A DNA stretch of 64,000 nt. Source: a virus (lineage: Duplodnaviria > Caudoviricetes). The position numbers and the translations under genes are program-made. The notes beneath the pieces are model-generated. The model searched no databases, was not told the origin of the DNA, and saw only the letters and a program-made list of their open reading frames with translations. Location: the IMG/VR virus record IMGVR_UViG_3300042914_002678, one strand, 5' to 3'. Each line of letters starts with the position of its first letter. Positions within the stretch are counted from its first letter, which is position 1. This document shows positions 1 through 64,000 of this stretch, piece after piece.

Positions 1-2
1 GA

Positions 3-1376
3 ATTAAAAAAACTATTCGTCAAGAGTTTAAATATATTCTAGATCTTTTAGACTTTGATAAAAAGTGTCACGAAATATATAGAAATTGGTATATTGATGG
101 TAGACTTTATTACCATAAAGTAATCGATTTAAAAAATCCACAAGAAGGTATCCAAGAACTTCGTTATATTGATGCATCAAAGATGCGTTTTATCAGGCAG
201 CAAAAGAAAAAACCTGCGGATAAACTCAACAATATAAAGACTTTACAAAGGATTACTACCGATAATCCAATGGATTATGATTTTCCTGAGATAGAAGAAT
301 ATTTTATCTACAATCCAAGATCAATTTATCCATCAACAAATCCATCTCAAACTGGGGCAAGTCAAGGAATTAAAATCGCAAAAGATTCAATTACTTATTG
401 CACCTCAGGATTGGTAGATAGAAATAAAGGACATACTCTATCATATCTTCACAAGGCAATCAAATCTCTCAATCAATTGAGAATGATTGAAGATAGTTTG
501 GTAATCTACAGATTGTCACGCGCACCAGAACGTAGAATTTTTTATATTGATGTAGGCAATCTTCCAAAGGTAAAAGCAGAGCAATACCTCCGTGATGTTA
601 TGATGCGTTATCGCAATAAACTTGTGTATGATGCAAATACAGGTGAGATTCGTGATGACAAAAAATATATGAGTATGCTTGAAGATTTCTGGCTTCCTCG
701 TCGTGAAGGTGGTAGAGGAACTGAGATCACAACTCTACCAGGTGGTCAAAATCTAGGTGAAATCACAGATATTGAATATTTCAAGAAGAAATTATATCGC
801 TCTTTAAATGTTCCACCATCAAGAATGGATGGAGAAGGTGGATTCAATCTAGGTCGTTCATCAGAAATTTTAAGAGATGAACTGAAATTCACCAAGTTTG
901 TTGGACGTTTGAGAAAGAGATTTTCAAATATGTTCAATGATATGTTGAGAACTCAATTAATTCTCAAAAACATTATTACCCCAGAAGATTGGGAGGTAAT
1001 GAGTGAGCATATTCAATATGACTTCATTTATGACAATCACTTCTCAGAACTAAAAGATGCGGAGTTGCTGAATGAAAGACTAACAATGGTTGCAGCAGCA
1101 GAACCATATGTTGGCAAATATTTCTCTCAAGATTATCTGAGAAGAAATGTTCTTCGCCAAACAGATGAAGAAATCCTTGAGCAAGATGCTCTCATCAAAA
1201 AAGAAATCAAAGATGGTATAATTCCAGACCCATCACAACCAGTTGATCCAGAAACTGGAATGCCAATTGATGCTTCAGCGGGAGCAGATTTGGGTGCTCC
1301 AGTAATGGAACCTGATCTAGAATCCCAAGGAAAAGCAACTGAAGCTCCAAGTATCCCCAAGGGTGGGGAAATATAA
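3..1376 (+). CDS. g20: Portal protein gp20 (5'-truncated by window edge)
   Basis: Frame is open from position 3 (IKKTIRQEF...NWYIDGRLYYHK) into the listed ORF; T4 portal motifs RAPERRIFYIDVGNLPK and EDFWLPRREGGRGTEITTLPGG. Confidence 0.97.
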   Translation: MKKTIRQEFKYILDLLDFDKKCHEIYRNWYIDGRLYYHKVIDLKNPQEGIQELRYIDASKMRFIRQQKKKPADKLNNIKTLQRITTDNPMDYDFPEIEEYFIYNPRSIYPSTNPSQTGASQGIKIAKDSITYCTSGLVDRNKGHTLSYLHKAIKSLNQLRMIEDSLVIYRLSRAPERRIFYIDVGNLPKVKAEQYLRDVMMRYRNKLVYDANTGEIRDDKKYMSMLEDFWLPRREGGRGTEITTLPGGQNLGEITDIEYFKKKLYRSLNVPPSRMDGEGGFNLGRSSEILRDELKFTKFVGRLRKRFSNMFNDMLRTQLILKNIITPEDWEVMSEHIQYDFIYDNHFSELKDAELLNERLTMVAAAEPYVGKYFSQDYLRRNVLRQTDEEILEQDALIKKEIKDGIIPDPSQPVDPETGMPIDASAGADLGAPVMEPDLESQGKATEAPSIPKGGEI

Positions 1377-1379
1377 ATA
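1372..1379 (+). promoter_or_regulatory. T4-type late promoter TATAAATA
   Basis: Exact gp55 consensus overlapping the g20 stop. Confidence 0.7.
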
Positions 1380-1405
1380 CAACGTTAGTGTTTTAATTAA
1401 TTAAA

Positions 1406-1573
1406 ATGGAAGAACTTTTAGATATGATTGTCACCGATGAATCTCCATCTCAAATTAGTGACAAAATTAAAGAACTACTTTTTGCAAAATCTGCAGAAAA
1501 AATTGATAATTTTCGTCCTATTGTAGCATCAGACATCTTCGGTGACCAAGAAGATTCTGACGGGGAAGAGTAA
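1406..1573 (+). CDS. Small acidic conserved head-module protein (55 aa, position of T4 gp67)
   Basis: Read manually: MEELLDMIVTDESPSQISDKIKELLFAKSAEKID...; between g20 and g21, after a late promoter. Confidence 0.7.
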   Translation: MEELLDMIVTDESPSQISDKIKELLFAKSAEKIDNFRPIVASDIFGDQEDSDGEE

Positions 1574-1575
1574 AT

Positions 1576-1583
1576 TATAAATA
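1576..1583 (+). promoter_or_regulatory. T4-type late promoter TATAAATA
   Basis: Exact consensus upstream of the 1614 ORF and g21. Confidence 0.75.
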
Positions 1584-1613
1584 ACTATTATAAAATAAAA
1601 AATCTTTATAGCA

Positions 1614-1883
1614 ATGTCAAGAATAATCGTTTCTGCTGGTGAAAATACATTATCCCCTGGTATTGGCAATTCAACAACTGTAAACAGTGCAAGATTTGTT
1701 AGAGTTGTCAACAACTCTGGAGCATCTGCAGTTCTATTTGTGCAAAATGCCAGTTATGCTGGAATTGGATCTGTAACACTATTAAACAGTACTGTTGAAA
1801 CTATTGAAAAGCATCCAGAAGATTCCATTTATTACTTGGGTAGTGGAACTATTAAAGTAGCAAGAGTAGGAGTTTCTCAATGA
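1614..1883 (+). CDS. Hypothetical virion/head-module protein
   Basis: 89 aa ORF overlapping the g21 start (ATGA coupling). Confidence 0.7.
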   Translation: MSRIIVSAGENTLSPGIGNSTTVNSARFVRVVNNSGASAVLFVQNASYAGIGSVTLLNSTVETIEKHPEDSIYYLGSGTIKVARVGVSQ

Positions 1884-2530
1884 AACTAATTAGAGAAGAA
1901 ATCGAAAAGGTAGAAGTTATTACCGAAGAAAAAAACGGTAAGAAAGTTCTATTCATTCAAGGACCTTTTTTACAAACCGAACAACAAAATCGTAACGGTA
2001 GAGTTTATCGCCGTGATGTGATGGAGCGTGAGGTTAAGAGATATGCGGAGCAGTATATTTCTAAAGGTCGTGCTCTAGGTGAACTAGGACACCCAGAAGG
2101 TCCAACCATTAACCTGGATAGAGTATCTCATAAAATTATTTCACTAGAACAAAAGGGAAATGATTTTATCGGTAAAGCACAAATTCTATCCACACCAATG
2201 GGTAAAATTGCAGAGTCTCTATTAAAAGATGGAGTTACTCTTGGAGTTTCTTCTCGTGGTATTGGATCATTGAGACCAACTAAAGAAGGTTATTCTGAAG
2301 TCGGTGAAGATTTTATGCTTGCAACTGCTGCTGACATTGTTGCTGATCCATCTGCACCTGACGCTTTTGTTCAGGGAATTATGGAAGGAAAAGAGTGGGT
2401 TTGGGAAGGAGGAATTCTTCGTGAAAGACTCGCTGAACAAACTAAGAACAAAATTAATACTCTTGTAGATCAAAATGTTCTAGAAGAGTACAAACTTTCA
2501 ATTTTCAATGAGTTCTTAAATTCATTGTAA
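1880..2530 (+). CDS. g21: Prohead protease gp21
   Basis: ALGELGHP, INLDRVSH, LGVSSRGIGS, DIVADPSAPDAFV motifs. Confidence 0.96.
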   Translation: MKLIREEIEKVEVITEEKNGKKVLFIQGPFLQTEQQNRNGRVYRRDVMEREVKRYAEQYISKGRALGELGHPEGPTINLDRVSHKIISLEQKGNDFIGKAQILSTPMGKIAESLLKDGVTLGVSSRGIGSLRPTKEGYSEVGEDFMLATAADIVADPSAPDAFVQGIMEGKEWVWEGGILRERLAEQTKNKINTLVDQNVLEEYKLSIFNEFLNSL

Positions 2531-2540
2531 TTTGTTAATT

Positions 2541-2548
2541 TATAAATA
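2541..2548 (+). promoter_or_regulatory. T4-type late promoter TATAAATA
   Basis: Exact consensus upstream of g22. Confidence 0.8.
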
Positions 2549-2584
2549 AATATAGATTTTATACAGGAAAATCGGAGAGTTCAA

Positions 2585-3712
2585 ATGTCTCGTGGTAACA
2601 ATTTACAAGAAATGGAAGTAGGCACTAAACCATCCAAGACTGCTGTTAATGCTGGAGCAAAAGCAGCAGAAGCAATGCCAAAACTTTCAGGCAATATCCC
2701 TGATGGTCAAACTGGTTCTTGGGAAGATCTTGGCGGTCCTACACCAGAAAACTACAAGTCTGACGATGATTCTGCAAAGCTGAAGACCCCTGGTGCTACA
2801 CTCAAGCAAGTTAGAGATGTAGTAAACAAGGGTGCAAAGCCTGCAGAAGCAATGAAGGGCATGAAGGAAGAAGAGGAACTCGATGATGAAGATGTAATCC
2901 TTGAGTCTGAAGAGGACGAAGAGGAAGTAGAACTCGAAGATGCCGAAGTAGAAGAAGGTGAAGAAGAAGAGGAAGTTGTAGAAGAAGAGTATGACTTAGA
3001 AGAGGATGTAAATGCCCTTCTAGGTGGCGAAGAACTCTCTGAAGAGTTCAAGGAAAGAGCAAAAACAATCTTCGAAGCAGCTATCAATTCTAAAGTTTCT
3101 GAAATTAAGGAACAACTCGAAGAGCAGTATGCTGCTGCTCTGACCGAGGAAGTAGAAGAAATTAAGGAAGCACTTTCCCAGCGTGTTGATTCATACCTAG
3201 AGTATGTTTCAGACGAGTGGTTCAATGAGAATGCACTTGTTATCGAGCACGCACTTAAGACCGAAGTAACTGAGAGTTTCCTCTCAGGTATGAAGGAACT
3301 TTTTGAAGCACATTATGTATCAATCCCTGAAGATAAATATGATGTTCTTGAGAGCATGGTAGAAAAACTTGATGAAATGGAGACAAAACTCAACGAGCAA
3401 ATTGAGAAAAACGTTTCCCTAAACAAGCGTCTCGCAGAGTCGGTTGCTGAAGGAATCTTAGATCAAGTCTCTGAAGGTCTTGCACAGACTCAGAAAGAGA
3501 AACTCGCTTCACTTGCCGAAAGTGTTGAGTTTGAAAGTGAAGAAGAATATCGTGAAAAACTGGAGATGCTAAAAGAGTCATATTTTGCCTCTAAGACCGC
3601 AGCTCCTACTGCTAAATCCGAATCGCTTTCTGAGGGAGTAGACGTTACGCCTGAAATTCATTCAGGTACAATGGAAAGATACCTCAGAACACTAGGTACT
3701 ATTAGCAAATAA
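2585..3712 (+). CDS. g22: Prohead core scaffold gp22
   Basis: Very acidic coiled coil, F..KA.TIFEAA and VDSYLEYV motifs; between g21 and g23. Confidence 0.93.
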   Translation: MSRGNNLQEMEVGTKPSKTAVNAGAKAAEAMPKLSGNIPDGQTGSWEDLGGPTPENYKSDDDSAKLKTPGATLKQVRDVVNKGAKPAEAMKGMKEEEELDDEDVILESEEDEEEVELEDAEVEEGEEEEEVVEEEYDLEEDVNALLGGEELSEEFKERAKTIFEAAINSKVSEIKEQLEEQYAAALTEEVEEIKEALSQRVDSYLEYVSDEWFNENALVIEHALKTEVTESFLSGMKELFEAHYVSIPEDKYDVLESMVEKLDEMETKLNEQIEKNVSLNKRLAESVAEGILDQVSEGLAQTQKEKLASLAESVEFESEEEYREKLEMLKESYFASKTAAPTAKSESLSEGVDVTPEIHSGTMERYLRTLGTISK

Positions 3713-3763
3713 TTGAATTTAATATAATTCAAACAAAACATCCACAAACAAAGGTAAACGCAA

Positions 3764-5182
3764 ATGTTCCAATCAGAGCATCTGCAGGAAAAGTGGGCAC
3801 CTCTCCTCAACTATGAGGGTCTTGATCCAATCAAAGATTCCCATCGTAAGGCGGTAACCGCAGTCCTGCTAGAAAACCAAGAAAAATTCCTGCGTGAGCA
3901 AAATGCTTTCGCAACCTCAGGTTCATTCCTAACCGAAGCTCCAACTAATGCAGTTGGTAACGGCGGTTTCACCAGTGCTGGTGGAGACACCACCACTGCA
4001 GGTTTCGATCCTGTTCTGATCTCCCTGATCAGACGCTCAATGCCTAACCTGGTCGCTTATGACCTCGCAGGTGTTCAGCCAATGAGTGGTCCTACTGGAC
4101 TCATCTTCGCAATGCGTTCACGCTACACCAGCCAGACCGGAACTGAAGCATTCTACGATGAAGTAGATTCTTCATTCTCTGGACAAGACGCTGGCTTCGA
4201 CGAGACCGATGGTTTCTCCGATGCTAATGCTGGTCTTGGTACAACTGGTTTTGGTGGTCTAGGAAGCAACCCTGCAGTTCTCAACCCTGTTGCAACTGCA
4301 TCATCAACCGGTTATAAGGTTGGTCAGGGTATGCGTACTGACGCTGCTGAGAATCTTGACGGCACCACTTCTGATGCCTTCAACCAGATGGCATTCTCAA
4401 TCGAGAAAGTCACTGTTACCGCTAAGTCAAGAGCTCTGAAAGCTGAGTACTCACTAGAACTCGCTCAGGACCTCAAGGCAATCCACGGTCTGAATGCTGA
4501 AGCGGAATTAGCAAACATTCTCTCAACTGAGATTCTTGCTGAAATCAACCGCGAAGTTATCAGAACCATTTACAAGATTGCTGAGCAAGGTGCTGCACAA
4601 AACACCGCAACTGCTGGTATCTTCGACCTCGACGTTGATTCAAACGGTCGTTGGTCTGTTGAGAAGTTCAAGGGTCTTCTATTCCAAATCGAGCGCGACG
4701 CTAACGCAATCGCACAAAGAACTCGTAGAGGAAAGGGCAACATCATCATGTGCTCTGCTGACGTTGCTTCAGCACTGACCATGGCTGGTGTTCTCGACTA
4801 CACCCCTGCACTCAACGCAAACCTCAACGTTGACGACACTGGTAACACCTTCGCTGGTGTTCTGCAAGGTAAGTATCGTGTTTATATCGATCCTTATTCT
4901 GCAAACCTCACCTCAGGTAACGCTGCAAACGGTAACCAGTATTACGTTGTTGGTTATAAGGGTTCTTCCCCTTATGACGCTGGACTCTTCTATTGTCCTT
5001 ATGTTCCTCTCCAAATGGTTCGTGCCGTTGGTGAGAACTCCTTCCAGCCAAAAATCGGCTTCAAGACCCGTTATGGTATTGTTGCCAACCCATTCGCTGA
5101 AGGAACAACTCAAGGTCTTGGTCGCCTGCGTGTTAACGCTAACCGCTACTACAGACGTGTTGCTGTTAAGAATCTCATGTGA
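3764..5182 (+). CDS. g23: Major capsid protein gp23
   Basis: GVQPMSGPTGLIFAMRSRY, KSRALKAEYSLELAQDLKAIHGLNAE, FQPKIGFKTRYG; likely gp21 cleavage at FLTE/A. Confidence 0.98.
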   Translation: MFQSEHLQEKWAPLLNYEGLDPIKDSHRKAVTAVLLENQEKFLREQNAFATSGSFLTEAPTNAVGNGGFTSAGGDTTTAGFDPVLISLIRRSMPNLVAYDLAGVQPMSGPTGLIFAMRSRYTSQTGTEAFYDEVDSSFSGQDAGFDETDGFSDANAGLGTTGFGGLGSNPAVLNPVATASSTGYKVGQGMRTDAAENLDGTTSDAFNQMAFSIEKVTVTAKSRALKAEYSLELAQDLKAIHGLNAEAELANILSTEILAEINREVIRTIYKIAEQGAAQNTATAGIFDLDVDSNGRWSVEKFKGLLFQIERDANAIAQRTRRGKGNIIMCSADVASALTMAGVLDYTPALNANLNVDDTGNTFAGVLQGKYRVYIDPYSANLTSGNAANGNQYYVVGYKGSSPYDAGLFYCPYVPLQMVRAVGENSFQPKIGFKTRYGIVANPFAEGTTQGLGRLRVNANRYYRRVAVKNLM

Positions 5183-5204
5183 GTCTTTCTCACAAAGATT
5201 TTAT

Positions 5205-5232
5205 GGGGGGTCCGAAAGGACCCCTTTTTTTA
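5205..5232 (+). terminator. Intrinsic terminator after g23
   Basis: GGGGTCC-GAAA-GGACCCC followed by a T run. Confidence 0.9.
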
Positions 5233-5250
5233 TCTAAATAATTAGAAAAA

Positions 5251-5808
5251 ATGGCAAGATCGTCGCAGATAGAGAATAGAAATTTTCTATCACCAACTGG
5301 ATTTAAATTTAGTTTGAAAAGAAGTCCAAGAGTTGCATTCTTTTGCAATCAGGCAAATATACCTGATTTAAATTTAGGACTGGCAGTACAACCATCGTAC
5401 TTAAAAGATATTCCAACACCAGGAGATAAAATTGAGTTTGGTGATTTAAGTCTTCGTTTTCTTGTTGATGAAAATTTAGAAAATTATATGGAAATCCAGA
5501 ACTGGATCCGTGGATTGGGATATCCTGAAAGTGGACAAGAATTTCGGGATTTGGTAAAATCTGGTGCAGAAAATGGTATTTTGTCTCCAGAAGGAGGTGG
5601 AGACAACATATACTCGGATGGAACCTTACAAATTTTGAGTAGCAATCTAGTTGCAAAGTTTAATGTTAATTTCAAAGATTTATTTCCATATTCATTGTCA
5701 ACTGTAACTTTTGATGCCACAGATACAGACATTCAATACTTTACAGCAGACGTAAGTTTCAAGTATACTATTTACAATATAACTACGCTTGGTGGCACTC
5801 CTCTATGA
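5251..5808 (+). CDS. g3: Tail completion / sheath stabiliser gp3
   Basis: NFLSPTGFKF, F.VDENLENY.EI.NWI motifs; synteny g23-g3-uvsY. Confidence 0.88.
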   Translation: MARSSQIENRNFLSPTGFKFSLKRSPRVAFFCNQANIPDLNLGLAVQPSYLKDIPTPGDKIEFGDLSLRFLVDENLENYMEIQNWIRGLGYPESGQEFRDLVKSGAENGILSPEGGGDNIYSDGTLQILSSNLVAKFNVNFKDLFPYSLSTVTFDATDTDIQYFTADVSFKYTIYNITTLGGTPL

Positions 5809-6242
5809 GTATTGATCTTGATAAAATTCAAGAAATGTGGACTAAAGACTCTAAGATAGATCCTGATAACTTACATACAGAGTCTTTAAATATCCCTGTT
5901 CTTCATGCAAAATATTTTGATTTATATAATACTATCTTTCTTTTAAGAAAGAAAGCAGAACAACAAAAAAGAAATATTCGTCACGAACGATATGAGTACT
6001 ATTCTGGAAAATCAGACCCAGAAGTCTATGTCGATAATCCATTTCCAAAAAAGATTCGTGACAAAGACACAATGCAAAAGTATCTTGATGCAGATGAAAA
6101 ACTATCTACAGTCTGTCTGAAAATTGATTACTACGATACAATGTTGGTTTATATTGAAAGCATTTTGAAGATGATCCAAAACAGAACATATCAAATTAAA
6201 AATGCTATCGAATTTATGAGATTTAACTCTGGACTAGGATAG
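5805..6242 (+). CDS. uvsY: Recombination mediator UvsY
   Basis: W.KDSKID, LHAKY, YLDADE, R.YQIKNAIEF motifs; precedes uvsW. Confidence 0.9.
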   Translation: MSIDLDKIQEMWTKDSKIDPDNLHTESLNIPVLHAKYFDLYNTIFLLRKKAEQQKRNIRHERYEYYSGKSDPEVYVDNPFPKKIRDKDTMQKYLDADEKLSTVCLKIDYYDTMLVYIESILKMIQNRTYQIKNAIEFMRFNSGLG

Positions 6243-6270
6243 ATAAATATTTCTAGATGAATGGATTTAT

Positions 6271-7746
6271 GTGATTGATACAACAGCAAATCTTGTTATT
6301 TCCAAGTCCAACGAAGTATTTTTAAAAATCAATACGGAACCTCATATTGAGTATGAGTTGAGAGACCATTTTAAATTTGAGGTTCCTAATGCCAAATTCA
6401 TGCCACAATATCGTGGTAGGAATTGGAATGGAGAAATCCATTTATATGATATGAGATCGAAACAGATTTATGTTGGTCTCTTAGATAAGATTGTATCTTT
6501 CTGTAAGCAATATGGATACACTTATAAGTTTGAAGATAATAAATTTTATGGTGCCCCATATGAAGAGAATGAGCAAATCTCTTATGAGGGTGTCAAGGAT
6601 TACATGCATTCCATTTGTGCCCATACTCCCAGGAAGTATCAAATTGAGGGAGTATATGGTGCCCTAAAGCATAATAGAAAACTATTGATAAGCCCCACTG
6701 CGAGCGGCAAATCACTGATGATTTATTCTCTCGTAAGATATTATGTGGATAAAGGCGAAAAAATTCTTCTAGTTGTTCCGACGACATCTCTTGTAGAACA
6801 GATGTACAAGGATTTCCTTGATTATGGTTGGGATGCTGATTCATATTGTCACCGTATCTATTCTGGTAGAGAGAAAACGAATGAATATCCAGTAACAATT
6901 ACAACTTGGCAATCTGTATACAAACTAGAGCGTTCATTCTTTGAAGACTATGGTTGCATTATAGGTGATGAAGCACATTTATTCAAGAGCAAATCTCTAA
7001 TTGAGATTATGACAAAACTTCATCATGCAAAATATAGATTTGGTTTTACTGGAACTTTAGATGGAACACAAACTCACAAGTGGGTTCTTGAAGGTTTGTT
7101 TGGACCATCATATAAGGTAACAAAAACTGAAGAACTGATGAGGCAAGGGCACCTATCCCAGTTGGATATTCAATGCCTAGTTCTAAAGCACACTCCACAA
7201 AATTTCCAAACTTATGAGGATGAAATCCAGTATTTAATTTCTCATGAGCAAAGGAATAACTTTATTAGAAACTTAACTTTAGATCTAAAAGGAAATACTC
7301 TTGTGCTATTCAGCAGAGTAGAAGCACACGGAGCAATACTTTACGACAAGATAAATAAGAACAAAGGTGAAAATCGTAAAGTATTCTTTGTCCATGGCGG
7401 TGTTGATGCAGAAGAAAGAGAGTTAGTTAGAGAAATAACGGAAAGAGAAAACAACGCAATTATTGTTGCCTCTTATGGAACTTTTTCTACTGGTATCAAC
7501 ATTAAAAATCTCCATAATGTTATCTTTGCCTCACCAAGTAAGTCACGTATTAGAAATTTGCAATCAATTGGACGAGTACTTAGAAAAGGAAAAGACAAAG
7601 TAAAAGCCGTCCTTTATGATATTGCTGATGACTGCACAAATAAATCAAAAAGAAATTATACTTTAAATCATTTTATCGAAAGAATTAAAATTTACAATGA
7701 AGAAAAGTTTAACTATGAAATAATTACAATTCAGTTAAAGGTATGA
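6271..7746 (+). CDS. uvsW: SF2 DNA helicase UvsW
   Basis: SPTASGKS, GDEAH, GFTGT, QSIGRVLR helicase motifs. Confidence 0.96.
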   Translation: MIDTTANLVISKSNEVFLKINTEPHIEYELRDHFKFEVPNAKFMPQYRGRNWNGEIHLYDMRSKQIYVGLLDKIVSFCKQYGYTYKFEDNKFYGAPYEENEQISYEGVKDYMHSICAHTPRKYQIEGVYGALKHNRKLLISPTASGKSLMIYSLVRYYVDKGEKILLVVPTTSLVEQMYKDFLDYGWDADSYCHRIYSGREKTNEYPVTITTWQSVYKLERSFFEDYGCIIGDEAHLFKSKSLIEIMTKLHHAKYRFGFTGTLDGTQTHKWVLEGLFGPSYKVTKTEELMRQGHLSQLDIQCLVLKHTPQNFQTYEDEIQYLISHEQRNNFIRNLTLDLKGNTLVLFSRVEAHGAILYDKINKNKGENRKVFFVHGGVDAEERELVREITERENNAIIVASYGTFSTGINIKNLHNVIFASPSKSRIRNLQSIGRVLRKGKDKVKAVLYDIADDCTNKSKRNYTLNHFIERIKIYNEEKFNYEIITIQLKV

Positions 7747-8135
7747 TGGAAGAAGATTTTTATGCAACACTAAAATTAAAAACAGGTGAGGAAGTATTTG
7801 CTAAAGTAGCAGCTTCTGAAGAAGAAGATAGAACACTGCTCTTAGTTTCAAATCCTGTTATAATATCTGAGATTAAAACTAAATTTGGTGTAGTTGGATA
7901 TAAAGTAGAACCTTGGTTGAAAACAACAACAGAAGATTTATTCATTTTAAATATTGAAGATGTTTTAACTATGTCAGAATCTTCAGATATTGAAATGATT
8001 ATGATTTATCAGAAATTTGTTCGTCAATCACAGAAAGACTCAGGCAATCCATCCAAGTTAAACCGAAGAATGGGATATATTGCCAATGTGAATGATGCTA
8101 AAGAGATACTAGAAAAGATCTTTAAAAGTAGCTAA
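7743..8135 (+). CDS. Conserved hypothetical protein, possible Sm-like fold
   Basis: N-terminal LKLKTGEEVFAKV, similar to the ORF at 21103. Confidence 0.7.
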   Translation: MMEEDFYATLKLKTGEEVFAKVAASEEEDRTLLLVSNPVIISEIKTKFGVVGYKVEPWLKTTTEDLFILNIEDVLTMSESSDIEMIMIYQKFVRQSQKDSGNPSKLNRRMGYIANVNDAKEILEKIFKSS

Positions 8136-8164
8136 AGCTAATCTTTTCAACCTCCACAAAGGTA

Positions 8165-8193
8165 ATTGTACAGGTTTTGAAGTACCTTGTCAA
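8165..8193 (-). promoter_or_regulatory. Antisense sigma70-type promoter TTGACA-17-TACAAT
   Basis: Reverse complement of ATTGTA(8165-8170)...TGTCAA(8188-8193) with a 17-nt spacer. Confidence 0.55.
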
Positions 8194-8240
8194 GTATTTA
8201 AAAGTATGTTAGTATTCATACATAATAATGATAAAAACTT

Positions 8241-8738
8241 ATGATTACCACAGCAGTTATGGTTCACAAAAAGAGGTCTGAGCATTATGTTAATAATAAG
8301 GAGTTTCTTGCTGCACTAATTAAGTATCGTGAAGACAAAGAAATCGCAGAGATTCAGGGAAAACCAAAACCTCCAATTCCACGCTACATCGGAGAGTGTT
8401 TCCTGAAGATTGCTAATCACCTTTCCTTCAAACCAAACTTCGTGAACTACATGTTCAAAGAGGACATGATTTCTGATGGTATTGAGAATTGCGTTCAGTA
8501 TATTCACAATTTCAATCCAGAGAAGTCACAAAATCCTTTTGCATATTTCACTCAAATTATTCACTATGCTTTCCTCCGTCGTATTCAAAGAGAAAAGCGT
8601 CAGTTAGAAATCAAGAACAAAATTCTTGAGCGTTCTGGTTTCTCAGAAGTTTTTGCAGATGACAATACGGTTGACGGTGGTAACTATTCCGACTATAATT
8701 CAATTAAGGATGGTGTCCATAGTAAGCTTCGTTATTGA
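8241..8738 (+). CDS. g55: Late-transcription sigma factor gp55
   Basis: HYVNNKEFL, IGECFLKIA, DMISDGIENC, NPFAYFTQI motifs. Confidence 0.96.
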   Translation: MITTAVMVHKKRSEHYVNNKEFLAALIKYREDKEIAEIQGKPKPPIPRYIGECFLKIANHLSFKPNFVNYMFKEDMISDGIENCVQYIHNFNPEKSQNPFAYFTQIIHYAFLRRIQREKRQLEIKNKILERSGFSEVFADDNTVDGGNYSDYNSIKDGVHSKLRY

Positions 8739-9779
8739 ATGAAAGTTGCAATTATTACAGATCAGCACTTTGGAGCAAGGAAGAACTCTAAACTCTTTCA
8801 TGATTATTTCCTAAAGTTCTACAATAATGTATTTTTCCCTACACTCGAAGAGCAAGGGATTACTACCGTTGTAGATATGGGAGATACTTTTGATAGTCGT
8901 AAAGGAATTGACTTCTCTGCTCTCTCTTGGTCTAAGAATAACTACTATGATCGTCTCCAAGAGATGGGTGTAAAAGTTCATACCATCGTTGGAAATCATA
9001 CTGCATATTATAAGAATACTAATCAAGTAAATGCAGTTGATTTGCTTTTACGAGAATATGATAATGTGACTGTTTACTCGGAACCAACTGAAGTGATGTT
9101 GGGTAAACTACCCGTACTTTTTATACCTTGGATTAATCAAGAAAATGAAGCAAATACTCTTAAACTTATTGAAAAGACATCTTGCCCGTGCGCGATGGGG
9201 CACCTTGAACTCCAAGGATTTAGAGTTAATAAACAAATCGTCATGGAGCATGGTTTGGAGAGCAAACTATTTGAAAAGTTCTCCAGGGTCTACTCTGGAC
9301 ACTATCACACTAGATCGGATAACGGAACAGTCTTCTATCTAGGAAATCCGTATGAAATGTTCTGGAATGATGTTAATGATACCAGAGGATTTCATATTTT
9401 TGATACTGAAACGGTAACTCACGAACCTATCAACAATCCTTTTAGATTGTTTTATAACATCTACTATGAGGATAATGATTATCAAACTTTTGATACTCGT
9501 GAGTATGAAAATAAAATCGTAAGAATTATCGTCCGTAAAAAAACAAATACTAAAAAGTTTGAGAAGTTTGTTGACAAATTATATGCATCCGGAATAGCAG
9601 AACTTAAAATTGTAGAGAACTTCCAAATAAAAGAAAATGAGGAGTTTGAAGCATTTGAGTCTGAAGATACCCTTTCTATTTTGAATAGATATATTGAGGA
9701 GGCAGAAATCAATCTTGATAAATCAATCGTCAAAAAAATGATTGATGAGATATATCAAGAGGCATGTGAACTAATCTAA
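8739..9779 (+). CDS. g47: Recombination endonuclease subunit gp47 (Mre11-like)
   Basis: TDQHFG, MGDTFD, IVGNH, GHYH metallophosphoesterase motifs. Confidence 0.96.
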   Translation: MKVAIITDQHFGARKNSKLFHDYFLKFYNNVFFPTLEEQGITTVVDMGDTFDSRKGIDFSALSWSKNNYYDRLQEMGVKVHTIVGNHTAYYKNTNQVNAVDLLLREYDNVTVYSEPTEVMLGKLPVLFIPWINQENEANTLKLIEKTSCPCAMGHLELQGFRVNKQIVMEHGLESKLFEKFSRVYSGHYHTRSDNGTVFYLGNPYEMFWNDVNDTRGFHIFDTETVTHEPINNPFRLFYNIYYEDNDYQTFDTREYENKIVRIIVRKKTNTKKFEKFVDKLYASGIAELKIVENFQIKENEEFEAFESEDTLSILNRYIEEAEINLDKSIVKKMIDEIYQEACELI

Positions 9780-10051
9780 TGTTTATCCTAACAATTAAGG
9801 GGAGAGAATCTGAAGGCGCATACTCAGTATCTGATGATGATGGAGAACAAATATTATATTTGTTTGAAGAGGAAGATGATGCAGTTAGATATGCTTTGAT
9901 GTTGGAAGATAATGATTTCCCCGAAATGCATGTAATTGAGATAGAAGATGATGTAATGATAAAGACCTGCGAAATTCATGATTACAAGTATGTGGTCATC
10001 ACCCCTAATGATATTGTGATTCCTCCCGAGACTGAATATGATTTTATTTAA
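9779..10051 (+). CDS. Hypothetical protein
   Basis: Acidic 90 aa ORF coupled between g47 and g46. Confidence 0.75.
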   Translation: MFILTIKGRESEGAYSVSDDDGEQILYLFEEEDDAVRYALMLEDNDFPEMHVIEIEDDVMIKTCEIHDYKYVVITPNDIVIPPETEYDFI

Positions 10052-11750
10052 AACAATTCGTTGGAAAAATTTTCTCAGCACTGGAAATCAATATACTGAA
10101 GTTGATTTTAGAAAGAATAAAACAAATTTAATCATCGGAACAAATGGTGCTGGTAAATCCACTGTTCTTGATGCTCTTACTTTTTCTTTGTTTGGAAAAC
10201 CTTTCCGAAAAATCAATAAACCCCAACTTATCAATTCTGTGAACGAAAAGGATTGTAAAGTTGAAGTTGAGTTTTCTATTGGAAACACTGAATGGAAAGT
10301 CGTAAGGGGAATTAAACCTGCTGTATTTGAAATCTGGAGGAATGGTGCTGTTTTAGATCAGTCTGCAGCTGCTTTGGATCAGCAAAAGTGGTTAGAGCAG
10401 AATGTTCTTAAAATGAACTATAAGTCTTTTACTCAGATTGTAATTCTGGGTAGTAGTACCTTTGTACCTTTTATGCAACTTTCTGCTGCTCATCGAAGGG
10501 AAGTCATTGAAGATTTGTTGGATATTAAAATCTTCTCGTCAATGAATTCTCTGATAAAAGAAAAAATCAGACAATCAAAAGAAGATATCAAAGTTCTTGA
10601 ACTTAAGAAAGAATCTTTCCTTGATAAAGTCAAGATGCAACAGAGTTTCATTGAGGAACTTGAGAATCGTGGTAATGCCAATATAAATGCCAACAAAGAA
10701 AAGATTGCCAATTTAGATAGTGAAATTGGCAATTACTTGAAAGAAAACGAGTCTGTAGAGGAACCACTTAGAGCACTCATTCGTGAGCAAGATTCCCTCA
10801 CTGGATATGCTGAGAAACTCCGTAAGTTAGGAAACCTTAAAGGTAAGATATCTCAGAAAGTATCTACGATTACTAAAGAGCATAAGTTCTTCACTGAAAA
10901 TACGGTATGCCCCACATGCACTCAGTCCATTGAGGAGACCTTCAGAATAAATAGAATTAAGGACGCTCAAGATAAAGCAAAGGAGTTGCAATCTGGTTAT
11001 AAAGAACTAGAGGAGGCAATTAAAGAGGAAGAAGAGCGAGAGCGTCAATTTAATACTCTATCGAAGGAGATTTCTAAATTAACGAATGGCATTTCTCAAA
11101 ACAATATTCAGATTAATGGATTGCGAAAGCAAATCAGAAATCTTGAACAAGAAATTCAAGTTCTTACCGAGAACCTTGCAAACAGAAATTCTGAACATGA
11201 GAAACTAGAATCCTTCAAAGAAAATTTAAAAACTACATACGACGAACTCGCTTCTAGAAAAGACACAATTAACTACTACGATTTTTCGTATAGTTTGCTT
11301 AAAGACGGTGGAGTAAAAACCAAAATCATTAAGAAGTATCTACCGCTGATAAATCAGCAAGTTAACCGTTATCTTCAGATGATGGATTTTTATATTAACT
11401 TCACTCTTGATGAGGAATTTAACGAAACCGTCCAGTCACCTATTCACGAAGATTTCTCCTATGCTTCCTTTAGTGAAGGGGAGAAAATGAGAATCGACCT
11501 AGCACTTCTTTTCACTTGGAGAGAAGTTGCAAGAATGAAAAATTCAGTCAATACAAATCTTCTCATTATGGATGAGGTGTTTGATTCTTCCCTTGATGGT
11601 GAAGGAACAGGTGAGTTTCTTAAGATCATTCGTTATGTGATTAAAGACGCTAACATCTTTGTTATCTCCCACAAGACTGGTCTAGAGGACAGATTTGAAA
11701 GTGTCATAAAGTTTGAGAAAGTCAAAGGTTTTTCGCGTATGGTGGTCTGA
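10038..11750 (+). CDS. g46: Recombination ATPase gp46 (Rad50-like)
   Basis: Walker A GTNGAGKS, CPTC zinc hook, FSEGEK signature, MDEVFD. Confidence 0.97.
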   Translation: MILFKTIRWKNFLSTGNQYTEVDFRKNKTNLIIGTNGAGKSTVLDALTFSLFGKPFRKINKPQLINSVNEKDCKVEVEFSIGNTEWKVVRGIKPAVFEIWRNGAVLDQSAAALDQQKWLEQNVLKMNYKSFTQIVILGSSTFVPFMQLSAAHRREVIEDLLDIKIFSSMNSLIKEKIRQSKEDIKVLELKKESFLDKVKMQQSFIEELENRGNANINANKEKIANLDSEIGNYLKENESVEEPLRALIREQDSLTGYAEKLRKLGNLKGKISQKVSTITKEHKFFTENTVCPTCTQSIEETFRINRIKDAQDKAKELQSGYKELEEAIKEEEERERQFNTLSKEISKLTNGISQNNIQINGLRKQIRNLEQEIQVLTENLANRNSEHEKLESFKENLKTTYDELASRKDTINYYDFSYSLLKDGGVKTKIIKKYLPLINQQVNRYLQMMDFYINFTLDEEFNETVQSPIHEDFSYASFSEGEKMRIDLALLFTWREVARMKNSVNTNLLIMDEVFDSSLDGEGTGEFLKIIRYVIKDANIFVISHKTGLEDRFESVIKFEKVKGFSRMVV

Positions 11751-11764
11751 ACCACCTAAGAATA

Positions 11765-11986
11765 ATGAAAGTTCCAAACTGGCAACACCACTCCCGCAAG
11801 GAGCAGAAACGAAAACTTAAACCGCAAGCACTGAGGCAAGCCAAAGCACGACTCGCCCATTTCAAAAAGCGTCACATGGGTCGTCCTAAGGGCGACCTTT
11901 CGTTGTATGATGGGTACATACGAAACGAAACCGATGCCTGTTCGCCACGAAATCAAATCTCAACTTGCCAAACTGCTTGCCACTGA
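11765..11986 (+). CDS. Small basic hypothetical protein
   Basis: Lys/Arg-rich MKVPNWQHHSRKEQKRKLKPQALRQAK; its 3' part overlaps the next gene's promoter and start. Confidence 0.55.
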   Translation: MKVPNWQHHSRKEQKRKLKPQALRQAKARLAHFKKRHMGRPKGDLSLYDGYIRNETDACSPRNQISTCQTACH

Positions 11987-14120
11987 GGATTTGGTGGTTG
12001 AGCACAAGAGTGTTTCTACCGCTTGCTTCAATGTTCACACTCGGGTCTTGACTCTTCCTCTCTGGGAGAAAGCAAGTGGAACTGTCTATGACCTTCTTGT
12101 TGGACACGAAGTAGGACACGCTCTCTTCACTCCTGATGAAGATTGGTTGGATAAAGTAAAGGTTCCTCAACAGTTTGTGAACATTGTTGAAGATGCCCGT
12201 GTAGAAAAACTGATGAAGCGCAAGTATGCTGGACTTGCTAAGACTTTCTTTAATGGTTATAAGGAACTGAACGAAGAAGATTTCTTTCAGATTGCCGATG
12301 ATGATATTTCTACTTTCAATCTTGCTGACCGAGTAAATCTTTACTTCAAGGTTGGAAACTTTATTACTCTGGATTTCAAACCAGAGGAGCAGGAAATCAT
12401 CAATCTGATTTCTGTGTCTGAAACTTTTGCAGATGTTCTGATTGCTGCAGAAGAACTTTACAAGTATTGTAAGAAAGAAAAGGAACAGGAACAAAAGGTT
12501 GCTGACTTTGATTCGCATGAAATGCAAGGAGATTCTCGGTCTCCCGCAAACGAAATTGTGGAAACTAATGACTCCTCTTCTGAACAGGAAGATGATAGTG
12601 ATAACTCCCAACCTAAGGAGGATGATGGTTCCTACGGTGGAACTGCTCAGGGAGATCAAACCCCAGTTAAATCTTCGGGTGAGGAAGATGAACCTGAAGT
12701 TCGCACTGCAGATTCTTTAGAAGAAAAGATTCGTGACCTTGTGGGAAATGACGCATATGATAATACTTATGTTGAAGTTCCCCAACTGAATCTGGAGACT
12801 GTTATTGCTAAAAACTCTGATATTCATAAGGATATTGACCACTCATTTTCTAATCAACAGAAAATTCATAATGACTGGGCTGCTGGGCATGGAGTTGAAC
12901 CAACAAATCTCTATAAGATTTCTGACACTGAATTCAAGAAGTTCAAGTCCTCTGCACAGAAAGAAGTGAACTATCTTGTGAAAGAGTTTGAATGTCGTAA
13001 AGCAGCAGATCAATATGCTCGTGCTTCAACTGCTCGCACTGGTGTTCTTGATACTGCACGTCTTCATACCTACAAGTACAATGAAGACTTGTTCAAAAAG
13101 GTTTCTGTAATTCCTGACGGTAAGAATCATGGTCTGGTGTTTGTACTGGATTGGAGTGGTTCTATGTCCGAAGTAATGCTTGATACTTGTAAGCAACTCT
13201 TCAATCTTGTATGGTTCTGTAAGAAAGTTTCTATTCCTTTTGAGGTTTATGCTTTCACTAATGAATGGCGGCGCGGTGAGTATGATTATGAAAATGAACG
13301 TTACATTGCTGCTGATCGTACCCCTCATTATGATGGGAAAGAAAGTTTGTTGATTGTGGATGAAACTTTCTCTATGATGAACATTCTTACCAGTAAAGTT
13401 TCTGGTAAAGATCTAGAGCATCAACTTCTCAATATCTGGCGTCTTGCATATTGCTTTGGTAGGCAGTATCAGTGTCACTATACATATTCTCATCGTATGT
13501 GTCTTTCTGGCACTCCATTGAATGAGGCATTGATTTCTCTTCACCAAATTCTCCCTAAGTTTCAGAAGGAAAATAAACTGCAAAAGGTTCAGTGTATTGT
13601 TCTGACTGATGGTGAAGCAAACCAACTGACTTATCACAAAGAAGTACGACGTTCTTACTCCAAAGAACCTGTCCTTGGTAGTGGTTATGTACATCCTCAC
13701 AATACTCTTCTTCGTGACCGTAAACTTGGAACCACTTATAAAATTGACCATGGGTATCACACTTTTACGGATACTCTCCTCAATAACCTAAAGGATAAGT
13801 TTTCATCTACAAACTTTATCGGCATTCGTGTTCTTGAAAGTAGGAATGCTCAGCGGTTTATCAGTCTCTATCATTCTCAACTTGATAAACAGTATGAGAA
13901 AATTCAGAATGACTGGAGGAAACTGAGGAGTTTTACTATTACTAACTCTGGTTATGATGCCTACTTTGGAATGTCTGCAACTGCCCTTGCTCAGGAATCC
14001 GAGTTTGAAGTTGCCGAATGTGCTACAAAATCTCAAATTAAAACTGCATTTTTGAAGTCTCTGAAGACCAAGAAACTCAACAAAAAAGTTCTTGGTGAGT
14101 TCATTTCTCTTGTGGCATAA
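11934..14120 (+). CDS. HExxH metallopeptidase-like + VWA (MIDAS) domain protein, CobT-like partner of the AAA+ ATPase
   Basis: HEVGH and NIVEDARVE; DWSGSMS, SGTPL, LTDGEA MIDAS motifs; start moved to MPVRHEIK (11934), downstream of a TATGAT box. Confidence 0.85.
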   Translation: MPVRHEIKSQLAKLLATEDLVVEHKSVSTACFNVHTRVLTLPLWEKASGTVYDLLVGHEVGHALFTPDEDWLDKVKVPQQFVNIVEDARVEKLMKRKYAGLAKTFFNGYKELNEEDFFQIADDDISTFNLADRVNLYFKVGNFITLDFKPEEQEIINLISVSETFADVLIAAEELYKYCKKEKEQEQKVADFDSHEMQGDSRSPANEIVETNDSSSEQEDDSDNSQPKEDDGSYGGTAQGDQTPVKSSGEEDEPEVRTADSLEEKIRDLVGNDAYDNTYVEVPQLNLETVIAKNSDIHKDIDHSFSNQQKIHNDWAAGHGVEPTNLYKISDTEFKKFKSSAQKEVNYLVKEFECRKAADQYARASTARTGVLDTARLHTYKYNEDLFKKVSVIPDGKNHGLVFVLDWSGSMSEVMLDTCKQLFNLVWFCKKVSIPFEVYAFTNEWRRGEYDYENERYIAADRTPHYDGKESLLIVDETFSMMNILTSKVSGKDLEHQLLNIWRLAYCFGRQYQCHYTYSHRMCLSGTPLNEALISLHQILPKFQKENKLQKVQCIVLTDGEANQLTYHKEVRRSYSKEPVLGSGYVHPHNTLLRDRKLGTTYKIDHGYHTFTDTLLNNLKDKFSSTNFIGIRVLESRNAQRFISLYHSQLDKQYEKIQNDWRKLRSFTITNSGYDAYFGMSATALAQESEFEVAECATKSQIKTAFLKSLKTKKLNKKVLGEFISLVA

Positions 14121-14123
14121 ATA
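14116..14123 (+). promoter_or_regulatory. Late promoter variant CATAAATA
   Basis: One mismatch to consensus, directly upstream of the 14148 ORF. Confidence 0.55.
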
Positions 14124-14147
14124 CCTAAAAAGTATTTTGCATATAAA

Positions 14148-14660
14148 ATGAGAACATTCCAGGAGTTTATGTCAGAATGTTATTCTCTTCAGGAGACTTC
14201 TCTTACTCGTGTAATGAGCAAGTCAAAGAAGGGTGGTATGGCAATTATGTCTGCCCAAAGAGGCGATAAATCAAAAGCAGAAAACAAAGCACGTTCAAAA
14301 CAACTTGAAAAGGATGTGAGGGGTGCTGGTCTTCCTGGACCTACTAAAGTTGCTGGTAGATACACGGAAAATCCTGGAACTCCTCAGGAGAAAAAAGTAG
14401 GAGAGAAATCTCACGTTATTACTCCTGGTAAAAAGGGTAAGAGAAAATTTAAAAAGGCGATTGAAAAACTTGGTAAAAAGTATGACCAAGATTCTGTATT
14501 GCTTCAACGCAAAAAAGGTGGAGAAGCAACTCTTAAAGGAACTTCAAAAACCTCTTGGCCAGGTAAAGGAAAGAATGTTAAAATAGGTAGTATGAAACCT
14601 GGTAGAACTGGTGAGTTTGATACCAAAGTTAAAAACAAAACATTTACAGTTGAAAAATGA
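14148..14660 (+). CDS. Basic protein with T4 CTS-like N-terminus, candidate internal head protein
   Basis: Starts MRTFQEFMSE; Lys-rich; late promoter upstream. Confidence 0.7.
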   Translation: MRTFQEFMSECYSLQETSLTRVMSKSKKGGMAIMSAQRGDKSKAENKARSKQLEKDVRGAGLPGPTKVAGRYTENPGTPQEKKVGEKSHVITPGKKGKRKFKKAIEKLGKKYDQDSVLLQRKKGGEATLKGTSKTSWPGKGKNVKIGSMKPGRTGEFDTKVKNKTFTVEK

Positions 14661-14842
14661 AATCTAAATTTCCACTTGAACACGTTGTTAAATATGACAC
14701 CAAAGAAGTTTGGGTAAAGTGTGATAGTTCTATTACCGCGATGGGTATTAATGCTATGGTTGAAAAATATTATCCTGGTTATAAAGGACATATTGGTAGC
14801 AAGGAGTACCTGGAGACACTTCGGAACCAGTTGGCAAACTGA
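14657..14842 (+). CDS. Hypothetical protein
   Basis: 61 aa ORF with ATGA coupling. Confidence 0.65.
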   Translation: MKSKFPLEHVVKYDTKEVWVKCDSSITAMGINAMVEKYYPGYKGHIGSKEYLETLRNQLAN

Positions 14843-14914
14843 CCACAGGGGTCCCAAACGGACCCCTTTTTCGTTTATAATGACTAGGTTGAAACAAAAC
14901 AAATCGCCCAAATT

Positions 14915-16006
14915 ATGGCACTCTCTTCCGACTACATCCGCACTTCTCTTCAAGCACTTTATGGCAATAATGTCACTGGTGCTGATATTCGCGCCTGGTG
15001 TGCTCTGAACGATTCTAACTATCAGACTGTTACTAAAAAACTTGACCAGTTTAAAGTTGGACGTGGTAAGTGGAACCTTGAAGTAACTCAACAAAAAGTG
15101 GAAGAAATTGAACGTACTTTCCAAGCACCTGCAGTAGTTCCTCCTGTAGAGCAAAACCTTATTCCCGATAAAGATGATACCTTCGTCAAGTTTGGTAACT
15201 TTAGCGATATTAAGAAAATTATTCAGTCCCGTATCTTTTACCCTACGTTCATTACGGGTCTGTCGGGTAACGGTAAAACGTTCTCGGTGGAGCAAGCGTG
15301 TGCTCAACTCAAGCGTGAACTGATTCGCGTTAACATCACTATCGAAACTGACGAGGATGACCTGATTGGTGGTTTCCGTCTGGTGAATGGCGAAACTGTC
15401 TGGCACAATGGTCCTGTGATTGAAGCACTGGAGCGTGGTGCGATCCTGCTGCTGGATGAGATTGACCTTGCTTCTAACAAGATTCTTTGCCTCCAATCTG
15501 TTCTGGAAGGTAAGGGTGTCTTCCTGAAAAAGATTGGTCGCTTCGTGAAACCTGCCGCTGGTTTCAATGTGATTGCTACCGCTAACACCAAGGGTAAGGG
15601 TAGCGATGATGGACGTTTCATTGGCACTAATGTTCTCAATGAAGCGTTCTTGGAGCGGTTCCCTGTGACCTTTGAGCAGTCCTATCCTGCTCCTTCTACT
15701 GAGCAGAAGATTCTGGAAGGCATCGCTCTGGACCTTGGCGTGGAAGACCGTGACTTCTGCAAGCGCCTTGTGGATTGGGCAGATATTATCCGCAAGACCT
15801 TCTACGATGGTGGTATTGAGGAAATCATCAGCACCCGTCGTTTGGTTCACATCATCCGTGCCTACAGCATCTTTGGTAACAAAGCGAAAGCAATTGATGT
15901 TTGTACTGCACGATTTGATGATGAAACCAAGCAAGCCTTCCTAGAACTGTATGATAAGGTTGATGTTGATTTCCAAATGCCTGTTGACGAAGATCAAGCA
16001 AACTGA
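14915..16006 (+). CDS. cobS: CobS-like MoxR AAA+ ATPase
   Basis: Walker A GLSGNGKT, Walker B LLLDEID, ATANTKG, NEAFLERF. Confidence 0.9.
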   Translation: MALSSDYIRTSLQALYGNNVTGADIRAWCALNDSNYQTVTKKLDQFKVGRGKWNLEVTQQKVEEIERTFQAPAVVPPVEQNLIPDKDDTFVKFGNFSDIKKIIQSRIFYPTFITGLSGNGKTFSVEQACAQLKRELIRVNITIETDEDDLIGGFRLVNGETVWHNGPVIEALERGAILLLDEIDLASNKILCLQSVLEGKGVFLKKIGRFVKPAAGFNVIATANTKGKGSDDGRFIGTNVLNEAFLERFPVTFEQSYPAPSTEQKILEGIALDLGVEDRDFCKRLVDWADIIRKTFYDGGIEEIISTRRLVHIIRAYSIFGNKAKAIDVCTARFDDETKQAFLELYDKVDVDFQMPVDEDQAN

Positions 16007-16014
16007 TAGAATAT

Positions 16015-16040
16015 GGGGAGGTAAAACTATCTCCCCTTTA
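16015..16040 (+). terminator. Probable terminator hairpin
   Basis: GGGGAG...CTCCCC followed by TTT. Confidence 0.55.
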
Positions 16041-16042
16041 TT

Positions 16043-16453
16043 ATGGATGAGTATCCTTACGGAACCGAATATGTGTTCTCGATTAATTCAAACGACATGA
16101 TTGAAATTGAAAAAAAATCTGTGAGTATGACCGAACCTAAAAACCATCTCTGGAAATACAACGAAGATAAAATCCTCAAAGATGTTGAGGATTATGTGAC
16201 TAGCACCTATGGTAGTCACTACTGTGGACATAATGAAAACTACAAAGATATTCAAACCATCGATCTGATGGCAGCAAAAGACCTTGCAGTTGGTTTTTGC
16301 CAATCAAATATTCTTAAGTATGGAAGTCGTTATGGTGATAAAGATGGACGCAATAAGCGTGATTTGCTTAAAGTAATTCACTATGCTATGCTTCTGCTTC
16401 ATTTTGATGGGCACTATACCCGCAAAGATAATGGTCTCACCGAATTTCGCTGA
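16043..16453 (+). CDS. Conserved T4-like hypothetical protein (DUF3310-like)
   Basis: TYGSHY, FCQSNILKYGSRYG.KDG, DLLKVIHYA; true start may be 16127. Confidence 0.7.
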   Translation: MDEYPYGTEYVFSINSNDMIEIEKKSVSMTEPKNHLWKYNEDKILKDVEDYVTSTYGSHYCGHNENYKDIQTIDLMAAKDLAVGFCQSNILKYGSRYGDKDGRNKRDLLKVIHYAMLLLHFDGHYTRKDNGLTEFR

Positions 16454-16458
16454 ATATT

Positions 16459-17124
16459 ATGAAACTTTCTGATAAAACTCTGACTCTGCTGAAGAACTTT
16501 TCTTCTATTAATCAATCTATCCTTTTCAAGGAAGGTAATAATCTTCGTACCATTTCTGTGATGAAAAACATTCTTGCAGAAGCAACAATTGAAGAAGAAC
16601 TTCCTAAGGATTTTGGTATCTATGATTTGAACCAGTTTTTGAATGGTTTGAATCTTCATCAGAATGCTGAACTTGATTTCCAAAATGATGGTTATGTTGT
16701 CATCAAAGAGGGTAAGTCTCGTTCTAAGTATTTCTTTGCAGACCCTAACGTAATTATTACACCTCCCGAAAAGGATATTGTTCTTCCTAGTGAAGATGTT
16801 TGTTTCCTTCTTGATACCAAAGAACTTGATAAACTCCTTAAGGCTGCTGCTGTTTATCAACTTCCTGACCTGTCTGTGGTTGGTGAAGCAGGTGTGGTGA
16901 AACTGGTGGTTCGTGATAAGAAGAACGATACTTCCAACGACTTCTCTGTGGTTGTTGGCGAAACTGATGAAGTATTCTCCTTCAACTTTAAAGTGGAAAA
17001 CATCAAGATTCTCCCTGGTTCGTATGAAGTGGTTATCTCACGTAAACTTCTGTCACGGTTTAAGAACACTGCATTTGATGTGACTTATCATATTGCTCTG
17101 GAGCCTGATTCTACTTTTGGTTGA
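16459..17124 (+). CDS. g45: Sliding clamp gp45
   Basis: MKLSDKTL.LLKNFSSINQSI, FGIYDLNQFL, IALEPDS. Confidence 0.95.
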   Translation: MKLSDKTLTLLKNFSSINQSILFKEGNNLRTISVMKNILAEATIEEELPKDFGIYDLNQFLNGLNLHQNAELDFQNDGYVVIKEGKSRSKYFFADPNVIITPPEKDIVLPSEDVCFLLDTKELDKLLKAAAVYQLPDLSVVGEAGVVKLVVRDKKNDTSNDFSVVVGETDEVFSFNFKVENIKILPGSYEVVISRKLLSRFKNTAFDVTYHIALEPDSTFG

Positions 17125-17636
17125 TGAACATTTTTGTTACAAATCCATTTCCTGCTGAGAGTGCTGTTTGTCTTCCCGACAAGCACATCGTTAAAATGCC
17201 ACTAGAGTGTTGTCAAATGCTCTCTATCGTTGCCTCTGACAAGTGGGGACACGGATACGGCACTCTCCCTAAGGCAGATGGAACGCCCTACAAGACCGAG
17301 AAAGGAGCATTTCGCAATCATCCCTGCACCAAGTGGGCTATGGAGAGTATCCATAATGCTTACTGGTTAATTAAGTGGGGATTGAACTTGTCTGATGAAT
17401 ACTGCCTGAGATATAATAAAACTCATTCCTGTTATAAAACTCTTGTGGATGCATACTATTTGTTTCCCAAGGGTAAGATTACAGAAGTGACTCCATTTGC
17501 TCGTGCGATGCCTGAGGAATGGAAATTTGACAACACTATTGATACATTTGAAGCATACAAAAGATACATCGCATCCAAACCTTGGGTGTCTGATAATTAT
17601 CTCCGTATGCCTGAACGCAAACCTGATTGGGTCTAA
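17121..17636 (+). CDS. Pyrimidine-dimer DNA glycosylase-like (DenV-related) protein
   Basis: MNIFV, DKHIVKMPLECCQMLS, NHPCTKW, F..AMP motifs recognised from this phage family. Confidence 0.55.
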   Translation: MMNIFVTNPFPAESAVCLPDKHIVKMPLECCQMLSIVASDKWGHGYGTLPKADGTPYKTEKGAFRNHPCTKWAMESIHNAYWLIKWGLNLSDEYCLRYNKTHSCYKTLVDAYYLFPKGKITEVTPFARAMPEEWKFDNTIDTFEAYKRYIASKPWVSDNYLRMPERKPDWV

Positions 17637-17639
17637 ATT

Positions 17640-18584
17640 ATGACAAGTGAATTTCTTTTTGTGGAGAAGTATCGTCCTCAAGTAATTGATGATTGTATCC
17701 TCCCCGATGAAACTAAAAAAACATTTAAGGAGTTTGTAGAGAAGGGAGAGATTCCAAATCTTCTTCTTGCTGGACCTCCTGGTATTGGTAAGACTACCAT
17801 TGCAAAAGCACTGTGTACTGAATTGGGGGCAGATTATTATGTCATCAACGGATCCGACGAAGGGCGTTTCCTGGATACTGTACGAAACCAAGCAAAGAAC
17901 TTCGCTTCGACCGTCTCACTTACGGGATCTTCTAAACACAAAGTCATCATCATCGATGAGGCAGATAACACAGGCAACGACGTACAACTCCTACTACGGG
18001 CGAATATTGAGGCATTTTATAACAACTGCCGATTCATCTTTACCTGTAATTACAAAAATAAAATCATTGAACCCCTTCATTCTCGATGTGCAGTCATTGA
18101 CTTTACAATCAAGGGGAAGCAGAGGGTACAACTTGCAGGAAATTTCTTCCAAAGGTTGCAATTTATCCTTAATCAAGAAAAGATTGAGTATGATCAAAAA
18201 GTCGTTGCGGAACTTGTATCCAAACACTTTCCCGACTTTCGGCGGGTTTTGAATGAAATTCAGAGGTATTCTACTGGTGGAAAGATTGACTCTGGAATTC
18301 TTGCATCTTTCTCTGACGTATCTGTAAATGAACTTGTTAAAAATCTTAAGGATAAAAACTTTCCTGAAGTCCGAAAGTGGGTGGTCGGGAACTTGGACAA
18401 TGATGCTTCTCATCTACTTCGCAGGGTTTATGACGCCACTTATGATTGCCTTGTTCCCGCATCTATCCCTGCTGCCGTTCTTGTTATTGCTAAGTATCAA
18501 TACCAATGTGCGTTCGTTGCTGACCAAGAAATAAATCTTCTTGCTGCCCTTACTGAACTTATGGTGGAGTGTGAATTCAAATGA
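17640..18584 (+). CDS. g44: Clamp loader large subunit gp44
   Basis: VEKYRP, GPPGIGKT, IIDEAD, PLHSRC. Confidence 0.96.
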   Translation: MTSEFLFVEKYRPQVIDDCILPDETKKTFKEFVEKGEIPNLLLAGPPGIGKTTIAKALCTELGADYYVINGSDEGRFLDTVRNQAKNFASTVSLTGSSKHKVIIIDEADNTGNDVQLLLRANIEAFYNNCRFIFTCNYKNKIIEPLHSRCAVIDFTIKGKQRVQLAGNFFQRLQFILNQEKIEYDQKVVAELVSKHFPDFRRVLNEIQRYSTGGKIDSGILASFSDVSVNELVKNLKDKNFPEVRKWVVGNLDNDASHLLRRVYDATYDCLVPASIPAAVLVIAKYQYQCAFVADQEINLLAALTELMVECEFK

Positions 18585-18778
18585 ATAAAGAACATCAAGT
18601 AAAAGCAAAGTGGTATTACATTTTCTGGGGTGCTATGGCAGTTGCTGTAGTTGGTGGACAGATTTATGTTGGAACTGGATATCGTGAGATGGCAGAAGCA
18701 ACTAAATCAACTGAAATTTCGGTTTCCTGTGTATTACCTTACGAGACATCTAGAAATAGAAGTGGAGAGTTTGAATGA
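18581..18778 (+). CDS. Small membrane protein
   Basis: Single hydrophobic segment WYYIFWGAMAVAVVGG. Confidence 0.65.
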   Translation: MNKEHQVKAKWYYIFWGAMAVAVVGGQIYVGTGYREMAEATKSTEISVSCVLPYETSRNRSGEFE

Positions 18779-19617
18779 AAGAACTCAAGACTCCCCTGAG
18801 GTATCCTGGTGGTAAATCCCGTGCTTGTGAAAAGATGGGACCTTATTTTCCAGACCTTCGTAATTATGAAGAATTCCGAGAACCATTTCTTGGTGGAGGA
18901 AGTGTTGCGATTTATATCACAAAGAAGTATCCTGGATTAAATATTTGGGTAAATGATTTATATGAACCTCTTGTAAACTTCTGGCAACAACTCCAGATGT
19001 TTGGTACTGATCTTAAAGATAAACTGGTAGATTTAAAGACAGCAAATAATACTCCCGATTTAGCAAGAGAACTTTTTCTTCACTCAAAAGGGCAGATCAA
19101 TGACCAAAGTTTGCCAAGTATTTATCGTGCTGTGGCTTTCTATATTGTCAATAAGTGTAGTTTTAGTGGTCTTACAGAGAGTTCATCATTTTCACCACAG
19201 GCTTCCAATAACAACTTCAGTCTGCGAGGGATCGAAAAGTTGCCTGCGTATTCTACGCTAATAGCAAATTGGCGTATAACTAATTACTCTTACGACTATT
19301 TGTTGGATGGGAATATGGGTGCTTTTGTGTATCTCGATCCTCCTTATGATATTAAGGATAATCTCTATGGGCGTAAAGGATCAATGCACAAAGGATTTGA
19401 TCACGATAAGTTTGCTGTTGATTGTGATTCTTGTTATATGCATCAACTAATAAGTTATAATTCTGATCAACTAGTCAAAGATCGTTTTAAAAAATGGAAG
19501 ACTGGTGAGTTTGATTTGACTTATACAATGCGTTCTGTTGGTGAATATATGCGAGAGCAAAAAGAAAGAAAGGAACTTTTGCTGTTTAATTATGATAAAA
19601 ATTTGTTATGGAACTGA
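18775..19617 (+). CDS. dam: DNA adenine methyltransferase (D12/Dam class)
   Basis: PLRYPGGKSR, EPFLGGGSV, YLDPPY. Confidence 0.93.
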   Translation: MKELKTPLRYPGGKSRACEKMGPYFPDLRNYEEFREPFLGGGSVAIYITKKYPGLNIWVNDLYEPLVNFWQQLQMFGTDLKDKLVDLKTANNTPDLARELFLHSKGQINDQSLPSIYRAVAFYIVNKCSFSGLTESSSFSPQASNNNFSLRGIEKLPAYSTLIANWRITNYSYDYLLDGNMGAFVYLDPPYDIKDNLYGRKGSMHKGFDHDKFAVDCDSCYMHQLISYNSDQLVKDRFKKWKTGEFDLTYTMRSVGEYMREQKERKELLLFNYDKNLLWN

Positions 19618-19976
19618 AGGACTGGTTGAATTCAATTAACTTTACAAAAGAGGATTTATCTGAAGATATCAAAGACTATCCTCCGTATATTATTAACAAA
19701 TGCTTGTCGGGTAGCATCGATTGCGTTCTCTTTGCAAATGAAATGAATATTAATCATCATATTGACAAAGATATGCAATATTCGTTTTATCTAAATAGTC
19801 TAAGGAAAAAGAAGAGATTTTCTCCCTGGCTCCGAAAAGATAAGGTTACAGACTTAGAATGTATTAAATCATACTATGGTTATAGTAATGAGAAGGCATC
19901 TCAAGCACTGAAAATCTTAACAAAAGAACAACTTACTTTCATTAAAAAACGACTTGATATTGGAGGAACAAAATGA
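19608..19976 (+). CDS. g62: Clamp loader small subunit gp62
   Basis: LKDWLNSIN, YPPYIIN, FANEMN, YYGYS.EKA; precedes regA. Confidence 0.88.
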   Translation: MELKDWLNSINFTKEDLSEDIKDYPPYIINKCLSGSIDCVLFANEMNINHHIDKDMQYSFYLNSLRKKKRFSPWLRKDKVTDLECIKSYYGYSNEKASQALKILTKEQLTFIKKRLDIGGTK

Positions 19977-20410
19977 CTACTACGGTAGAACCTACTGTTG
20001 AATGGTCTCAAGACCAAATGGTAGAGGTAATTCTTAATGAACCTGATGACTTTTTGAAAGTTCGTGAGACTTTAACTCGCATCGGAGTTGCATCACGTAA
20101 GGAGAAAAAACTTTATCAATCCTGCCATATTCTTCACAAGCAGGGTAAGTATTATATCGTTCACTTTAAAGAACTGTTTGCACTTGACGGTAAACATGCA
20201 AACTTAACAGTAAATGATGTCCAAAGACGTAATCGTATCGTTCGTCTTCTTGCTGATTGGGGATTAATTACTGTTGTAAAAGAAGATAAAGTATCTGATA
20301 TTGCTCCACTTAACCAAATTAAAGTTCTTGCCTATAAGGATAAGGGTGATTGGATTCTTGAGCAAAAGTATAACATTGGCAAGAAAGGAAAAGCAGTAGA
20401 GGTAGAATAA
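19973..20410 (+). CDS. regA: Translational repressor RegA
   Basis: DDFLKVRETLTRIGVAS, LYQSCHILHKQG, VHFKELFALDG. Confidence 0.96.
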   Translation: MTTTVEPTVEWSQDQMVEVILNEPDDFLKVRETLTRIGVASRKEKKLYQSCHILHKQGKYYIVHFKELFALDGKHANLTVNDVQRRNRIVRLLADWGLITVVKEDKVSDIAPLNQIKVLAYKDKGDWILEQKYNIGKKGKAVEVE

Positions 20411-20460
20411 ATAATTCTGTGCCATTCGTGCGGCACTCTACAAAAGTCGGAACACCCTAA

Positions 20461-20494
20461 AGAGAAGTTCGGTTTTTACCGTTCTTCTCTTTTC
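20461..20494 (+). terminator. Hairpin / terminator after regA
   Basis: AGAGAAG..CGG/CCG..CTTCTCT followed by TTTT. Confidence 0.55.
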
Positions 20495-20504
20495 TGTTCT
20501 TTGG

Positions 20505-20512
20505 TATAAATA
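20505..20512 (+). promoter_or_regulatory. T4-type late promoter TATAAATA
   Basis: Exact consensus upstream of the hsp20 leader. Confidence 0.75.
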
Positions 20513-20570
20513 ATAATGGATGCCGAAAGGGTCCACAAAACACAAACTCGCTTTTAAAGGAGCTACTATA

Positions 20571-21005
20571 ATGACTAATCTGATGAAGTATCAGGCTGCG
20601 GATCTTCCTGCCTTGCTGGAAAGAATCAACCGCAATACAATTGGACTAGATGAATATTTTGATCGCATCTTTAGTCTTCACGAAACAACTTCTAACTATC
20701 CCCCATACAATCTTGTTCAAGTTAGCAATGTAGAGTCACGACTGGAACTTGCACTTGCTGGATTTAAAAAGAAGGAGGTTTATGTCTATACGCAAGACGG
20801 AAAACTCTTTGTTGAAGGGCAGAAAGAAGATAAAGAAACGCAGTCAAACTATCTTCACAAAGGTCTGGCTCAACGGAGTTTTACACGTTCCTGGACACTC
20901 TCTGATGACACGGAAGTTCGATCAGTTGATTTTGAGGATGGGCTTCTGACAGTGACTCTTGGTAGAATTGTTCCAGAGCATCATAAGCGAAAGGACTATC
21001 TATAA
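20571..21005 (+). CDS. hsp20: Small heat-shock protein Hsp20
   Basis: NYPPYN, LALAGF, YLHKGLAQRSFTRSWTL, DGLL; SD AAGGAG before ATG 20571. Confidence 0.93.
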   Translation: MTNLMKYQAADLPALLERINRNTIGLDEYFDRIFSLHETTSNYPPYNLVQVSNVESRLELALAGFKKKEVYVYTQDGKLFVEGQKEDKETQSNYLHKGLAQRSFTRSWTLSDDTEVRSVDFEDGLLTVTLGRIVPEHHKRKDYL

Positions 21006-21008
21006 ATA
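21001..21008 (+). promoter_or_regulatory. T4-type late promoter TATAAATA
   Basis: Overlaps the hsp20 stop; followed by a stem-loop. Confidence 0.65.
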
Positions 21009-21052
21009 TAACTGAATATCGTCGGCGCTGGGAGGCAACTGGCAAAATCCAG

Positions 21053-21081
21053 TTGACGCCTCCCCTTTTTCTTGCTAAAAT
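21053..21081 (+). promoter_or_regulatory. sigma70-type promoter TTGACG-17-TAAAAT for the g43 operon
   Basis: -35 box lies inside the hairpin GGGAGGC...GCCTCCC (21030-21064). Confidence 0.65.
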
Positions 21082-21102
21082 ATTACTAGGTAAAAGTGTT
21101 TT

Positions 21103-21483
21103 ATGACTATTAAATTGCTGCTTCTCAAATCTGGAGAAGATATCATCGCAAACGTAAATGAAATGGTTGTTGGTGATGAAGAAAACAAAAGAATCGTTGG
21201 ATATTTTCTAGATAGACCTTGTATTGTCAAGATGAGAAGTCCTACGATGATTACTGAAGAAGTTGGAGAGGGTGTACAGAGAACAGGATTTGAAGTGTCC
21301 TTGTTTCCTTGGATGCCACTGTCCAAAGATGAGAGAATCCCAATCCCCGCAGATTGGATGATTACTATGGTTGAACCAGTTGATAAACTAAAAGAAATGT
21401 ACGTTGAGGACATTACACAAAATGGAAAAGACAATAAAGATACTTCTTCTACTGAACAATCAGATTCTGATATCACAGATTGA
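21103..21483 (+). CDS. Conserved hypothetical protein, possible Sm-like fold
   Basis: MTIKLLLLKSGEDIIANV N-terminus. Confidence 0.7.
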   Translation: MTIKLLLLKSGEDIIANVNEMVVGDEENKRIVGYFLDRPCIVKMRSPTMITEEVGEGVQRTGFEVSLFPWMPLSKDERIPIPADWMITMVEPVDKLKEMYVEDITQNGKDNKDTSSTEQSDSDITD

Positions 21484-21682
21484 GGAAGTATCTGCTGATA
21501 TTGGGGAACCTGACTGTAAACTTGTTAAACCCTTTGTCGTAAAAGAAAATAAAACCTTAGAACCATTCTTGTTTGAAGTGACCAAGCAAGACACATTTAT
21601 GATGAGTTCGGACAAGATACTTACTCTTGCAAATCCAACTCCGACACTTCTTGAAAAATATGAGGACTTGATTAAGGAATGA
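21422..21682 (+). CDS. Conserved hypothetical protein
   Basis: MEKTIKILLL...EPDCKLVKPF; directly before g43. Confidence 0.7.
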   Translation: MEKTIKILLLLNNQILISQIEEVSADIGEPDCKLVKPFVVKENKTLEPFLFEVTKQDTFMMSSDKILTLANPTPTLLEKYEDLIKE

Positions 21683-24174
21683 GATTTTACACTAATGTTC
21701 AATTGATTGGAAATCAATTTTTGGTTCGTGGCGTTGAAGATGATAAAAGATTTGAGACAAGAGATGAGTTTTTCCCAACTCTATTTGTAAAGACAAAAAA
21801 AGATTCTAAGTATAGAACATTAGGTGGAGAAGCAGTAGAACCAATCAATCCAGGAACAGTTCGTGACTGTCGTGAGTTCTACAAAAAGTATGATGAGATT
21901 GATGGGTTTGAAATCTACGGTAATGATCGTTACATCTACCAATATATCTCAGAGAAATACCCTGAAGATGAAATCAAGTTTGACATTAGTAAAATCAAAC
22001 TTGTAACTCTTGATATTGAGGTTGCTTCTGAAGAAGGATTCCCTGATGTAGAATCTTGCTCAGAAGAAATCCTTGCAATCACAATTCAGGACTACACCAC
22101 TAAAAAGATTATTACTTGGGGAGTAAAACCATTCAACAATAAACAAAAGAATGTTACTTACCATCACTGCCCAAGTGAGTATGAACTTCTGAATCACTTT
22201 ATCAACTATTGGATGGTTGATGTTCCTGATGTGATTACTGGTTGGAACATTCAGTTGTATGATATTCCATATATCTGTAAGCGTTTGAATCGTGTTCTTG
22301 GTGAAAAACTAATGAAGCGTTTTTCGAACTGGGGACTGGTTACTGAAGGCGAAGTTTTTATCAATGGACGTAAGCACACGACATTTGATGTTGGTGGTTT
22401 GACTCAATTAGACTATCTTGACCTCTATAAGAAGTTCACTTATAAGGCACAAGAATCATACCGTCTTGACTATATTGCTGAAGTAGAACTGGGGCAAAAG
22501 AAACTAGACCACTCTGAGTTTGATACCTTTAAGGACTTCTATACTCAAGGTTGGCAAAAGTTTATTGAATACAACATCGTTGACGTGGAACTTGTTGACC
22601 GTTTGGAAGACAAGATGAAACTGATTGAACTTGCACTTACGATGGCATACGACGCAAAGGTAAACTATGCGGATGTGTTCTATCAGGTAAGGATGTGGGA
22701 CAATATTATCTACAACTATCTTAAGAAGCGGGATATTGTCATTCCTCCAAGGAACAAATCTCAGAAGAATGAAAAGTATGCTGGTGCATATGTAAAAGAA
22801 CCAAAACCTGGTAGGTATGATTGGGTTGTGAACTTTGACCTTAACTCACTGTATCCACACTTGATTATGCAATACAACATCTCCCCAGAAACTCTGGTTG
22901 ATGAAAGGCACCCAACAGTAAGTGTTGACAAAATCCTCAATCAATCAATTAACTTTGAGATGTATAAGGACTATGCAGTATGTGCTAATGGTGCAATGTT
23001 CCGAAAGGACATTCGTGGATTCCTTCCAGAACTGATGGAAAAAATGTATCAGGATAGGGTCATCTTCAAGAAGAAGATGATTGCTGCAAAGAAAGAGTAT
23101 GAGAAAACCAAAAACAAAGAATTGGTAAAAGAGATTGCCCGCTGTAATAACATTCAGATGGCAAAGAAGATTTCTCTAAACTCTGCTTATGGTGCCATCG
23201 GAAATCAATACTTCCGTTATTATAAACTTGCAAATGCAGAAGCAATCACTCTGTCTGGTCAAGTTTCAATTCGGTGGATTGAAAACAAGATGAACACTTA
23301 TATAAACAAACTACTCAAGACTGAAGATGTTGATTACGTTATTGCTTCGGATACTGATTCTATCTATCTTAATATGGGTCCTTTGGTTGAGACTGTATAC
23401 AAAGGAAGAGAGAAAACTACTGAAGGCATTGTTTCGTTCCTTGATAAGGTCGCTTCAATGGAACTTGAAAAGTATATTGAGGGTTCTTACCAAGAACTGG
23501 CGACCTATGTGAATGCTTATGACCAGAAGATGCAAATGAAGCGAGAGAACATCGCTGACCGTGGCATCTGGACTGCGAAGAAGCGATACATCCTTAATGT
23601 ATGGGACAGTGAAGGTGTCCGATATGAGGAACCTAAACTCAAGATGATGGGTATTGAGGCAGTTAAATCTTCTACCCCAGCACCTTGCCGTAAAATGATT
23701 AAGGATGCTCTTAAGTTGATGATGAGTGGAACTGAAGATGAAGTTATTGACTTTATTGAAAATTCCCGTAAGGAGTTCAAGTCTTTACCTCCAGAGCAAA
23801 TTTCATTCCCTCGTTCTGCATCTGATGTTGTTAAATATCAGTCATCTTCCGACATTTATATAAAAGGAACTCCGATTCATGTTCGCGGAGCACTTCTGTT
23901 CAATCACTACGTTAAAGAGAATAAGTTGACTAATAAGTATTCTCTAATTCAAAACGGCGAGAAGATTAAGTTTGTATACTTGAAAAAACCAAACACAATA
24001 CACGAGAATGTGATCTCCTTTATTCAAGAATTTCCAAAGGAACTTAACCTTGACAGATACATAGACTATGAACTACAATTTGAGAAAGCATTTCTAGAAC
24101 CACTCAAGATTATCCTTGATTCGATTGGGTGGTCTGTAGAAAAAACTGTAAACCTTGATTCCTTTTTTGCTTGA
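21679..24174 (+). CDS. g43: Family B DNA polymerase gp43
   Basis: Exo motifs LDIEV, GWNI..YD; polymerase motifs FDLNSLYP, K...NSAYG, SDTDS; no intein visible. Confidence 0.98.
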   Translation: MRFYTNVQLIGNQFLVRGVEDDKRFETRDEFFPTLFVKTKKDSKYRTLGGEAVEPINPGTVRDCREFYKKYDEIDGFEIYGNDRYIYQYISEKYPEDEIKFDISKIKLVTLDIEVASEEGFPDVESCSEEILAITIQDYTTKKIITWGVKPFNNKQKNVTYHHCPSEYELLNHFINYWMVDVPDVITGWNIQLYDIPYICKRLNRVLGEKLMKRFSNWGLVTEGEVFINGRKHTTFDVGGLTQLDYLDLYKKFTYKAQESYRLDYIAEVELGQKKLDHSEFDTFKDFYTQGWQKFIEYNIVDVELVDRLEDKMKLIELALTMAYDAKVNYADVFYQVRMWDNIIYNYLKKRDIVIPPRNKSQKNEKYAGAYVKEPKPGRYDWVVNFDLNSLYPHLIMQYNISPETLVDERHPTVSVDKILNQSINFEMYKDYAVCANGAMFRKDIRGFLPELMEKMYQDRVIFKKKMIAAKKEYEKTKNKELVKEIARCNNIQMAKKISLNSAYGAIGNQYFRYYKLANAEAITLSGQVSIRWIENKMNTYINKLLKTEDVDYVIASDTDSIYLNMGPLVETVYKGREKTTEGIVSFLDKVASMELEKYIEGSYQELATYVNAYDQKMQMKRENIADRGIWTAKKRYILNVWDSEGVRYEEPKLKMMGIEAVKSSTPAPCRKMIKDALKLMMSGTEDEVIDFIENSRKEFKSLPPEQISFPRSASDVVKYQSSSDIYIKGTPIHVRGALLFNHYVKENKLTNKYSLIQNGEKIKFVYLKKPNTIHENVISFIQEFPKELNLDRYIDYELQFEKAFLEPLKIILDSIGWSVEKTVNLDSFFA

Positions 24175-24338
24175 TGGACTTGCCTATTAACGACGATGAA
24201 CTGAATACTATTATTAGTGCTATGCATCTTGGTGGAGATGTTGCACTTTATCAAAAACTAAAACTGGTGAAAGAACTGCGAGAGCAAGGTTTGCCTTATA
24301 AAAAAATACTTCGTGAACAGTATGGGATGGTGGCATGA
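24174..24338 (+). CDS. Small hypothetical protein (54 aa)
   Basis: Read manually: MDLPINDDELNTIISAMHLGGD...; TGATG coupling to g43. Confidence 0.6.
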   Translation: MDLPINDDELNTIISAMHLGGDVALYQKLKLVKELREQGLPYKKILREQYGMVA

Positions 24339-24466
24339 TGATTAAAGTAAAGTATTATCTTAAAGAGTTTCCAAATACAACACTCTTTAAGTTTTTTAGA
24401 ACTGAAGAGGCAGTAGAGATGTTTAAATCTCAAAATCCAGATTATGTTTTTATTGGGGATAAGTGA
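24335..24466 (+). CDS. Small hypothetical protein (43 aa)
   Basis: Read manually: MMIKVKYYLKEFPNTTLFKFF...; overlaps both neighbours. Confidence 0.5.
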   Translation: MMIKVKYYLKEFPNTTLFKFFRTEEAVEMFKSQNPDYVFIGDK

Positions 24467-25467
24467 TGGATTTTCTTAAAGATATTGTAAAAGAGATTGG
24501 TGATGACTTTACTAAGTTAGCATCAGACATTGACGAAACAGAAACTTATGTTGACACGGGTTCATACATTTTTAATGCACTGGTTTCAGGTAGCATATTT
24601 GGTGGTGTATCTGGCAATAAGATTACTGCTATTGCTGGAGAGTCTAGTACTGGAAAAACTTTCTTCAGTCTCGCCGTTGTTAAGAATTTTCTTGATTCCA
24701 ATCCCGATGGGTATTGTCTCTATTTTGATACTGAAGCTGCTATTACTAAATCCCTTGTAGAATCGCGTGGAATTGATACTTCTCGTCTTGTGGTTGTTAA
24801 TGTTGTTACTATTGAAGAATTTCGTGGAAAGGCACTCAAAGCAGTAGATATGTATCTTAAGAAACCCTTAGAAGAACGCAAACCGTGCATGTTTGTGCTA
24901 GACTCTTTGGGTATGCTTTCCACAGAGAAAGAAATTACTGATGCACTAAACGATAAGCAAGTTCGTGATATGACTAAATCACAACTGGTAAAAGGTGCAT
25001 TCCGAATGCTCACACTCAAACTAGGTCAAGCAAATGTCCCGCTCATTGTCACAAATCATACATACGATGTCATCGGAGCTTACGTACCAACTAAAGAAAT
25101 GGGAGGAGGTTCTGGACTCAAATACGCAGCAAGTACGATCATTTATCTCAGCAAAAAGAAAGAAAAGGATGGAACGGAAGTGGTCGGAAATATTATCAAA
25201 GCTAAGACTGCTAAATCGCGTTTGAGTAAGGAGAACAAAGATGTTGAAGTCCGTTTGTATTATGATGAGCGCGGTCTTGATCGTTACTATGGTCTTCTGG
25301 AACTTGGTGAACTTGGTGGACTCTGGAAGAATGTAGCAGGACGTTATGAGATTGATGGTAAAAAGATTTATGCTAAGCAAATTCTAAAAGAACCTGAAGT
25401 ATATTTCACTGAAGAAGTGATGCAACAATTGGATGAAATTGCAAGGAAAGAATTTAGTTATGGATAA
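24466..25467 (+). CDS. uvsX: RecA-like recombinase UvsX
   Basis: AGESSTGKT, YFDTE, LDSLG, MGGGSG. Confidence 0.96.
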   Translation: MDFLKDIVKEIGDDFTKLASDIDETETYVDTGSYIFNALVSGSIFGGVSGNKITAIAGESSTGKTFFSLAVVKNFLDSNPDGYCLYFDTEAAITKSLVESRGIDTSRLVVVNVVTIEEFRGKALKAVDMYLKKPLEERKPCMFVLDSLGMLSTEKEITDALNDKQVRDMTKSQLVKGAFRMLTLKLGQANVPLIVTNHTYDVIGAYVPTKEMGGGSGLKYAASTIIYLSKKKEKDGTEVVGNIIKAKTAKSRLSKENKDVEVRLYYDERGLDRYYGLLELGELGGLWKNVAGRYEIDGKKIYAKQILKEPEVYFTEEVMQQLDEIARKEFSYG

Positions 25468-26017
25468 ACTTTCTGATTTAATCAGGGTTTATGATAATGC
25501 ACTGGATAATAAAATCTGCACACTGCTTATTCAAAAATTTGAGGAATTGAAAGGAGACCAGGAAAGAGTTGAACAACAAAGAAAACCAGATTTTACACAA
25601 CTCAATCTTACTCAGATTTCTAATAAAACTCCAGAACTAAATTATCTACATCAATTTTTAATAAAGTCTGCTCTTGAATATAAAAAGAAATATTATTCCC
25701 ACATTGGTGATTGGAAGTTTCCAACAAAAAATGGATTTGAAGAATTCAGAGTAAAAAGGTATCTTAATAACGGTAACGATGTATTTGAACGTCATATTGA
25801 TGTCAATGATTATGCATCTGCCAGAAGATATCTTTCTTTTTTGTGGTACTTGAATGATGTTAAAGATGGTGGAGAAACAGTTTTTGATAATTTGACTATC
25901 AAACCAGAAACTGGTAAATTAATTATCTTCCCTCCTATGTGGATGTTTCCTCATAGTGGAGAGTGTCCTGTTAGTAATACAAAGTATATCGTTAGCACCT
26001 ATTTACATTATATCTGA
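25460..26017 (+). CDS. 2OG-Fe(II) oxygenase (prolyl-4-hydroxylase-like)
   Basis: HID, YLNDVKDGGET, FPP.WMFPHSG, KY motifs. Confidence 0.85.
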   Translation: MDKLSDLIRVYDNALDNKICTLLIQKFEELKGDQERVEQQRKPDFTQLNLTQISNKTPELNYLHQFLIKSALEYKKKYYSHIGDWKFPTKNGFEEFRVKRYLNNGNDVFERHIDVNDYASARRYLSFLWYLNDVKDGGETVFDNLTIKPETGKLIIFPPMWMFPHSGECPVSNTKYIVSTYLHYI

Positions 26018-27393
26018 TGGATAAAGTTGAAATTCTAATTCTTCGCAATCTCCTTCATAATGAGGAATACATCCGAAAGGTAGTTCCTTTTATTAAGTCT
26101 GATTATTTTGAAGAAACAAACCAAAAAATTATTTTTGAAGAAATACTCAAATTTATTCAAGAATATAACCAACCAGCGACTAAAGAAGTTCTTTGTATTG
26201 AAGTAGAAAATAGGCAAGACATAAACGATTCCTCCTTTAAAGAGATTACGCAACTTATCAGTTATCTTGATGATGAACCATCTGAATTTAATTGGTTGGT
26301 TGATACCACTGAGAAGTGGTGTCGAGATCGTGCAATCTATCTTGCTCTTATGGAATCAATCCATATTGCAGATGGTAAAGATGATAAGAAAAATCGTGAC
26401 AGCATACCTAGTATTCTATCTGATGCTCTTGCAGTATCTTTTGACACAAACATTGGTCACGATTACCTGCTAGACTATGAAAAACGTTATGAATCTTATC
26501 ATAAGAAAGAAGACAAGATTGAATTTGACCTCGAATACTTTAACAAAATCACAAAGGGTGGTTTACCTAATAAGACTCTCAATATCGCTCTTGCTGGTAC
26601 GGGTGTCGGAAAAAGTCTCTTTATGTGCCATGTTGCTGCTTCCGTCTTATTGCAAGGCAGGAACGTTCTCTACATCACTCTTGAAATGGCGGAGGAACGA
26701 ATTGCTGAGCGAATTGATGCAAACCTCCTCAATGTCCCGATTCAGGATATTGCAGAACTACCAAAGCAGATGTTTGAAAATAAAGTAACGAATCTTTCAA
26801 AGAAAACTCAGGGAACTCTAATTATCAAAGAGTATCCAACTGCTTCTGCTCATGCTGGACACTTCAAGTCACTTCTTAATGAACTTGCACTTAAGAAGTC
26901 ATTTAGACCTGATATTATTTTCATTGACTACCTTAATATTTGTGCTTCCTCTAGGTATCGCGGAAATAGTAACATCAATTCCTATACGTTTGTAAAAGCA
27001 ATTGCTGAGGAACTTAGGGGACTTGCCGTTGAGTTTAATGTTCCAATTGTCTCCGCTACCCAGACCACTCGTTCAGGTTATGGTTCTTCTGATGTTGAAC
27101 TTACTGATACTTCTGAATCCTTTGGTCTCCCTGCTACTGCTGATCTTATGTTTGCCCTTATTAGCACTGAAGAATTGGAGGGATTGGGACAGATACTTGT
27201 AAAACAACTTAAGAATCGTTATAACGACCCTACCATTCATAAGCGGTTTGTGGTTGGTATTGATAGAGCAAAGATGCGTCTTTATGATTGTGAACAGTCT
27301 GCTCAACAGGATATCCTTGACAATGGAAAGGATGAAGAGTATGATTATGAAGAAAGAAAACCTAAAAAATCATTTGAGGGATTCAAGTTTTGA
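26017..27393 (+). CDS. g41: Replicative helicase gp41
   Basis: AGTGVGKS, LEMAEE, IDYL, SATQTTR, KNRY. Confidence 0.97.
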   Translation: MDKVEILILRNLLHNEEYIRKVVPFIKSDYFEETNQKIIFEEILKFIQEYNQPATKEVLCIEVENRQDINDSSFKEITQLISYLDDEPSEFNWLVDTTEKWCRDRAIYLALMESIHIADGKDDKKNRDSIPSILSDALAVSFDTNIGHDYLLDYEKRYESYHKKEDKIEFDLEYFNKITKGGLPNKTLNIALAGTGVGKSLFMCHVAASVLLQGRNVLYITLEMAEERIAERIDANLLNVPIQDIAELPKQMFENKVTNLSKKTQGTLIIKEYPTASAHAGHFKSLLNELALKKSFRPDIIFIDYLNICASSRYRGNSNINSYTFVKAIAEELRGLAVEFNVPIVSATQTTRSGYGSSDVELTDTSESFGLPATADLMFALISTEELEGLGQILVKQLKNRYNDPTIHKRFVVGIDRAKMRLYDCEQSAQQDILDNGKDEEYDYEERKPKKSFEGFKF

Positions 27394-27677
27394 TTTACTA
27401 CACGGTATTTGATGCAAATGGTAACAAGATTGCCGATTGTGGTGATGAAGGAGATGCTAAGTGGTTGGCAGAATGTCGCAGAGGCACTTATAAAACCAAC
27501 AGACTTGACTGGAGCGTAACTATTGATGTAGAATTGCCAAGATTTGAACTTCCTGTCCACCAAGTTGTTCCTAAAGAATATTGGAATTCTATGTATCCAG
27601 ACATTCCAGATGACATTGATGAACCGATTGTTAAACAACTTTCTGAATCTGACCTAGAAAAATTTACTGTTAATTGA
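27390..27677 (+). CDS. Hypothetical protein
   Basis: 95 aa ORF coupled to g41. Confidence 0.65.
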   Translation: MIYYTVFDANGNKIADCGDEGDAKWLAECRRGTYKTNRLDWSVTIDVELPRFELPVHQVVPKEYWNSMYPDIPDDIDEPIVKQLSESDLEKFTVN

Positions 27678-27678
27678 T

Positions 27679-28092
27679 ATGACTAAAGTTATTGACTCTG
27701 ATAAGTATATTGAATTTGTGCGCCAAACGACAAGTCCTGCCAGTAGTGACTTTGCACAACTTCTCACTCGAATGACTGAACTTGAAGCAAATGATGATGC
27801 AGATGTTCCCCGTCTCTTGACTGCTGCTTTTGGTATTAGTGCGGAAGCAGGTGAGTTTACTGAAGTTGTTAAAAAGATTTTCCTTCAAGGAAAACCTTAT
27901 AATGAAGATAATGTTTTTCACATGAAGCGTGAACTTGGAGATATCTGCTGGTATATTGCTCAAGCGTGTATGGCACTTGATACTAACTTTCGTGAGATTA
28001 TGGAAATGAATTATGAGAAGTTAAGTGCTCGTTATCCTGACGGTACATTTGATGTTTACCGTTCTGAAAATCGTGTGGAGGGAGATCTGTGA
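27679..28092 (+). CDS. mazG: MazG-like NTP pyrophosphohydrolase
   Basis: EAGEFTEVVKK, KRELGDICWY, N.EKL..RYP. Confidence 0.92.
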   Translation: MTKVIDSDKYIEFVRQTTSPASSDFAQLLTRMTELEANDDADVPRLLTAAFGISAEAGEFTEVVKKIFLQGKPYNEDNVFHMKRELGDICWYIAQACMALDTNFREIMEMNYEKLSARYPDGTFDVYRSENRVEGDL

Positions 28093-28274
28093 CTAAAGAA
28101 AAACAAGTTACACTTAAACTAGATGCACGTTGTGCTGCAGCAGTTCGTCAAGTTCTATTTGATGCACAGAAAGGATACACTTATGATGAAGTGAGTGTTC
28201 CTCCTCGTGTCTCTGATATTCGTGGAGTAATTCAACAACTTGATGATAATATTGGCGCTGTCCTTGGTGTTTGA
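28089..28274 (+). CDS. Hypothetical protein
   Basis: 61 aa ORF coupled to mazG. Confidence 0.65.
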   Translation: MTKEKQVTLKLDARCAAAVRQVLFDAQKGYTYDEVSVPPRVSDIRGVIQQLDDNIGAVLGV

Positions 28275-28293
28275 CCCTTCGGGGTCTTTTTTT
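28273..28293 (+). terminator. Intrinsic terminator (UUCG loop)
   Basis: GACCC-TTCG-GGGTC followed by T7. Confidence 0.85.
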
Positions 28294-28300
28294 ATAAATA
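28293..28300 (+). promoter_or_regulatory. T4-type late promoter TATAAATA
   Basis: Exact consensus immediately after the terminator. Confidence 0.8.
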
Positions 28301-28322
28301 TCTAAAAAAGTATTTGTAAAAA

Positions 28323-28679
28323 ATGGACTCTAAAGAACTACGCGGTTTGATGGAAGCATATGCCGCAGTTTATGCCCCAAAAGAAAAAATTGAAGAAGCA
28401 ATGCATGAAGATGAAGATGAAGAAGATGAGAAGGAAATGAAAAAAGGTAAGAAGTCCAAAAAGTCTGAAGAAGACGAAGAGGGCGATGAAGAGGAAGATG
28501 AAGATCTAAAAGAAGCATCTTACTCCGCAAAGGCAGCAAGAGCAGGTAAGGATATTGGCAAACCTGGTAAAGCATTTGCAAAGATTGCAAAGTCTGCTGC
28601 AAAGCGTTATGGTTCTGAAGAGCGTGGTAAAAAGGTAGCAGGAGCAATCCTTGCAAAACTACGTGCTAAGAAGGGTTAA
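28323..28679 (+). CDS. Acidic/basic low-complexity late protein, candidate internal head protein
   Basis: Acidic tract, then LKE/A site, then basic C-terminal module. Confidence 0.7.
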   Translation: MDSKELRGLMEAYAAVYAPKEKIEEAMHEDEDEEDEKEMKKGKKSKKSEEDEEGDEEEDEDLKEASYSAKAARAGKDIGKPGKAFAKIAKSAAKRYGSEERGKKVAGAILAKLRAKKG

Positions 28680-28710
28680 TAAATAACCACGGAAGGTTGC
28701 TCCAACCCAC

Positions 28711-28739
28711 TTGACTTTTAGTTAAGTGGGTTTTATAAT
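28711..28739 (+). promoter_or_regulatory. sigma70-type promoter TTGACT-17-TATAAT for tRNA-Ala
   Basis: Embedded in inverted repeat ACCCACTTGACT/AGTTAAGTGGGT. Confidence 0.75.
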
Positions 28740-28748
28740 ATCTGCATC

Positions 28749-28821
28749 GGGGAATTAGCTTAGTTGGTAGAGCGCCTGCTTTGCACGCAGGAGGTCAGGA
28801 GTTCGAGTCTCCTATTCTCCA
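28749..28821 (+). tRNA. trnA: tRNA-Ala(UGC)
   Basis: Cloverleaf; anticodon arm CCTGC-TT-TGC-AC-GCAGG; GTTCGA T-loop; CCA not encoded. Confidence 0.95.
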
Positions 28822-28844
28822 TTTCTAAATAAAAATAAAACACG

Positions 28845-30149
28845 ATGGCTGTTTTAAATAGCACTTCTCCAGGACAACTTGGCAAATACGTTTTGCCAAC
28901 AATAGAAATAATCAGAACTGGAACAGTAACTACAGCAACAAAAACCTTTAAATTAACTAAAGGTAAGTTTAATGAAGATGCAATAAAAAAATTTGCCGAT
29001 GTTGGAATGAAGGGGTCTTCTCATCAAAAAGAAGCTTTACAAATTCCTCTAGAAACTACAGACCCAAAAAATAAATATGTTAATATTGGTAGATTAAATA
29101 AGCCTAATATAAAATACAATCTTGGTGACATGGCAGAAGGAGTTGTTGGGGCAGCTATCACCGCTAGATTTATATACAAAAATAGAAATATAAATTCTCA
29201 ACTTGTATATGGAGTTTTGAGAACTTTGGCGAAGGCTGGAACTAGTAACTATCCAGGAAAGAAAGGTAAACAAGTTGAAAAAACATTTAAGTCTGCGAAT
29301 GCAAACCCAAAAATTATGGATGATGTTAGATGTTTTATATCTTTAGCCGAAGTAAATATGAGTGCTTTGCTTGAGAGAAGTAAGGAATCTATATTAAAAG
29401 AATATGTAGACTCCGCAGTAAAATATGCAAACAGTAATAATGTTAAGAAGTGGGCGGAGTTAGTTTATAACAATAATAGATATGACAAAATAGAAGTATT
29501 GTCTGATGGATTGGGGGGGCAAAAAACAACAAAAGTTGATGTCACTGTAAAAATTACTGATGATAAAGGAAAATTAATGCCGGTTGATATTTTAGTTTCA
29601 TTAAAAGCTGGTGATGTGAAACAATTTGGTCAAGTTTCTGGAGCAGAGTTTTCGAAACAAGAAGAACTATGGGAACGCTTATTTGGCTATAAAAAAATTA
29701 TCAAACCTTTGGAAAAAGAATATGAAAAGTTAATGTTTGTTGATAAGCAACCAGATGAAGCAGTATTTTTGGTATATCAAAAAGTAAGTCAACAACTGCA
29801 GTCAGATTTGAATAGTAATAAGTCTGAGGAAATTTTAAAAAAAATGTCAGCAGCTATAAAATATTTTGCTACCTTAAATGAAGATTACGTATCTCTTGTG
29901 CAAGTAGGTGGTGGTAAAGCAAAAATTTATAAGTTTGATAACATTTATGAAAAATTAATTGGAAGAGACTATAGATCATCCATAAAAACTGGAGCAAGTG
30001 GGTTGCCCACAATAATTATAAGTAGTGGTAATGAAGATCTAATTCAATTTAGAGTAAAACAAGAATTCAAATCTGATGGTAGTCCATATATAAGAAATTA
30101 CGTCGAAAAATTATCTTTACTTGGAGATTTGTTGGCAGAAACATTGTAA
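28845..30149 (+). CDS. Hypothetical protein, possible PD-(D/E)xK-like nuclease
   Basis: GDMAE...KVDV...SLK spacing resembles a restriction-fold active site; AT-rich. Confidence 0.55.
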   Translation: MAVLNSTSPGQLGKYVLPTIEIIRTGTVTTATKTFKLTKGKFNEDAIKKFADVGMKGSSHQKEALQIPLETTDPKNKYVNIGRLNKPNIKYNLGDMAEGVVGAAITARFIYKNRNINSQLVYGVLRTLAKAGTSNYPGKKGKQVEKTFKSANANPKIMDDVRCFISLAEVNMSALLERSKESILKEYVDSAVKYANSNNVKKWAELVYNNNRYDKIEVLSDGLGGQKTTKVDVTVKITDDKGKLMPVDILVSLKAGDVKQFGQVSGAEFSKQEELWERLFGYKKIIKPLEKEYEKLMFVDKQPDEAVFLVYQKVSQQLQSDLNSNKSEEILKKMSAAIKYFATLNEDYVSLVQVGGGKAKIYKFDNIYEKLIGRDYRSSIKTGASGLPTIIISSGNEDLIQFRVKQEFKSDGSPYIRNYVEKLSLLGDLLAETL

Positions 30150-30175
30150 TAAATAAAGGTATAAGATTAAACAAT

Positions 30176-31471
30176 ATGAAGAGTTTTTTCCAATTTCTAA
30201 ATGAGGCAACCCAATCGCAAGCATCGATGCAAGCGAAGAAGTTAAACCTCAAGAGTGATGGTCACGGCGGTTGGTTGGACAGTCGTGGAGAATTTGTTGC
30301 GAAAACAGAGGGGGGAAAATTAGTATTCTATGATAAGGGTAGAGTAGACGGGGGTAAAGACCAACCAAAAGGTGCAGTAGGAAGATCGGATGCTACATCA
30401 AAACCAGAAGCAAAACCAACAGCAGCACCTGCGCCAAAGGCATCGGCAAAAGCAACTTCATCAACTGCAGATGTTCCTACAGATAGTGATACCTTAACTG
30501 TTGCATTTGGAAGATTTAATCCGCCAACAGTAGGACACGAAAAACTTTTGAAGTCTGCAAGAAAGGCAGCTGCTGGTGGAGATTTGAAGATTTATCCTTC
30601 AAGAACTCAGGACCCAAAGAAAAATCCTCTTGATCCTGATATGAAGATTTCTTTTATGAAAAAAATGTTCCCCGACTTTGATGAGAATATTATTAATGAT
30701 GATGAAATGAAATCAATTTTTAATGTACTAGTTGCAGCATCTGAGGAAGGATATGCTAATGTCAATATAGTTGTTGGATCTGATAGACAAGCGGAATTTG
30801 AAAATCTTGCTCAGAAATACAATGGAGACTTATACCAATTTGATTTAATCCGTGTTATTTCTGCTGGTATGAGAGATGCTGATGCCGAAGGCGTTGAAGG
30901 TATGTCCGCATCTAAAATGAGAAAGGCAGTTATCGAAGATGATTTTGAATCTTTCCGCAGAGGAACACCAAAGACATTAGATGATGGTGATACTCAAGCA
31001 CTCTTTGATGCAGTCCGTCAGGGAATGGGTGCAAAGAAAAAGAAGAAGGTTGCTGAGTTGTGGCAGATTGCTCCAAAGTATGATTTAGAGACTCTCCGTG
31101 AAAATTATATTACTGGCAAAATTTTCAGAATTGGTGATATTGTAGAAAATTTAAATACGGGATTGGTTGGAGAAATTATGCGTAGAGGTACAAATTATCT
31201 CATCTGTGTCACTGAAGATGGTTATATGTTTAAATCTTGGATTCGTGATGTAATGGAATATACTGAAGTGAAAATGGAAAAGAAAGTGAGAGTTTCTGGT
31301 AAACCGAATACATTAGTTGGAACGGGTGGATATTTTAAATATGCTGTTGATATGACACCTGGATTTGAAAAAGGAGACAAAACAAATCTTCAATATGGCG
31401 CAAAACCTTATAGTGGATATAAGCAAACTAACGTTAAGGAATTCATAAATAAGTATAAGGTAAAGAAATAG
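30176..31471 (+). CDS. HIGH-family nucleotidyltransferase (cytidylyltransferase / NMNAT-like) with CTS-like N-terminus
   Basis: FGRFNPPTVGH, KNPL, VVGSDR, SASKMR; AATAAATA at 30148. Confidence 0.82.
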   Translation: MKSFFQFLNEATQSQASMQAKKLNLKSDGHGGWLDSRGEFVAKTEGGKLVFYDKGRVDGGKDQPKGAVGRSDATSKPEAKPTAAPAPKASAKATSSTADVPTDSDTLTVAFGRFNPPTVGHEKLLKSARKAAAGGDLKIYPSRTQDPKKNPLDPDMKISFMKKMFPDFDENIINDDEMKSIFNVLVAASEEGYANVNIVVGSDRQAEFENLAQKYNGDLYQFDLIRVISAGMRDADAEGVEGMSASKMRKAVIEDDFESFRRGTPKTLDDGDTQALFDAVRQGMGAKKKKKVAELWQIAPKYDLETLRENYITGKIFRIGDIVENLNTGLVGEIMRRGTNYLICVTEDGYMFKSWIRDVMEYTEVKMEKKVRVSGKPNTLVGTGGYFKYAVDMTPGFEKGDKTNLQYGAKPYSGYKQTNVKEFINKYKVKK

Positions 31472-31480
31472 TAAGTTACA

Positions 31481-33388
31481 ATGTCTATCAATCCTCTGAA
31501 TGATATTTCCAGAGTGTATCTGGAGCAAGTTTCTGTTGATGAAGCAAAGCAATCTTTCCCTTTTAAGAAGGTTGAAGGAAAGATGAAGGAGAAATTTGCT
31601 AAGTCAGTATGGGCTAAAAAAGGAAATCCTGCTGTTCCTAATACAACTGATGATGAGAAGAAAGCAACTACTCAGCACAGTAAAATGTTCCGCACTTATG
31701 AGAAGGAAAAGAGGGCAAAACAAGAGGCAGATAAGGCAAGACGTTCATCGACTTTTTATAAGGACACTCACCCAGCAAGTGCTCCTAAGATGAAGAAAGC
31801 AAATGAAGAGTTTGAAATTGATGAAGCAGTGAAGGGTGCTGATCCAGAAATGAGAAAAGCAGCTGCCGTTGAAAGAAAAGAAGGGGATAAAAGACTTGCT
31901 CCTTCAAAAGGAAAAGGTTATGCAGACCAGCAAAAACAAAGCATTGCATATATGGACAAGTTGACCAAGAAAAATAAGAACGTAGTTGGTCTTGTTGCTA
32001 AGGAAGCATTAGACCCAGTTGGTCAAGAGGATGCCGATATTGATAATGATGGAGATATTGATAAGTCTGATAAGTATCTTCATAAGAGAAGAAAAGCAAT
32101 TGGCAAGGCAATTGCCAAAAAGAAATCGGTAAAGGAAGGTTTCTCAAATTGGAGACAAGATCTTGCTGAGGTTATGGATGACACTGAAGCAAGTAAGAAA
32201 ATCAAAGAAAAAAAGGTTAATAATAAAATCAAAATTAATCCCAAACTCAATGAAGCAGTAGAAGAGATTGGTGGAACTCTTCTTGAGATGGTGGAGATTG
32301 AAGGAGTTCTTGATGAACTTTCTGATGAAGAACTACTCTTCCTTTCCGACACTCTTATTGAAGAAGTTGTTGAAGAGTTCTTTATTGAGTGTCTGGAGGA
32401 AGGATATGATATTGAAGAGGTTGAAGAGTATTTAATTGAATCACTTGAAACATCTGCTGTTCTTCTTGATGAGGCAAAAGTTACTCTTGGGCACGATACT
32501 AAAATTAAGAGCGACAGATTAGAGAAAGTCAAGTCTGCTGTTAAGACTGCTGGAAGAGCAGCTGCCCGTGGCGCTGGATATGTTGCTGGTTTGGCAAAGA
32601 GAGCTGGTACTGCTGCTAAGAGAGAATTTAAAGCAGGATATGAGAAAGGAAAAGGTGGATCATCAGCATCCTCTTCAACTTCTTCAGCATCCTCAGGTTC
32701 ATCTTCTTCATCTGATAAACCAAAGCGTCCTGGACTTCTTGCACGTATCGGTTCTAAACTGAAGAGTGGTCTTAGAAAGGCAGTTGCAAGTGGTGCAAGG
32801 TCAATCTCTCGCGGAGCAAGAAATGTTGCCCGCAAGGTAGAAGGTGGTGAAACTAAGAAGGCAGAAGCACCAAAGGCAGCACCTAAGAAAGCAGAAAAAC
32901 CTTCTGACCCTTGGGAAGGAAGTGCCACAACTCCACCTAAAGCAAAAGCAAAGGCAAAACCCAAGAAACCTGCAGCACCAAAAGCAAAGGCACCAGCAAG
33001 AAAGAAAAAGTCAAAGTTAGATGATTTGCTTGCCTCAGTGAGAAGTGAAGAAGTTGAGATGATTGATGAAAAGACTTTGACTAAAATGGAAATGAAAAAG
33101 CGTGAAGAGATTGTCAAGTCTATGAAAGACAAGGCAGCAGATTTTGAAAAGAGATATCCTGGTCGTGGTAAAGAAGTAATGTATGCCACTGCTACTAAGA
33201 TGGCAAAGAGAGTAGCAGAACAAATGGATACTGAAATGTCTTCTGCACCTGCTATTGATAAAAAGAAAGAAATGTTAGACAAGCAAAAACTTGCTAACTT
33301 GAAAATGCTTCAACAGAAGAAGCAGCAATTGGATCGTCAAAAACTTCAAATGCAGAAATCAGGAAAACTTCCTCTTGACGCTAATTAA
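31481..33388 (+). CDS. Large modular low-complexity late protein, candidate internal head polyprotein
   Basis: Alternating basic and acidic modules separated by xxE/A sites; DPVGQEDADIDNDGD module. Confidence 0.75.
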   Translation: MSINPLNDISRVYLEQVSVDEAKQSFPFKKVEGKMKEKFAKSVWAKKGNPAVPNTTDDEKKATTQHSKMFRTYEKEKRAKQEADKARRSSTFYKDTHPASAPKMKKANEEFEIDEAVKGADPEMRKAAAVERKEGDKRLAPSKGKGYADQQKQSIAYMDKLTKKNKNVVGLVAKEALDPVGQEDADIDNDGDIDKSDKYLHKRRKAIGKAIAKKKSVKEGFSNWRQDLAEVMDDTEASKKIKEKKVNNKIKINPKLNEAVEEIGGTLLEMVEIEGVLDELSDEELLFLSDTLIEEVVEEFFIECLEEGYDIEEVEEYLIESLETSAVLLDEAKVTLGHDTKIKSDRLEKVKSAVKTAGRAAARGAGYVAGLAKRAGTAAKREFKAGYEKGKGGSSASSSTSSASSGSSSSSDKPKRPGLLARIGSKLKSGLRKAVASGARSISRGARNVARKVEGGETKKAEAPKAAPKKAEKPSDPWEGSATTPPKAKAKAKPKKPAAPKAKAPARKKKSKLDDLLASVRSEEVEMIDEKTLTKMEMKKREEIVKSMKDKAADFEKRYPGRGKEVMYATATKMAKRVAEQMDTEMSSAPAIDKKKEMLDKQKLANLKMLQQKKQQLDRQKLQMQKSGKLPLDAN

Positions 33389-33426
33389 TCTCTAAATACC
33401 TTCGGATACTCTATTTGGAGGTCATT

Positions 33427-33600
33427 ATGGGAGCAGTAGTAGCAGTGGTAAAACCACTTCTTTTTCAAATTGCAACTCATCCTGCTGTTAAACAACTTGT
33501 TCTTGATCTACTCAAGAAATATGTTGACAGCACAGACAACAGCATTGATAATGTAGTTTATGAAATGGTAAAAGATAAACTCTTTACTCCACAAGCATGA
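33427..33600 (+). CDS. Small hypothetical protein
   Basis: MGAVVAVVKPLL...; SD GGAGG upstream. Confidence 0.7.
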   Translation: MGAVVAVVKPLLFQIATHPAVKQLVLDLLKKYVDSTDNSIDNVVYEMVKDKLFTPQA

Positions 33601-33761
33601 TTACTTGTTTAGTAACCAATTGGGGGGTTACTGTTCTTCTTGGAGTTCTTCTTGCTTTATCTGAATGGATAGGTAGAAATCAAAATCTAAAAGAGAATAG
33701 TATTTTGTGTTTTATAATTAATTTTTTGAGAGTTGTTCTTCGTAAAGGGGACCAAAAGTAA
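33597..33761 (+). CDS. Small membrane protein (54 aa)
   Basis: Read manually: MITCLVTNWGVTVLLGVLLALSEWIG...; two hydrophobic segments. Confidence 0.6.
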   Translation: MITCLVTNWGVTVLLGVLLALSEWIGRNQNLKENSILCFIINFLRVVLRKGDQK

Positions 33762-33782
33762 GGTCTCCTTTTTTTATAAATA
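33748..33782 (+). terminator. Terminator followed by late promoter TATAAATA (33775-33782)
   Basis: GGGGACC...GGTCTCC followed by a T run, then the exact late consensus. Confidence 0.65.
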
Positions 33783-33816
33783 TCTTATAGCAAATAAATT
33801 TTATCGGAAGACAGAC

Positions 33817-34341
33817 ATGGCACTCTGGGGAAACAATGATAATGTTGGTTCTGGTGGATTAGTAACTCTTGATTACAGCACTCTTGTTGTAACAGGTTCT
33901 GGTACTAGTTTTGGAAACACTGGTGCTGCAAAGACTGGTGATGTAATTAGATTTGGTTTCCGTGGAACTGGCGGAACCTATTTTGGAGATGCGGTTATTG
34001 TTGGCATCGCAAGTACAACTCAATTAAGTATTGCATCCACTGCTGGTCTTAGTGGTGCTGCCATTGCTGCAACAAGTTTTTACATTAGTGAACTTCCAAA
34101 ATACACTGTTCTCGATTCTTCATATAGTGAAGCATCATGGGGAACGAATGATAAACTTGTATATGGAATTTCTACAGATAGTGTTGCAACATCATATCAA
34201 GGATTTACTCATCAAGGATGGGTTGGAATTACCACTTACAATGATAGTGATGGAAACCTGAGAGTTAAGAGTGAAGTTCTTGTTGCAATGTCTGGAATCA
34301 CGACTGGTGCTGACGGAATCCTCTACCCAACTGCTGAATGA
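33817..34341 (+). CDS. Probable virion structural protein
   Basis: MALWG N-terminus; Gly/Thr/Ser-rich beta-type composition; late promoter upstream. Confidence 0.65.
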   Translation: MALWGNNDNVGSGGLVTLDYSTLVVTGSGTSFGNTGAAKTGDVIRFGFRGTGGTYFGDAVIVGIASTTQLSIASTAGLSGAAIAATSFYISELPKYTVLDSSYSEASWGTNDKLVYGISTDSVATSYQGFTHQGWVGITTYNDSDGNLRVKSEVLVAMSGITTGADGILYPTAE

Positions 34342-34349
34342 TATAATAT

Positions 34350-34742
34350 ATGATTTTCAATGAGTTGAATGGGGATAATTTCCTTTTATTTGCAATTAAG
34401 TATTATGAAAATCCGCAAGCGGTAACGAAAGAGGATTTTGAGAAAGATCTGAACCATTTTAAATATATCAAAAGATTATTGAAACGATATAAGAATACTG
34501 GTCAATTAAAGACTCATCTTCTTTTGAATCATTTCATTATTCTTTATAATATTTTTGGTGAAGCTACAACTCCAATGCTTTTTTTCAGAATTGAAAAAGA
34601 GTTATGGTCTCCACTAAAAACTTTCATTATCTTTTTGGGAAGGTTGCCAGAATATCCCAGATGTTACATTCATGACATACAGGTTGATCTTCATTGTTTA
34701 ACCGAACTTAATAAAATCTACAATGGAAAAGAAGAAGATTGA
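34350..34742 (+). CDS. Conserved T4-like hypothetical protein
   Basis: MIFNELN.DNFLLFAIKYYENP, LLLNHFIILYNIFG. Confidence 0.75.
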   Translation: MIFNELNGDNFLLFAIKYYENPQAVTKEDFEKDLNHFKYIKRLLKRYKNTGQLKTHLLLNHFIILYNIFGEATTPMLFFRIEKELWSPLKTFIIFLGRLPEYPRCYIHDIQVDLHCLTELNKIYNGKEED

Positions 34743-34983
34743 TAGAGTTATTGAATCGTTTCGTAATTATGCAATTTTGAAAGAAGAAATGATGACGACT
34801 CAAAGCACAACTGGTAAACCTGGATTTAGTACATCTGCTGATGCCGCAGGTCCAGTTGCTGGAAGAAGTCCTAAAATGTTTTTTATGGCAAGAAAGTTTA
34901 CAAAAAAATATGCAAAAGGTGGTCCTGGTAGCAGAAAAGTCTGGTTAGATTACCTCAAATCCTCCAATGGCAGAAGAAATTAA
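34723..34983 (+). CDS. Hypothetical protein
   Basis: 86 aa; ILKEE/M site then a basic module. Confidence 0.65.
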   Translation: MEKKKIDRVIESFRNYAILKEEMMTTQSTTGKPGFSTSADAAGPVAGRSPKMFFMARKFTKKYAKGGPGSRKVWLDYLKSSNGRRN

Positions 34984-35350
34984 GGTCGCATTATTAGAAC
35001 AAAAAATAGAGGATGTAAAAGACATTATCATAAAAATTGATAATGCCATTCAAAAACTTAGTGAAGTAAATAGTAATGTGAGTAAGATGCTCGCAGTACA
35101 TGAAGAAAGAATTACCAAACAAGAAGAAACTGACAACATACTCTTTGCTAAAATTGACAAACTCCGTGATAAGGTTGACATCGATTATGACCGTATTGTG
35201 TCAAGAGTACAGAATATAGAAAAAAGAGTATGGATGGCAATAGGTGCCCTCGCTTGCCTTACATTTTTATTGAAAGTTCCTTCAGCACTTCAAATCTTGA
35301 CACCGCAACCACAAAGTTCTATAATGGAGAGCAGGAACTTTAAGGTTTAA
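34967..35350 (+). CDS. Coiled-coil protein with C-terminal membrane anchor
   Basis: Heptad-rich body; WMAIGALACLTFLL segment. Confidence 0.7.
   Translation: MAEEIKVALLEQKIEDVKDIIIKIDNAIQKLSEVNSNVSKMLAVHEERITKQEETDNILFAKIDKLRDKVDIDYDRIVSRVQNIEKRVWMAIGALACLTFLLKVPSALQILTPQPQSSIMESRNFKV
35297..35325 (+). promoter_or_regulatory. sigma70-type promoter TTGACA-17-TATAAT for g61/nrd
   Basis: Perfect consensus. Confidence 0.85.
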
Positions 35351-35352
35351 TT

Positions 35353-36321
35353 ATGGATTTTGTTGATGTTAAATACATCAATTTGATTTCTTCTCGCTTC
35401 CAAAAGTTTAAGAAAGTAAAAAGTAATCTTTATAACTTTAGGTGTCCTATCTGTGGAGATTCCCAGAAGAACAAAAACAAAGCTAGAGGATACCTGTATC
35501 AAGTAAAAAACAATACAAACTTCAAGTGTCATAACTGTGGAGTCAATATTTCTTTCAATAATTTTTTGAAACAAATTGACTCAGTAATCTATAAGCAATA
35601 TACATTTGAAAAGTTTAAAGAAGGTCATACTGGTAGAAATTTTACGGTAGATGAACCCGTATTTAAATTTGAAGAACCTAAGTTCAAACCAAAACTAAAT
35701 CTACCAAAGGCATCTGAAACTCCCGATGCAAAAGAATATCTGGTAAAGAGAAAGTTAAACCCAGATAAATTTTATTACACTGATAAATTTAAATCGTGGA
35801 CAAACTCTTTCAAAGATGTCTTCGATGATACAACTAAAGATGAACCCAGGATAATTATTCCTTTGTTCTATCAAAATACCCTTGTTGGATTTCAGGGAAG
35901 AGCACTTGGATTTTCCAAGGTTAAATACATTACCGTGATGATTAACGATGACGCACCAAAAATCTATGGTCTTGATGAGATTGAAAAAAGTAAAACTGTA
36001 TACATCACAGAAGGACCCTTCGACTCAACATTCATTCGCAATGCGATTGCTTTGTGCGGAGCTGACGGTGATGTTAGTAAGTGGGGCATTGGCGATTGTG
36101 TGTGGATCTATGATAACGAACCACGAAATTCAGAAATTGTATCAAGAATCTCCAACACAATCAATAGAGGAGAAAAGGTCGTAATTTGGCCATCCAATAT
36201 AATTGAAAAGGATATTAATGATATGATTTTATCTGGACTAGATGTTCAGTCTGTGATAGAATTAAATACTTACTCTGGATTAGAAGCAAAACTTAAATTT
36301 ACTACCTGGAAGAAAATATGA
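35353..36321 (+). CDS. g61: DNA primase gp61
   Basis: RCPICGDS and KCHNCG zinc finger; TEGPFDS, DNEPRN, DINDM Toprim motifs. Confidence 0.96.
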   Translation: MDFVDVKYINLISSRFQKFKKVKSNLYNFRCPICGDSQKNKNKARGYLYQVKNNTNFKCHNCGVNISFNNFLKQIDSVIYKQYTFEKFKEGHTGRNFTVDEPVFKFEEPKFKPKLNLPKASETPDAKEYLVKRKLNPDKFYYTDKFKSWTNSFKDVFDDTTKDEPRIIIPLFYQNTLVGFQGRALGFSKVKYITVMINDDAPKIYGLDEIEKSKTVYITEGPFDSTFIRNAIALCGADGDVSKWGIGDCVWIYDNEPRNSEIVSRISNTINRGEKVVIWPSNIIEKDINDMILSGLDVQSVIELNTYSGLEAKLKFTTWKKI

Positions 36322-38615
36322 GCAACGGAACTAAAGTAAAAAAGCGTGATGGACGTATTGAGTCTCTTGACCTGGACAAGATGCATTTGATGGTTGAAGA
36401 GGCATGTAAGGGTCTTGCAGGTGTGTCTGCAAGTCAAGTTGAGATGACTTCTGGTATTCAATTTTATGATGGAATCACCACTGCAGAGATTCAGGAGATT
36501 TTAATTCGTTCCGCTTCTGATTTAATTGATTTGGACCATCCAAATTATCAGTATGTTGCTGCAAGACTGCTTCTTTTTGCAGTTCGTAAGCAACTTTATG
36601 GAAAGATGAAAGAGCTTCCAACTTTAGAGCAACATATTGTTGAGTGTGTTTCTGCTGAAGTTTATGATAATGATATTTACAGTAAATATTCTCAAGAAGA
36701 AATTATAAAAGCTGATAGTTTTATCGATCATGATCGTGACTATCTCTTCACTTACGCAGGTCTACGTCAAGTCGTTGACAAATACCTTGTGCAAGATAGA
36801 AGCGGTGGTGGAGTATATGAAACTCCCCAGTTTATGTACATGATGATTGCTCTGACTATTTTTGCAGAGTATCCAAAAGAAACCAGAATGTCATATGTCA
36901 AGAGGTATTATGACGCAATCTCAAAGCACAAAATCAACATCCCAACACCAATCATGGCGGGAGTGCGAACTCCGCTTAGACAATTTGCTAGCTGTGTGCT
37001 TGTTGACGTTGATGACACCCTCGATAGTATCTTTAGCAGTGATATGGCTATTGGCAGATACGTTGCACAGAGGGCGGGGATCGGCATCAACGCTGGTAGA
37101 ATCCGTGGCATCAACAGCAAAATCCGAGGTGGAGAAGTTCAACACACGGGTGTTGTACCATTTCTCAAGAAGTTTGAAGCGACTGTCAGATGTTGCACGC
37201 AAAATGGCATACGAGGTGGATCCGCGACAGTACACTTCCCAATCTGGCACCAAGAAATAGAAGATATCTTGGTTCTCAAGAACAATAAAGGTACGGAGGA
37301 TAATCGTGTTCGTAAACTTGATTACAGCATTCAAATCAGTAAACTCTTCTATGAGAGGTTCATTCAAGATGGTGAAATCACGCTTTTCTCCCCACATGAT
37401 GTACCTGGACTTTATGATCGCTTTGGACTCTCTGGTTTTGATGAGCTCTACTGTGCATATGAAAAAGATTCGACCATTAAGAAAAAAACTGTTAAGGCGC
37501 AAGAACTCATTCTTAACCTTCTCAAAGAACGTGCGGAAACAGGTCGTGTCTACATTATGAACATTGACCATTGCAACTCTCACTCATCCTTTAAGGACAA
37601 AGTTGAGATGAGCAATCTGTGTCAGGAGATCACTTTGCCAACTTTCCCAATTCAACATATTGATGATACGGATGGAGAAATTGCACTATGTATTCTTTCT
37701 GCAATTAATGTTGGTAAAGTTAAATCCGATGATGAACTTGAAGAGCTTTGTGACCTTTCAGTTCGTGGTTTGGATGAGTTGATTGACTATCAAAAATACC
37801 CCGTAGCGGCGGCAGAAATCGCCACCAAGGCGCGTCGTTCTCTTGGTATAGGGTTTATTGGTCTTGCACACTATTTGGCAAAACTTGGGTATAATTATTC
37901 CTCCCAAGAAGCATGGGATGCTGTACATGGACTTTCAGAATCTTTCCAATATTATCTTTTGAAAGCATCTAATCAACTTGCCAAGGAGAAGGGATACTGT
38001 GAATATTTTGGACGTACTAAGTATGCTGATGGTATCCTTCCAATCGATACATATAAAAAGGACGTAGATGAAATTACTTCTGTTGAACTAGAGCATGATT
38101 GGGAAGGTCTTAGAGCATCAATCTTACAGTACGGTCTCAGGCACTCAACACTGTCCGCACAAATGCCTTCGGAGAGCAGTTCCGTTGTGTCAAACGCAAC
38201 CAATGGAATCGAACCACCTAGAGATTACCTGTCCGTTAAGAAATCCAAAAAAGGACCCCTTAAGCAGATTGTTCCACAGTATCAAACACTCAAGAACAAC
38301 TATACGCTTTTGTGGGATATGCCTAGCAACACTGGTTATATTAATATTGTTGCAGTGATGCAAAAGTTCTTTGACCAGGCAATTTCTGGAAACTGGAGTT
38401 ATAATCCAGAAAACTATGACAACAATGAAGTTCCTACTTCAGTTATGGCAAATGACTTTTTGACTACATACAAATATGGGTGGAAAACTTCTTATTACCA
38501 AAACACTTATGATATTAAGACTGATGAGGTAGTAGAAGAGAAACCCAATCTTCAAGATTTGCTAAGTGAGTTAAGTTCAGTAGAGGAGGGAGAGTGTGAA
38601 TCCTGTGCAGTTTAA
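36318..38615 (+). CDS. nrdA: Ribonucleotide reductase class Ia alpha subunit
   Basis: ATP cone KKRDGR, PTPIMAG, SNLCQEI, MPSESSS; no intron or intein visible. Confidence 0.97.
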   Translation: MSNGTKVKKRDGRIESLDLDKMHLMVEEACKGLAGVSASQVEMTSGIQFYDGITTAEIQEILIRSASDLIDLDHPNYQYVAARLLLFAVRKQLYGKMKELPTLEQHIVECVSAEVYDNDIYSKYSQEEIIKADSFIDHDRDYLFTYAGLRQVVDKYLVQDRSGGGVYETPQFMYMMIALTIFAEYPKETRMSYVKRYYDAISKHKINIPTPIMAGVRTPLRQFASCVLVDVDDTLDSIFSSDMAIGRYVAQRAGIGINAGRIRGINSKIRGGEVQHTGVVPFLKKFEATVRCCTQNGIRGGSATVHFPIWHQEIEDILVLKNNKGTEDNRVRKLDYSIQISKLFYERFIQDGEITLFSPHDVPGLYDRFGLSGFDELYCAYEKDSTIKKKTVKAQELILNLLKERAETGRVYIMNIDHCNSHSSFKDKVEMSNLCQEITLPTFPIQHIDDTDGEIALCILSAINVGKVKSDDELEELCDLSVRGLDELIDYQKYPVAAAEIATKARRSLGIGFIGLAHYLAKLGYNYSSQEAWDAVHGLSESFQYYLLKASNQLAKEKGYCEYFGRTKYADGILPIDTYKKDVDEITSVELEHDWEGLRASILQYGLRHSTLSAQMPSESSSVVSNATNGIEPPRDYLSVKKSKKGPLKQIVPQYQTLKNNYTLLWDMPSNTGYINIVAVMQKFFDQAISGNWSYNPENYDNNEVPTSVMANDFLTTYKYGWKTSYYQNTYDIKTDEVVEEKPNLQDLLSELSSVEEGECESCAV

Positions 38616-45605: not shown

Positions 45606-45718
45606 TTTCTTTAACGGAAAAAGATTTACGAGAACTACAACAAAGAGTTCTTCAGCAAAAAATGAATGAACTCTTTGAAGAACCATCAACTTACGAAGAC
45701 GAGGATGAAGATGATTAA
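45602..45718 (+). CDS. Small acidic peptide (38 aa)
   Basis: Read manually: MISLTEKDLRELQQRVL...QKMNELFEEPSTYEDEDEDD. Confidence 0.5.
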   Translation: MISLTEKDLRELQQRVLQQKMNELFEEPSTYEDEDEDD

Positions 45719-45803
45719 AACACTTTTTCTATTATCAATCATATATTTTTCTACGATTGGTCTGTGGATTTATTGGGGATTAACCCATGCATACCAACCA
45801 TAA
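45711..45803 (+). CDS. Small membrane peptide (30 aa)
   Basis: Read manually: MIKTLFLLSIIYFSTIGLWIYWGLTHAYQP. Confidence 0.45.
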   Translation: MIKTLFLLSIIYFSTIGLWIYWGLTHAYQP

Positions 45804-45987
45804 ACAAAGATATAACTTTGCTATGTCTGCTTTTGTGAGAATGTATGGATACTCTGTGATACATAATCATGATATCAAGCAGTTCTGCACTGAATGGTCT
45901 AACTGGCAAGTAAATGCTCCATTATCAGGGCTTGACGAAGCGGACCAATACTTGTATTATGAGTACAAGAACTGGAGAGGAAGATGA
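45787..45987 (+). CDS. Hypothetical protein
   Basis: 66 aa ORF in a coupled chain. Confidence 0.6.
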   Translation: MHTNHKQRYNFAMSAFVRMYGYSVIHNHDIKQFCTEWSNWQVNAPLSGLDEADQYLYYEYKNWRGR

Positions 45988-46109
45988 TTTTTCATCTAGT
46001 TGAAACACTTGCAGCAAGTCCAATTTGGTTGGGTCTTTGTGGAGCAGGCTTGACAGTAGTTCCAATCCTTGGTATTATATACATACATTCAAAGAACAAC
46101 GGGGCGTAG
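45984..46109 (+). CDS. Small membrane peptide (41 aa); stop codon lies inside tRNA-Pro
   Basis: Read manually: MIFHLVETLAASPIWLGLCGAGLTVVPILGIIY...; contains promoter TTGACA(46050)-17-TATTAT. Confidence 0.5.
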   Translation: MIFHLVETLAASPIWLGLCGAGLTVVPILGIIYIHSKNNGA

Positions 46110-46171
46110 TTCAGCGGTAGAATGCTGGTTTTGGGAACCAGAGGTCACAGGTTCGATCCCTGTCGCCCCGA
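46100..46171 (+). tRNA. trnP: tRNA-Pro(UGG)
   Basis: CTGGT-TT-TGG-GA-ACCAG. Confidence 0.95.
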
Positions 46172-46188
46172 CTCATAAAAATCACTTT

Positions 46189-46419
46189 ATGAAAATGTAT
46201 CAAGAACTAAACGAACTTCAATCATTTACAGTTGAAGAGTTTCAAAAAGATTTTGACAAACTTATAGAAAGAGTTGAGAACGGTGAATCATTTATTATAC
46301 GAGATGGAAATAAAAACGCTGTGATAGTTCCTTACAATGAAACCATAAAGTACGCAATAGAATCTAACGTGGATGATGAATTGATACGTCTCCACACCGA
46401 CCACGAAGAAGGTTCGTGA
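46189..46419 (+). CDS. Orphan Phd/YefM-like antitoxin-fold protein
   Basis: FTVEEFQKDFDKLIERVENGESFIIRDGNKNAVIVP; start moved to 46189 because 46069 lies upstream of tRNA-Pro. Confidence 0.6.
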   Translation: MKMYQELNELQSFTVEEFQKDFDKLIERVENGESFIIRDGNKNAVIVPYNETIKYAIESNVDDELIRLHTDHEEGS

Positions 46420-46426
46420 TTTTCTT

Positions 46427-46498
46427 GGGAGTATAGCTTAATGGTTAGAGCGCCCTGCTTATAACGGGGTAGTCTGGGTTCAACTCCCAGTACTCCTA
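46427..46498 (+). tRNA. trnI: tRNA-Ile(UAU)
   Basis: CCCTG-CT-TAT-AA-CGGGG; complete cloverleaf. Confidence 0.88.
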
Positions 46499-46502
46499 CC
46501 TT

Positions 46503-46575
46503 GCTCCTTTAGCAATCTGGTGAATGCAGCGAACTCATAATTCGCCTGAGGCGTGTTCGATCCACGCAAGGAGCA
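46503..46575 (+). tRNA. trnM: tRNA with CAU anticodon (elongator Met or Ile2; not initiator)
   Basis: GCGAA-CT-CAT-AA-TTCGC; paired 1:72; no GGG/CCC initiator stem. Confidence 0.85.
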
Positions 46576-46576
46576 C

Positions 46577-46606
46577 TTGACAGAATCCCTGTCAAACCCT
46601 TATAAT
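46577..46606 (+). promoter_or_regulatory. sigma70 promoter TTGACA-18-TATAAT
   Basis: Consensus boxes; TTGACAG/CTGTCAA inverted repeat. Confidence 0.75.
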
Positions 46607-46628
46607 ACTAAGGTCAACATTCAAAACA

Positions 46629-46844
46629 ATGACTCTTACAGCAAAATTCAAGAAAGATGTGCAAACCCTTCGTGGTGCAGCAAATGGTGATTTCTACCTT
46701 GATGTAAAGAATCCGAAACTATACAAAAAGGTTCGCCGCTACTACGAAAACGAAGGTGTAGTATTCTCTGGTGATCCTCTTGATGACTATGAAATGCTTA
46801 TGGAATACGTCGCTAGTGATCTTGAATCAGTTGAAGTAGCATGA
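46629..46844 (+). CDS. Conserved cyanophage-type hypothetical protein
   Basis: LDVKNPKLYKKVRRYYENEGV.FSGDPLDDY. Confidence 0.75.
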   Translation: MTLTAKFKKDVQTLRGAANGDFYLDVKNPKLYKKVRRYYENEGVVFSGDPLDDYEMLMEYVASDLESVEVA

Positions 46845-47077
46845 AGACTAAAGTTCTTTTTGAACGTGAAGGATATCGCTTTGTAGAAGTTGGTATTCTT
46901 GAAATTAACGGTAAACCTGATTACCGTATGCAAAAACAAAATGAATACACCAAACGTTGGAATGACATTTATCTCTTTGATAATGGTTTACAATGTACTA
47001 CTGCAATGGAAGACATTGAATATGCGAAATGGTTAGACCCAGATAGAGTTCCATGCTACGTTAGAGATGATGATTAA
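46841..47077 (+). CDS. Hypothetical protein
   Basis: 78 aa, ATGA coupling. Confidence 0.7.
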   Translation: MKTKVLFEREGYRFVEVGILEINGKPDYRMQKQNEYTKRWNDIYLFDNGLQCTTAMEDIEYAKWLDPDRVPCYVRDDD

Positions 47078-47125
47078 ATAGACACGGATGGTCTATAACA
47101 GCACTGGTCGGGAGCAAACCCCTTT

Positions 47126-47353
47126 ATGGCAAAATCTGATTTATTCAGATACATTGGCAATATTCTTCTTTTGTCGGGATATTTTTTCCTGCTTTGGGGA
47201 GATATGCAAATTGGATTATTTGTAAAATGTATTGGGAATATTTTTGTTGTTCCCTTTGCAATCAAATATAAGTTTTGGGATATACTTTTCTTATGTGGAT
47301 TTTATGCTGCTATTGAAGTACCAAAACTAATCCAACTTTTCCTAGTTAAGTAA
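47126..47353 (+). CDS. Small multi-pass membrane protein
   Basis: Three hydrophobic segments. Confidence 0.65.
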   Translation: MAKSDLFRYIGNILLLSGYFFLLWGDMQIGLFVKCIGNIFVVPFAIKYKFWDILFLCGFYAAIEVPKLIQLFLVK

Positions 47354-47357
47354 AACT

Positions 47358-47478
47358 AGGTGGTGGAGTCAATATGACCCCTTGGTTTCTTGCTTTTCCT
47401 CAAGAGCAAGTGGTGCGGATGGGGAATTCTTTCTCCGCCTGGTTTCCAATTTCCAGTTAAAGAATTGGTGGCGAGCCT
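47358..47478 (+). ncRNA. wcaG-type RNA (tandem UGGYG hairpin modules)
   Basis: Duplicated unit CCTTGGTTTCTTGC...GCAAGTGGTG vs GCCTGGTTTCCAAT...ATTGGTGGCG with compensatory stem changes; upstream of a WcaG-family epimerase. Family name is from memory. Confidence 0.7.
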
Positions 47479-47487
47479 GAGTTACCG

Positions 47488-47523
47488 AGGTGGGTTGCAT
47501 AAACCCACCTTTTTTAGTATAAT
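47488..47523 (+). terminator. Terminator hairpin overlapping sigma70 promoter TTGCAT-17-TATAAT
   Basis: GGTGGGTT/AACCCACC followed by T6; -35 at 47495, -10 at 47518. Confidence 0.7.
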
Positions 47524-47539
47524 ATATAAAGGGAGTTTA

Positions 47540-48640
47540 ATGCAATCTATGAGTGATTATACGAAAACAGCACTTGTACTTGGTGCTGGTGGGTTTATTG
47601 GAAGTCATATGGTGAAGAGGTTGAAATCAGAGGGGTATTGGGTTCGTGGTGTGGACCTTAAGTATCCTGAGTTTTCTGTCTCTGAAGCAGATGAATTTAT
47701 TCAGGGAGACTTGCGCGACATGAGTTTTGTTCGCCGTGTTCTTGAATTCAAAGGAGAGCAAGGTAATTTTTACGCTAATGTTCCTTATCGTTACATTCTT
47801 CCTTTTCACGAGATCTATCAGTTCGCTGCTGATATGGGTGGTGCTGGATTTGTGTTCACTGGAGAGAACGATGCAGATATTATGCATAACTCCGCAACAA
47901 TTAACCTCAATGTCCTTGAAGCACAACGTCAACTGAATGAAACATTTAATGGTGTTGAAAAAGAATGGACTAATTGTAACCGTCCTGTTCTAGATTACCA
48001 GACTAAAATTTTCTACTCTGGATCTGCCTGCATGTATCCAGAGCACAATCAATTAGACCCAGATAATCCAGATTGTCGTGAAGAATCAGCATACCCTGCC
48101 AATCCAGATTCTGAATATGGTTGGGAGAAACTGTTCTCAGAGCGGTTGTTTTTCGCTTATTCACGTAACCATGGTATTCCTGTTAGGGTTGCTCGGTATC
48201 ATAATATTTTTGGACCAGAGGGAACTTGGGAAGGAGGTAGAGAAAAAGCACCAGCTGCAATTTGTCGTAAAGTGGCATATCTTCCAAAAGAAGGTGGCAC
48301 AATTGATGTGTGGGGTGATGGAAAACAGACTCGTTCCTTCCTGTATATTGATGAATGTATTGAAGCAACCCGTCGTTTGATGGACTCTAATTTCCAAGGT
48401 CCTGTGAATATTGGTTCTGAGGAAATGGTAACCATCAATCAACTTGTAGAAACTGCTGCTAAAGTTGCTGGTAAGAATGTGGAGAAGAATCATATTGATG
48501 GTCCCCTTGGGGTTCGTGGTCGTAACTCTAATAACGATTTAATTCGTGAGAAACTTGGATGGGATTACTCCCAAACCTTAGAAGAAGGAATCGCAAAAAC
48601 GTATAGGTGGATTGAGGAACAAATAAATGTCAAGGCATAA
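47540..48640 (+). CDS. GDP-mannose 3,5-epimerase-like SDR (WcaG family)
   Basis: GAGGFIG, QFAADMGG, SACMYP, YGWEK, GREKAPAAICRK; start at MQSMSDY rather than 47390. Confidence 0.88.
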   Translation: MQSMSDYTKTALVLGAGGFIGSHMVKRLKSEGYWVRGVDLKYPEFSVSEADEFIQGDLRDMSFVRRVLEFKGEQGNFYANVPYRYILPFHEIYQFAADMGGAGFVFTGENDADIMHNSATINLNVLEAQRQLNETFNGVEKEWTNCNRPVLDYQTKIFYSGSACMYPEHNQLDPDNPDCREESAYPANPDSEYGWEKLFSERLFFAYSRNHGIPVRVARYHNIFGPEGTWEGGREKAPAAICRKVAYLPKEGGTIDVWGDGKQTRSFLYIDECIEATRRLMDSNFQGPVNIGSEEMVTINQLVETAAKVAGKNVEKNHIDGPLGVRGRNSNNDLIREKLGWDYSQTLEEGIAKTYRWIEEQINVKA

Positions 48641-49433
48641 GTTTAATCTTGTAGGCAATACCTTTGACTATGCCGATGCTCCAAAGTGTTCTGTTTGGGG
48701 TAAAGAGTCGAAGAAAACTGAATGGGTAAGTGAAGGTGGAGATGGAACCTTTTACATTGATGCTGCCATAGGTTATGCATTTGATGATGATGTTAAGGGT
48801 CCAAAGTATGCTTGGATTCTTGAGTCTGCTGCAATTCTTCCACAAATTACTGATTTTGTAAAAGGTGCAGGCAGAGAAAGAGTATTGAATTCTTTTGATA
48901 TTATCTTTACTCATAACAAAGACTTAATTAAGATTAATCCAGAAAAATTTAAATGGGTTCCTGCACAGGGAACTTGGATTAAACAACCAAAGGTATATGA
49001 GAAGTCTAAGATGATTTCGATGATTTCCTCAAATAAAACAATGTGTGAGGGGCATAGAAAGCGTCTTGAATGGGTTGAAAGATTTAAGGATCAGGTTGAT
49101 TTCTATGGTCGTGGGTTTCCGACCGAAATTAAGTTTAAGGAGGAAGGTTTGTGTGATTATATGTTCTCAATTGCAATTGAGAACGCTTCATACGAAACTT
49201 ACTTTACTGAAAAAATCTTAGATTGTTTTGCCACTGGAACTATTCCCGTTTATTATGGTGCTCCTGATATTGGGGATTATTTTAATAAGGATGGCATCAT
49301 TGATCTAAGTGAAGAGTTTGAGGTCTCAGATGATATCTACTACAGTAAAATGGATGCTATCGAAGAGAACTTAGAAAAAGCTAAAAAAATGGAAGTGCTT
49401 GAAGATTTTATTTGGGAGAATTATTTCGCATGA
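48627..49433 (+). CDS. GT10 (alpha-1,3-fucosyltransferase-like) glycosyltransferase
   Basis: YMFSIAIEN, YFTEKI.DCF..GTIPVYYG. Confidence 0.8.
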   Translation: MSRHKFNLVGNTFDYADAPKCSVWGKESKKTEWVSEGGDGTFYIDAAIGYAFDDDVKGPKYAWILESAAILPQITDFVKGAGRERVLNSFDIIFTHNKDLIKINPEKFKWVPAQGTWIKQPKVYEKSKMISMISSNKTMCEGHRKRLEWVERFKDQVDFYGRGFPTEIKFKEEGLCDYMFSIAIENASYETYFTEKILDCFATGTIPVYYGAPDIGDYFNKDGIIDLSEEFEVSDDIYYSKMDAIEENLEKAKKMEVLEDFIWENYFA

Positions 49434-49972
49434 CAAAAGAAGTATTTGATTTGGCAGTGTCTGAAGGTAGACCTGTTTGCTATTATATCTTTAGAGATCT
49501 TGGAATCGGTAAAGAGTGTAAGTATTTTGTAGAGACTGGAACTCATTTTGGTGGTAGCGTTCAGTTTGCTTTGGATCTTGGGTTTGAGCAAATTTACAGT
49601 TGTGAATTTATGGAGGATCGTTATCAGCATTGTATGGAAAAATTCCAAGACAATGATAATGTAAATCTTTGGTTGGGTGATTCCAGTGATTGCTTTGCTG
49701 ATATGATGAAGCAAGTGGACAAAAGAACTTGCTTTTGGCTAGATGCTCACGGAGAGGGTGGTGGAGTTCCTACGTTTGAAGAACTTGATTTGATTGAACA
49801 GAATGAAATCAAGAATCATACCATTGTGATTGATGATATCCCCGTATATTTCCTTGGTAAAGAAAAGGAATTGGAAGAGAAACTACTTTCAATAAATCCT
49901 GATTATACGCTTAAGTATTATAAGTCTATTAATCCAACGGACGATTATGTTTTAGTTGCTTACGTCGAGTGA
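49430..49972 (+). CDS. Class I SAM methyltransferase-like protein
   Basis: FVETGTHFG, GDS, FWLDAH, IVIDD. Confidence 0.7.
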   Translation: MTKEVFDLAVSEGRPVCYYIFRDLGIGKECKYFVETGTHFGGSVQFALDLGFEQIYSCEFMEDRYQHCMEKFQDNDNVNLWLGDSSDCFADMMKQVDKRTCFWLDAHGEGGGVPTFEELDLIEQNEIKNHTIVIDDIPVYFLGKEKELEEKLLSINPDYTLKYYKSINPTDDYVLVAYVE

Positions 49973-49973
49973 T

Positions 49974-50681
49974 ATGAAACCTTGCATAATTAAACAACCT
50001 GCGGGAATTGGTGATGTTTTCTTTCTTCAAAAAGTAGCACACACTTATCGGGAAAAAGGTTGCAAAATTATTTGGGCACTTAGAGATGATATTTTCTGGG
50101 TTTCTGAATACATACCTGATATTGAATGGTATAAATTGAGTGATCAGTTTCCAGGAAAAGAGTTGTTTAATTATGCTGGATTTGGTGAAACGGATGAATT
50201 TATTTACATAGATGCTTCAACTGCAGATAGAACTTTCAATACTGATCCCACAAGGATTATGTCTGCAAAATTTGGTTTAGTTGGACTTGATCACACTGAC
50301 TGGGGAAAGTATTTTAAATTCAATCGCAACTATGAAAAAGAAAACAAACTTTATTATGAAGTTTTAGGTCTTACTGATGATAGTGAATATGTTTATGTAA
50401 ACGATATTATCAATACTAATATAGTTAAGACCGGTAAATTTAATAATTTGGAGTTTAAGTATCCTGCAATTTTTAATCAAATCTATGAAGAATATACTTT
50501 ATTTGATTGGATTAAAGTATGGGAGAATGCAAAAGAAATTCATACTATTCCAACAGGAATGTGTTTTATTATAGATGTCATTGACACTAAAGGAGAGATA
50601 TACTATTATCCTCAGGACGAGAGACAATATAAAGATGTGATAGACATCTTTAGCAAAGTTACTGAATACAGAAATGCTTGA
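49974..50681 (+). CDS. Probable glycosyltransferase-like protein
   Basis: QPAGIGDVFF N-terminal motif reminiscent of GT-B enzymes; island context. Confidence 0.55.
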   Translation: MKPCIIKQPAGIGDVFFLQKVAHTYREKGCKIIWALRDDIFWVSEYIPDIEWYKLSDQFPGKELFNYAGFGETDEFIYIDASTADRTFNTDPTRIMSAKFGLVGLDHTDWGKYFKFNRNYEKENKLYYEVLGLTDDSEYVYVNDIINTNIVKTGKFNNLEFKYPAIFNQIYEEYTLFDWIKVWENAKEIHTIPTGMCFIIDVIDTKGEIYYYPQDERQYKDVIDIFSKVTEYRNA

Positions 50682-51303
50682 AAATTATTCAAAGAACATA
50701 GATGGAATTGTCTATCAGGTAGATAAACAACACATCGATTATGATAAAGATTATGTGAATACTCGCTATGTTAAGTATGGAGAACTTCCAACTTATATGG
50801 GATATTTGCGTTTAGGTAATATTATTGGATCTCTTAATCGAGTTCCAAAAAGTATTCTTGATGTTGGTTATGGTGATGGATCTTTTTTGAAAGTCTGTAA
50901 TAATATTGTTCCCGAATGTTATGGGTATGATATTTCAACCTATCCTATTCCAAATGGATGTACTCAAGTTGAAAGTATTACAGAAAATTTTTATGATGTA
51001 ATTACTTTCTTTGATTCTCTCGAACACTTTGAAGACATTGATTTTGTTCGTGATTTGAAGTGTAGTGCTGTGTGCATTTCTGTTCCTCATTGCCACTATA
51101 AAAACGATGAGTGGTTTGAGAATTGGAAACATAGGAGACCAAATGAACACCTTTGGCACTTTGATAAAAAATCATTGGTTACATTTATGAACAGAATGGG
51201 ATATGAAATTATATCTTCTAGCAATGTAGAAGATACTATTCGTAAAAATAAGGAAGAAGAATCTAACATTTTGACTTGTGTTTTTAAAAAAGTAAAAGTA
51301 TGA
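50674..51303 (+). CDS. Class I SAM-dependent methyltransferase
   Basis: ILDVGYGDG, YDVITFFDSLEH, HLWHF. Confidence 0.82.
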   Translation: MLENYSKNIDGIVYQVDKQHIDYDKDYVNTRYVKYGELPTYMGYLRLGNIIGSLNRVPKSILDVGYGDGSFLKVCNNIVPECYGYDISTYPIPNGCTQVESITENFYDVITFFDSLEHFEDIDFVRDLKCSAVCISVPHCHYKNDEWFENWKHRRPNEHLWHFDKKSLVTFMNRMGYEIISSSNVEDTIRKNKEEESNILTCVFKKVKV

Positions 51304-52310
51304 AAGCTGTTGTATTAGAAAAAATTGATGCACCTCTTGCGATTAGAGATGTTGAATTGACTGAACTAAAGGTGGGTCAGGTTCTTGTTAAGATACTTGT
51401 AAGTGGTTTGTGTGGCGCACAACTCCATGAAATTCGTGGTCATAAGGGAAATGCAAAGTTTCTTCCTCATCTAATGGGTCATGAAGGATGTGGCATTGTT
51501 GAAGAAGTTGGACCTGGTGTAACCACAGTTAAAGTTGGTGATAAGGTTGTGATGCATTGGAGACCTGGAACTGGAATTGAAGCACCATTTCCATCATATG
51601 TTCTCGATGGAAAATCGATGAGTAGTGGTAAAGTAACTACTTTAAGTGAGTATTCTATTGTATCCGAAAATAGACTAACTACTGTCCCTCAAGATACTCC
51701 AGAAGATTTGTGTGCAATTCTCGGTTGTGCTCTGACGACTGCAATGGGAATTATTGATAATGAGATTGATCTTAAGTTTGGTGAAAGCGTTGCTGTTGTT
51801 GGATGTGGTGGTGTTGGATTGAACTTGATTCAAGCAGCAGCACTTAAGAGTGCGTGCCCAATCTATGCAATTGATAATAATGTGACAAAGAGAGATCTTT
51901 GCTTTACTGCTGGAGCATCTCTCTTTACTAACTCTATCAACAATTTGGAGGAAAGTGTAGATGTAATTATTGATACTACAGGTATTCCTGAAGTTATTAG
52001 TGAGTGTGCATCAAAACTTTCTGGTAAAGGGCGTATGGTTCTAGTTGGGCAACCAGCTCCTGGACGTGGTATTGAGATTATGAATGCACTTAACCTTTTT
52101 AATGGTATGGGTCAAAGTATTAAAGCAACTCAAGGTGGAAAGACCAATCCTGCAGAAGATATCCCTCGTTATGTTCGTATGCATAAAGAAGGTTTGTTAG
52201 ATATCAAGCAATTTGTTACACATCGTTTCAAACTAGATGAAGTAAATGATGCATTCGACTTGCTTAAGTCAGGAAATGCTGGTAGAATTATTGTCGAAAT
52301 AGGAGTATAA
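51300..52310 (+). CDS. Zinc-binding medium-chain dehydrogenase
   Basis: GLCGAQ, GHEGCG, GCGGVG; lacks the structural-zinc Cys cluster. Confidence 0.88.
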   Translation: MKAVVLEKIDAPLAIRDVELTELKVGQVLVKILVSGLCGAQLHEIRGHKGNAKFLPHLMGHEGCGIVEEVGPGVTTVKVGDKVVMHWRPGTGIEAPFPSYVLDGKSMSSGKVTTLSEYSIVSENRLTTVPQDTPEDLCAILGCALTTAMGIIDNEIDLKFGESVAVVGCGGVGLNLIQAAALKSACPIYAIDNNVTKRDLCFTAGASLFTNSINNLEESVDVIIDTTGIPEVISECASKLSGKGRMVLVGQPAPGRGIEIMNALNLFNGMGQSIKATQGGKTNPAEDIPRYVRMHKEGLLDIKQFVTHRFKLDEVNDAFDLLKSGNAGRIIVEIGV

Positions 52311-52313
52311 TAG

Positions 52314-53522
52314 ATGAGAGGAACTGATTGGACGCCTGAAGGTCTTCGTTCTTTTGTAGATAAGATCGCAGAACATCACGATGCTGGTCGTTTGCCTTTT
52401 GCCCTCCACCTTCCTGGTGGTAATGAAGAGCAATTGATTGATATTTTTTCGAACATTAATGAGGGGGATTACGTTTTATCCACTCATAGAAATATGTACC
52501 ATGCCTTGTTGCACGGTCTTCCTCCAGAAGAAGTTGAGAATAAAATTCTTAATGGTCGAAGTATGTTTATGTTTGATCGTGAACGTAACTTCTACGTCTC
52601 TGCTATTATTGGTGGACCTGTTGCAATTGCTGTAGGCATTGCTTGGGCATTGAAGCGTAAGGGATCAACTCAAAAGGTTTGGTGCTTCCTTGGTGATGGA
52701 ACTGAAGATACTGGGCACTTTGCAGAAGCAGTGCGTTATGTGGATGGATTCGATCTTCCCTGCACCTTTGTGATAGAAGATGACAGAATGGCAGTAGAAG
52801 CACCAAAAGAACGTCGCTGGGGAACTGATAAAGACCTTGATTGGCCTTCTTGCGTTGTTCGCTACCATTACACTAAGACTCGCCCTCACATTCGTACTGG
52901 TAACTTTGCCGACTTGAAGGTGATGAAGGAAATTATGCGAACTGATGAGGAGTATTTCCCTCTTCTTCCTAAGCGCGAGTATCCAAAACCAGTTGATTAT
53001 CATCCCCTTGATATAAAGTTCAAGGATGCAGTAACTCAGGGTATGACTGAACTTGGTGAAGATGGTGCAATCTTTATTGGATATAGTCTCATTCCTGGTG
53101 ATGCAATGGGAACTCTCAAGAATGTTCCTGATGACCAAAAGATTGAAACTCCCGTTGCAGAAAATCTAATGGTTGGTCTTGCAATTGGTATGTCATTTGA
53201 AGGTTTTAAACCAGTTGTTTATTTTGAACGGCATGACTTTATGTTGGTTGCTGCCGATGCCATTGGCAATCATGTAGATAAAATCGAAAGAATCTCACAC
53301 GGAGAATTTAAAGTTCCTATCATTCTAAAAACTGTTGTTGATGATGGTGGACTGTTCTATTCTGGACCTACTCATTCTCAGGACTTTACAAAAGTATTCC
53401 AAGAGTTGGTAGATTTCCCTGTTCTTGACCCTCAAACTCCAGAGGAAGCTTTGGATATGTATAGGTATGCCAAAGATAGTGATGGTCCTGTGATGATTGT
53501 AGAGCACAAAAAGTTCCACTGA
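52314..53522 (+). CDS. Fused TPP-dependent E1-alpha / E1-beta-N (transketolase-like) protein
   Basis: STHR, FLGDGT TPP motif, ETPVAEN..VGLAIG; no beta C-terminal domain. Confidence 0.82.
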   Translation: MRGTDWTPEGLRSFVDKIAEHHDAGRLPFALHLPGGNEEQLIDIFSNINEGDYVLSTHRNMYHALLHGLPPEEVENKILNGRSMFMFDRERNFYVSAIIGGPVAIAVGIAWALKRKGSTQKVWCFLGDGTEDTGHFAEAVRYVDGFDLPCTFVIEDDRMAVEAPKERRWGTDKDLDWPSCVVRYHYTKTRPHIRTGNFADLKVMKEIMRTDEEYFPLLPKREYPKPVDYHPLDIKFKDAVTQGMTELGEDGAIFIGYSLIPGDAMGTLKNVPDDQKIETPVAENLMVGLAIGMSFEGFKPVVYFERHDFMLVAADAIGNHVDKIERISHGEFKVPIILKTVVDDGGLFYSGPTHSQDFTKVFQELVDFPVLDPQTPEEALDMYRYAKDSDGPVMIVEHKKFH

Positions 53523-54334
53523 TGAAAACATATGTGTCCCTAGGAATCGGGGATTTATTTTTTCTCGATTCCATTCTTACAAAAGATGAGAAAGAAAGCA
53601 TAACTGAAATCTATTGGGCATGTAGATTTGGATATGTGATGAAAGATTTGTTGGAGAATAACCCATCATATCCAAATCTTATCTCTCAATATGTTATTGA
53701 TGATGAAACTGGAAAGGCAGCAATGGCAACGCTTGATCCTATTGCTGTCCCTTTTTGGCATTTTAGACCTGACTTTGAACGTAACTTTAAAGTTGGGTTA
53801 AAACTATTTGGTATCGAGAGTGATTGGGATAATCAAAATCTTCAGATAGTTGATGCTGTAAGTATGTTTCTGGATGACACAAGACCATTCCAAGAATCGT
53901 CTTTTATCAAACACGCCGATAGAATTGATGACAACTACATCGTCTTTCATTACCCAACATCAACCAGACCAAGAAGTGACATCGCACACATTACTGATGA
54001 TGATGTTGAGTTTGTGAATCAGTTATCAAGAGAAACTGGTTATTGTGTCAAGATTATCTCCGATCATAAAGTAGATCTTGCAATTGAGAATCAAGAGCAG
54101 TTTATTAATGAACCCATTATTAAAGTAAAAGACTTGGTTGCCAATTGTAATTATTATGCTGGTTGCGATTCTTTCTGTAGTATTCTTGCGGCAAAAGCAC
54201 TTCCAAAAGAAAACTTGTTTATTAAAACATCACCAAACTTTACTGGATGGAATAATTGGTTATTTCGAGCATTCCTTCCACATTCTCCCGAAGAAGTAAA
54301 GCAATTTTATAAACCATACATTGGAAGACCATGA
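53522..54334 (+). CDS. Hypothetical protein, possible GT9-like
   Basis: LGIGDL N-terminus; YAGCDSFCS near the C-terminus. Confidence 0.55.
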   Translation: MKTYVSLGIGDLFFLDSILTKDEKESITEIYWACRFGYVMKDLLENNPSYPNLISQYVIDDETGKAAMATLDPIAVPFWHFRPDFERNFKVGLKLFGIESDWDNQNLQIVDAVSMFLDDTRPFQESSFIKHADRIDDNYIVFHYPTSTRPRSDIAHITDDDVEFVNQLSRETGYCVKIISDHKVDLAIENQEQFINEPIIKVKDLVANCNYYAGCDSFCSILAAKALPKENLFIKTSPNFTGWNNWLFRAFLPHSPEEVKQFYKPYIGRP

Positions 54335-55062
54335 GTAGTATACTAGTTATTGGTGAGACTTGTAGAGATGTATTTGTCTATTGTGATTCCAATAGACTTT
54401 GCCCAGAAGCACCTGTTCCCGTTCTGAATATTGTAGACCAGAGGGAAAACCCTGGGATGGCTGGTAATGTTCGTAGAAATATTGAGAGTCTTTCTGGAAA
54501 GGTAATTAACATAACAACCAATTCTAATTGGTATGAGATTGTAAAAACAAGATATGTGCATCGAGAGAGTAATCATATGTTCTTTCGAGTAGATACAACA
54601 CAACCAACTCCTAGATTAAATGTTAAAGATCTTGATTTGGATTATGATTTAGTCGTTATTTCAGATTATAATAAAGGGTTTCTTCTTGAAGATGACATTT
54701 CATATATTTGTTCTAATCATAGTAATGTGTTTATAGATACAAAGAAAATTCTTGGTGATTGGGTGAAGGAAGCGAGGTTTATTAAAATCAATGATTATGA
54801 GTATCGTAATTCTGAAAAGTATTTGACAAGTGAGATAAAGGAAAAGATCATCCATACTATGGGGGGTCTTGGATGTGAGTATAAAGGAAAAAGATACCCA
54901 ACTAAAAAAGTAGAAGTTAAAGATCTATCTGGTGCTGGTGATACTTTCATGGCAGCACTAGTAGTAAAATTTATAGAAACAGACAATATTGATAAGAGTA
55001 TTGTATATGCAAATGAATGTGCATCTAAAGTAGTAACTCAAAAAGGAGTAGCAGTCCTATGA
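54331..55062 (+). CDS. hldE: Heptose-7-phosphate kinase (HldE/RfaE domain I, PfkB family)
   Basis: RLCPEAPVPV, GMAGNV, VISDYNKG, DLSGAGDT. Confidence 0.88.
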   Translation: MSSILVIGETCRDVFVYCDSNRLCPEAPVPVLNIVDQRENPGMAGNVRRNIESLSGKVINITTNSNWYEIVKTRYVHRESNHMFFRVDTTQPTPRLNVKDLDLDYDLVVISDYNKGFLLEDDISYICSNHSNVFIDTKKILGDWVKEARFIKINDYEYRNSEKYLTSEIKEKIIHTMGGLGCEYKGKRYPTKKVEVKDLSGAGDTFMAALVVKFIETDNIDKSIVYANECASKVVTQKGVAVL

Positions 55063-55841
55063 TTATTCTGACTGGTTACAATGGATTTATTGGAAATGCT
55101 TTTTTGGATAAACTTGATAAAGAGAACCTTTATCGGGTTGGTATTGGTGGAGCATTTAATTTTTTAAATGAATACAATGACTGGGATAAAGTGCAACTAA
55201 TACTTCATCAGGGTGCTATCTCAAGCACAGTTGAAACTGACATAAACAAGATACACAAATATAATGTTGATTTCACGCTTAGATTATTTGAGAAAGCCAT
55301 TGAATATAAAATTCCAGTTAAGTATGCATCCTCAGCATCTGTTTATGGAAATCTTCAAGGCATCTTCAATCCATTGAACTACTATGCTATTTCAAAACTA
55401 CAAATAGATTATTGGGTTCAGGATCATATTAATGACTTCTCTTTGATACAAGGTTTTAGATATTTTAATGTCTATGGTAATGGTGAAGACAGTAAGGGAG
55501 ACCAAGCAAGTCCAGTAAGTAAATTTGCAAAGCAAATAAAAGAGACTGGAAAACTTAATTTGTTTGAAGGATCGGATAAGTTTTTGAGAGATTTTATTTG
55601 TGTTAATGACGTTGTTGATGTTGTCCTTAACAATGAGAAAGGATCTGGAATCTATGATCTAGGAACTAGCAATCCTGTGAGTTTCCAACATGTTGCAGAA
55701 TGTGTTGCAAAGAAGTATAATGGTGATATTAACTATATTCCTTTCCCTGACCATTTGGTTGGTAAGTATCAAGACTACACTAAAGCAAAATGTGAATGGG
55801 GGGATTATAAGTTTATGCCCGTAGAGGACTACCTTAAATGA
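55059..55841 (+). CDS. hldD: ADP-glyceromanno-heptose 6-epimerase
   Basis: TGYNGFIG, HQGAISST, YASSASVYG, YAISK, FRYFNVYG, RDFI.V.D. Confidence 0.82.
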   Translation: MIILTGYNGFIGNAFLDKLDKENLYRVGIGGAFNFLNEYNDWDKVQLILHQGAISSTVETDINKIHKYNVDFTLRLFEKAIEYKIPVKYASSASVYGNLQGIFNPLNYYAISKLQIDYWVQDHINDFSLIQGFRYFNVYGNGEDSKGDQASPVSKFAKQIKETGKLNLFEGSDKFLRDFICVNDVVDVVLNNEKGSGIYDLGTSNPVSFQHVAECVAKKYNGDINYIPFPDHLVGKYQDYTKAKCEWGDYKFMPVEDYLK

Positions 55842-56242
55842 TTACAGTATGGACAAATGGATGCTTTGATATATTGCATCCAGGACATATGGAATTATTC
55901 AAGATTGCCAAATCTCTTGGTAATCGTTTGATTGTTGGTATCGATGAGGACCAAAAAGTCCGTAATGATAAAGGACCCAATCGTCCAGTAAATTCATTGT
56001 CTTTTCGTAAGGCAATGTTGGAATCAAATAAACATATTGATATTGTAATTCCATTTGGTAGTCGTCAAGAACTTGAGAATCTAATTCAACTTTATTCTCC
56101 AGACATTCTCCTTGTAGGTGGTGACTGGAGAAATGGTGATGTTGTTGGTAGACAATTTGCTAAGGAAGTAAGATTCTTAGATAGAGTTGGTGGATATTCT
56201 ACTACTGATATTATAAGGAGAATTCATGAAATACGTTGTTGA
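55838..56242 (+). CDS. hldE: Heptose-1-phosphate adenylyltransferase (HldE/RfaE domain II)
   Basis: TNGCFDILHPGH, KG..RP, GYSTT. Confidence 0.88.
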   Translation: MITVWTNGCFDILHPGHMELFKIAKSLGNRLIVGIDEDQKVRNDKGPNRPVNSLSFRKAMLESNKHIDIVIPFGSRQELENLIQLYSPDILLVGGDWRNGDVVGRQFAKEVRFLDRVGGYSTTDIIRRIHEIRC

Positions 56243-56558
56243 CATTGATGGGACAATTTGCGATAAACCAAGTAATATGCATCACGATGGCGATTACTCT
56301 ATTAGTGTTCCAATCCCAGGTAGAATTGAAAAAATAAATAAACTATACGAAGAGGGACATACTATCGTATATCTCACTGCTAGAGGTATGGGAAGGCACG
56401 GTGATTCTAGGATGTTAGCACATAAAGAATTTTATAATCTAACTTATAATCAACTCATAAATTGGGGTTGCAAGTTTCACGAACTTCACATGGGTAAACC
56501 CTCTGGCGACTTTTACATTGACGATAAGGGTATCAATTCTAATGAGTTCTTCAATTAA
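56226..56558 (+). CDS. Small HAD-family phosphatase
   Basis: DIDGT, TARG, GKP...YIDD. Confidence 0.8.
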   Translation: MKYVVDIDGTICDKPSNMHHDGDYSISVPIPGRIEKINKLYEEGHTIVYLTARGMGRHGDSRMLAHKEFYNLTYNQLINWGCKFHELHMGKPSGDFYIDDKGINSNEFFN

Positions 56559-56895
56559 ATTTGTCCCTAAGGGATGGGGATTTGAAAAATGGATTGTAAA
56601 CAATGAGCAATACTGTGGTAAACTTTTATACTTCGCACAGGGAAGAAAATGCTCTTGGCATTATCATAAATTAAAAGATGAAACTTTTTACATTCAATCT
56701 GGATGCATAAAGTTGTTATATTCTGATAATGATAATAGAGAACTTGCTAATATTATTTTCTTAAAGAAGGGAGATAATTTTCACATTTATCCTGGTCTTC
56801 GTCATCAGATGATTGCTCTAGAGGATACAGAATTATTTGAATTTTCTACTCAGCACTTTGATGAGGATAGTTACAGAATTATTAAAGGAGATTGA
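56542..56895 (+). CDS. Cupin (sugar-phosphate isomerase-like)
   Basis: KGWG.E.W, SWHYHKLKDETF, H.YPG.RHQM. Confidence 0.78.
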   Translation: MSSSIKFVPKGWGFEKWIVNNEQYCGKLLYFAQGRKCSWHYHKLKDETFYIQSGCIKLLYSDNDNRELANIIFLKKGDNFHIYPGLRHQMIALEDTELFEFSTQHFDEDSYRIIKGD

Positions 56896-57752
56896 TTATG
56901 ATTGGTATGAATAAGTTGGGACAAAAGGGTAGACTGGGAAATCAATTATTTCAGTATGCTGCTTTAGTTGGGATTGCTAAGAATATGGGATATGACTTCT
57001 GTATTCCCGATCATTCAAAGGCAACTTGGTTTGATCAACAAGTTGATGGAAATACTGTAACTGTATATCATCAACTTCAGCATCTTTTTGAGATGAACTA
57101 TCTGGATGGTAGATTTGGTGAAGTTGATGGATATGATATTGATGTACACCAAGCGGAATTTTGTGAAGAACTCTTTAATGAATGTCCAGATAATTCAAGT
57201 CTTCTTGGGCATTTTGAGTCATACCACTATTTTAAAAATGCTGAAGAAGAACTCCGTAAAGACTTTGTAGTGCGTGAGCACCTAGTTGAAGCAGCATCAA
57301 AGTTTCATAAAGATAAAGGAACCCAGAATCCTGTATGTGTAAGTGTTCGACGGGGTGACTACATTAAGTTTCAAGATCATCACCCTCCTTGTGTAGAATC
57401 ATACTATAGAGAGTGTATGGAAAAACTTGGAAAGGAACGTCAATATGTTATAACTTCTGATGATATTGAATGGTGTAAAACCGTCTTTATTGGAGATAAT
57501 TTTATATTCAATGACGATGCACCTGAAAATGTGTATAAACCTCATTTTGATTTTGCTGTTGGAACTCTATGTGACGATTTCATTATTGCGAATAGTACTT
57601 TCTCTTGGTGGATTGCTTGGGTTGGTGGAAAGAAGGATAAGCAAATTTTTATTCCTAAACCATGGTTTGGACCTGCTCTTTCTCACATTGATACTGAAGG
57701 ATATTATGTTCCTGGTATGAATATTGTTGAAAGAGAGATTATAAGACTATGA
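56892..57752 (+). CDS. GT11 (alpha-1,2-fucosyltransferase-like) glycosyltransferase
   Basis: GRLGNQLFQYA, VRRGDY, IIANSTFSWW. Confidence 0.88.
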   Translation: MIMIGMNKLGQKGRLGNQLFQYAALVGIAKNMGYDFCIPDHSKATWFDQQVDGNTVTVYHQLQHLFEMNYLDGRFGEVDGYDIDVHQAEFCEELFNECPDNSSLLGHFESYHYFKNAEEELRKDFVVREHLVEAASKFHKDKGTQNPVCVSVRRGDYIKFQDHHPPCVESYYRECMEKLGKERQYVITSDDIEWCKTVFIGDNFIFNDDAPENVYKPHFDFAVGTLCDDFIIANSTFSWWIAWVGGKKDKQIFIPKPWFGPALSHIDTEGYYVPGMNIVEREIIRL

Positions 57753-58555
57753 TGGATTTAACTTTCTTAATTCCAACTAGAATCGAAACCGAAGATAGGT
57801 TGAGAAATATTATTTCATCTGTTTCTTATCTTCTTGCATACGTTCCTGCAAAAGTGATTGTAAAGGAAGTTTCTGGTCGCAATACATTTAAGTTTAGAGC
57901 TCTACCTGAGATTAAAAAAAGGGTTAGTACAGAAAATCTAACTCATTTGTATGAGGAAAATAATGATCCTTTATTCTGCAAGAGTAAAGTTTTAAATGAT
58001 TTGATAGTTGCTTCGGATACAAAAGTTGTTGCAAACTATGATGCTGATTGTATCCTTCCACTGTCTTCATACCACCAGGCATATGGTGCAATTAACGATG
58101 GACATGCAGATGTAGTATATCCATATGGATGTGGAATCTATCAGTGGAGAGCAGAATACAATATGGATATCTTTGAAGACTTTATGAATAAGTTGGATAT
58201 ATCTGTTCTTGACAGAAATAAAACACTATCCAACTCTACAATTGGATGGACACAGTTTATCAATAGGCAGAAGTATATTGATTCCTATATGATGAATGAA
58301 AACTTTGTTTCCTGGGGATGCGAAGATGATGAGTTTTATTTTCGTATGAGTACTTTGGGAAATCGTATTGCAAGAATTGATAACTATGTCTATCACTTGG
58401 AACACGGTAGAACTCACAACTCTTGGTTTAGTAATCCAAACTTCAATAACAATTGGACTCTGTGGAATACAATTAAAACATTTGACAGAAACCAATTGGT
58501 AGAGTATTATGAAAATCAAGACTATCTAAAAACACGTAAAGCACAATTGAAATGA
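57749..58555 (+). CDS. GT-A glycosyltransferase (GT2/GT7-like)
   Basis: YDAD DxD motif, WGCEDDE, YHLEH. Confidence 0.82.
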   Translation: MMDLTFLIPTRIETEDRLRNIISSVSYLLAYVPAKVIVKEVSGRNTFKFRALPEIKKRVSTENLTHLYEENNDPLFCKSKVLNDLIVASDTKVVANYDADCILPLSSYHQAYGAINDGHADVVYPYGCGIYQWRAEYNMDIFEDFMNKLDISVLDRNKTLSNSTIGWTQFINRQKYIDSYMMNENFVSWGCEDDEFYFRMSTLGNRIARIDNYVYHLEHGRTHNSWFSNPNFNNNWTLWNTIKTFDRNQLVEYYENQDYLKTRKAQLK

Positions 58556-59370
58556 TAGGATTTAATGCACTTGGGCGAATGGGAAGGTTTGCCAATCAGA
58601 TGTTCCAATATGCAGCCTTAAAAGGTATTTCCAGAAAAATTGGAACAGATACTTGTATCCCTAATCATACTCAAGTAGTTGATGATGGAATTGGAAATAA
58701 ATTAAGGACTGAATTGTTTGATTCTTTTAATCTGAATACAAAAGTTGGTCTCCTTAACAATGGACACGCTCCTGTTGTTAATGAGAGATTTTTTCATTTT
58801 GATGAAGAACTTTTTAATCTCTGTCCAGACCACGTAAGTCTTCAAGGATATTTTCAAACAGAAAAATATTTCAAGCATATTGAAGATGAAATCAGAGAAG
58901 AGTTTACCTTTAAAGGTGAAATTCTTTCTCCTTGTAAAGAAATGATTTCTTCTGTAGATAATCCGATTGCTTTACATGTTCGTCGAACAGATTATGTAAC
59001 TAATAGTGCAAATCATCCTCCTTGTTCTTTGGAGTATTATGAGGCAGCATTGGAGCATTTTGATAAAGATAGAAACGTTATTGTGTTCTCTGACGATCCT
59101 GCCTGGTGTAACCAACAAGAATTGTTTTCTGATGATCGATTTATGATTTCCGAAAATACAGACAACAGAGTTGACTTATGTTTGATGTCTCTTTGCGATG
59201 ATTTTATTATTGCAAACTCATCATTCTCTTGGTGGGGAGCTTGGTTATCAACAAATGAAGATAAAAAAGTCATTGCACCTTCACAGTGGTTTGGAAAGGA
59301 AGGATACACAAAAGATCATGACACTAAAGATTTAATCCCAGATAGTTGGACTAGAATTACCAATGGATAA
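58552..59370 (+). CDS. GT11 (alpha-1,2-fucosyltransferase-like) glycosyltransferase, second copy
   Basis: GRFANQMFQYA, LHVRRTDY, IIANSSFSWWGAWL. Confidence 0.9.
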   Translation: MIGFNALGRMGRFANQMFQYAALKGISRKIGTDTCIPNHTQVVDDGIGNKLRTELFDSFNLNTKVGLLNNGHAPVVNERFFHFDEELFNLCPDHVSLQGYFQTEKYFKHIEDEIREEFTFKGEILSPCKEMISSVDNPIALHVRRTDYVTNSANHPPCSLEYYEAALEHFDKDRNVIVFSDDPAWCNQQELFSDDRFMISENTDNRVDLCLMSLCDDFIIANSSFSWWGAWLSTNEDKKVIAPSQWFGKEGYTKDHDTKDLIPDSWTRITNG

Positions 59371-60166
59371 AAATAAATCTGCACATAAATTAAAAGGTCT
59401 TCCGAAGATTTACTGGTTAAATTTAGACGCCGATACAGAAAGACGTGAGTATATGGAGCAGCAGTTCCAATACTGGGAGATTGAAAACCATACTCGCATC
59501 TCTGGATATGATGGTAGAGTTGATGATGTTGCTTGTCATCTTAAAGGAAGGATTCCTGACAATGTAAGTCAAAATGAACTTGGTTGTTGTATGTCTCATC
59601 TTAAGGCAATTAAAACCTTTTATGAGGAGACTGATGATGAATATTGTTTGATTCTTGAGGATGATGTAAATTTTGATATTGTAAAATATTGGAACTTTAC
59701 TTGGACAGAGTTTTTCTCTCTTGCTCCTTATGATTGGGATTGTTTGCAACTAACAACTATCTGTACTGGTGATATTCATGTTAGATTGCATTTGAAGTTT
59801 ATTAATGATTTTTCTGCAGCAATTTATTTGATTACTCGTCATCATGCTGCAAAACTAATGAGAAATCATGTTCGTGGAGATAAATTTAAATTAGATAATG
59901 GTGTAAAACCAAGGGCTGTTTCTGAAGATACAATTTTAGAAACGGGTAAGACATATACAATTCCTTTATTTTTGTATAACTTGAATATGGGGTCTACTAT
60001 TCATACTGACCACCTTAGTATCTTCCATAAAGGACCACACGATGCTTTGCTAAATTATTGGCAACAACAAGGTGCTACGATCGATATTAGGGAACATATG
60101 AATTATGATCCTTATTTGGGTAGAATCGTTGAGAGTTCTGCACCCCCACCACAACAAAATGCTTGA
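59363..60166 (+). CDS. GT25 glycosyltransferase
   Basis: YWLNLD...RR, ELGCCMSH, LILEDD. Confidence 0.85.
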   Translation: MDKNKSAHKLKGLPKIYWLNLDADTERREYMEQQFQYWEIENHTRISGYDGRVDDVACHLKGRIPDNVSQNELGCCMSHLKAIKTFYEETDDEYCLILEDDVNFDIVKYWNFTWTEFFSLAPYDWDCLQLTTICTGDIHVRLHLKFINDFSAAIYLITRHHAAKLMRNHVRGDKFKLDNGVKPRAVSEDTILETGKTYTIPLFLYNLNMGSTIHTDHLSIFHKGPHDALLNYWQQQGATIDIREHMNYDPYLGRIVESSAPPPQQNA

Positions 60167-60192
60167 CATGATCCCAAAGAGAGTGTTAAAAT
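60163..60192 (+). promoter_or_regulatory. sigma70 promoter TTGACA-18-TAAAAT (extended -10) for the porin
   Basis: TGtTAAAAT extended -10. Confidence 0.65.
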
Positions 60193-60250
60193 AGTCAGAC
60201 CTTGAGGAAACTTAAGGTTTTTTTCATATTCTATAGAAGAAATAAATTTT

Positions 60251-61744
60251 ATGAAACTCAAACAACTGATGCTTGCACCTGTTGCTCTGGGAATGGTTGC
60301 CCCTGTTGCTGCGAATGCCGCAGACCTTAATATGGCAGCAGTCAATCAATATTCCTCTGAGCAGGTTACTAGCGTCAACCAACTTTCTGATGTGCAACCA
60401 ACCGATTGGGCATATCAGGCACTTAGCAACCTCGTAGAGCGTTATGGTTGCGTTGCTGGTTATGCCAACGGCACTTATGGTGGCAGTAAGGCAATGACCC
60501 GCTATGAGGCAGCAGCACTTCTGAATGCTTGCCTGGATCGTGTAACTGAAAATACTGATGAACTCAAGCGTCTTGCTGATGAGTTCCGTAATGAACTGAC
60601 TGTTATTCAAGGTTCTGTTGCTAAACTGGAAACTCAGGTTGGACAACTTGAAGCAACCCAATTCTCAACCACTACTAAACTGAAAGGTGAAGCATCTTTC
60701 GTTCTTGGTGGTGTTGATAATGCTTGGACCCCTGGTTCTACTGCAAGCACCAATGTTGGTAATACTGCTTTTAATTACGATCTTCGTATCAATCTTGATA
60801 CTTCTTTCACTGGTAAAGACCTGCTCCGCACTCGTCTGCGTTCTGGCAACTTCTCTTCACAACCCTTTGGTTCTTCTTCTTCCCTGTTCAAACTGGACAA
60901 GGCAGAGAGTACTGCTGATGCTGTGAAACTTGACCGTCTGTACTACAGCTTCCCTGGACTTGCTAAGGGTGTGACTCTGACTGCTGGTGCTCTGGTTCGT
61001 AACACTGAGATGACTTGGATTCCTTCTGCTTATAAGTCGGATGTTCTGGACTTCTTCCAACTTGCTGGTGCCCCTGGTGTCTATAACAAGGCAACTGGTT
61101 CTGGTTTCGGTGCTCAGTGGGTCCAAGGTAAAAAGGGTTTTGTTGCTGGTCTGAACTATGTTGCTCAAGGTGGATCTGATTCCACTAAAGGTGAGTTTAA
61201 CGAAAAGGGTTCTCTGAACACTCTTGCTCAGATTGGTTATCGTGCTCCTAATTATGGCGCTGCATTCGGTTATCGTTATGGTACTGAAGGCACCCGTGTT
61301 CGCACTTTCAACGGTATTCTTGGTTCTTCTGGTGCTCTTGCTCCTGGTCAAACCTCTAATGGTTATGCTCTGAGTGCTTACTGGCAACCTTCCAAGTCTG
61401 GCATCATTCCTTCTGTGAGTGGTGGTTACGGTTGGAACACTGTAAGCTTGAATGCTGAAGGTCAAGCAACTCCTAATGGTGCTACCGATTCGCAAACTTG
61501 GTATGCTGGTCTCCAGTGGTCTGATGTGTTTGCTAAGGGCAACTCTGCTGGCTTCGCTATCGGTCAACCTGGTAATGCAGAAGGTCTTGAGAAAGACGCA
61601 ACGATGTGGGAAGTATTCTATAAGTATCGTGTAAGCGATAATATTACAGTTACTCCTGCAGTGTTCTATGTGTCAAACAATCAGGCACTTGCAGATACCT
61701 CCTCTAACTATGGTGGGGTAGTTCAAACTACTTTCCGTTTCTGA
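60251..61744 (+). CDS. Cyanobacterial outer-membrane porin (SLH + OprB-type, SomA/iron-uptake porin family)
   Basis: Signal peptide, SLH DVQPTDWAYQAL..LVERYGC...TRYEAAALL, QFSTTTKLKGE, terminal TTFRF. Confidence 0.93.
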   Translation: MKLKQLMLAPVALGMVAPVAANAADLNMAAVNQYSSEQVTSVNQLSDVQPTDWAYQALSNLVERYGCVAGYANGTYGGSKAMTRYEAAALLNACLDRVTENTDELKRLADEFRNELTVIQGSVAKLETQVGQLEATQFSTTTKLKGEASFVLGGVDNAWTPGSTASTNVGNTAFNYDLRINLDTSFTGKDLLRTRLRSGNFSSQPFGSSSSLFKLDKAESTADAVKLDRLYYSFPGLAKGVTLTAGALVRNTEMTWIPSAYKSDVLDFFQLAGAPGVYNKATGSGFGAQWVQGKKGFVAGLNYVAQGGSDSTKGEFNEKGSLNTLAQIGYRAPNYGAAFGYRYGTEGTRVRTFNGILGSSGALAPGQTSNGYALSAYWQPSKSGIIPSVSGGYGWNTVSLNAEGQATPNGATDSQTWYAGLQWSDVFAKGNSAGFAIGQPGNAEGLEKDATMWEVFYKYRVSDNITVTPAVFYVSNNQALADTSSNYGGVVQTTFRF

Positions 61745-61767
61745 TAAACTACTCATAATATGAGTGG

Positions 61768-61794
61768 AAGCACCCCTTTCTGGGGTGCTTTTTT
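61768..61794 (+). terminator. Intrinsic terminator after the porin
   Basis: AAGCACCCC/GGGGTGCTT followed by a T run. Confidence 0.85.
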
Positions 61795-61796
61795 AT

Positions 61797-61837
61797 GAAA
61801 ACCAAACCTTAACCAAATCTTAGTGGACTTTAAAGTT
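61797..61837 (+). promoter_or_regulatory. Pho-box-like direct repeats upstream of pstS
   Basis: 11-nt period: GAAAACCA-aac-CTTAACCA-aat-CTTAGTGG; central unit matches cyanobacterial PyTTAAPyPy(T/A). Confidence 0.55.
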
Positions 61838-61887
61838 TCCTTCCAGTATTATTACTTACGAAGTCAATTCACTTCTAAAACTCTTTT

Positions 61888-62850
61888 ATGAAACTCAAAA
61901 ACTTTATTGCTATTGGTCTAGTTGCTGCTCCTGCTGCTGCTCTTGCTGGACCTGCTCTGAATGGTGCTGGTGCTACCTTCCCTGCACCGATTTATCAACG
62001 ATGGTTCCAAGATTATGCACGAACTTCTGGGAATAGGGTTAATTATCAGTCCGTTGGTTCTGGCGCTGGTGTTCGTCAATTTATTGCGGGCACAGTTGAC
62101 TTCGGAGCAAGTGACGAACCAATCAAACCAGCAGAAGCAGCAAAGGTGAAGCGTGGTGTCGTTCAAATCCCTATGGTTGGTGGGACGATTGCTGTTGCTT
62201 ATAACAAGCCTGGATGCAAACTGAAACTAACCCAGAAGCAAACTGTTGATATTTTTTCTGGTCGCATTAAGAACTGGAACCAAGTTGGATGTACTGCTGG
62301 TCCTATGACTGTGGTTCATCGTTCTGATGGTTCTGGAACCACTTATGCATTCACTAACTCTCTGGATGCTTTTGGTGGTTGGAAACCTGGTGTTGGTAAA
62401 TCTGTAAATTGGCCTGTTGGTGTTGGTGCCAAGGGTAACGAGGGTGTCTCTGGAACTATCAAAAACACTCCTGGTGGCATTGGTTATGTGAATACAGGAT
62501 TTGTCCGTGCCAACAAACTTCAAGCAGCAGTTCTTCAAAACAAAGCAGGTAAGTTCGTTGGACCTTCTGCTGTGACTGGCTCTGCTGCTCTGAATGGTAT
62601 TACTCTAGATGCAAACCTTGCTGGTGAGAACCCCAATCCTGCTGGTGTAAATGCATACCCCATTTCTACCCTGACTTGGATCCTTGCATATAAGAAAGGT
62701 AATGGTGCAAAAACGAATGATATCCGTGCCGCTATCAATTATGCTTTAAGCACTAAGGCACAATCTATTGCTGATGACCTTGGATATGTTCCTCTTTCGG
62801 GAAGTGTTCTCAATAAAGCACGTCTTGCTGTTGGTCGTATCGGTCAATAA
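61888..62850 (+). CDS. pstS: Phosphate-binding protein PstS
   Basis: GAGATFP, YQSVGSGAG, DFGASD, HRSDGSGTT. Confidence 0.96.
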   Translation: MKLKNFIAIGLVAAPAAALAGPALNGAGATFPAPIYQRWFQDYARTSGNRVNYQSVGSGAGVRQFIAGTVDFGASDEPIKPAEAAKVKRGVVQIPMVGGTIAVAYNKPGCKLKLTQKQTVDIFSGRIKNWNQVGCTAGPMTVVHRSDGSGTTYAFTNSLDAFGGWKPGVGKSVNWPVGVGAKGNEGVSGTIKNTPGGIGYVNTGFVRANKLQAAVLQNKAGKFVGPSAVTGSAALNGITLDANLAGENPNPAGVNAYPISTLTWILAYKKGNGAKTNDIRAAINYALSTKAQSIADDLGYVPLSGSVLNKARLAVGRIGQ

Positions 62851-62887
62851 TGTAAGCATTTATACTTACTAAAGTCAGAATTCTCTA

Positions 62888-62916
62888 ACAAGGGTGGGTT
62901 TCCCCCTTGTTTTTTC
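62888..62916 (+). terminator. Terminator after pstS
   Basis: ACAAGGG-GG/CC-CCCTTGT followed by a T run. Confidence 0.7.
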
Positions 62917-62962
62917 TTTAGATTTCCTATATAATTGTGTAACAGTTCTTTACAAAACCATT

Positions 62963-63172
62963 ATGACTGTAACAACTAATGATCGTGGGCAACAAAACAT
63001 GTGGGCAATTGAGCCACCTGTTTACATTTCTGATGAAGATGCAAAGAAGTATGGGATGAAAAGTTATGCTGAACGAGCCGAATCTGCTAATGGTCGCTGG
63101 GCTATGCTTGGGATCGTGGCTGGTTTTATCTCTTATGCCCTGACAGGGAATCTGTTTTTTGGTGTAATTTGA
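62963..63172 (+). CDS. hli: High-light-inducible protein (long form)
   Basis: AESANGRWAMLG chlorophyll-binding motif; start MTVTTN. Confidence 0.92.
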   Translation: MTVTTNDRGQQNMWAIEPPVYISDEDAKKYGMKSYAERAESANGRWAMLGIVAGFISYALTGNLFFGVI

Positions 63173-63181
63173 GACTTGACA

Positions 63182-64000: not shown

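Follow-up and report, generated by a model that had tools for sequence, protein, structure and literature searches.

Acyl-branched sugars are generally made in two stages, in which a thiamine diphosphate (ThDP)-dependent enzyme introduces the branch and an NAD(P)H-dependent reductase acts afterwards (PMC9306805). In yersiniose-type pathways the acceptor is prepared by a 4,6-dehydratase and a 3-dehydrase, with NAD(P)H reduction coming last; YerE/YerF (for yersiniose A), and ErwE/ErwF and MyGE (for erwiniose and related sugars), are proposed to carry out a ThDP-dependent, acyloin-type addition to a keto sugar nucleotide, and are in this respect like the enzyme considered here (PMC9306805). A second set of branching enzymes, AviB1/B2, Pau11/12 (Plm8/9) and EvdU5/S3, belongs to actinomycete antibiotic pathways: these are described as pairs of E1-alpha and E1-beta homologues found in NDP-sugar clusters without E2/E3, and their C2-branching role is assigned from genetics and by proposal, with a pyruvate-derived C2 unit going onto an NDP-4-keto sugar before a distinct ketoreductase acts (PMC4802897, PMC4753412, PMC10338323).

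The phage studied here is an S-SM2-like T4-type cyanomyovirus, with S-SM2 as its closest isolate. The window is the whole 64,000-nucleotide stretch of its DNA that was analysed; the complete S-SM2 genome and the nearest record (36 kb) served as stand-ins for what lies beyond. An earlier note on this DNA had proposed that a small fused ThDP enzyme and an adjoining zinc dehydrogenase make a branched sugar in the manner of YerE/YerF, and are not part of pyruvate dehydrogenase (PDH). By examining the domains and predicted structure of the enzyme, the neighbourhoods of its relatives, and a phylogenetic tree of its family, we hypothesize that the enzyme, which we call mini-E1, works as a ThDP carboligase: it would attach a two-carbon unit, probably derived from pyruvate, to a nucleotide-heptose in keto or aldehyde form, with the dehydrogenase as its redox partner. 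We give this reading a probability of roughly 0.55. In more general terms, because mini-E1 sits with a Zn-dehydrogenase inside a heptose pathway, its most likely role is to make an unusual sugar, carbon-branched or extended, and not to supply central carbon metabolism.

Gene content of the glycan operon

The entire one-strand glycan operon spans 47540..60166 (+ strand), with terminator-like hairpins at 47487-47511 and 60197-60220; a promoter scan gave a count no higher than in shuffled sequence, and no promoter is claimed. The 5' part of the operon encodes, in order, a GDP-mannose 3,5-epimerase homologue, GT10, two unknowns and a methyltransferase, followed by a Zn-dependent medium-chain dehydrogenase (ADH; 336 aa, 51300..52310, +; ADH_N 1.9e-16, ADH_zinc_N 6.4e-11). 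The first of these genes, ORF 47390-48640, was considered as a 4,6-dehydratase supplying a 4-keto sugar and set aside as the epimerase homologue; 4,6-dehydratases and ColD-type 3-dehydratases are both absent from the window. The gene for mini-E1 (402 aa, 52314..53522, +; assigned by Pfam, PDB alignment and AlphaFold model) starts 4 nt after the ADH gene on the same strand, which agrees with its earlier placement directly after a zinc dehydrogenase in a glycan operon. The best PDB relatives of the ADH are class III ADHs (~118 bits); it lacks the segment equivalent to ~98-130 of class III chains, which is the four-Cys structural-zinc loop, and keeps the catalytic Zn ligands. It is 63-69% identical to the ADH encoded directly 5' of the mini-E1 gene in P-TIM68, metagenome contigs and Prochlorococcus single-cell genomes.

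Downstream of mini-E1 lies a 270-aa ORF (53522..54334, +) with a predicted compact GT-B fold of the GT9 (heptosyltransferase) type. It has no Pfam family, and BLASTP against a bacterial GT9 and a permissive Pfam search were both empty; the 12 best Foldseek PDB matches of its model (pLDDT 93.6) are WaaC, WaaF, TibC and a Veillonella GT9 (E 6e-5 to 1e-3), and an Atlas lead likewise points to GT9. Fold and Atlas lead together suggest a GT9-like, heptosyltransferase-type enzyme, and GT9 genes also flank mini-E1 genes in loci L022, L029, L030, L032 and L033. The same ORF was entertained as a detached E1-beta C-terminal domain and dismissed in view of its GT9-like GT-B fold.

The next genes resemble those for ADP-heptose: a short PfkB kinase like the HldE kinase domain (heptose-7-phosphate kinase-like; 54331..55062, +; TIGR02198 rfaE_dom_I, 7.6e-32), 29% identical to the kinase half of Prochlorococcus HldE; an HldD-like ADP-heptose 6-epimerase (260 aa, 55059..55841, +; TIGR02197, 1.4e-59, 201.8 bits); a heptose-1-phosphate adenylyltransferase like HldE domain II (134 aa, 55838..56242, +; TIGR02199, 3e-34), 42% identical to the transferase half of Prochlorococcus HldE; and a small GmhB-like HAD-IIIA phosphatase (110 aa, 56226..56558, +; TIGR01689 capsule biosynthesis phosphatase, 1.1e-8, and HAD-SF-IIIA). 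A WbuC-type cupin (125 aa, 56518..56895, +; Cupin_2, and TIGR04366 at 4.3e-5) is followed by GT11, a GT7C-like gene, GT11 and GT25. No GmhA was found in the window, where the only possible carbonyl suppliers are the Zn-ADH and the HldD-like SDR.

Domain structure and cofactor site of mini-E1

In Pfam searches the 402-aa protein matches E1_dh at residues 22-167 (5.4e-13, profile positions 18-171 of 300) and Transket_pyr at residues 266-400 (1.3e-10), with weak matches to DXP_synthase_N and none to Transketolase_N (PF00456) or Transketolase_C (PF02780). HMMER searches of the PDB align residues 24-168 with E1-alpha residues 69-213 of 368, and residues 266-401 with E1-beta residues ~54-178 of ~330; the chain stops at the point that corresponds to E1-beta residue ~177 of 323-330. 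In the AlphaFold model (pLDDT 85.9, pTM 0.89), the E1-beta N-terminal domain is matched by residues 232-402 (Z 23.4, rmsd 1.7 A over 169 residues) and human E1-alpha by residues 3-217 (Z 16.6, 202/363 residues), while the full chain superposes on human transketolase 15-477, without the C-terminal domain (Z 19.2). The layout is that of an E1-alpha-type diphosphate-binding domain (~5-200), a linker (~200-235) and an E1-beta-type pyrimidine-binding domain (~236-402). From the PDB alignments and model superpositions we conclude that the E1-beta C-terminal domain is missing and that the alpha part is shortened: it has ~200 residues, and ~160 E1-alpha residues are absent relative to full-length chains of ~330-370 aa with their C-terminal active-site loops. 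Coordinates, Pfam, PDB alignment and model thus bear out the earlier description of an E1-alpha/E1-beta-N fusion, AlphaFold and superposition both showing E1-type halves and no beta C-terminal domain.

The ThDP/Mg2+-binding motif, GDG (residues 127-129) and then E155-D-D, 26 residues past GDG (52692..52784, +), has GDG...QNN as its counterpart in B. stearothermophilus E1-alpha. Alignment A1 shows no variation at D128 or E155, and the end of the motif varies among relatives (ENN, EDN or EDD), the phage having EDD, with Asp-Asp at the place of Asn-Asn in E1 enzymes. In the pyrimidine-binding domain, Glu283 of 'PVAEN' (53160..53162, +), the predicted cofactor-activating Glu, and His354 of 'THSQ' (53373..53375, +), the counterpart of the E1-beta active-site His, are also invariant (alignment A2); the former matches the conserved Glu of the E1-beta 'TPxxE' segment, and the latter 'THSQ' / 'YHSN' of the E1-beta chains 1qs0_B and 1ik6. 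As judged from these alignments, the cofactor site is intact, with GDG...EDD, Glu283 and His354 invariant or nearly so family-wide, and the ORF encodes a real conserved protein and is not a chance one; 1187 matching clusters were found at E <= 1e-3, nearly all of ~400 aa. The enzyme probably works as a TK/E1-like dimer.

Both halves find their best sequence and structure matches in the heterotetrameric E1 enzymes (PDH, BCKDH and acetoin dehydrogenase E1), with which mini-E1 has the GDG motif, the cofactor Glu and the E1-beta 'HSQ' His in common; unlike them, it is a single chain in a glycan operon, short in alpha, truncated in beta, and without E2/E3. In the 1w85 complex, the E1-beta C-terminal domain holds the E2 peripheral-subunit-binding domain. 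The 20 other window ORFs of 300 aa or more gave no family match to E2 or E3, and the complete S-SM2 genome gave none to the E2 catalytic domain (PF00198); with the E2-docking domain absent as well, the earlier claims that the window lacks E2/E3 and that the enzyme is not a PDH component are both supported.

The order of the domains, PP then Pyr, is shared with transketolase, split-gene transketolase and DXP synthase, but the domain arrangement of DXP synthase differs (TMq ~0.35, rmsd ~18 A), and NCBIfam transketolase models give 21-27 bits against cut-offs of 488-575. YerE, by contrast, is an acetolactate-synthase-type flavoprotein, homologous only in the basic ThDP fold, and YerE-type enzymes have the opposite order of Pyr, middle (FAD) and PP; mini-E1 has no match to TPP_enzyme_N or TPP_enzyme_M, and its match to TPP_enzyme_C is sub-threshold (16.3 bits vs a 21.9 cut-off). 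To our knowledge, YerF is not a Zn-dependent medium-chain dehydrogenase either.

Family, neighbourhoods and phylogeny

The phage protein is placed by its sequence in a large mini-E1 family, new here, that ranges over bacteria, DPANN archaea and phages, and in which the majority are encoded as separate alpha (~200 aa) and beta (~175 aa) subunits. The enzyme lacks the beta C-terminal domain, as the earlier note held, and part of alpha besides; it is not unique, being one of a large family. In all of the ~50 loci examined, the mini-E1 gene lies within a glycan or sugar-nucleotide cluster, and three types of neighbour recur: a ColD-type 3-dehydratase or a 4,6-dehydratase, with GDP-heptose genes; radical-SAM/SPASM enzymes; and, in the fused clade (Prochlorococcus single-cell genomes included), a Zn-ADH with ADP-heptose genes. 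In the phylogenetic tree the family stands apart from full-length alpha/beta fusions (100/100) and forms three partner-specific groups, the fused ADH clade (100/100) being nested among radical-SAM-linked members (98/98).

Within the fused clade, the gene order ADH, mini-E1, HldE-type kinase is common to S-SM2, P-TIM68 and metagenome contigs, and the PfkB kinase lies directly 3' of mini-E1 in most of the other loci; in L022, a KdsD/KpsF-like SIS-CBS sugar-phosphate isomerase lies right 3' of the kinase. The ADH and mini-E1 pair is also found in an Acidobacteria contig that encodes a Wzx flippase, and again, with GmhB, HldE, HldD and GmhA adjoining it, in three single-cell genomes of Prochlorococcus. 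The idea that the pair replaces the missing GmhA was rejected because GmhA co-occurs with it in the Prochlorococcus and Acidobacteria loci.

Relatives that are 30-40% identical to the phage protein are split enzymes encoded beside the GDP-heptose genes HddA, HddC, GmhA and GmhB, a Gmd-like 4,6-dehydratase, RmlC and Fcl-like reductases. In 11 loci (from Nitrospirota, Verrucomicrobiota, Bacteroidota, Omnitrophota and Pseudomonadota, and two groundwater metagenome contigs) a DegT-family protein is encoded near the split mini-E1, and the His of ColD/E1-dehydrase replaces Lys; because of this dehydratase His, we discarded the possibility that these neighbours are aminotransferases aminating an acetyl branch, the Lys being present only in two Pacearchaeota loci. 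The ColD-linked neighbourhood follows the same genetic plan as yersiniose biosynthesis. For the radical-SAM partner, the nearest PDB relatives are sugar-acting enzymes, BlsE, BtrN and DesII, the match to BtrN/DesII being weak (E ~1e-9) and confined to the core region. Of the YerE/YerF-like branching proposed earlier, then, the sugar-pathway setting survives, and yersiniose-like logic is seen in distant relatives, whereas YerE itself is of another ThDP family; the neighbourhood survey places the ~50 loci in sugar clusters but finds no dehydratase in the phage window.

Proposed pathway and alternatives

By analogy, the E1-like AviB1/AviB2, Pau11/12 and EvdU5/S3 pairs appear to be a closer precedent than YerE (PMC4753412, PMC10338323). 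As described, those are two genes for E1 alpha and beta homologues, whereas the phage enzyme is a ~400-aa fused chain without the beta C-terminal domain and much of alpha. Mini-E1 differs also in its distribution across phages, cyanobacteria, many Gram-negative phyla and DPANN archaea, and in its linkage to heptose genes in the phage; acceptor-making enzymes like those of the AviB1/B2 type are present beside the ColD-/4,6-dehydratase-linked relatives and absent from the phage window.

As to the donor, the acceptor, the order of steps, the way in which the ADH reaction runs and the glycan finally made, we infer the following. Mini-E1 would be a self-sufficient E1-type carboligase. Decarboxylation of a 2-oxo acid, most likely pyruvate, would leave a hydroxyethyl-ThDP carbanion bound to the enzyme, and this two-carbon unit would then be joined to the carbonyl carbon of a nucleotide-activated sugar. 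The product would be either a chain-extended sugar or one with a C-acetyl or 1-hydroxyethyl branch. The acceptor in the phage would most likely be an ADP-heptose derivative, with the split HldE, the HldD-like epimerase and the GmhB-like phosphatase supplying the nucleotide-heptose. This is more likely than a 4-keto-6-deoxyhexose acceptor, because the conserved neighbours are ADP-heptose genes and a GT9-like transferase. The Zn-dehydrogenase would either oxidise a sugar hydroxyl to the acceptor carbonyl or reduce the new acetyl ketone as YerF does; by analogy, oxidation is slightly favoured, because the sister group has as its partner a radical-SAM enzyme akin to BtrN and DesII, which are sugar oxidases. 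BtrN (radical-SAM) and NeoA-type enzymes (Zn-dependent medium-chain dehydrogenases) both oxidise 2-deoxy-scyllo-inosamine, in different organisms, and this pair may be seen to mirror the radical-SAM-linked and ADH-linked mini-E1 clades, as an analogy for the partner enzyme only. The GT9-like transferase would finally pass the modified sugar onto a glycan during infection.

Several points tell against the carboligase reading. The window has no 4,6-dehydratase or ColD-type enzyme to provide the acceptor carbonyl; the context that favours the reading most is that of a different subclade, whose members are only 30-40% identical; the resemblance of the radical-SAM partner to BtrN/DesII is weak; we know of no heptose with a C2 branch or an extended chain in cyanobacteria or in cells infected by cyanophages; and Asp-Asp for Asn-Asn in the Mg2+ motif is unusual, though relatives vary there. 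The tight linkage to mini-E1 of a PfkB kinase ~29% identical to host HldE would also fit a modification before activation, in which a transketolase- or DXP-synthase-like transfer of C2 from hydroxypyruvate, pyruvate or a ketose to an aldose phosphate yields a non-standard heptulose or octulose phosphate, to be activated by kinase, phosphatase and adenylyltransferase. The transaldolase-initiated GDP-octose route of the lincosamides is an analogue. Such a route, which we consider unlikely, would accommodate the divergence of the short kinase that directly follows mini-E1 in phage-type loci, the absence of GmhA from the window, the isomerase of L022, and both the weak DXP_synthase_N matches and the transketolase-like fold of the whole chain; it is at odds with a Pfam assignment to E1_dh and not Transketolase_N, with the retained E1-beta 'HSQ' motif, with the ColD-linked clade, whose genes lie among enzymes acting only on NDP-keto sugars, and with the Prochlorococcus loci, which have GmhA and a normal HldE beside the pair, and it offers the Zn-ADH no clear place. 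A ThDP decarboxylase beside a Zn-ADH is also a classic pairing, modelled by pyruvate decarboxylase with ADH and by phosphonopyruvate decarboxylase with phosphonoacetaldehyde reductase, and mini-E1 might turn a 2-oxo acid non-oxidatively into an aldehyde that the ADH reduces to an alcohol, a small non-sugar substituent for decorating the glycan. Other small or split ThDP decarboxylases, the phosphonopyruvate decarboxylase RhiEF and AzcBC, are indeed among the structural neighbours, yet in both the domains come in reverse order and the ThDP family is a different one, the phage protein being E1-type; the cytidylyl/adenylyl-transferase-like gene nearby, which with the cupin might fit this scheme, scores best as a heptose-1-P adenylyltransferase; and the partner in other clades is a radical-SAM enzyme or an NDP-sugar dehydratase, neither of them aldehyde-using. 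With no PEP-mutase-family match in any cluster ORF, and an E1-type rather than Ppd-type domain order, the phosphonate or Ehrlich-type version was demoted to a minor rival, and we regard decarboxylation of this kind as improbable.

That the gene serves central carbon metabolism, whether as the E1 of a pyruvate or 2-oxo acid dehydrogenase working with host E2/E3 or as a pentose-phosphate transketolase, is very improbable indeed. Database names and homology to E1 and TK would favour it, tkt and PDH genes have been listed among viral metabolic genes in virome surveys (PMC4053976), and E2/E3 could in principle come from the host, but the E1-beta C-terminal domain and ~160 E1-alpha residues are absent, E2/E3 were found neither among window ORFs of at least 300 aa nor, for PF00198, in the S-SM2 genome, there is no Transketolase_N or Transketolase_C match, and the ~50 loci are all glycan or sugar-nucleotide clusters.

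The carboligase reading can be taken further, into a tentative and rather doubtful proposal: that cyanophages and some Prochlorococcus make an undescribed ADP-heptose derivative with a two-carbon C-branch or a nine-carbon chain, the Zn-dehydrogenase making the carbonyl first, the single-chain E1-type ThDP enzyme adding a pyruvate-derived unit, and the GT9-like transferase installing the product on the cell surface during infection; and that mini-E1 enzymes, each partnered by a radical-SAM enzyme, a Zn-ADH or a dehydratase, give bacteria, DPANN archaea and phages a third way to acyl-branched sugars, one that is widespread and oxygen-adapted. A literature search combining ThDP, heptose and nucleotide sugar returned nothing relevant.

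Implications

The mini-E1 gene and many of its marine relatives carry transketolase, DXP synthase or PDH E1-alpha names; the public labels ('transketolase central region-containing protein', 'deoxyxylulose-5-phosphate synthase', 'pyruvate dehydrogenase E1 alpha') are the central-carbon annotation that the earlier note foresaw. In virome surveys such names are taken as a sign that viruses reprogram central carbon metabolism (PMC4053976), and if mini-E1 genes encode sugar-tailoring enzymes, part of that signal has been misread. A ThDP enzyme of ~375-400 residues with the E1 cofactor-binding domains only would be the smallest E1-type carboligase, and a compact scaffold for acyloin biocatalysis. 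The three partner-specific clades offer a testable model, in which one C-C-forming enzyme is plugged into different keto-sugar routes. The family also marks an unexplored class of modified heptoses or deoxysugars in microbes that abound in the ocean (Prochlorococcus, SAR11, Nitrospira) and in the phages of these microbes, where cell-surface glycans decide phage adsorption and grazing.

Phage identity and the glycan operon

The window is a portion of a T4-like cyanomyovirus: it carries the gp20 portal, gp23 capsid protein, UvsW, clamp loader, gp43 polymerase, UvsX, a gp41-like helicase and NrdAB. After these genes, at 43125-46576, lies a tRNA cluster (Val-tac, Ser-tga, Pro-tgg, Ile-tat and Met-cat). 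A ferritin-like ORF is found at 44189-44623, and ORF 46069-46419, which has a weak Phd/YefM match, overlaps tRNA-Pro and is possibly not a genuine gene. The nearest isolate is Synechococcus phage S-SM2. The window's 402-aa protein shares 91% identity with its SSM2_198, publicly labelled 'transketolase central region-containing protein'.

An earlier note had located a zinc dehydrogenase and, directly after it, a 402-aa thiamin diphosphate (ThDP) protein inside a glycan operon (51300-53522). Both ORFs were correctly placed: the Zn-dependent dehydrogenase (ADH; 336 aa, 51300-52310, + strand) and the ThDP protein (52314-53522, + strand) are separated by a gap of 4 nt, and they do lie in a one-strand operon (~47540-60166) with terminator-like hairpins at both ends. 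The operon is headed by a homologue of GDP-mannose 3,5-epimerase (47390-48640, + strand; 273 bits to 2c59, the plant GME), for which a start near 47540 is probable, since the frame from the TTG at 47390 reads across the terminator-like hairpin at 47487-47511. The homologue adjoins members of the GT10 and GT11 'fucosyltransferase' families, which suggests L-galactose- or L-gulose-type sugars; between it and the ADH gene are a GT10 gene, two unknown genes and a methyltransferase gene, all on the + strand.

Directly 3' of the ThDP gene is a 270-aa ORF (53522-54334, + strand) that has no Pfam match and belongs with 167 related clusters, none of them named. The 12 best PDB matches of its predicted model (pLDDT 93.6) are GT9 heptosyltransferases (WaaC, WaaF, TibC), and the ORF appears to encode a compact GT9-like enzyme overlooked by sequence models. 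After this ORF comes a miniature ADP-heptose module: a PfkB protein resembling the HldE kinase, an HldD-like epimerase, a protein resembling the HldE adenylyltransferase, a phosphatase of HAD-IIIA type and a cupin of WbuC type. Four further glycosyltransferase genes come after the module. The phosphatase is small (110 aa; 56226-56558, + strand), and because it matches HAD-IIIA and capsule-phosphatase models it is GmhB-like, contrary to the label 'phosphoheptose isomerase' borne by its S-SM2 orthologue (SSM2_210, 23639-23968 in the S-SM2 locus). GmhA (SIS), 4,6-dehydratase and ColD/RfbH-type 3-dehydrase genes are absent from the window. The gene directly past the operon terminator (60251-61744, + strand) encodes 497 aa that include SLH and OprB carbohydrate-porin domains; its place is occupied in S-SM2 by DUF680 genes. 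It is followed by a gene for a PstS-like phosphate-binding protein (61888-62850, + strand).

A truncated, two-domain E1-like protein

Pfam assigns residues 22-167 of the 402-aa protein to E1_dh and residues 266-400 to Transket_pyr, with no match to the C-terminal transketolase/E1-beta domain. In HMMER comparisons with the PDB, the N-terminal half covers positions 69-213 in B. stearothermophilus E1-alpha (368 aa) and the C-terminal half covers positions ~54-178 in E1-beta chains, at which point the protein ends. The AlphaFold model, built with ten homologues, is confident (pLDDT 85.9, pTM 0.89). Aligned by VIA-align, this model matches the E1-beta N-terminal domain over residues 232-402 (Z 23.4, rmsd 1.7 A) and E1-alpha over residues 3-217 (Z 16.6, just 202 of 363 residues), while the complete chain matches residues 15-477 of human transketolase (Z 19.2), of which the C-terminal domain alone is unmatched. 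Pfam, PDB alignment and predicted model all agree with the fusion of E1-alpha to the N-terminal part of E1-beta, lacking the beta C-terminal domain, that had been proposed. Judged from the model, the domains are arranged as in transketolase and E1, not as in DXP synthase (TMq 0.65 vs 0.35). The ThDP site looks intact from its motifs: GDG (127-129) with E155-D-D after it, the pyrimidine-domain residue Glu283, and His354 of 'THSQ', which aligns with the active-site His of E1-beta, are each invariant or nearly so in family alignments.

Proteins of this kind, which we call mini-E1, are numerous: 1187 related 90%-identity clusters are roughly equal in length to the phage protein, and an exhaustive profile-free search returned 83 representative clusters below 1e-30, many of which match one half only (~200 aa N-terminal or ~175 aa C-terminal). 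Scanning prokaryotes at one genome per species turned up 39 loci. Most cellular genomes have a split enzyme, with neighbouring genes for an alpha (195-214 aa) and a beta (174-189 aa) subunit, truncated to the same extent as the halves of the phage protein. Full-length alpha/beta E1 fusions (~650-690 aa) are merely ~30% identical to it, and in a maximum-likelihood tree the mini-E1 proteins stand apart from them with 100/100 support.

Three groups in the tree and their neighbouring genes

The tree contains three groups, each coinciding with the identity of the neighbour gene. Group I (Nitrospira, Verrucomicrobiota, Flavobacteriales, Omnitrophota, SAR11, Ideonella and groundwater contigs) is found beside HddA-like GHMP kinase, HddC-like nucleotidyltransferase, GmhA and GmhB genes, and beside Gmd-like 4,6-dehydratase, RmlC, Fcl-like reductase and B12-radical-SAM genes. 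In 11 of its loci a DegT-family protein is encoded within 1-4 kb of mini-E1; the closest PDB relative of these proteins is ColD, and His replaces the PLP lysine of aminotransferases. This gene set has the logic of a pathway that first forms a 3,6-dideoxy-4-keto sugar and then branches it with a ThDP enzyme, and resembles in this the yersiniose A pathway.

Group II (DPANN archaea, Desulfobacterales, one gammaproteobacterium and several phages, including one of 735 kb) is partnered by a radical-SAM/SPASM protein of ~350 aa, whose closest PDB relatives, though weak matches, act on sugars (BlsE, BtrN and DesII); GT9 genes are frequently adjacent. In the 735-kb uncultured phage (LR756501, 8391-10576 of the compared locus) and in three further phage loci (L009-L011) the split enzyme has an unusual gene order, the radical-SAM/SPASM gene lying between those for the Pyr subunit (first) and the PP subunit (last), in clusters rich in glycosyl- and methyl-transferases.

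Group III, the window's own clade (100/100), is nested inside group II (98/98). Its enzyme is fused, a Zn-ADH gene is upstream in every case, and in most loci a short PfkB kinase gene follows or a full HldE gene adjoins. Members include S-SM2, P-TIM68 (60% identical), numerous marine contigs, an Acidobacteria contig with Wzx flippase, HldE, GmhB and GmhA, and three Prochlorococcus single-cell genomes in which GmhB, HldE, HldD and GmhA adjoin the ADH-ThDP pair. A 250-kb contig binned as a Bifidobacterium breve MAG carries a marine-phage-like ADH-ThDP-PfkB-HldD-HAD block with proteins 55-62% identical to the window's; the binning looks questionable, or else this is a large phage. In a Kaiserbacteria MAG, an NDP-sugar C-methyltransferase (Methyltransf_13/14; 6451-7731 of its locus) and a GT9 precede ADH-ThDP-PfkB, after which comes a KdsD/KpsF-like SIS-CBS isomerase (11984-12961).

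Proposed function and alternatives

The E1-beta C-terminal domain holds the E2 binding domain in the 1w85 complex. The 402-aa enzyme cannot serve as an ordinary PDH/BCKDH E1, because it lacks this domain and ~160 alpha residues and because E2/E3 genes are missing: in agreement with the earlier note, none was found among the window's other large ORFs, and a search of the complete S-SM2 genome found no E2 catalytic domain. The note's rejection of pyruvate dehydrogenase is thereby upheld, and any central-carbon role is very improbable. By family models the protein is not a normal transketolase either. A transketolase- or DXS-like enzyme that builds an unusual ketose phosphate, which the dedicated short kinase then activates, is the foremost of the alternatives by weight, though an unlikely one; a simple decarboxylase paired with an aldehyde reductase is less probable again, and ranks ahead of central carbon.

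Across three domains of hosts the companions of mini-E1 are nucleotide-sugar enzymes, and those for heptose belong to two non-homologous activation systems (HldE-type ADP-heptose and HddA/HddC-type GDP-heptose). Direct precedents are E1-like alpha/beta pairs of sugar clusters, namely AviB1/B2, Pau11/12 (= Plm8/9) and EvdU5/S3, held to add a pyruvate-derived C2 unit to NDP-4-keto sugars (PMC4802897, PMC4753412, PMC10338323); in the general scheme for acyl-branched sugars, ThDP branching is followed by reduction (PMC9306805). Given these precedents, the nucleotide-sugar and heptose neighbours, and the case against PDH E1 and transketolase, we read the phage protein as a predicted ThDP carboligase in a heptose-nucleotide pathway. 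The branched-sugar synthesis suggested earlier gains from the yersiniose-A-like gene logic of group I relatives, but the window itself has neither dehydratase nor 3-dehydrase.

As a unifying model, mini-E1 would be coupled in each group to a different source of the acceptor carbonyl, namely SDR dehydratases in group I, a radical-SAM sugar oxidase in group II and Zn-ADH in group III. The acceptor position on the heptose might be C4, C6 or C7, and the step might come before or after nucleotide activation. Alternatively, the window's Zn-ADH could act like YerF and reduce the new acetyl ketone. The proposed change of partner from group II to group III would resemble the precedent of BtrN/NeoA.

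The gene in public genomes and the concept of E1-like sugar-branching enzymes are already known. In the papers searched we found no description of the truncated two-domain architecture as a large family, of its three partner-specific clades, or of its connection with heptose pathways and with GT9 transferases in cyanophages and Prochlorococcus. The predicted role has a consequence for annotation in surveys of viral 'AMGs' (PMC4053976).
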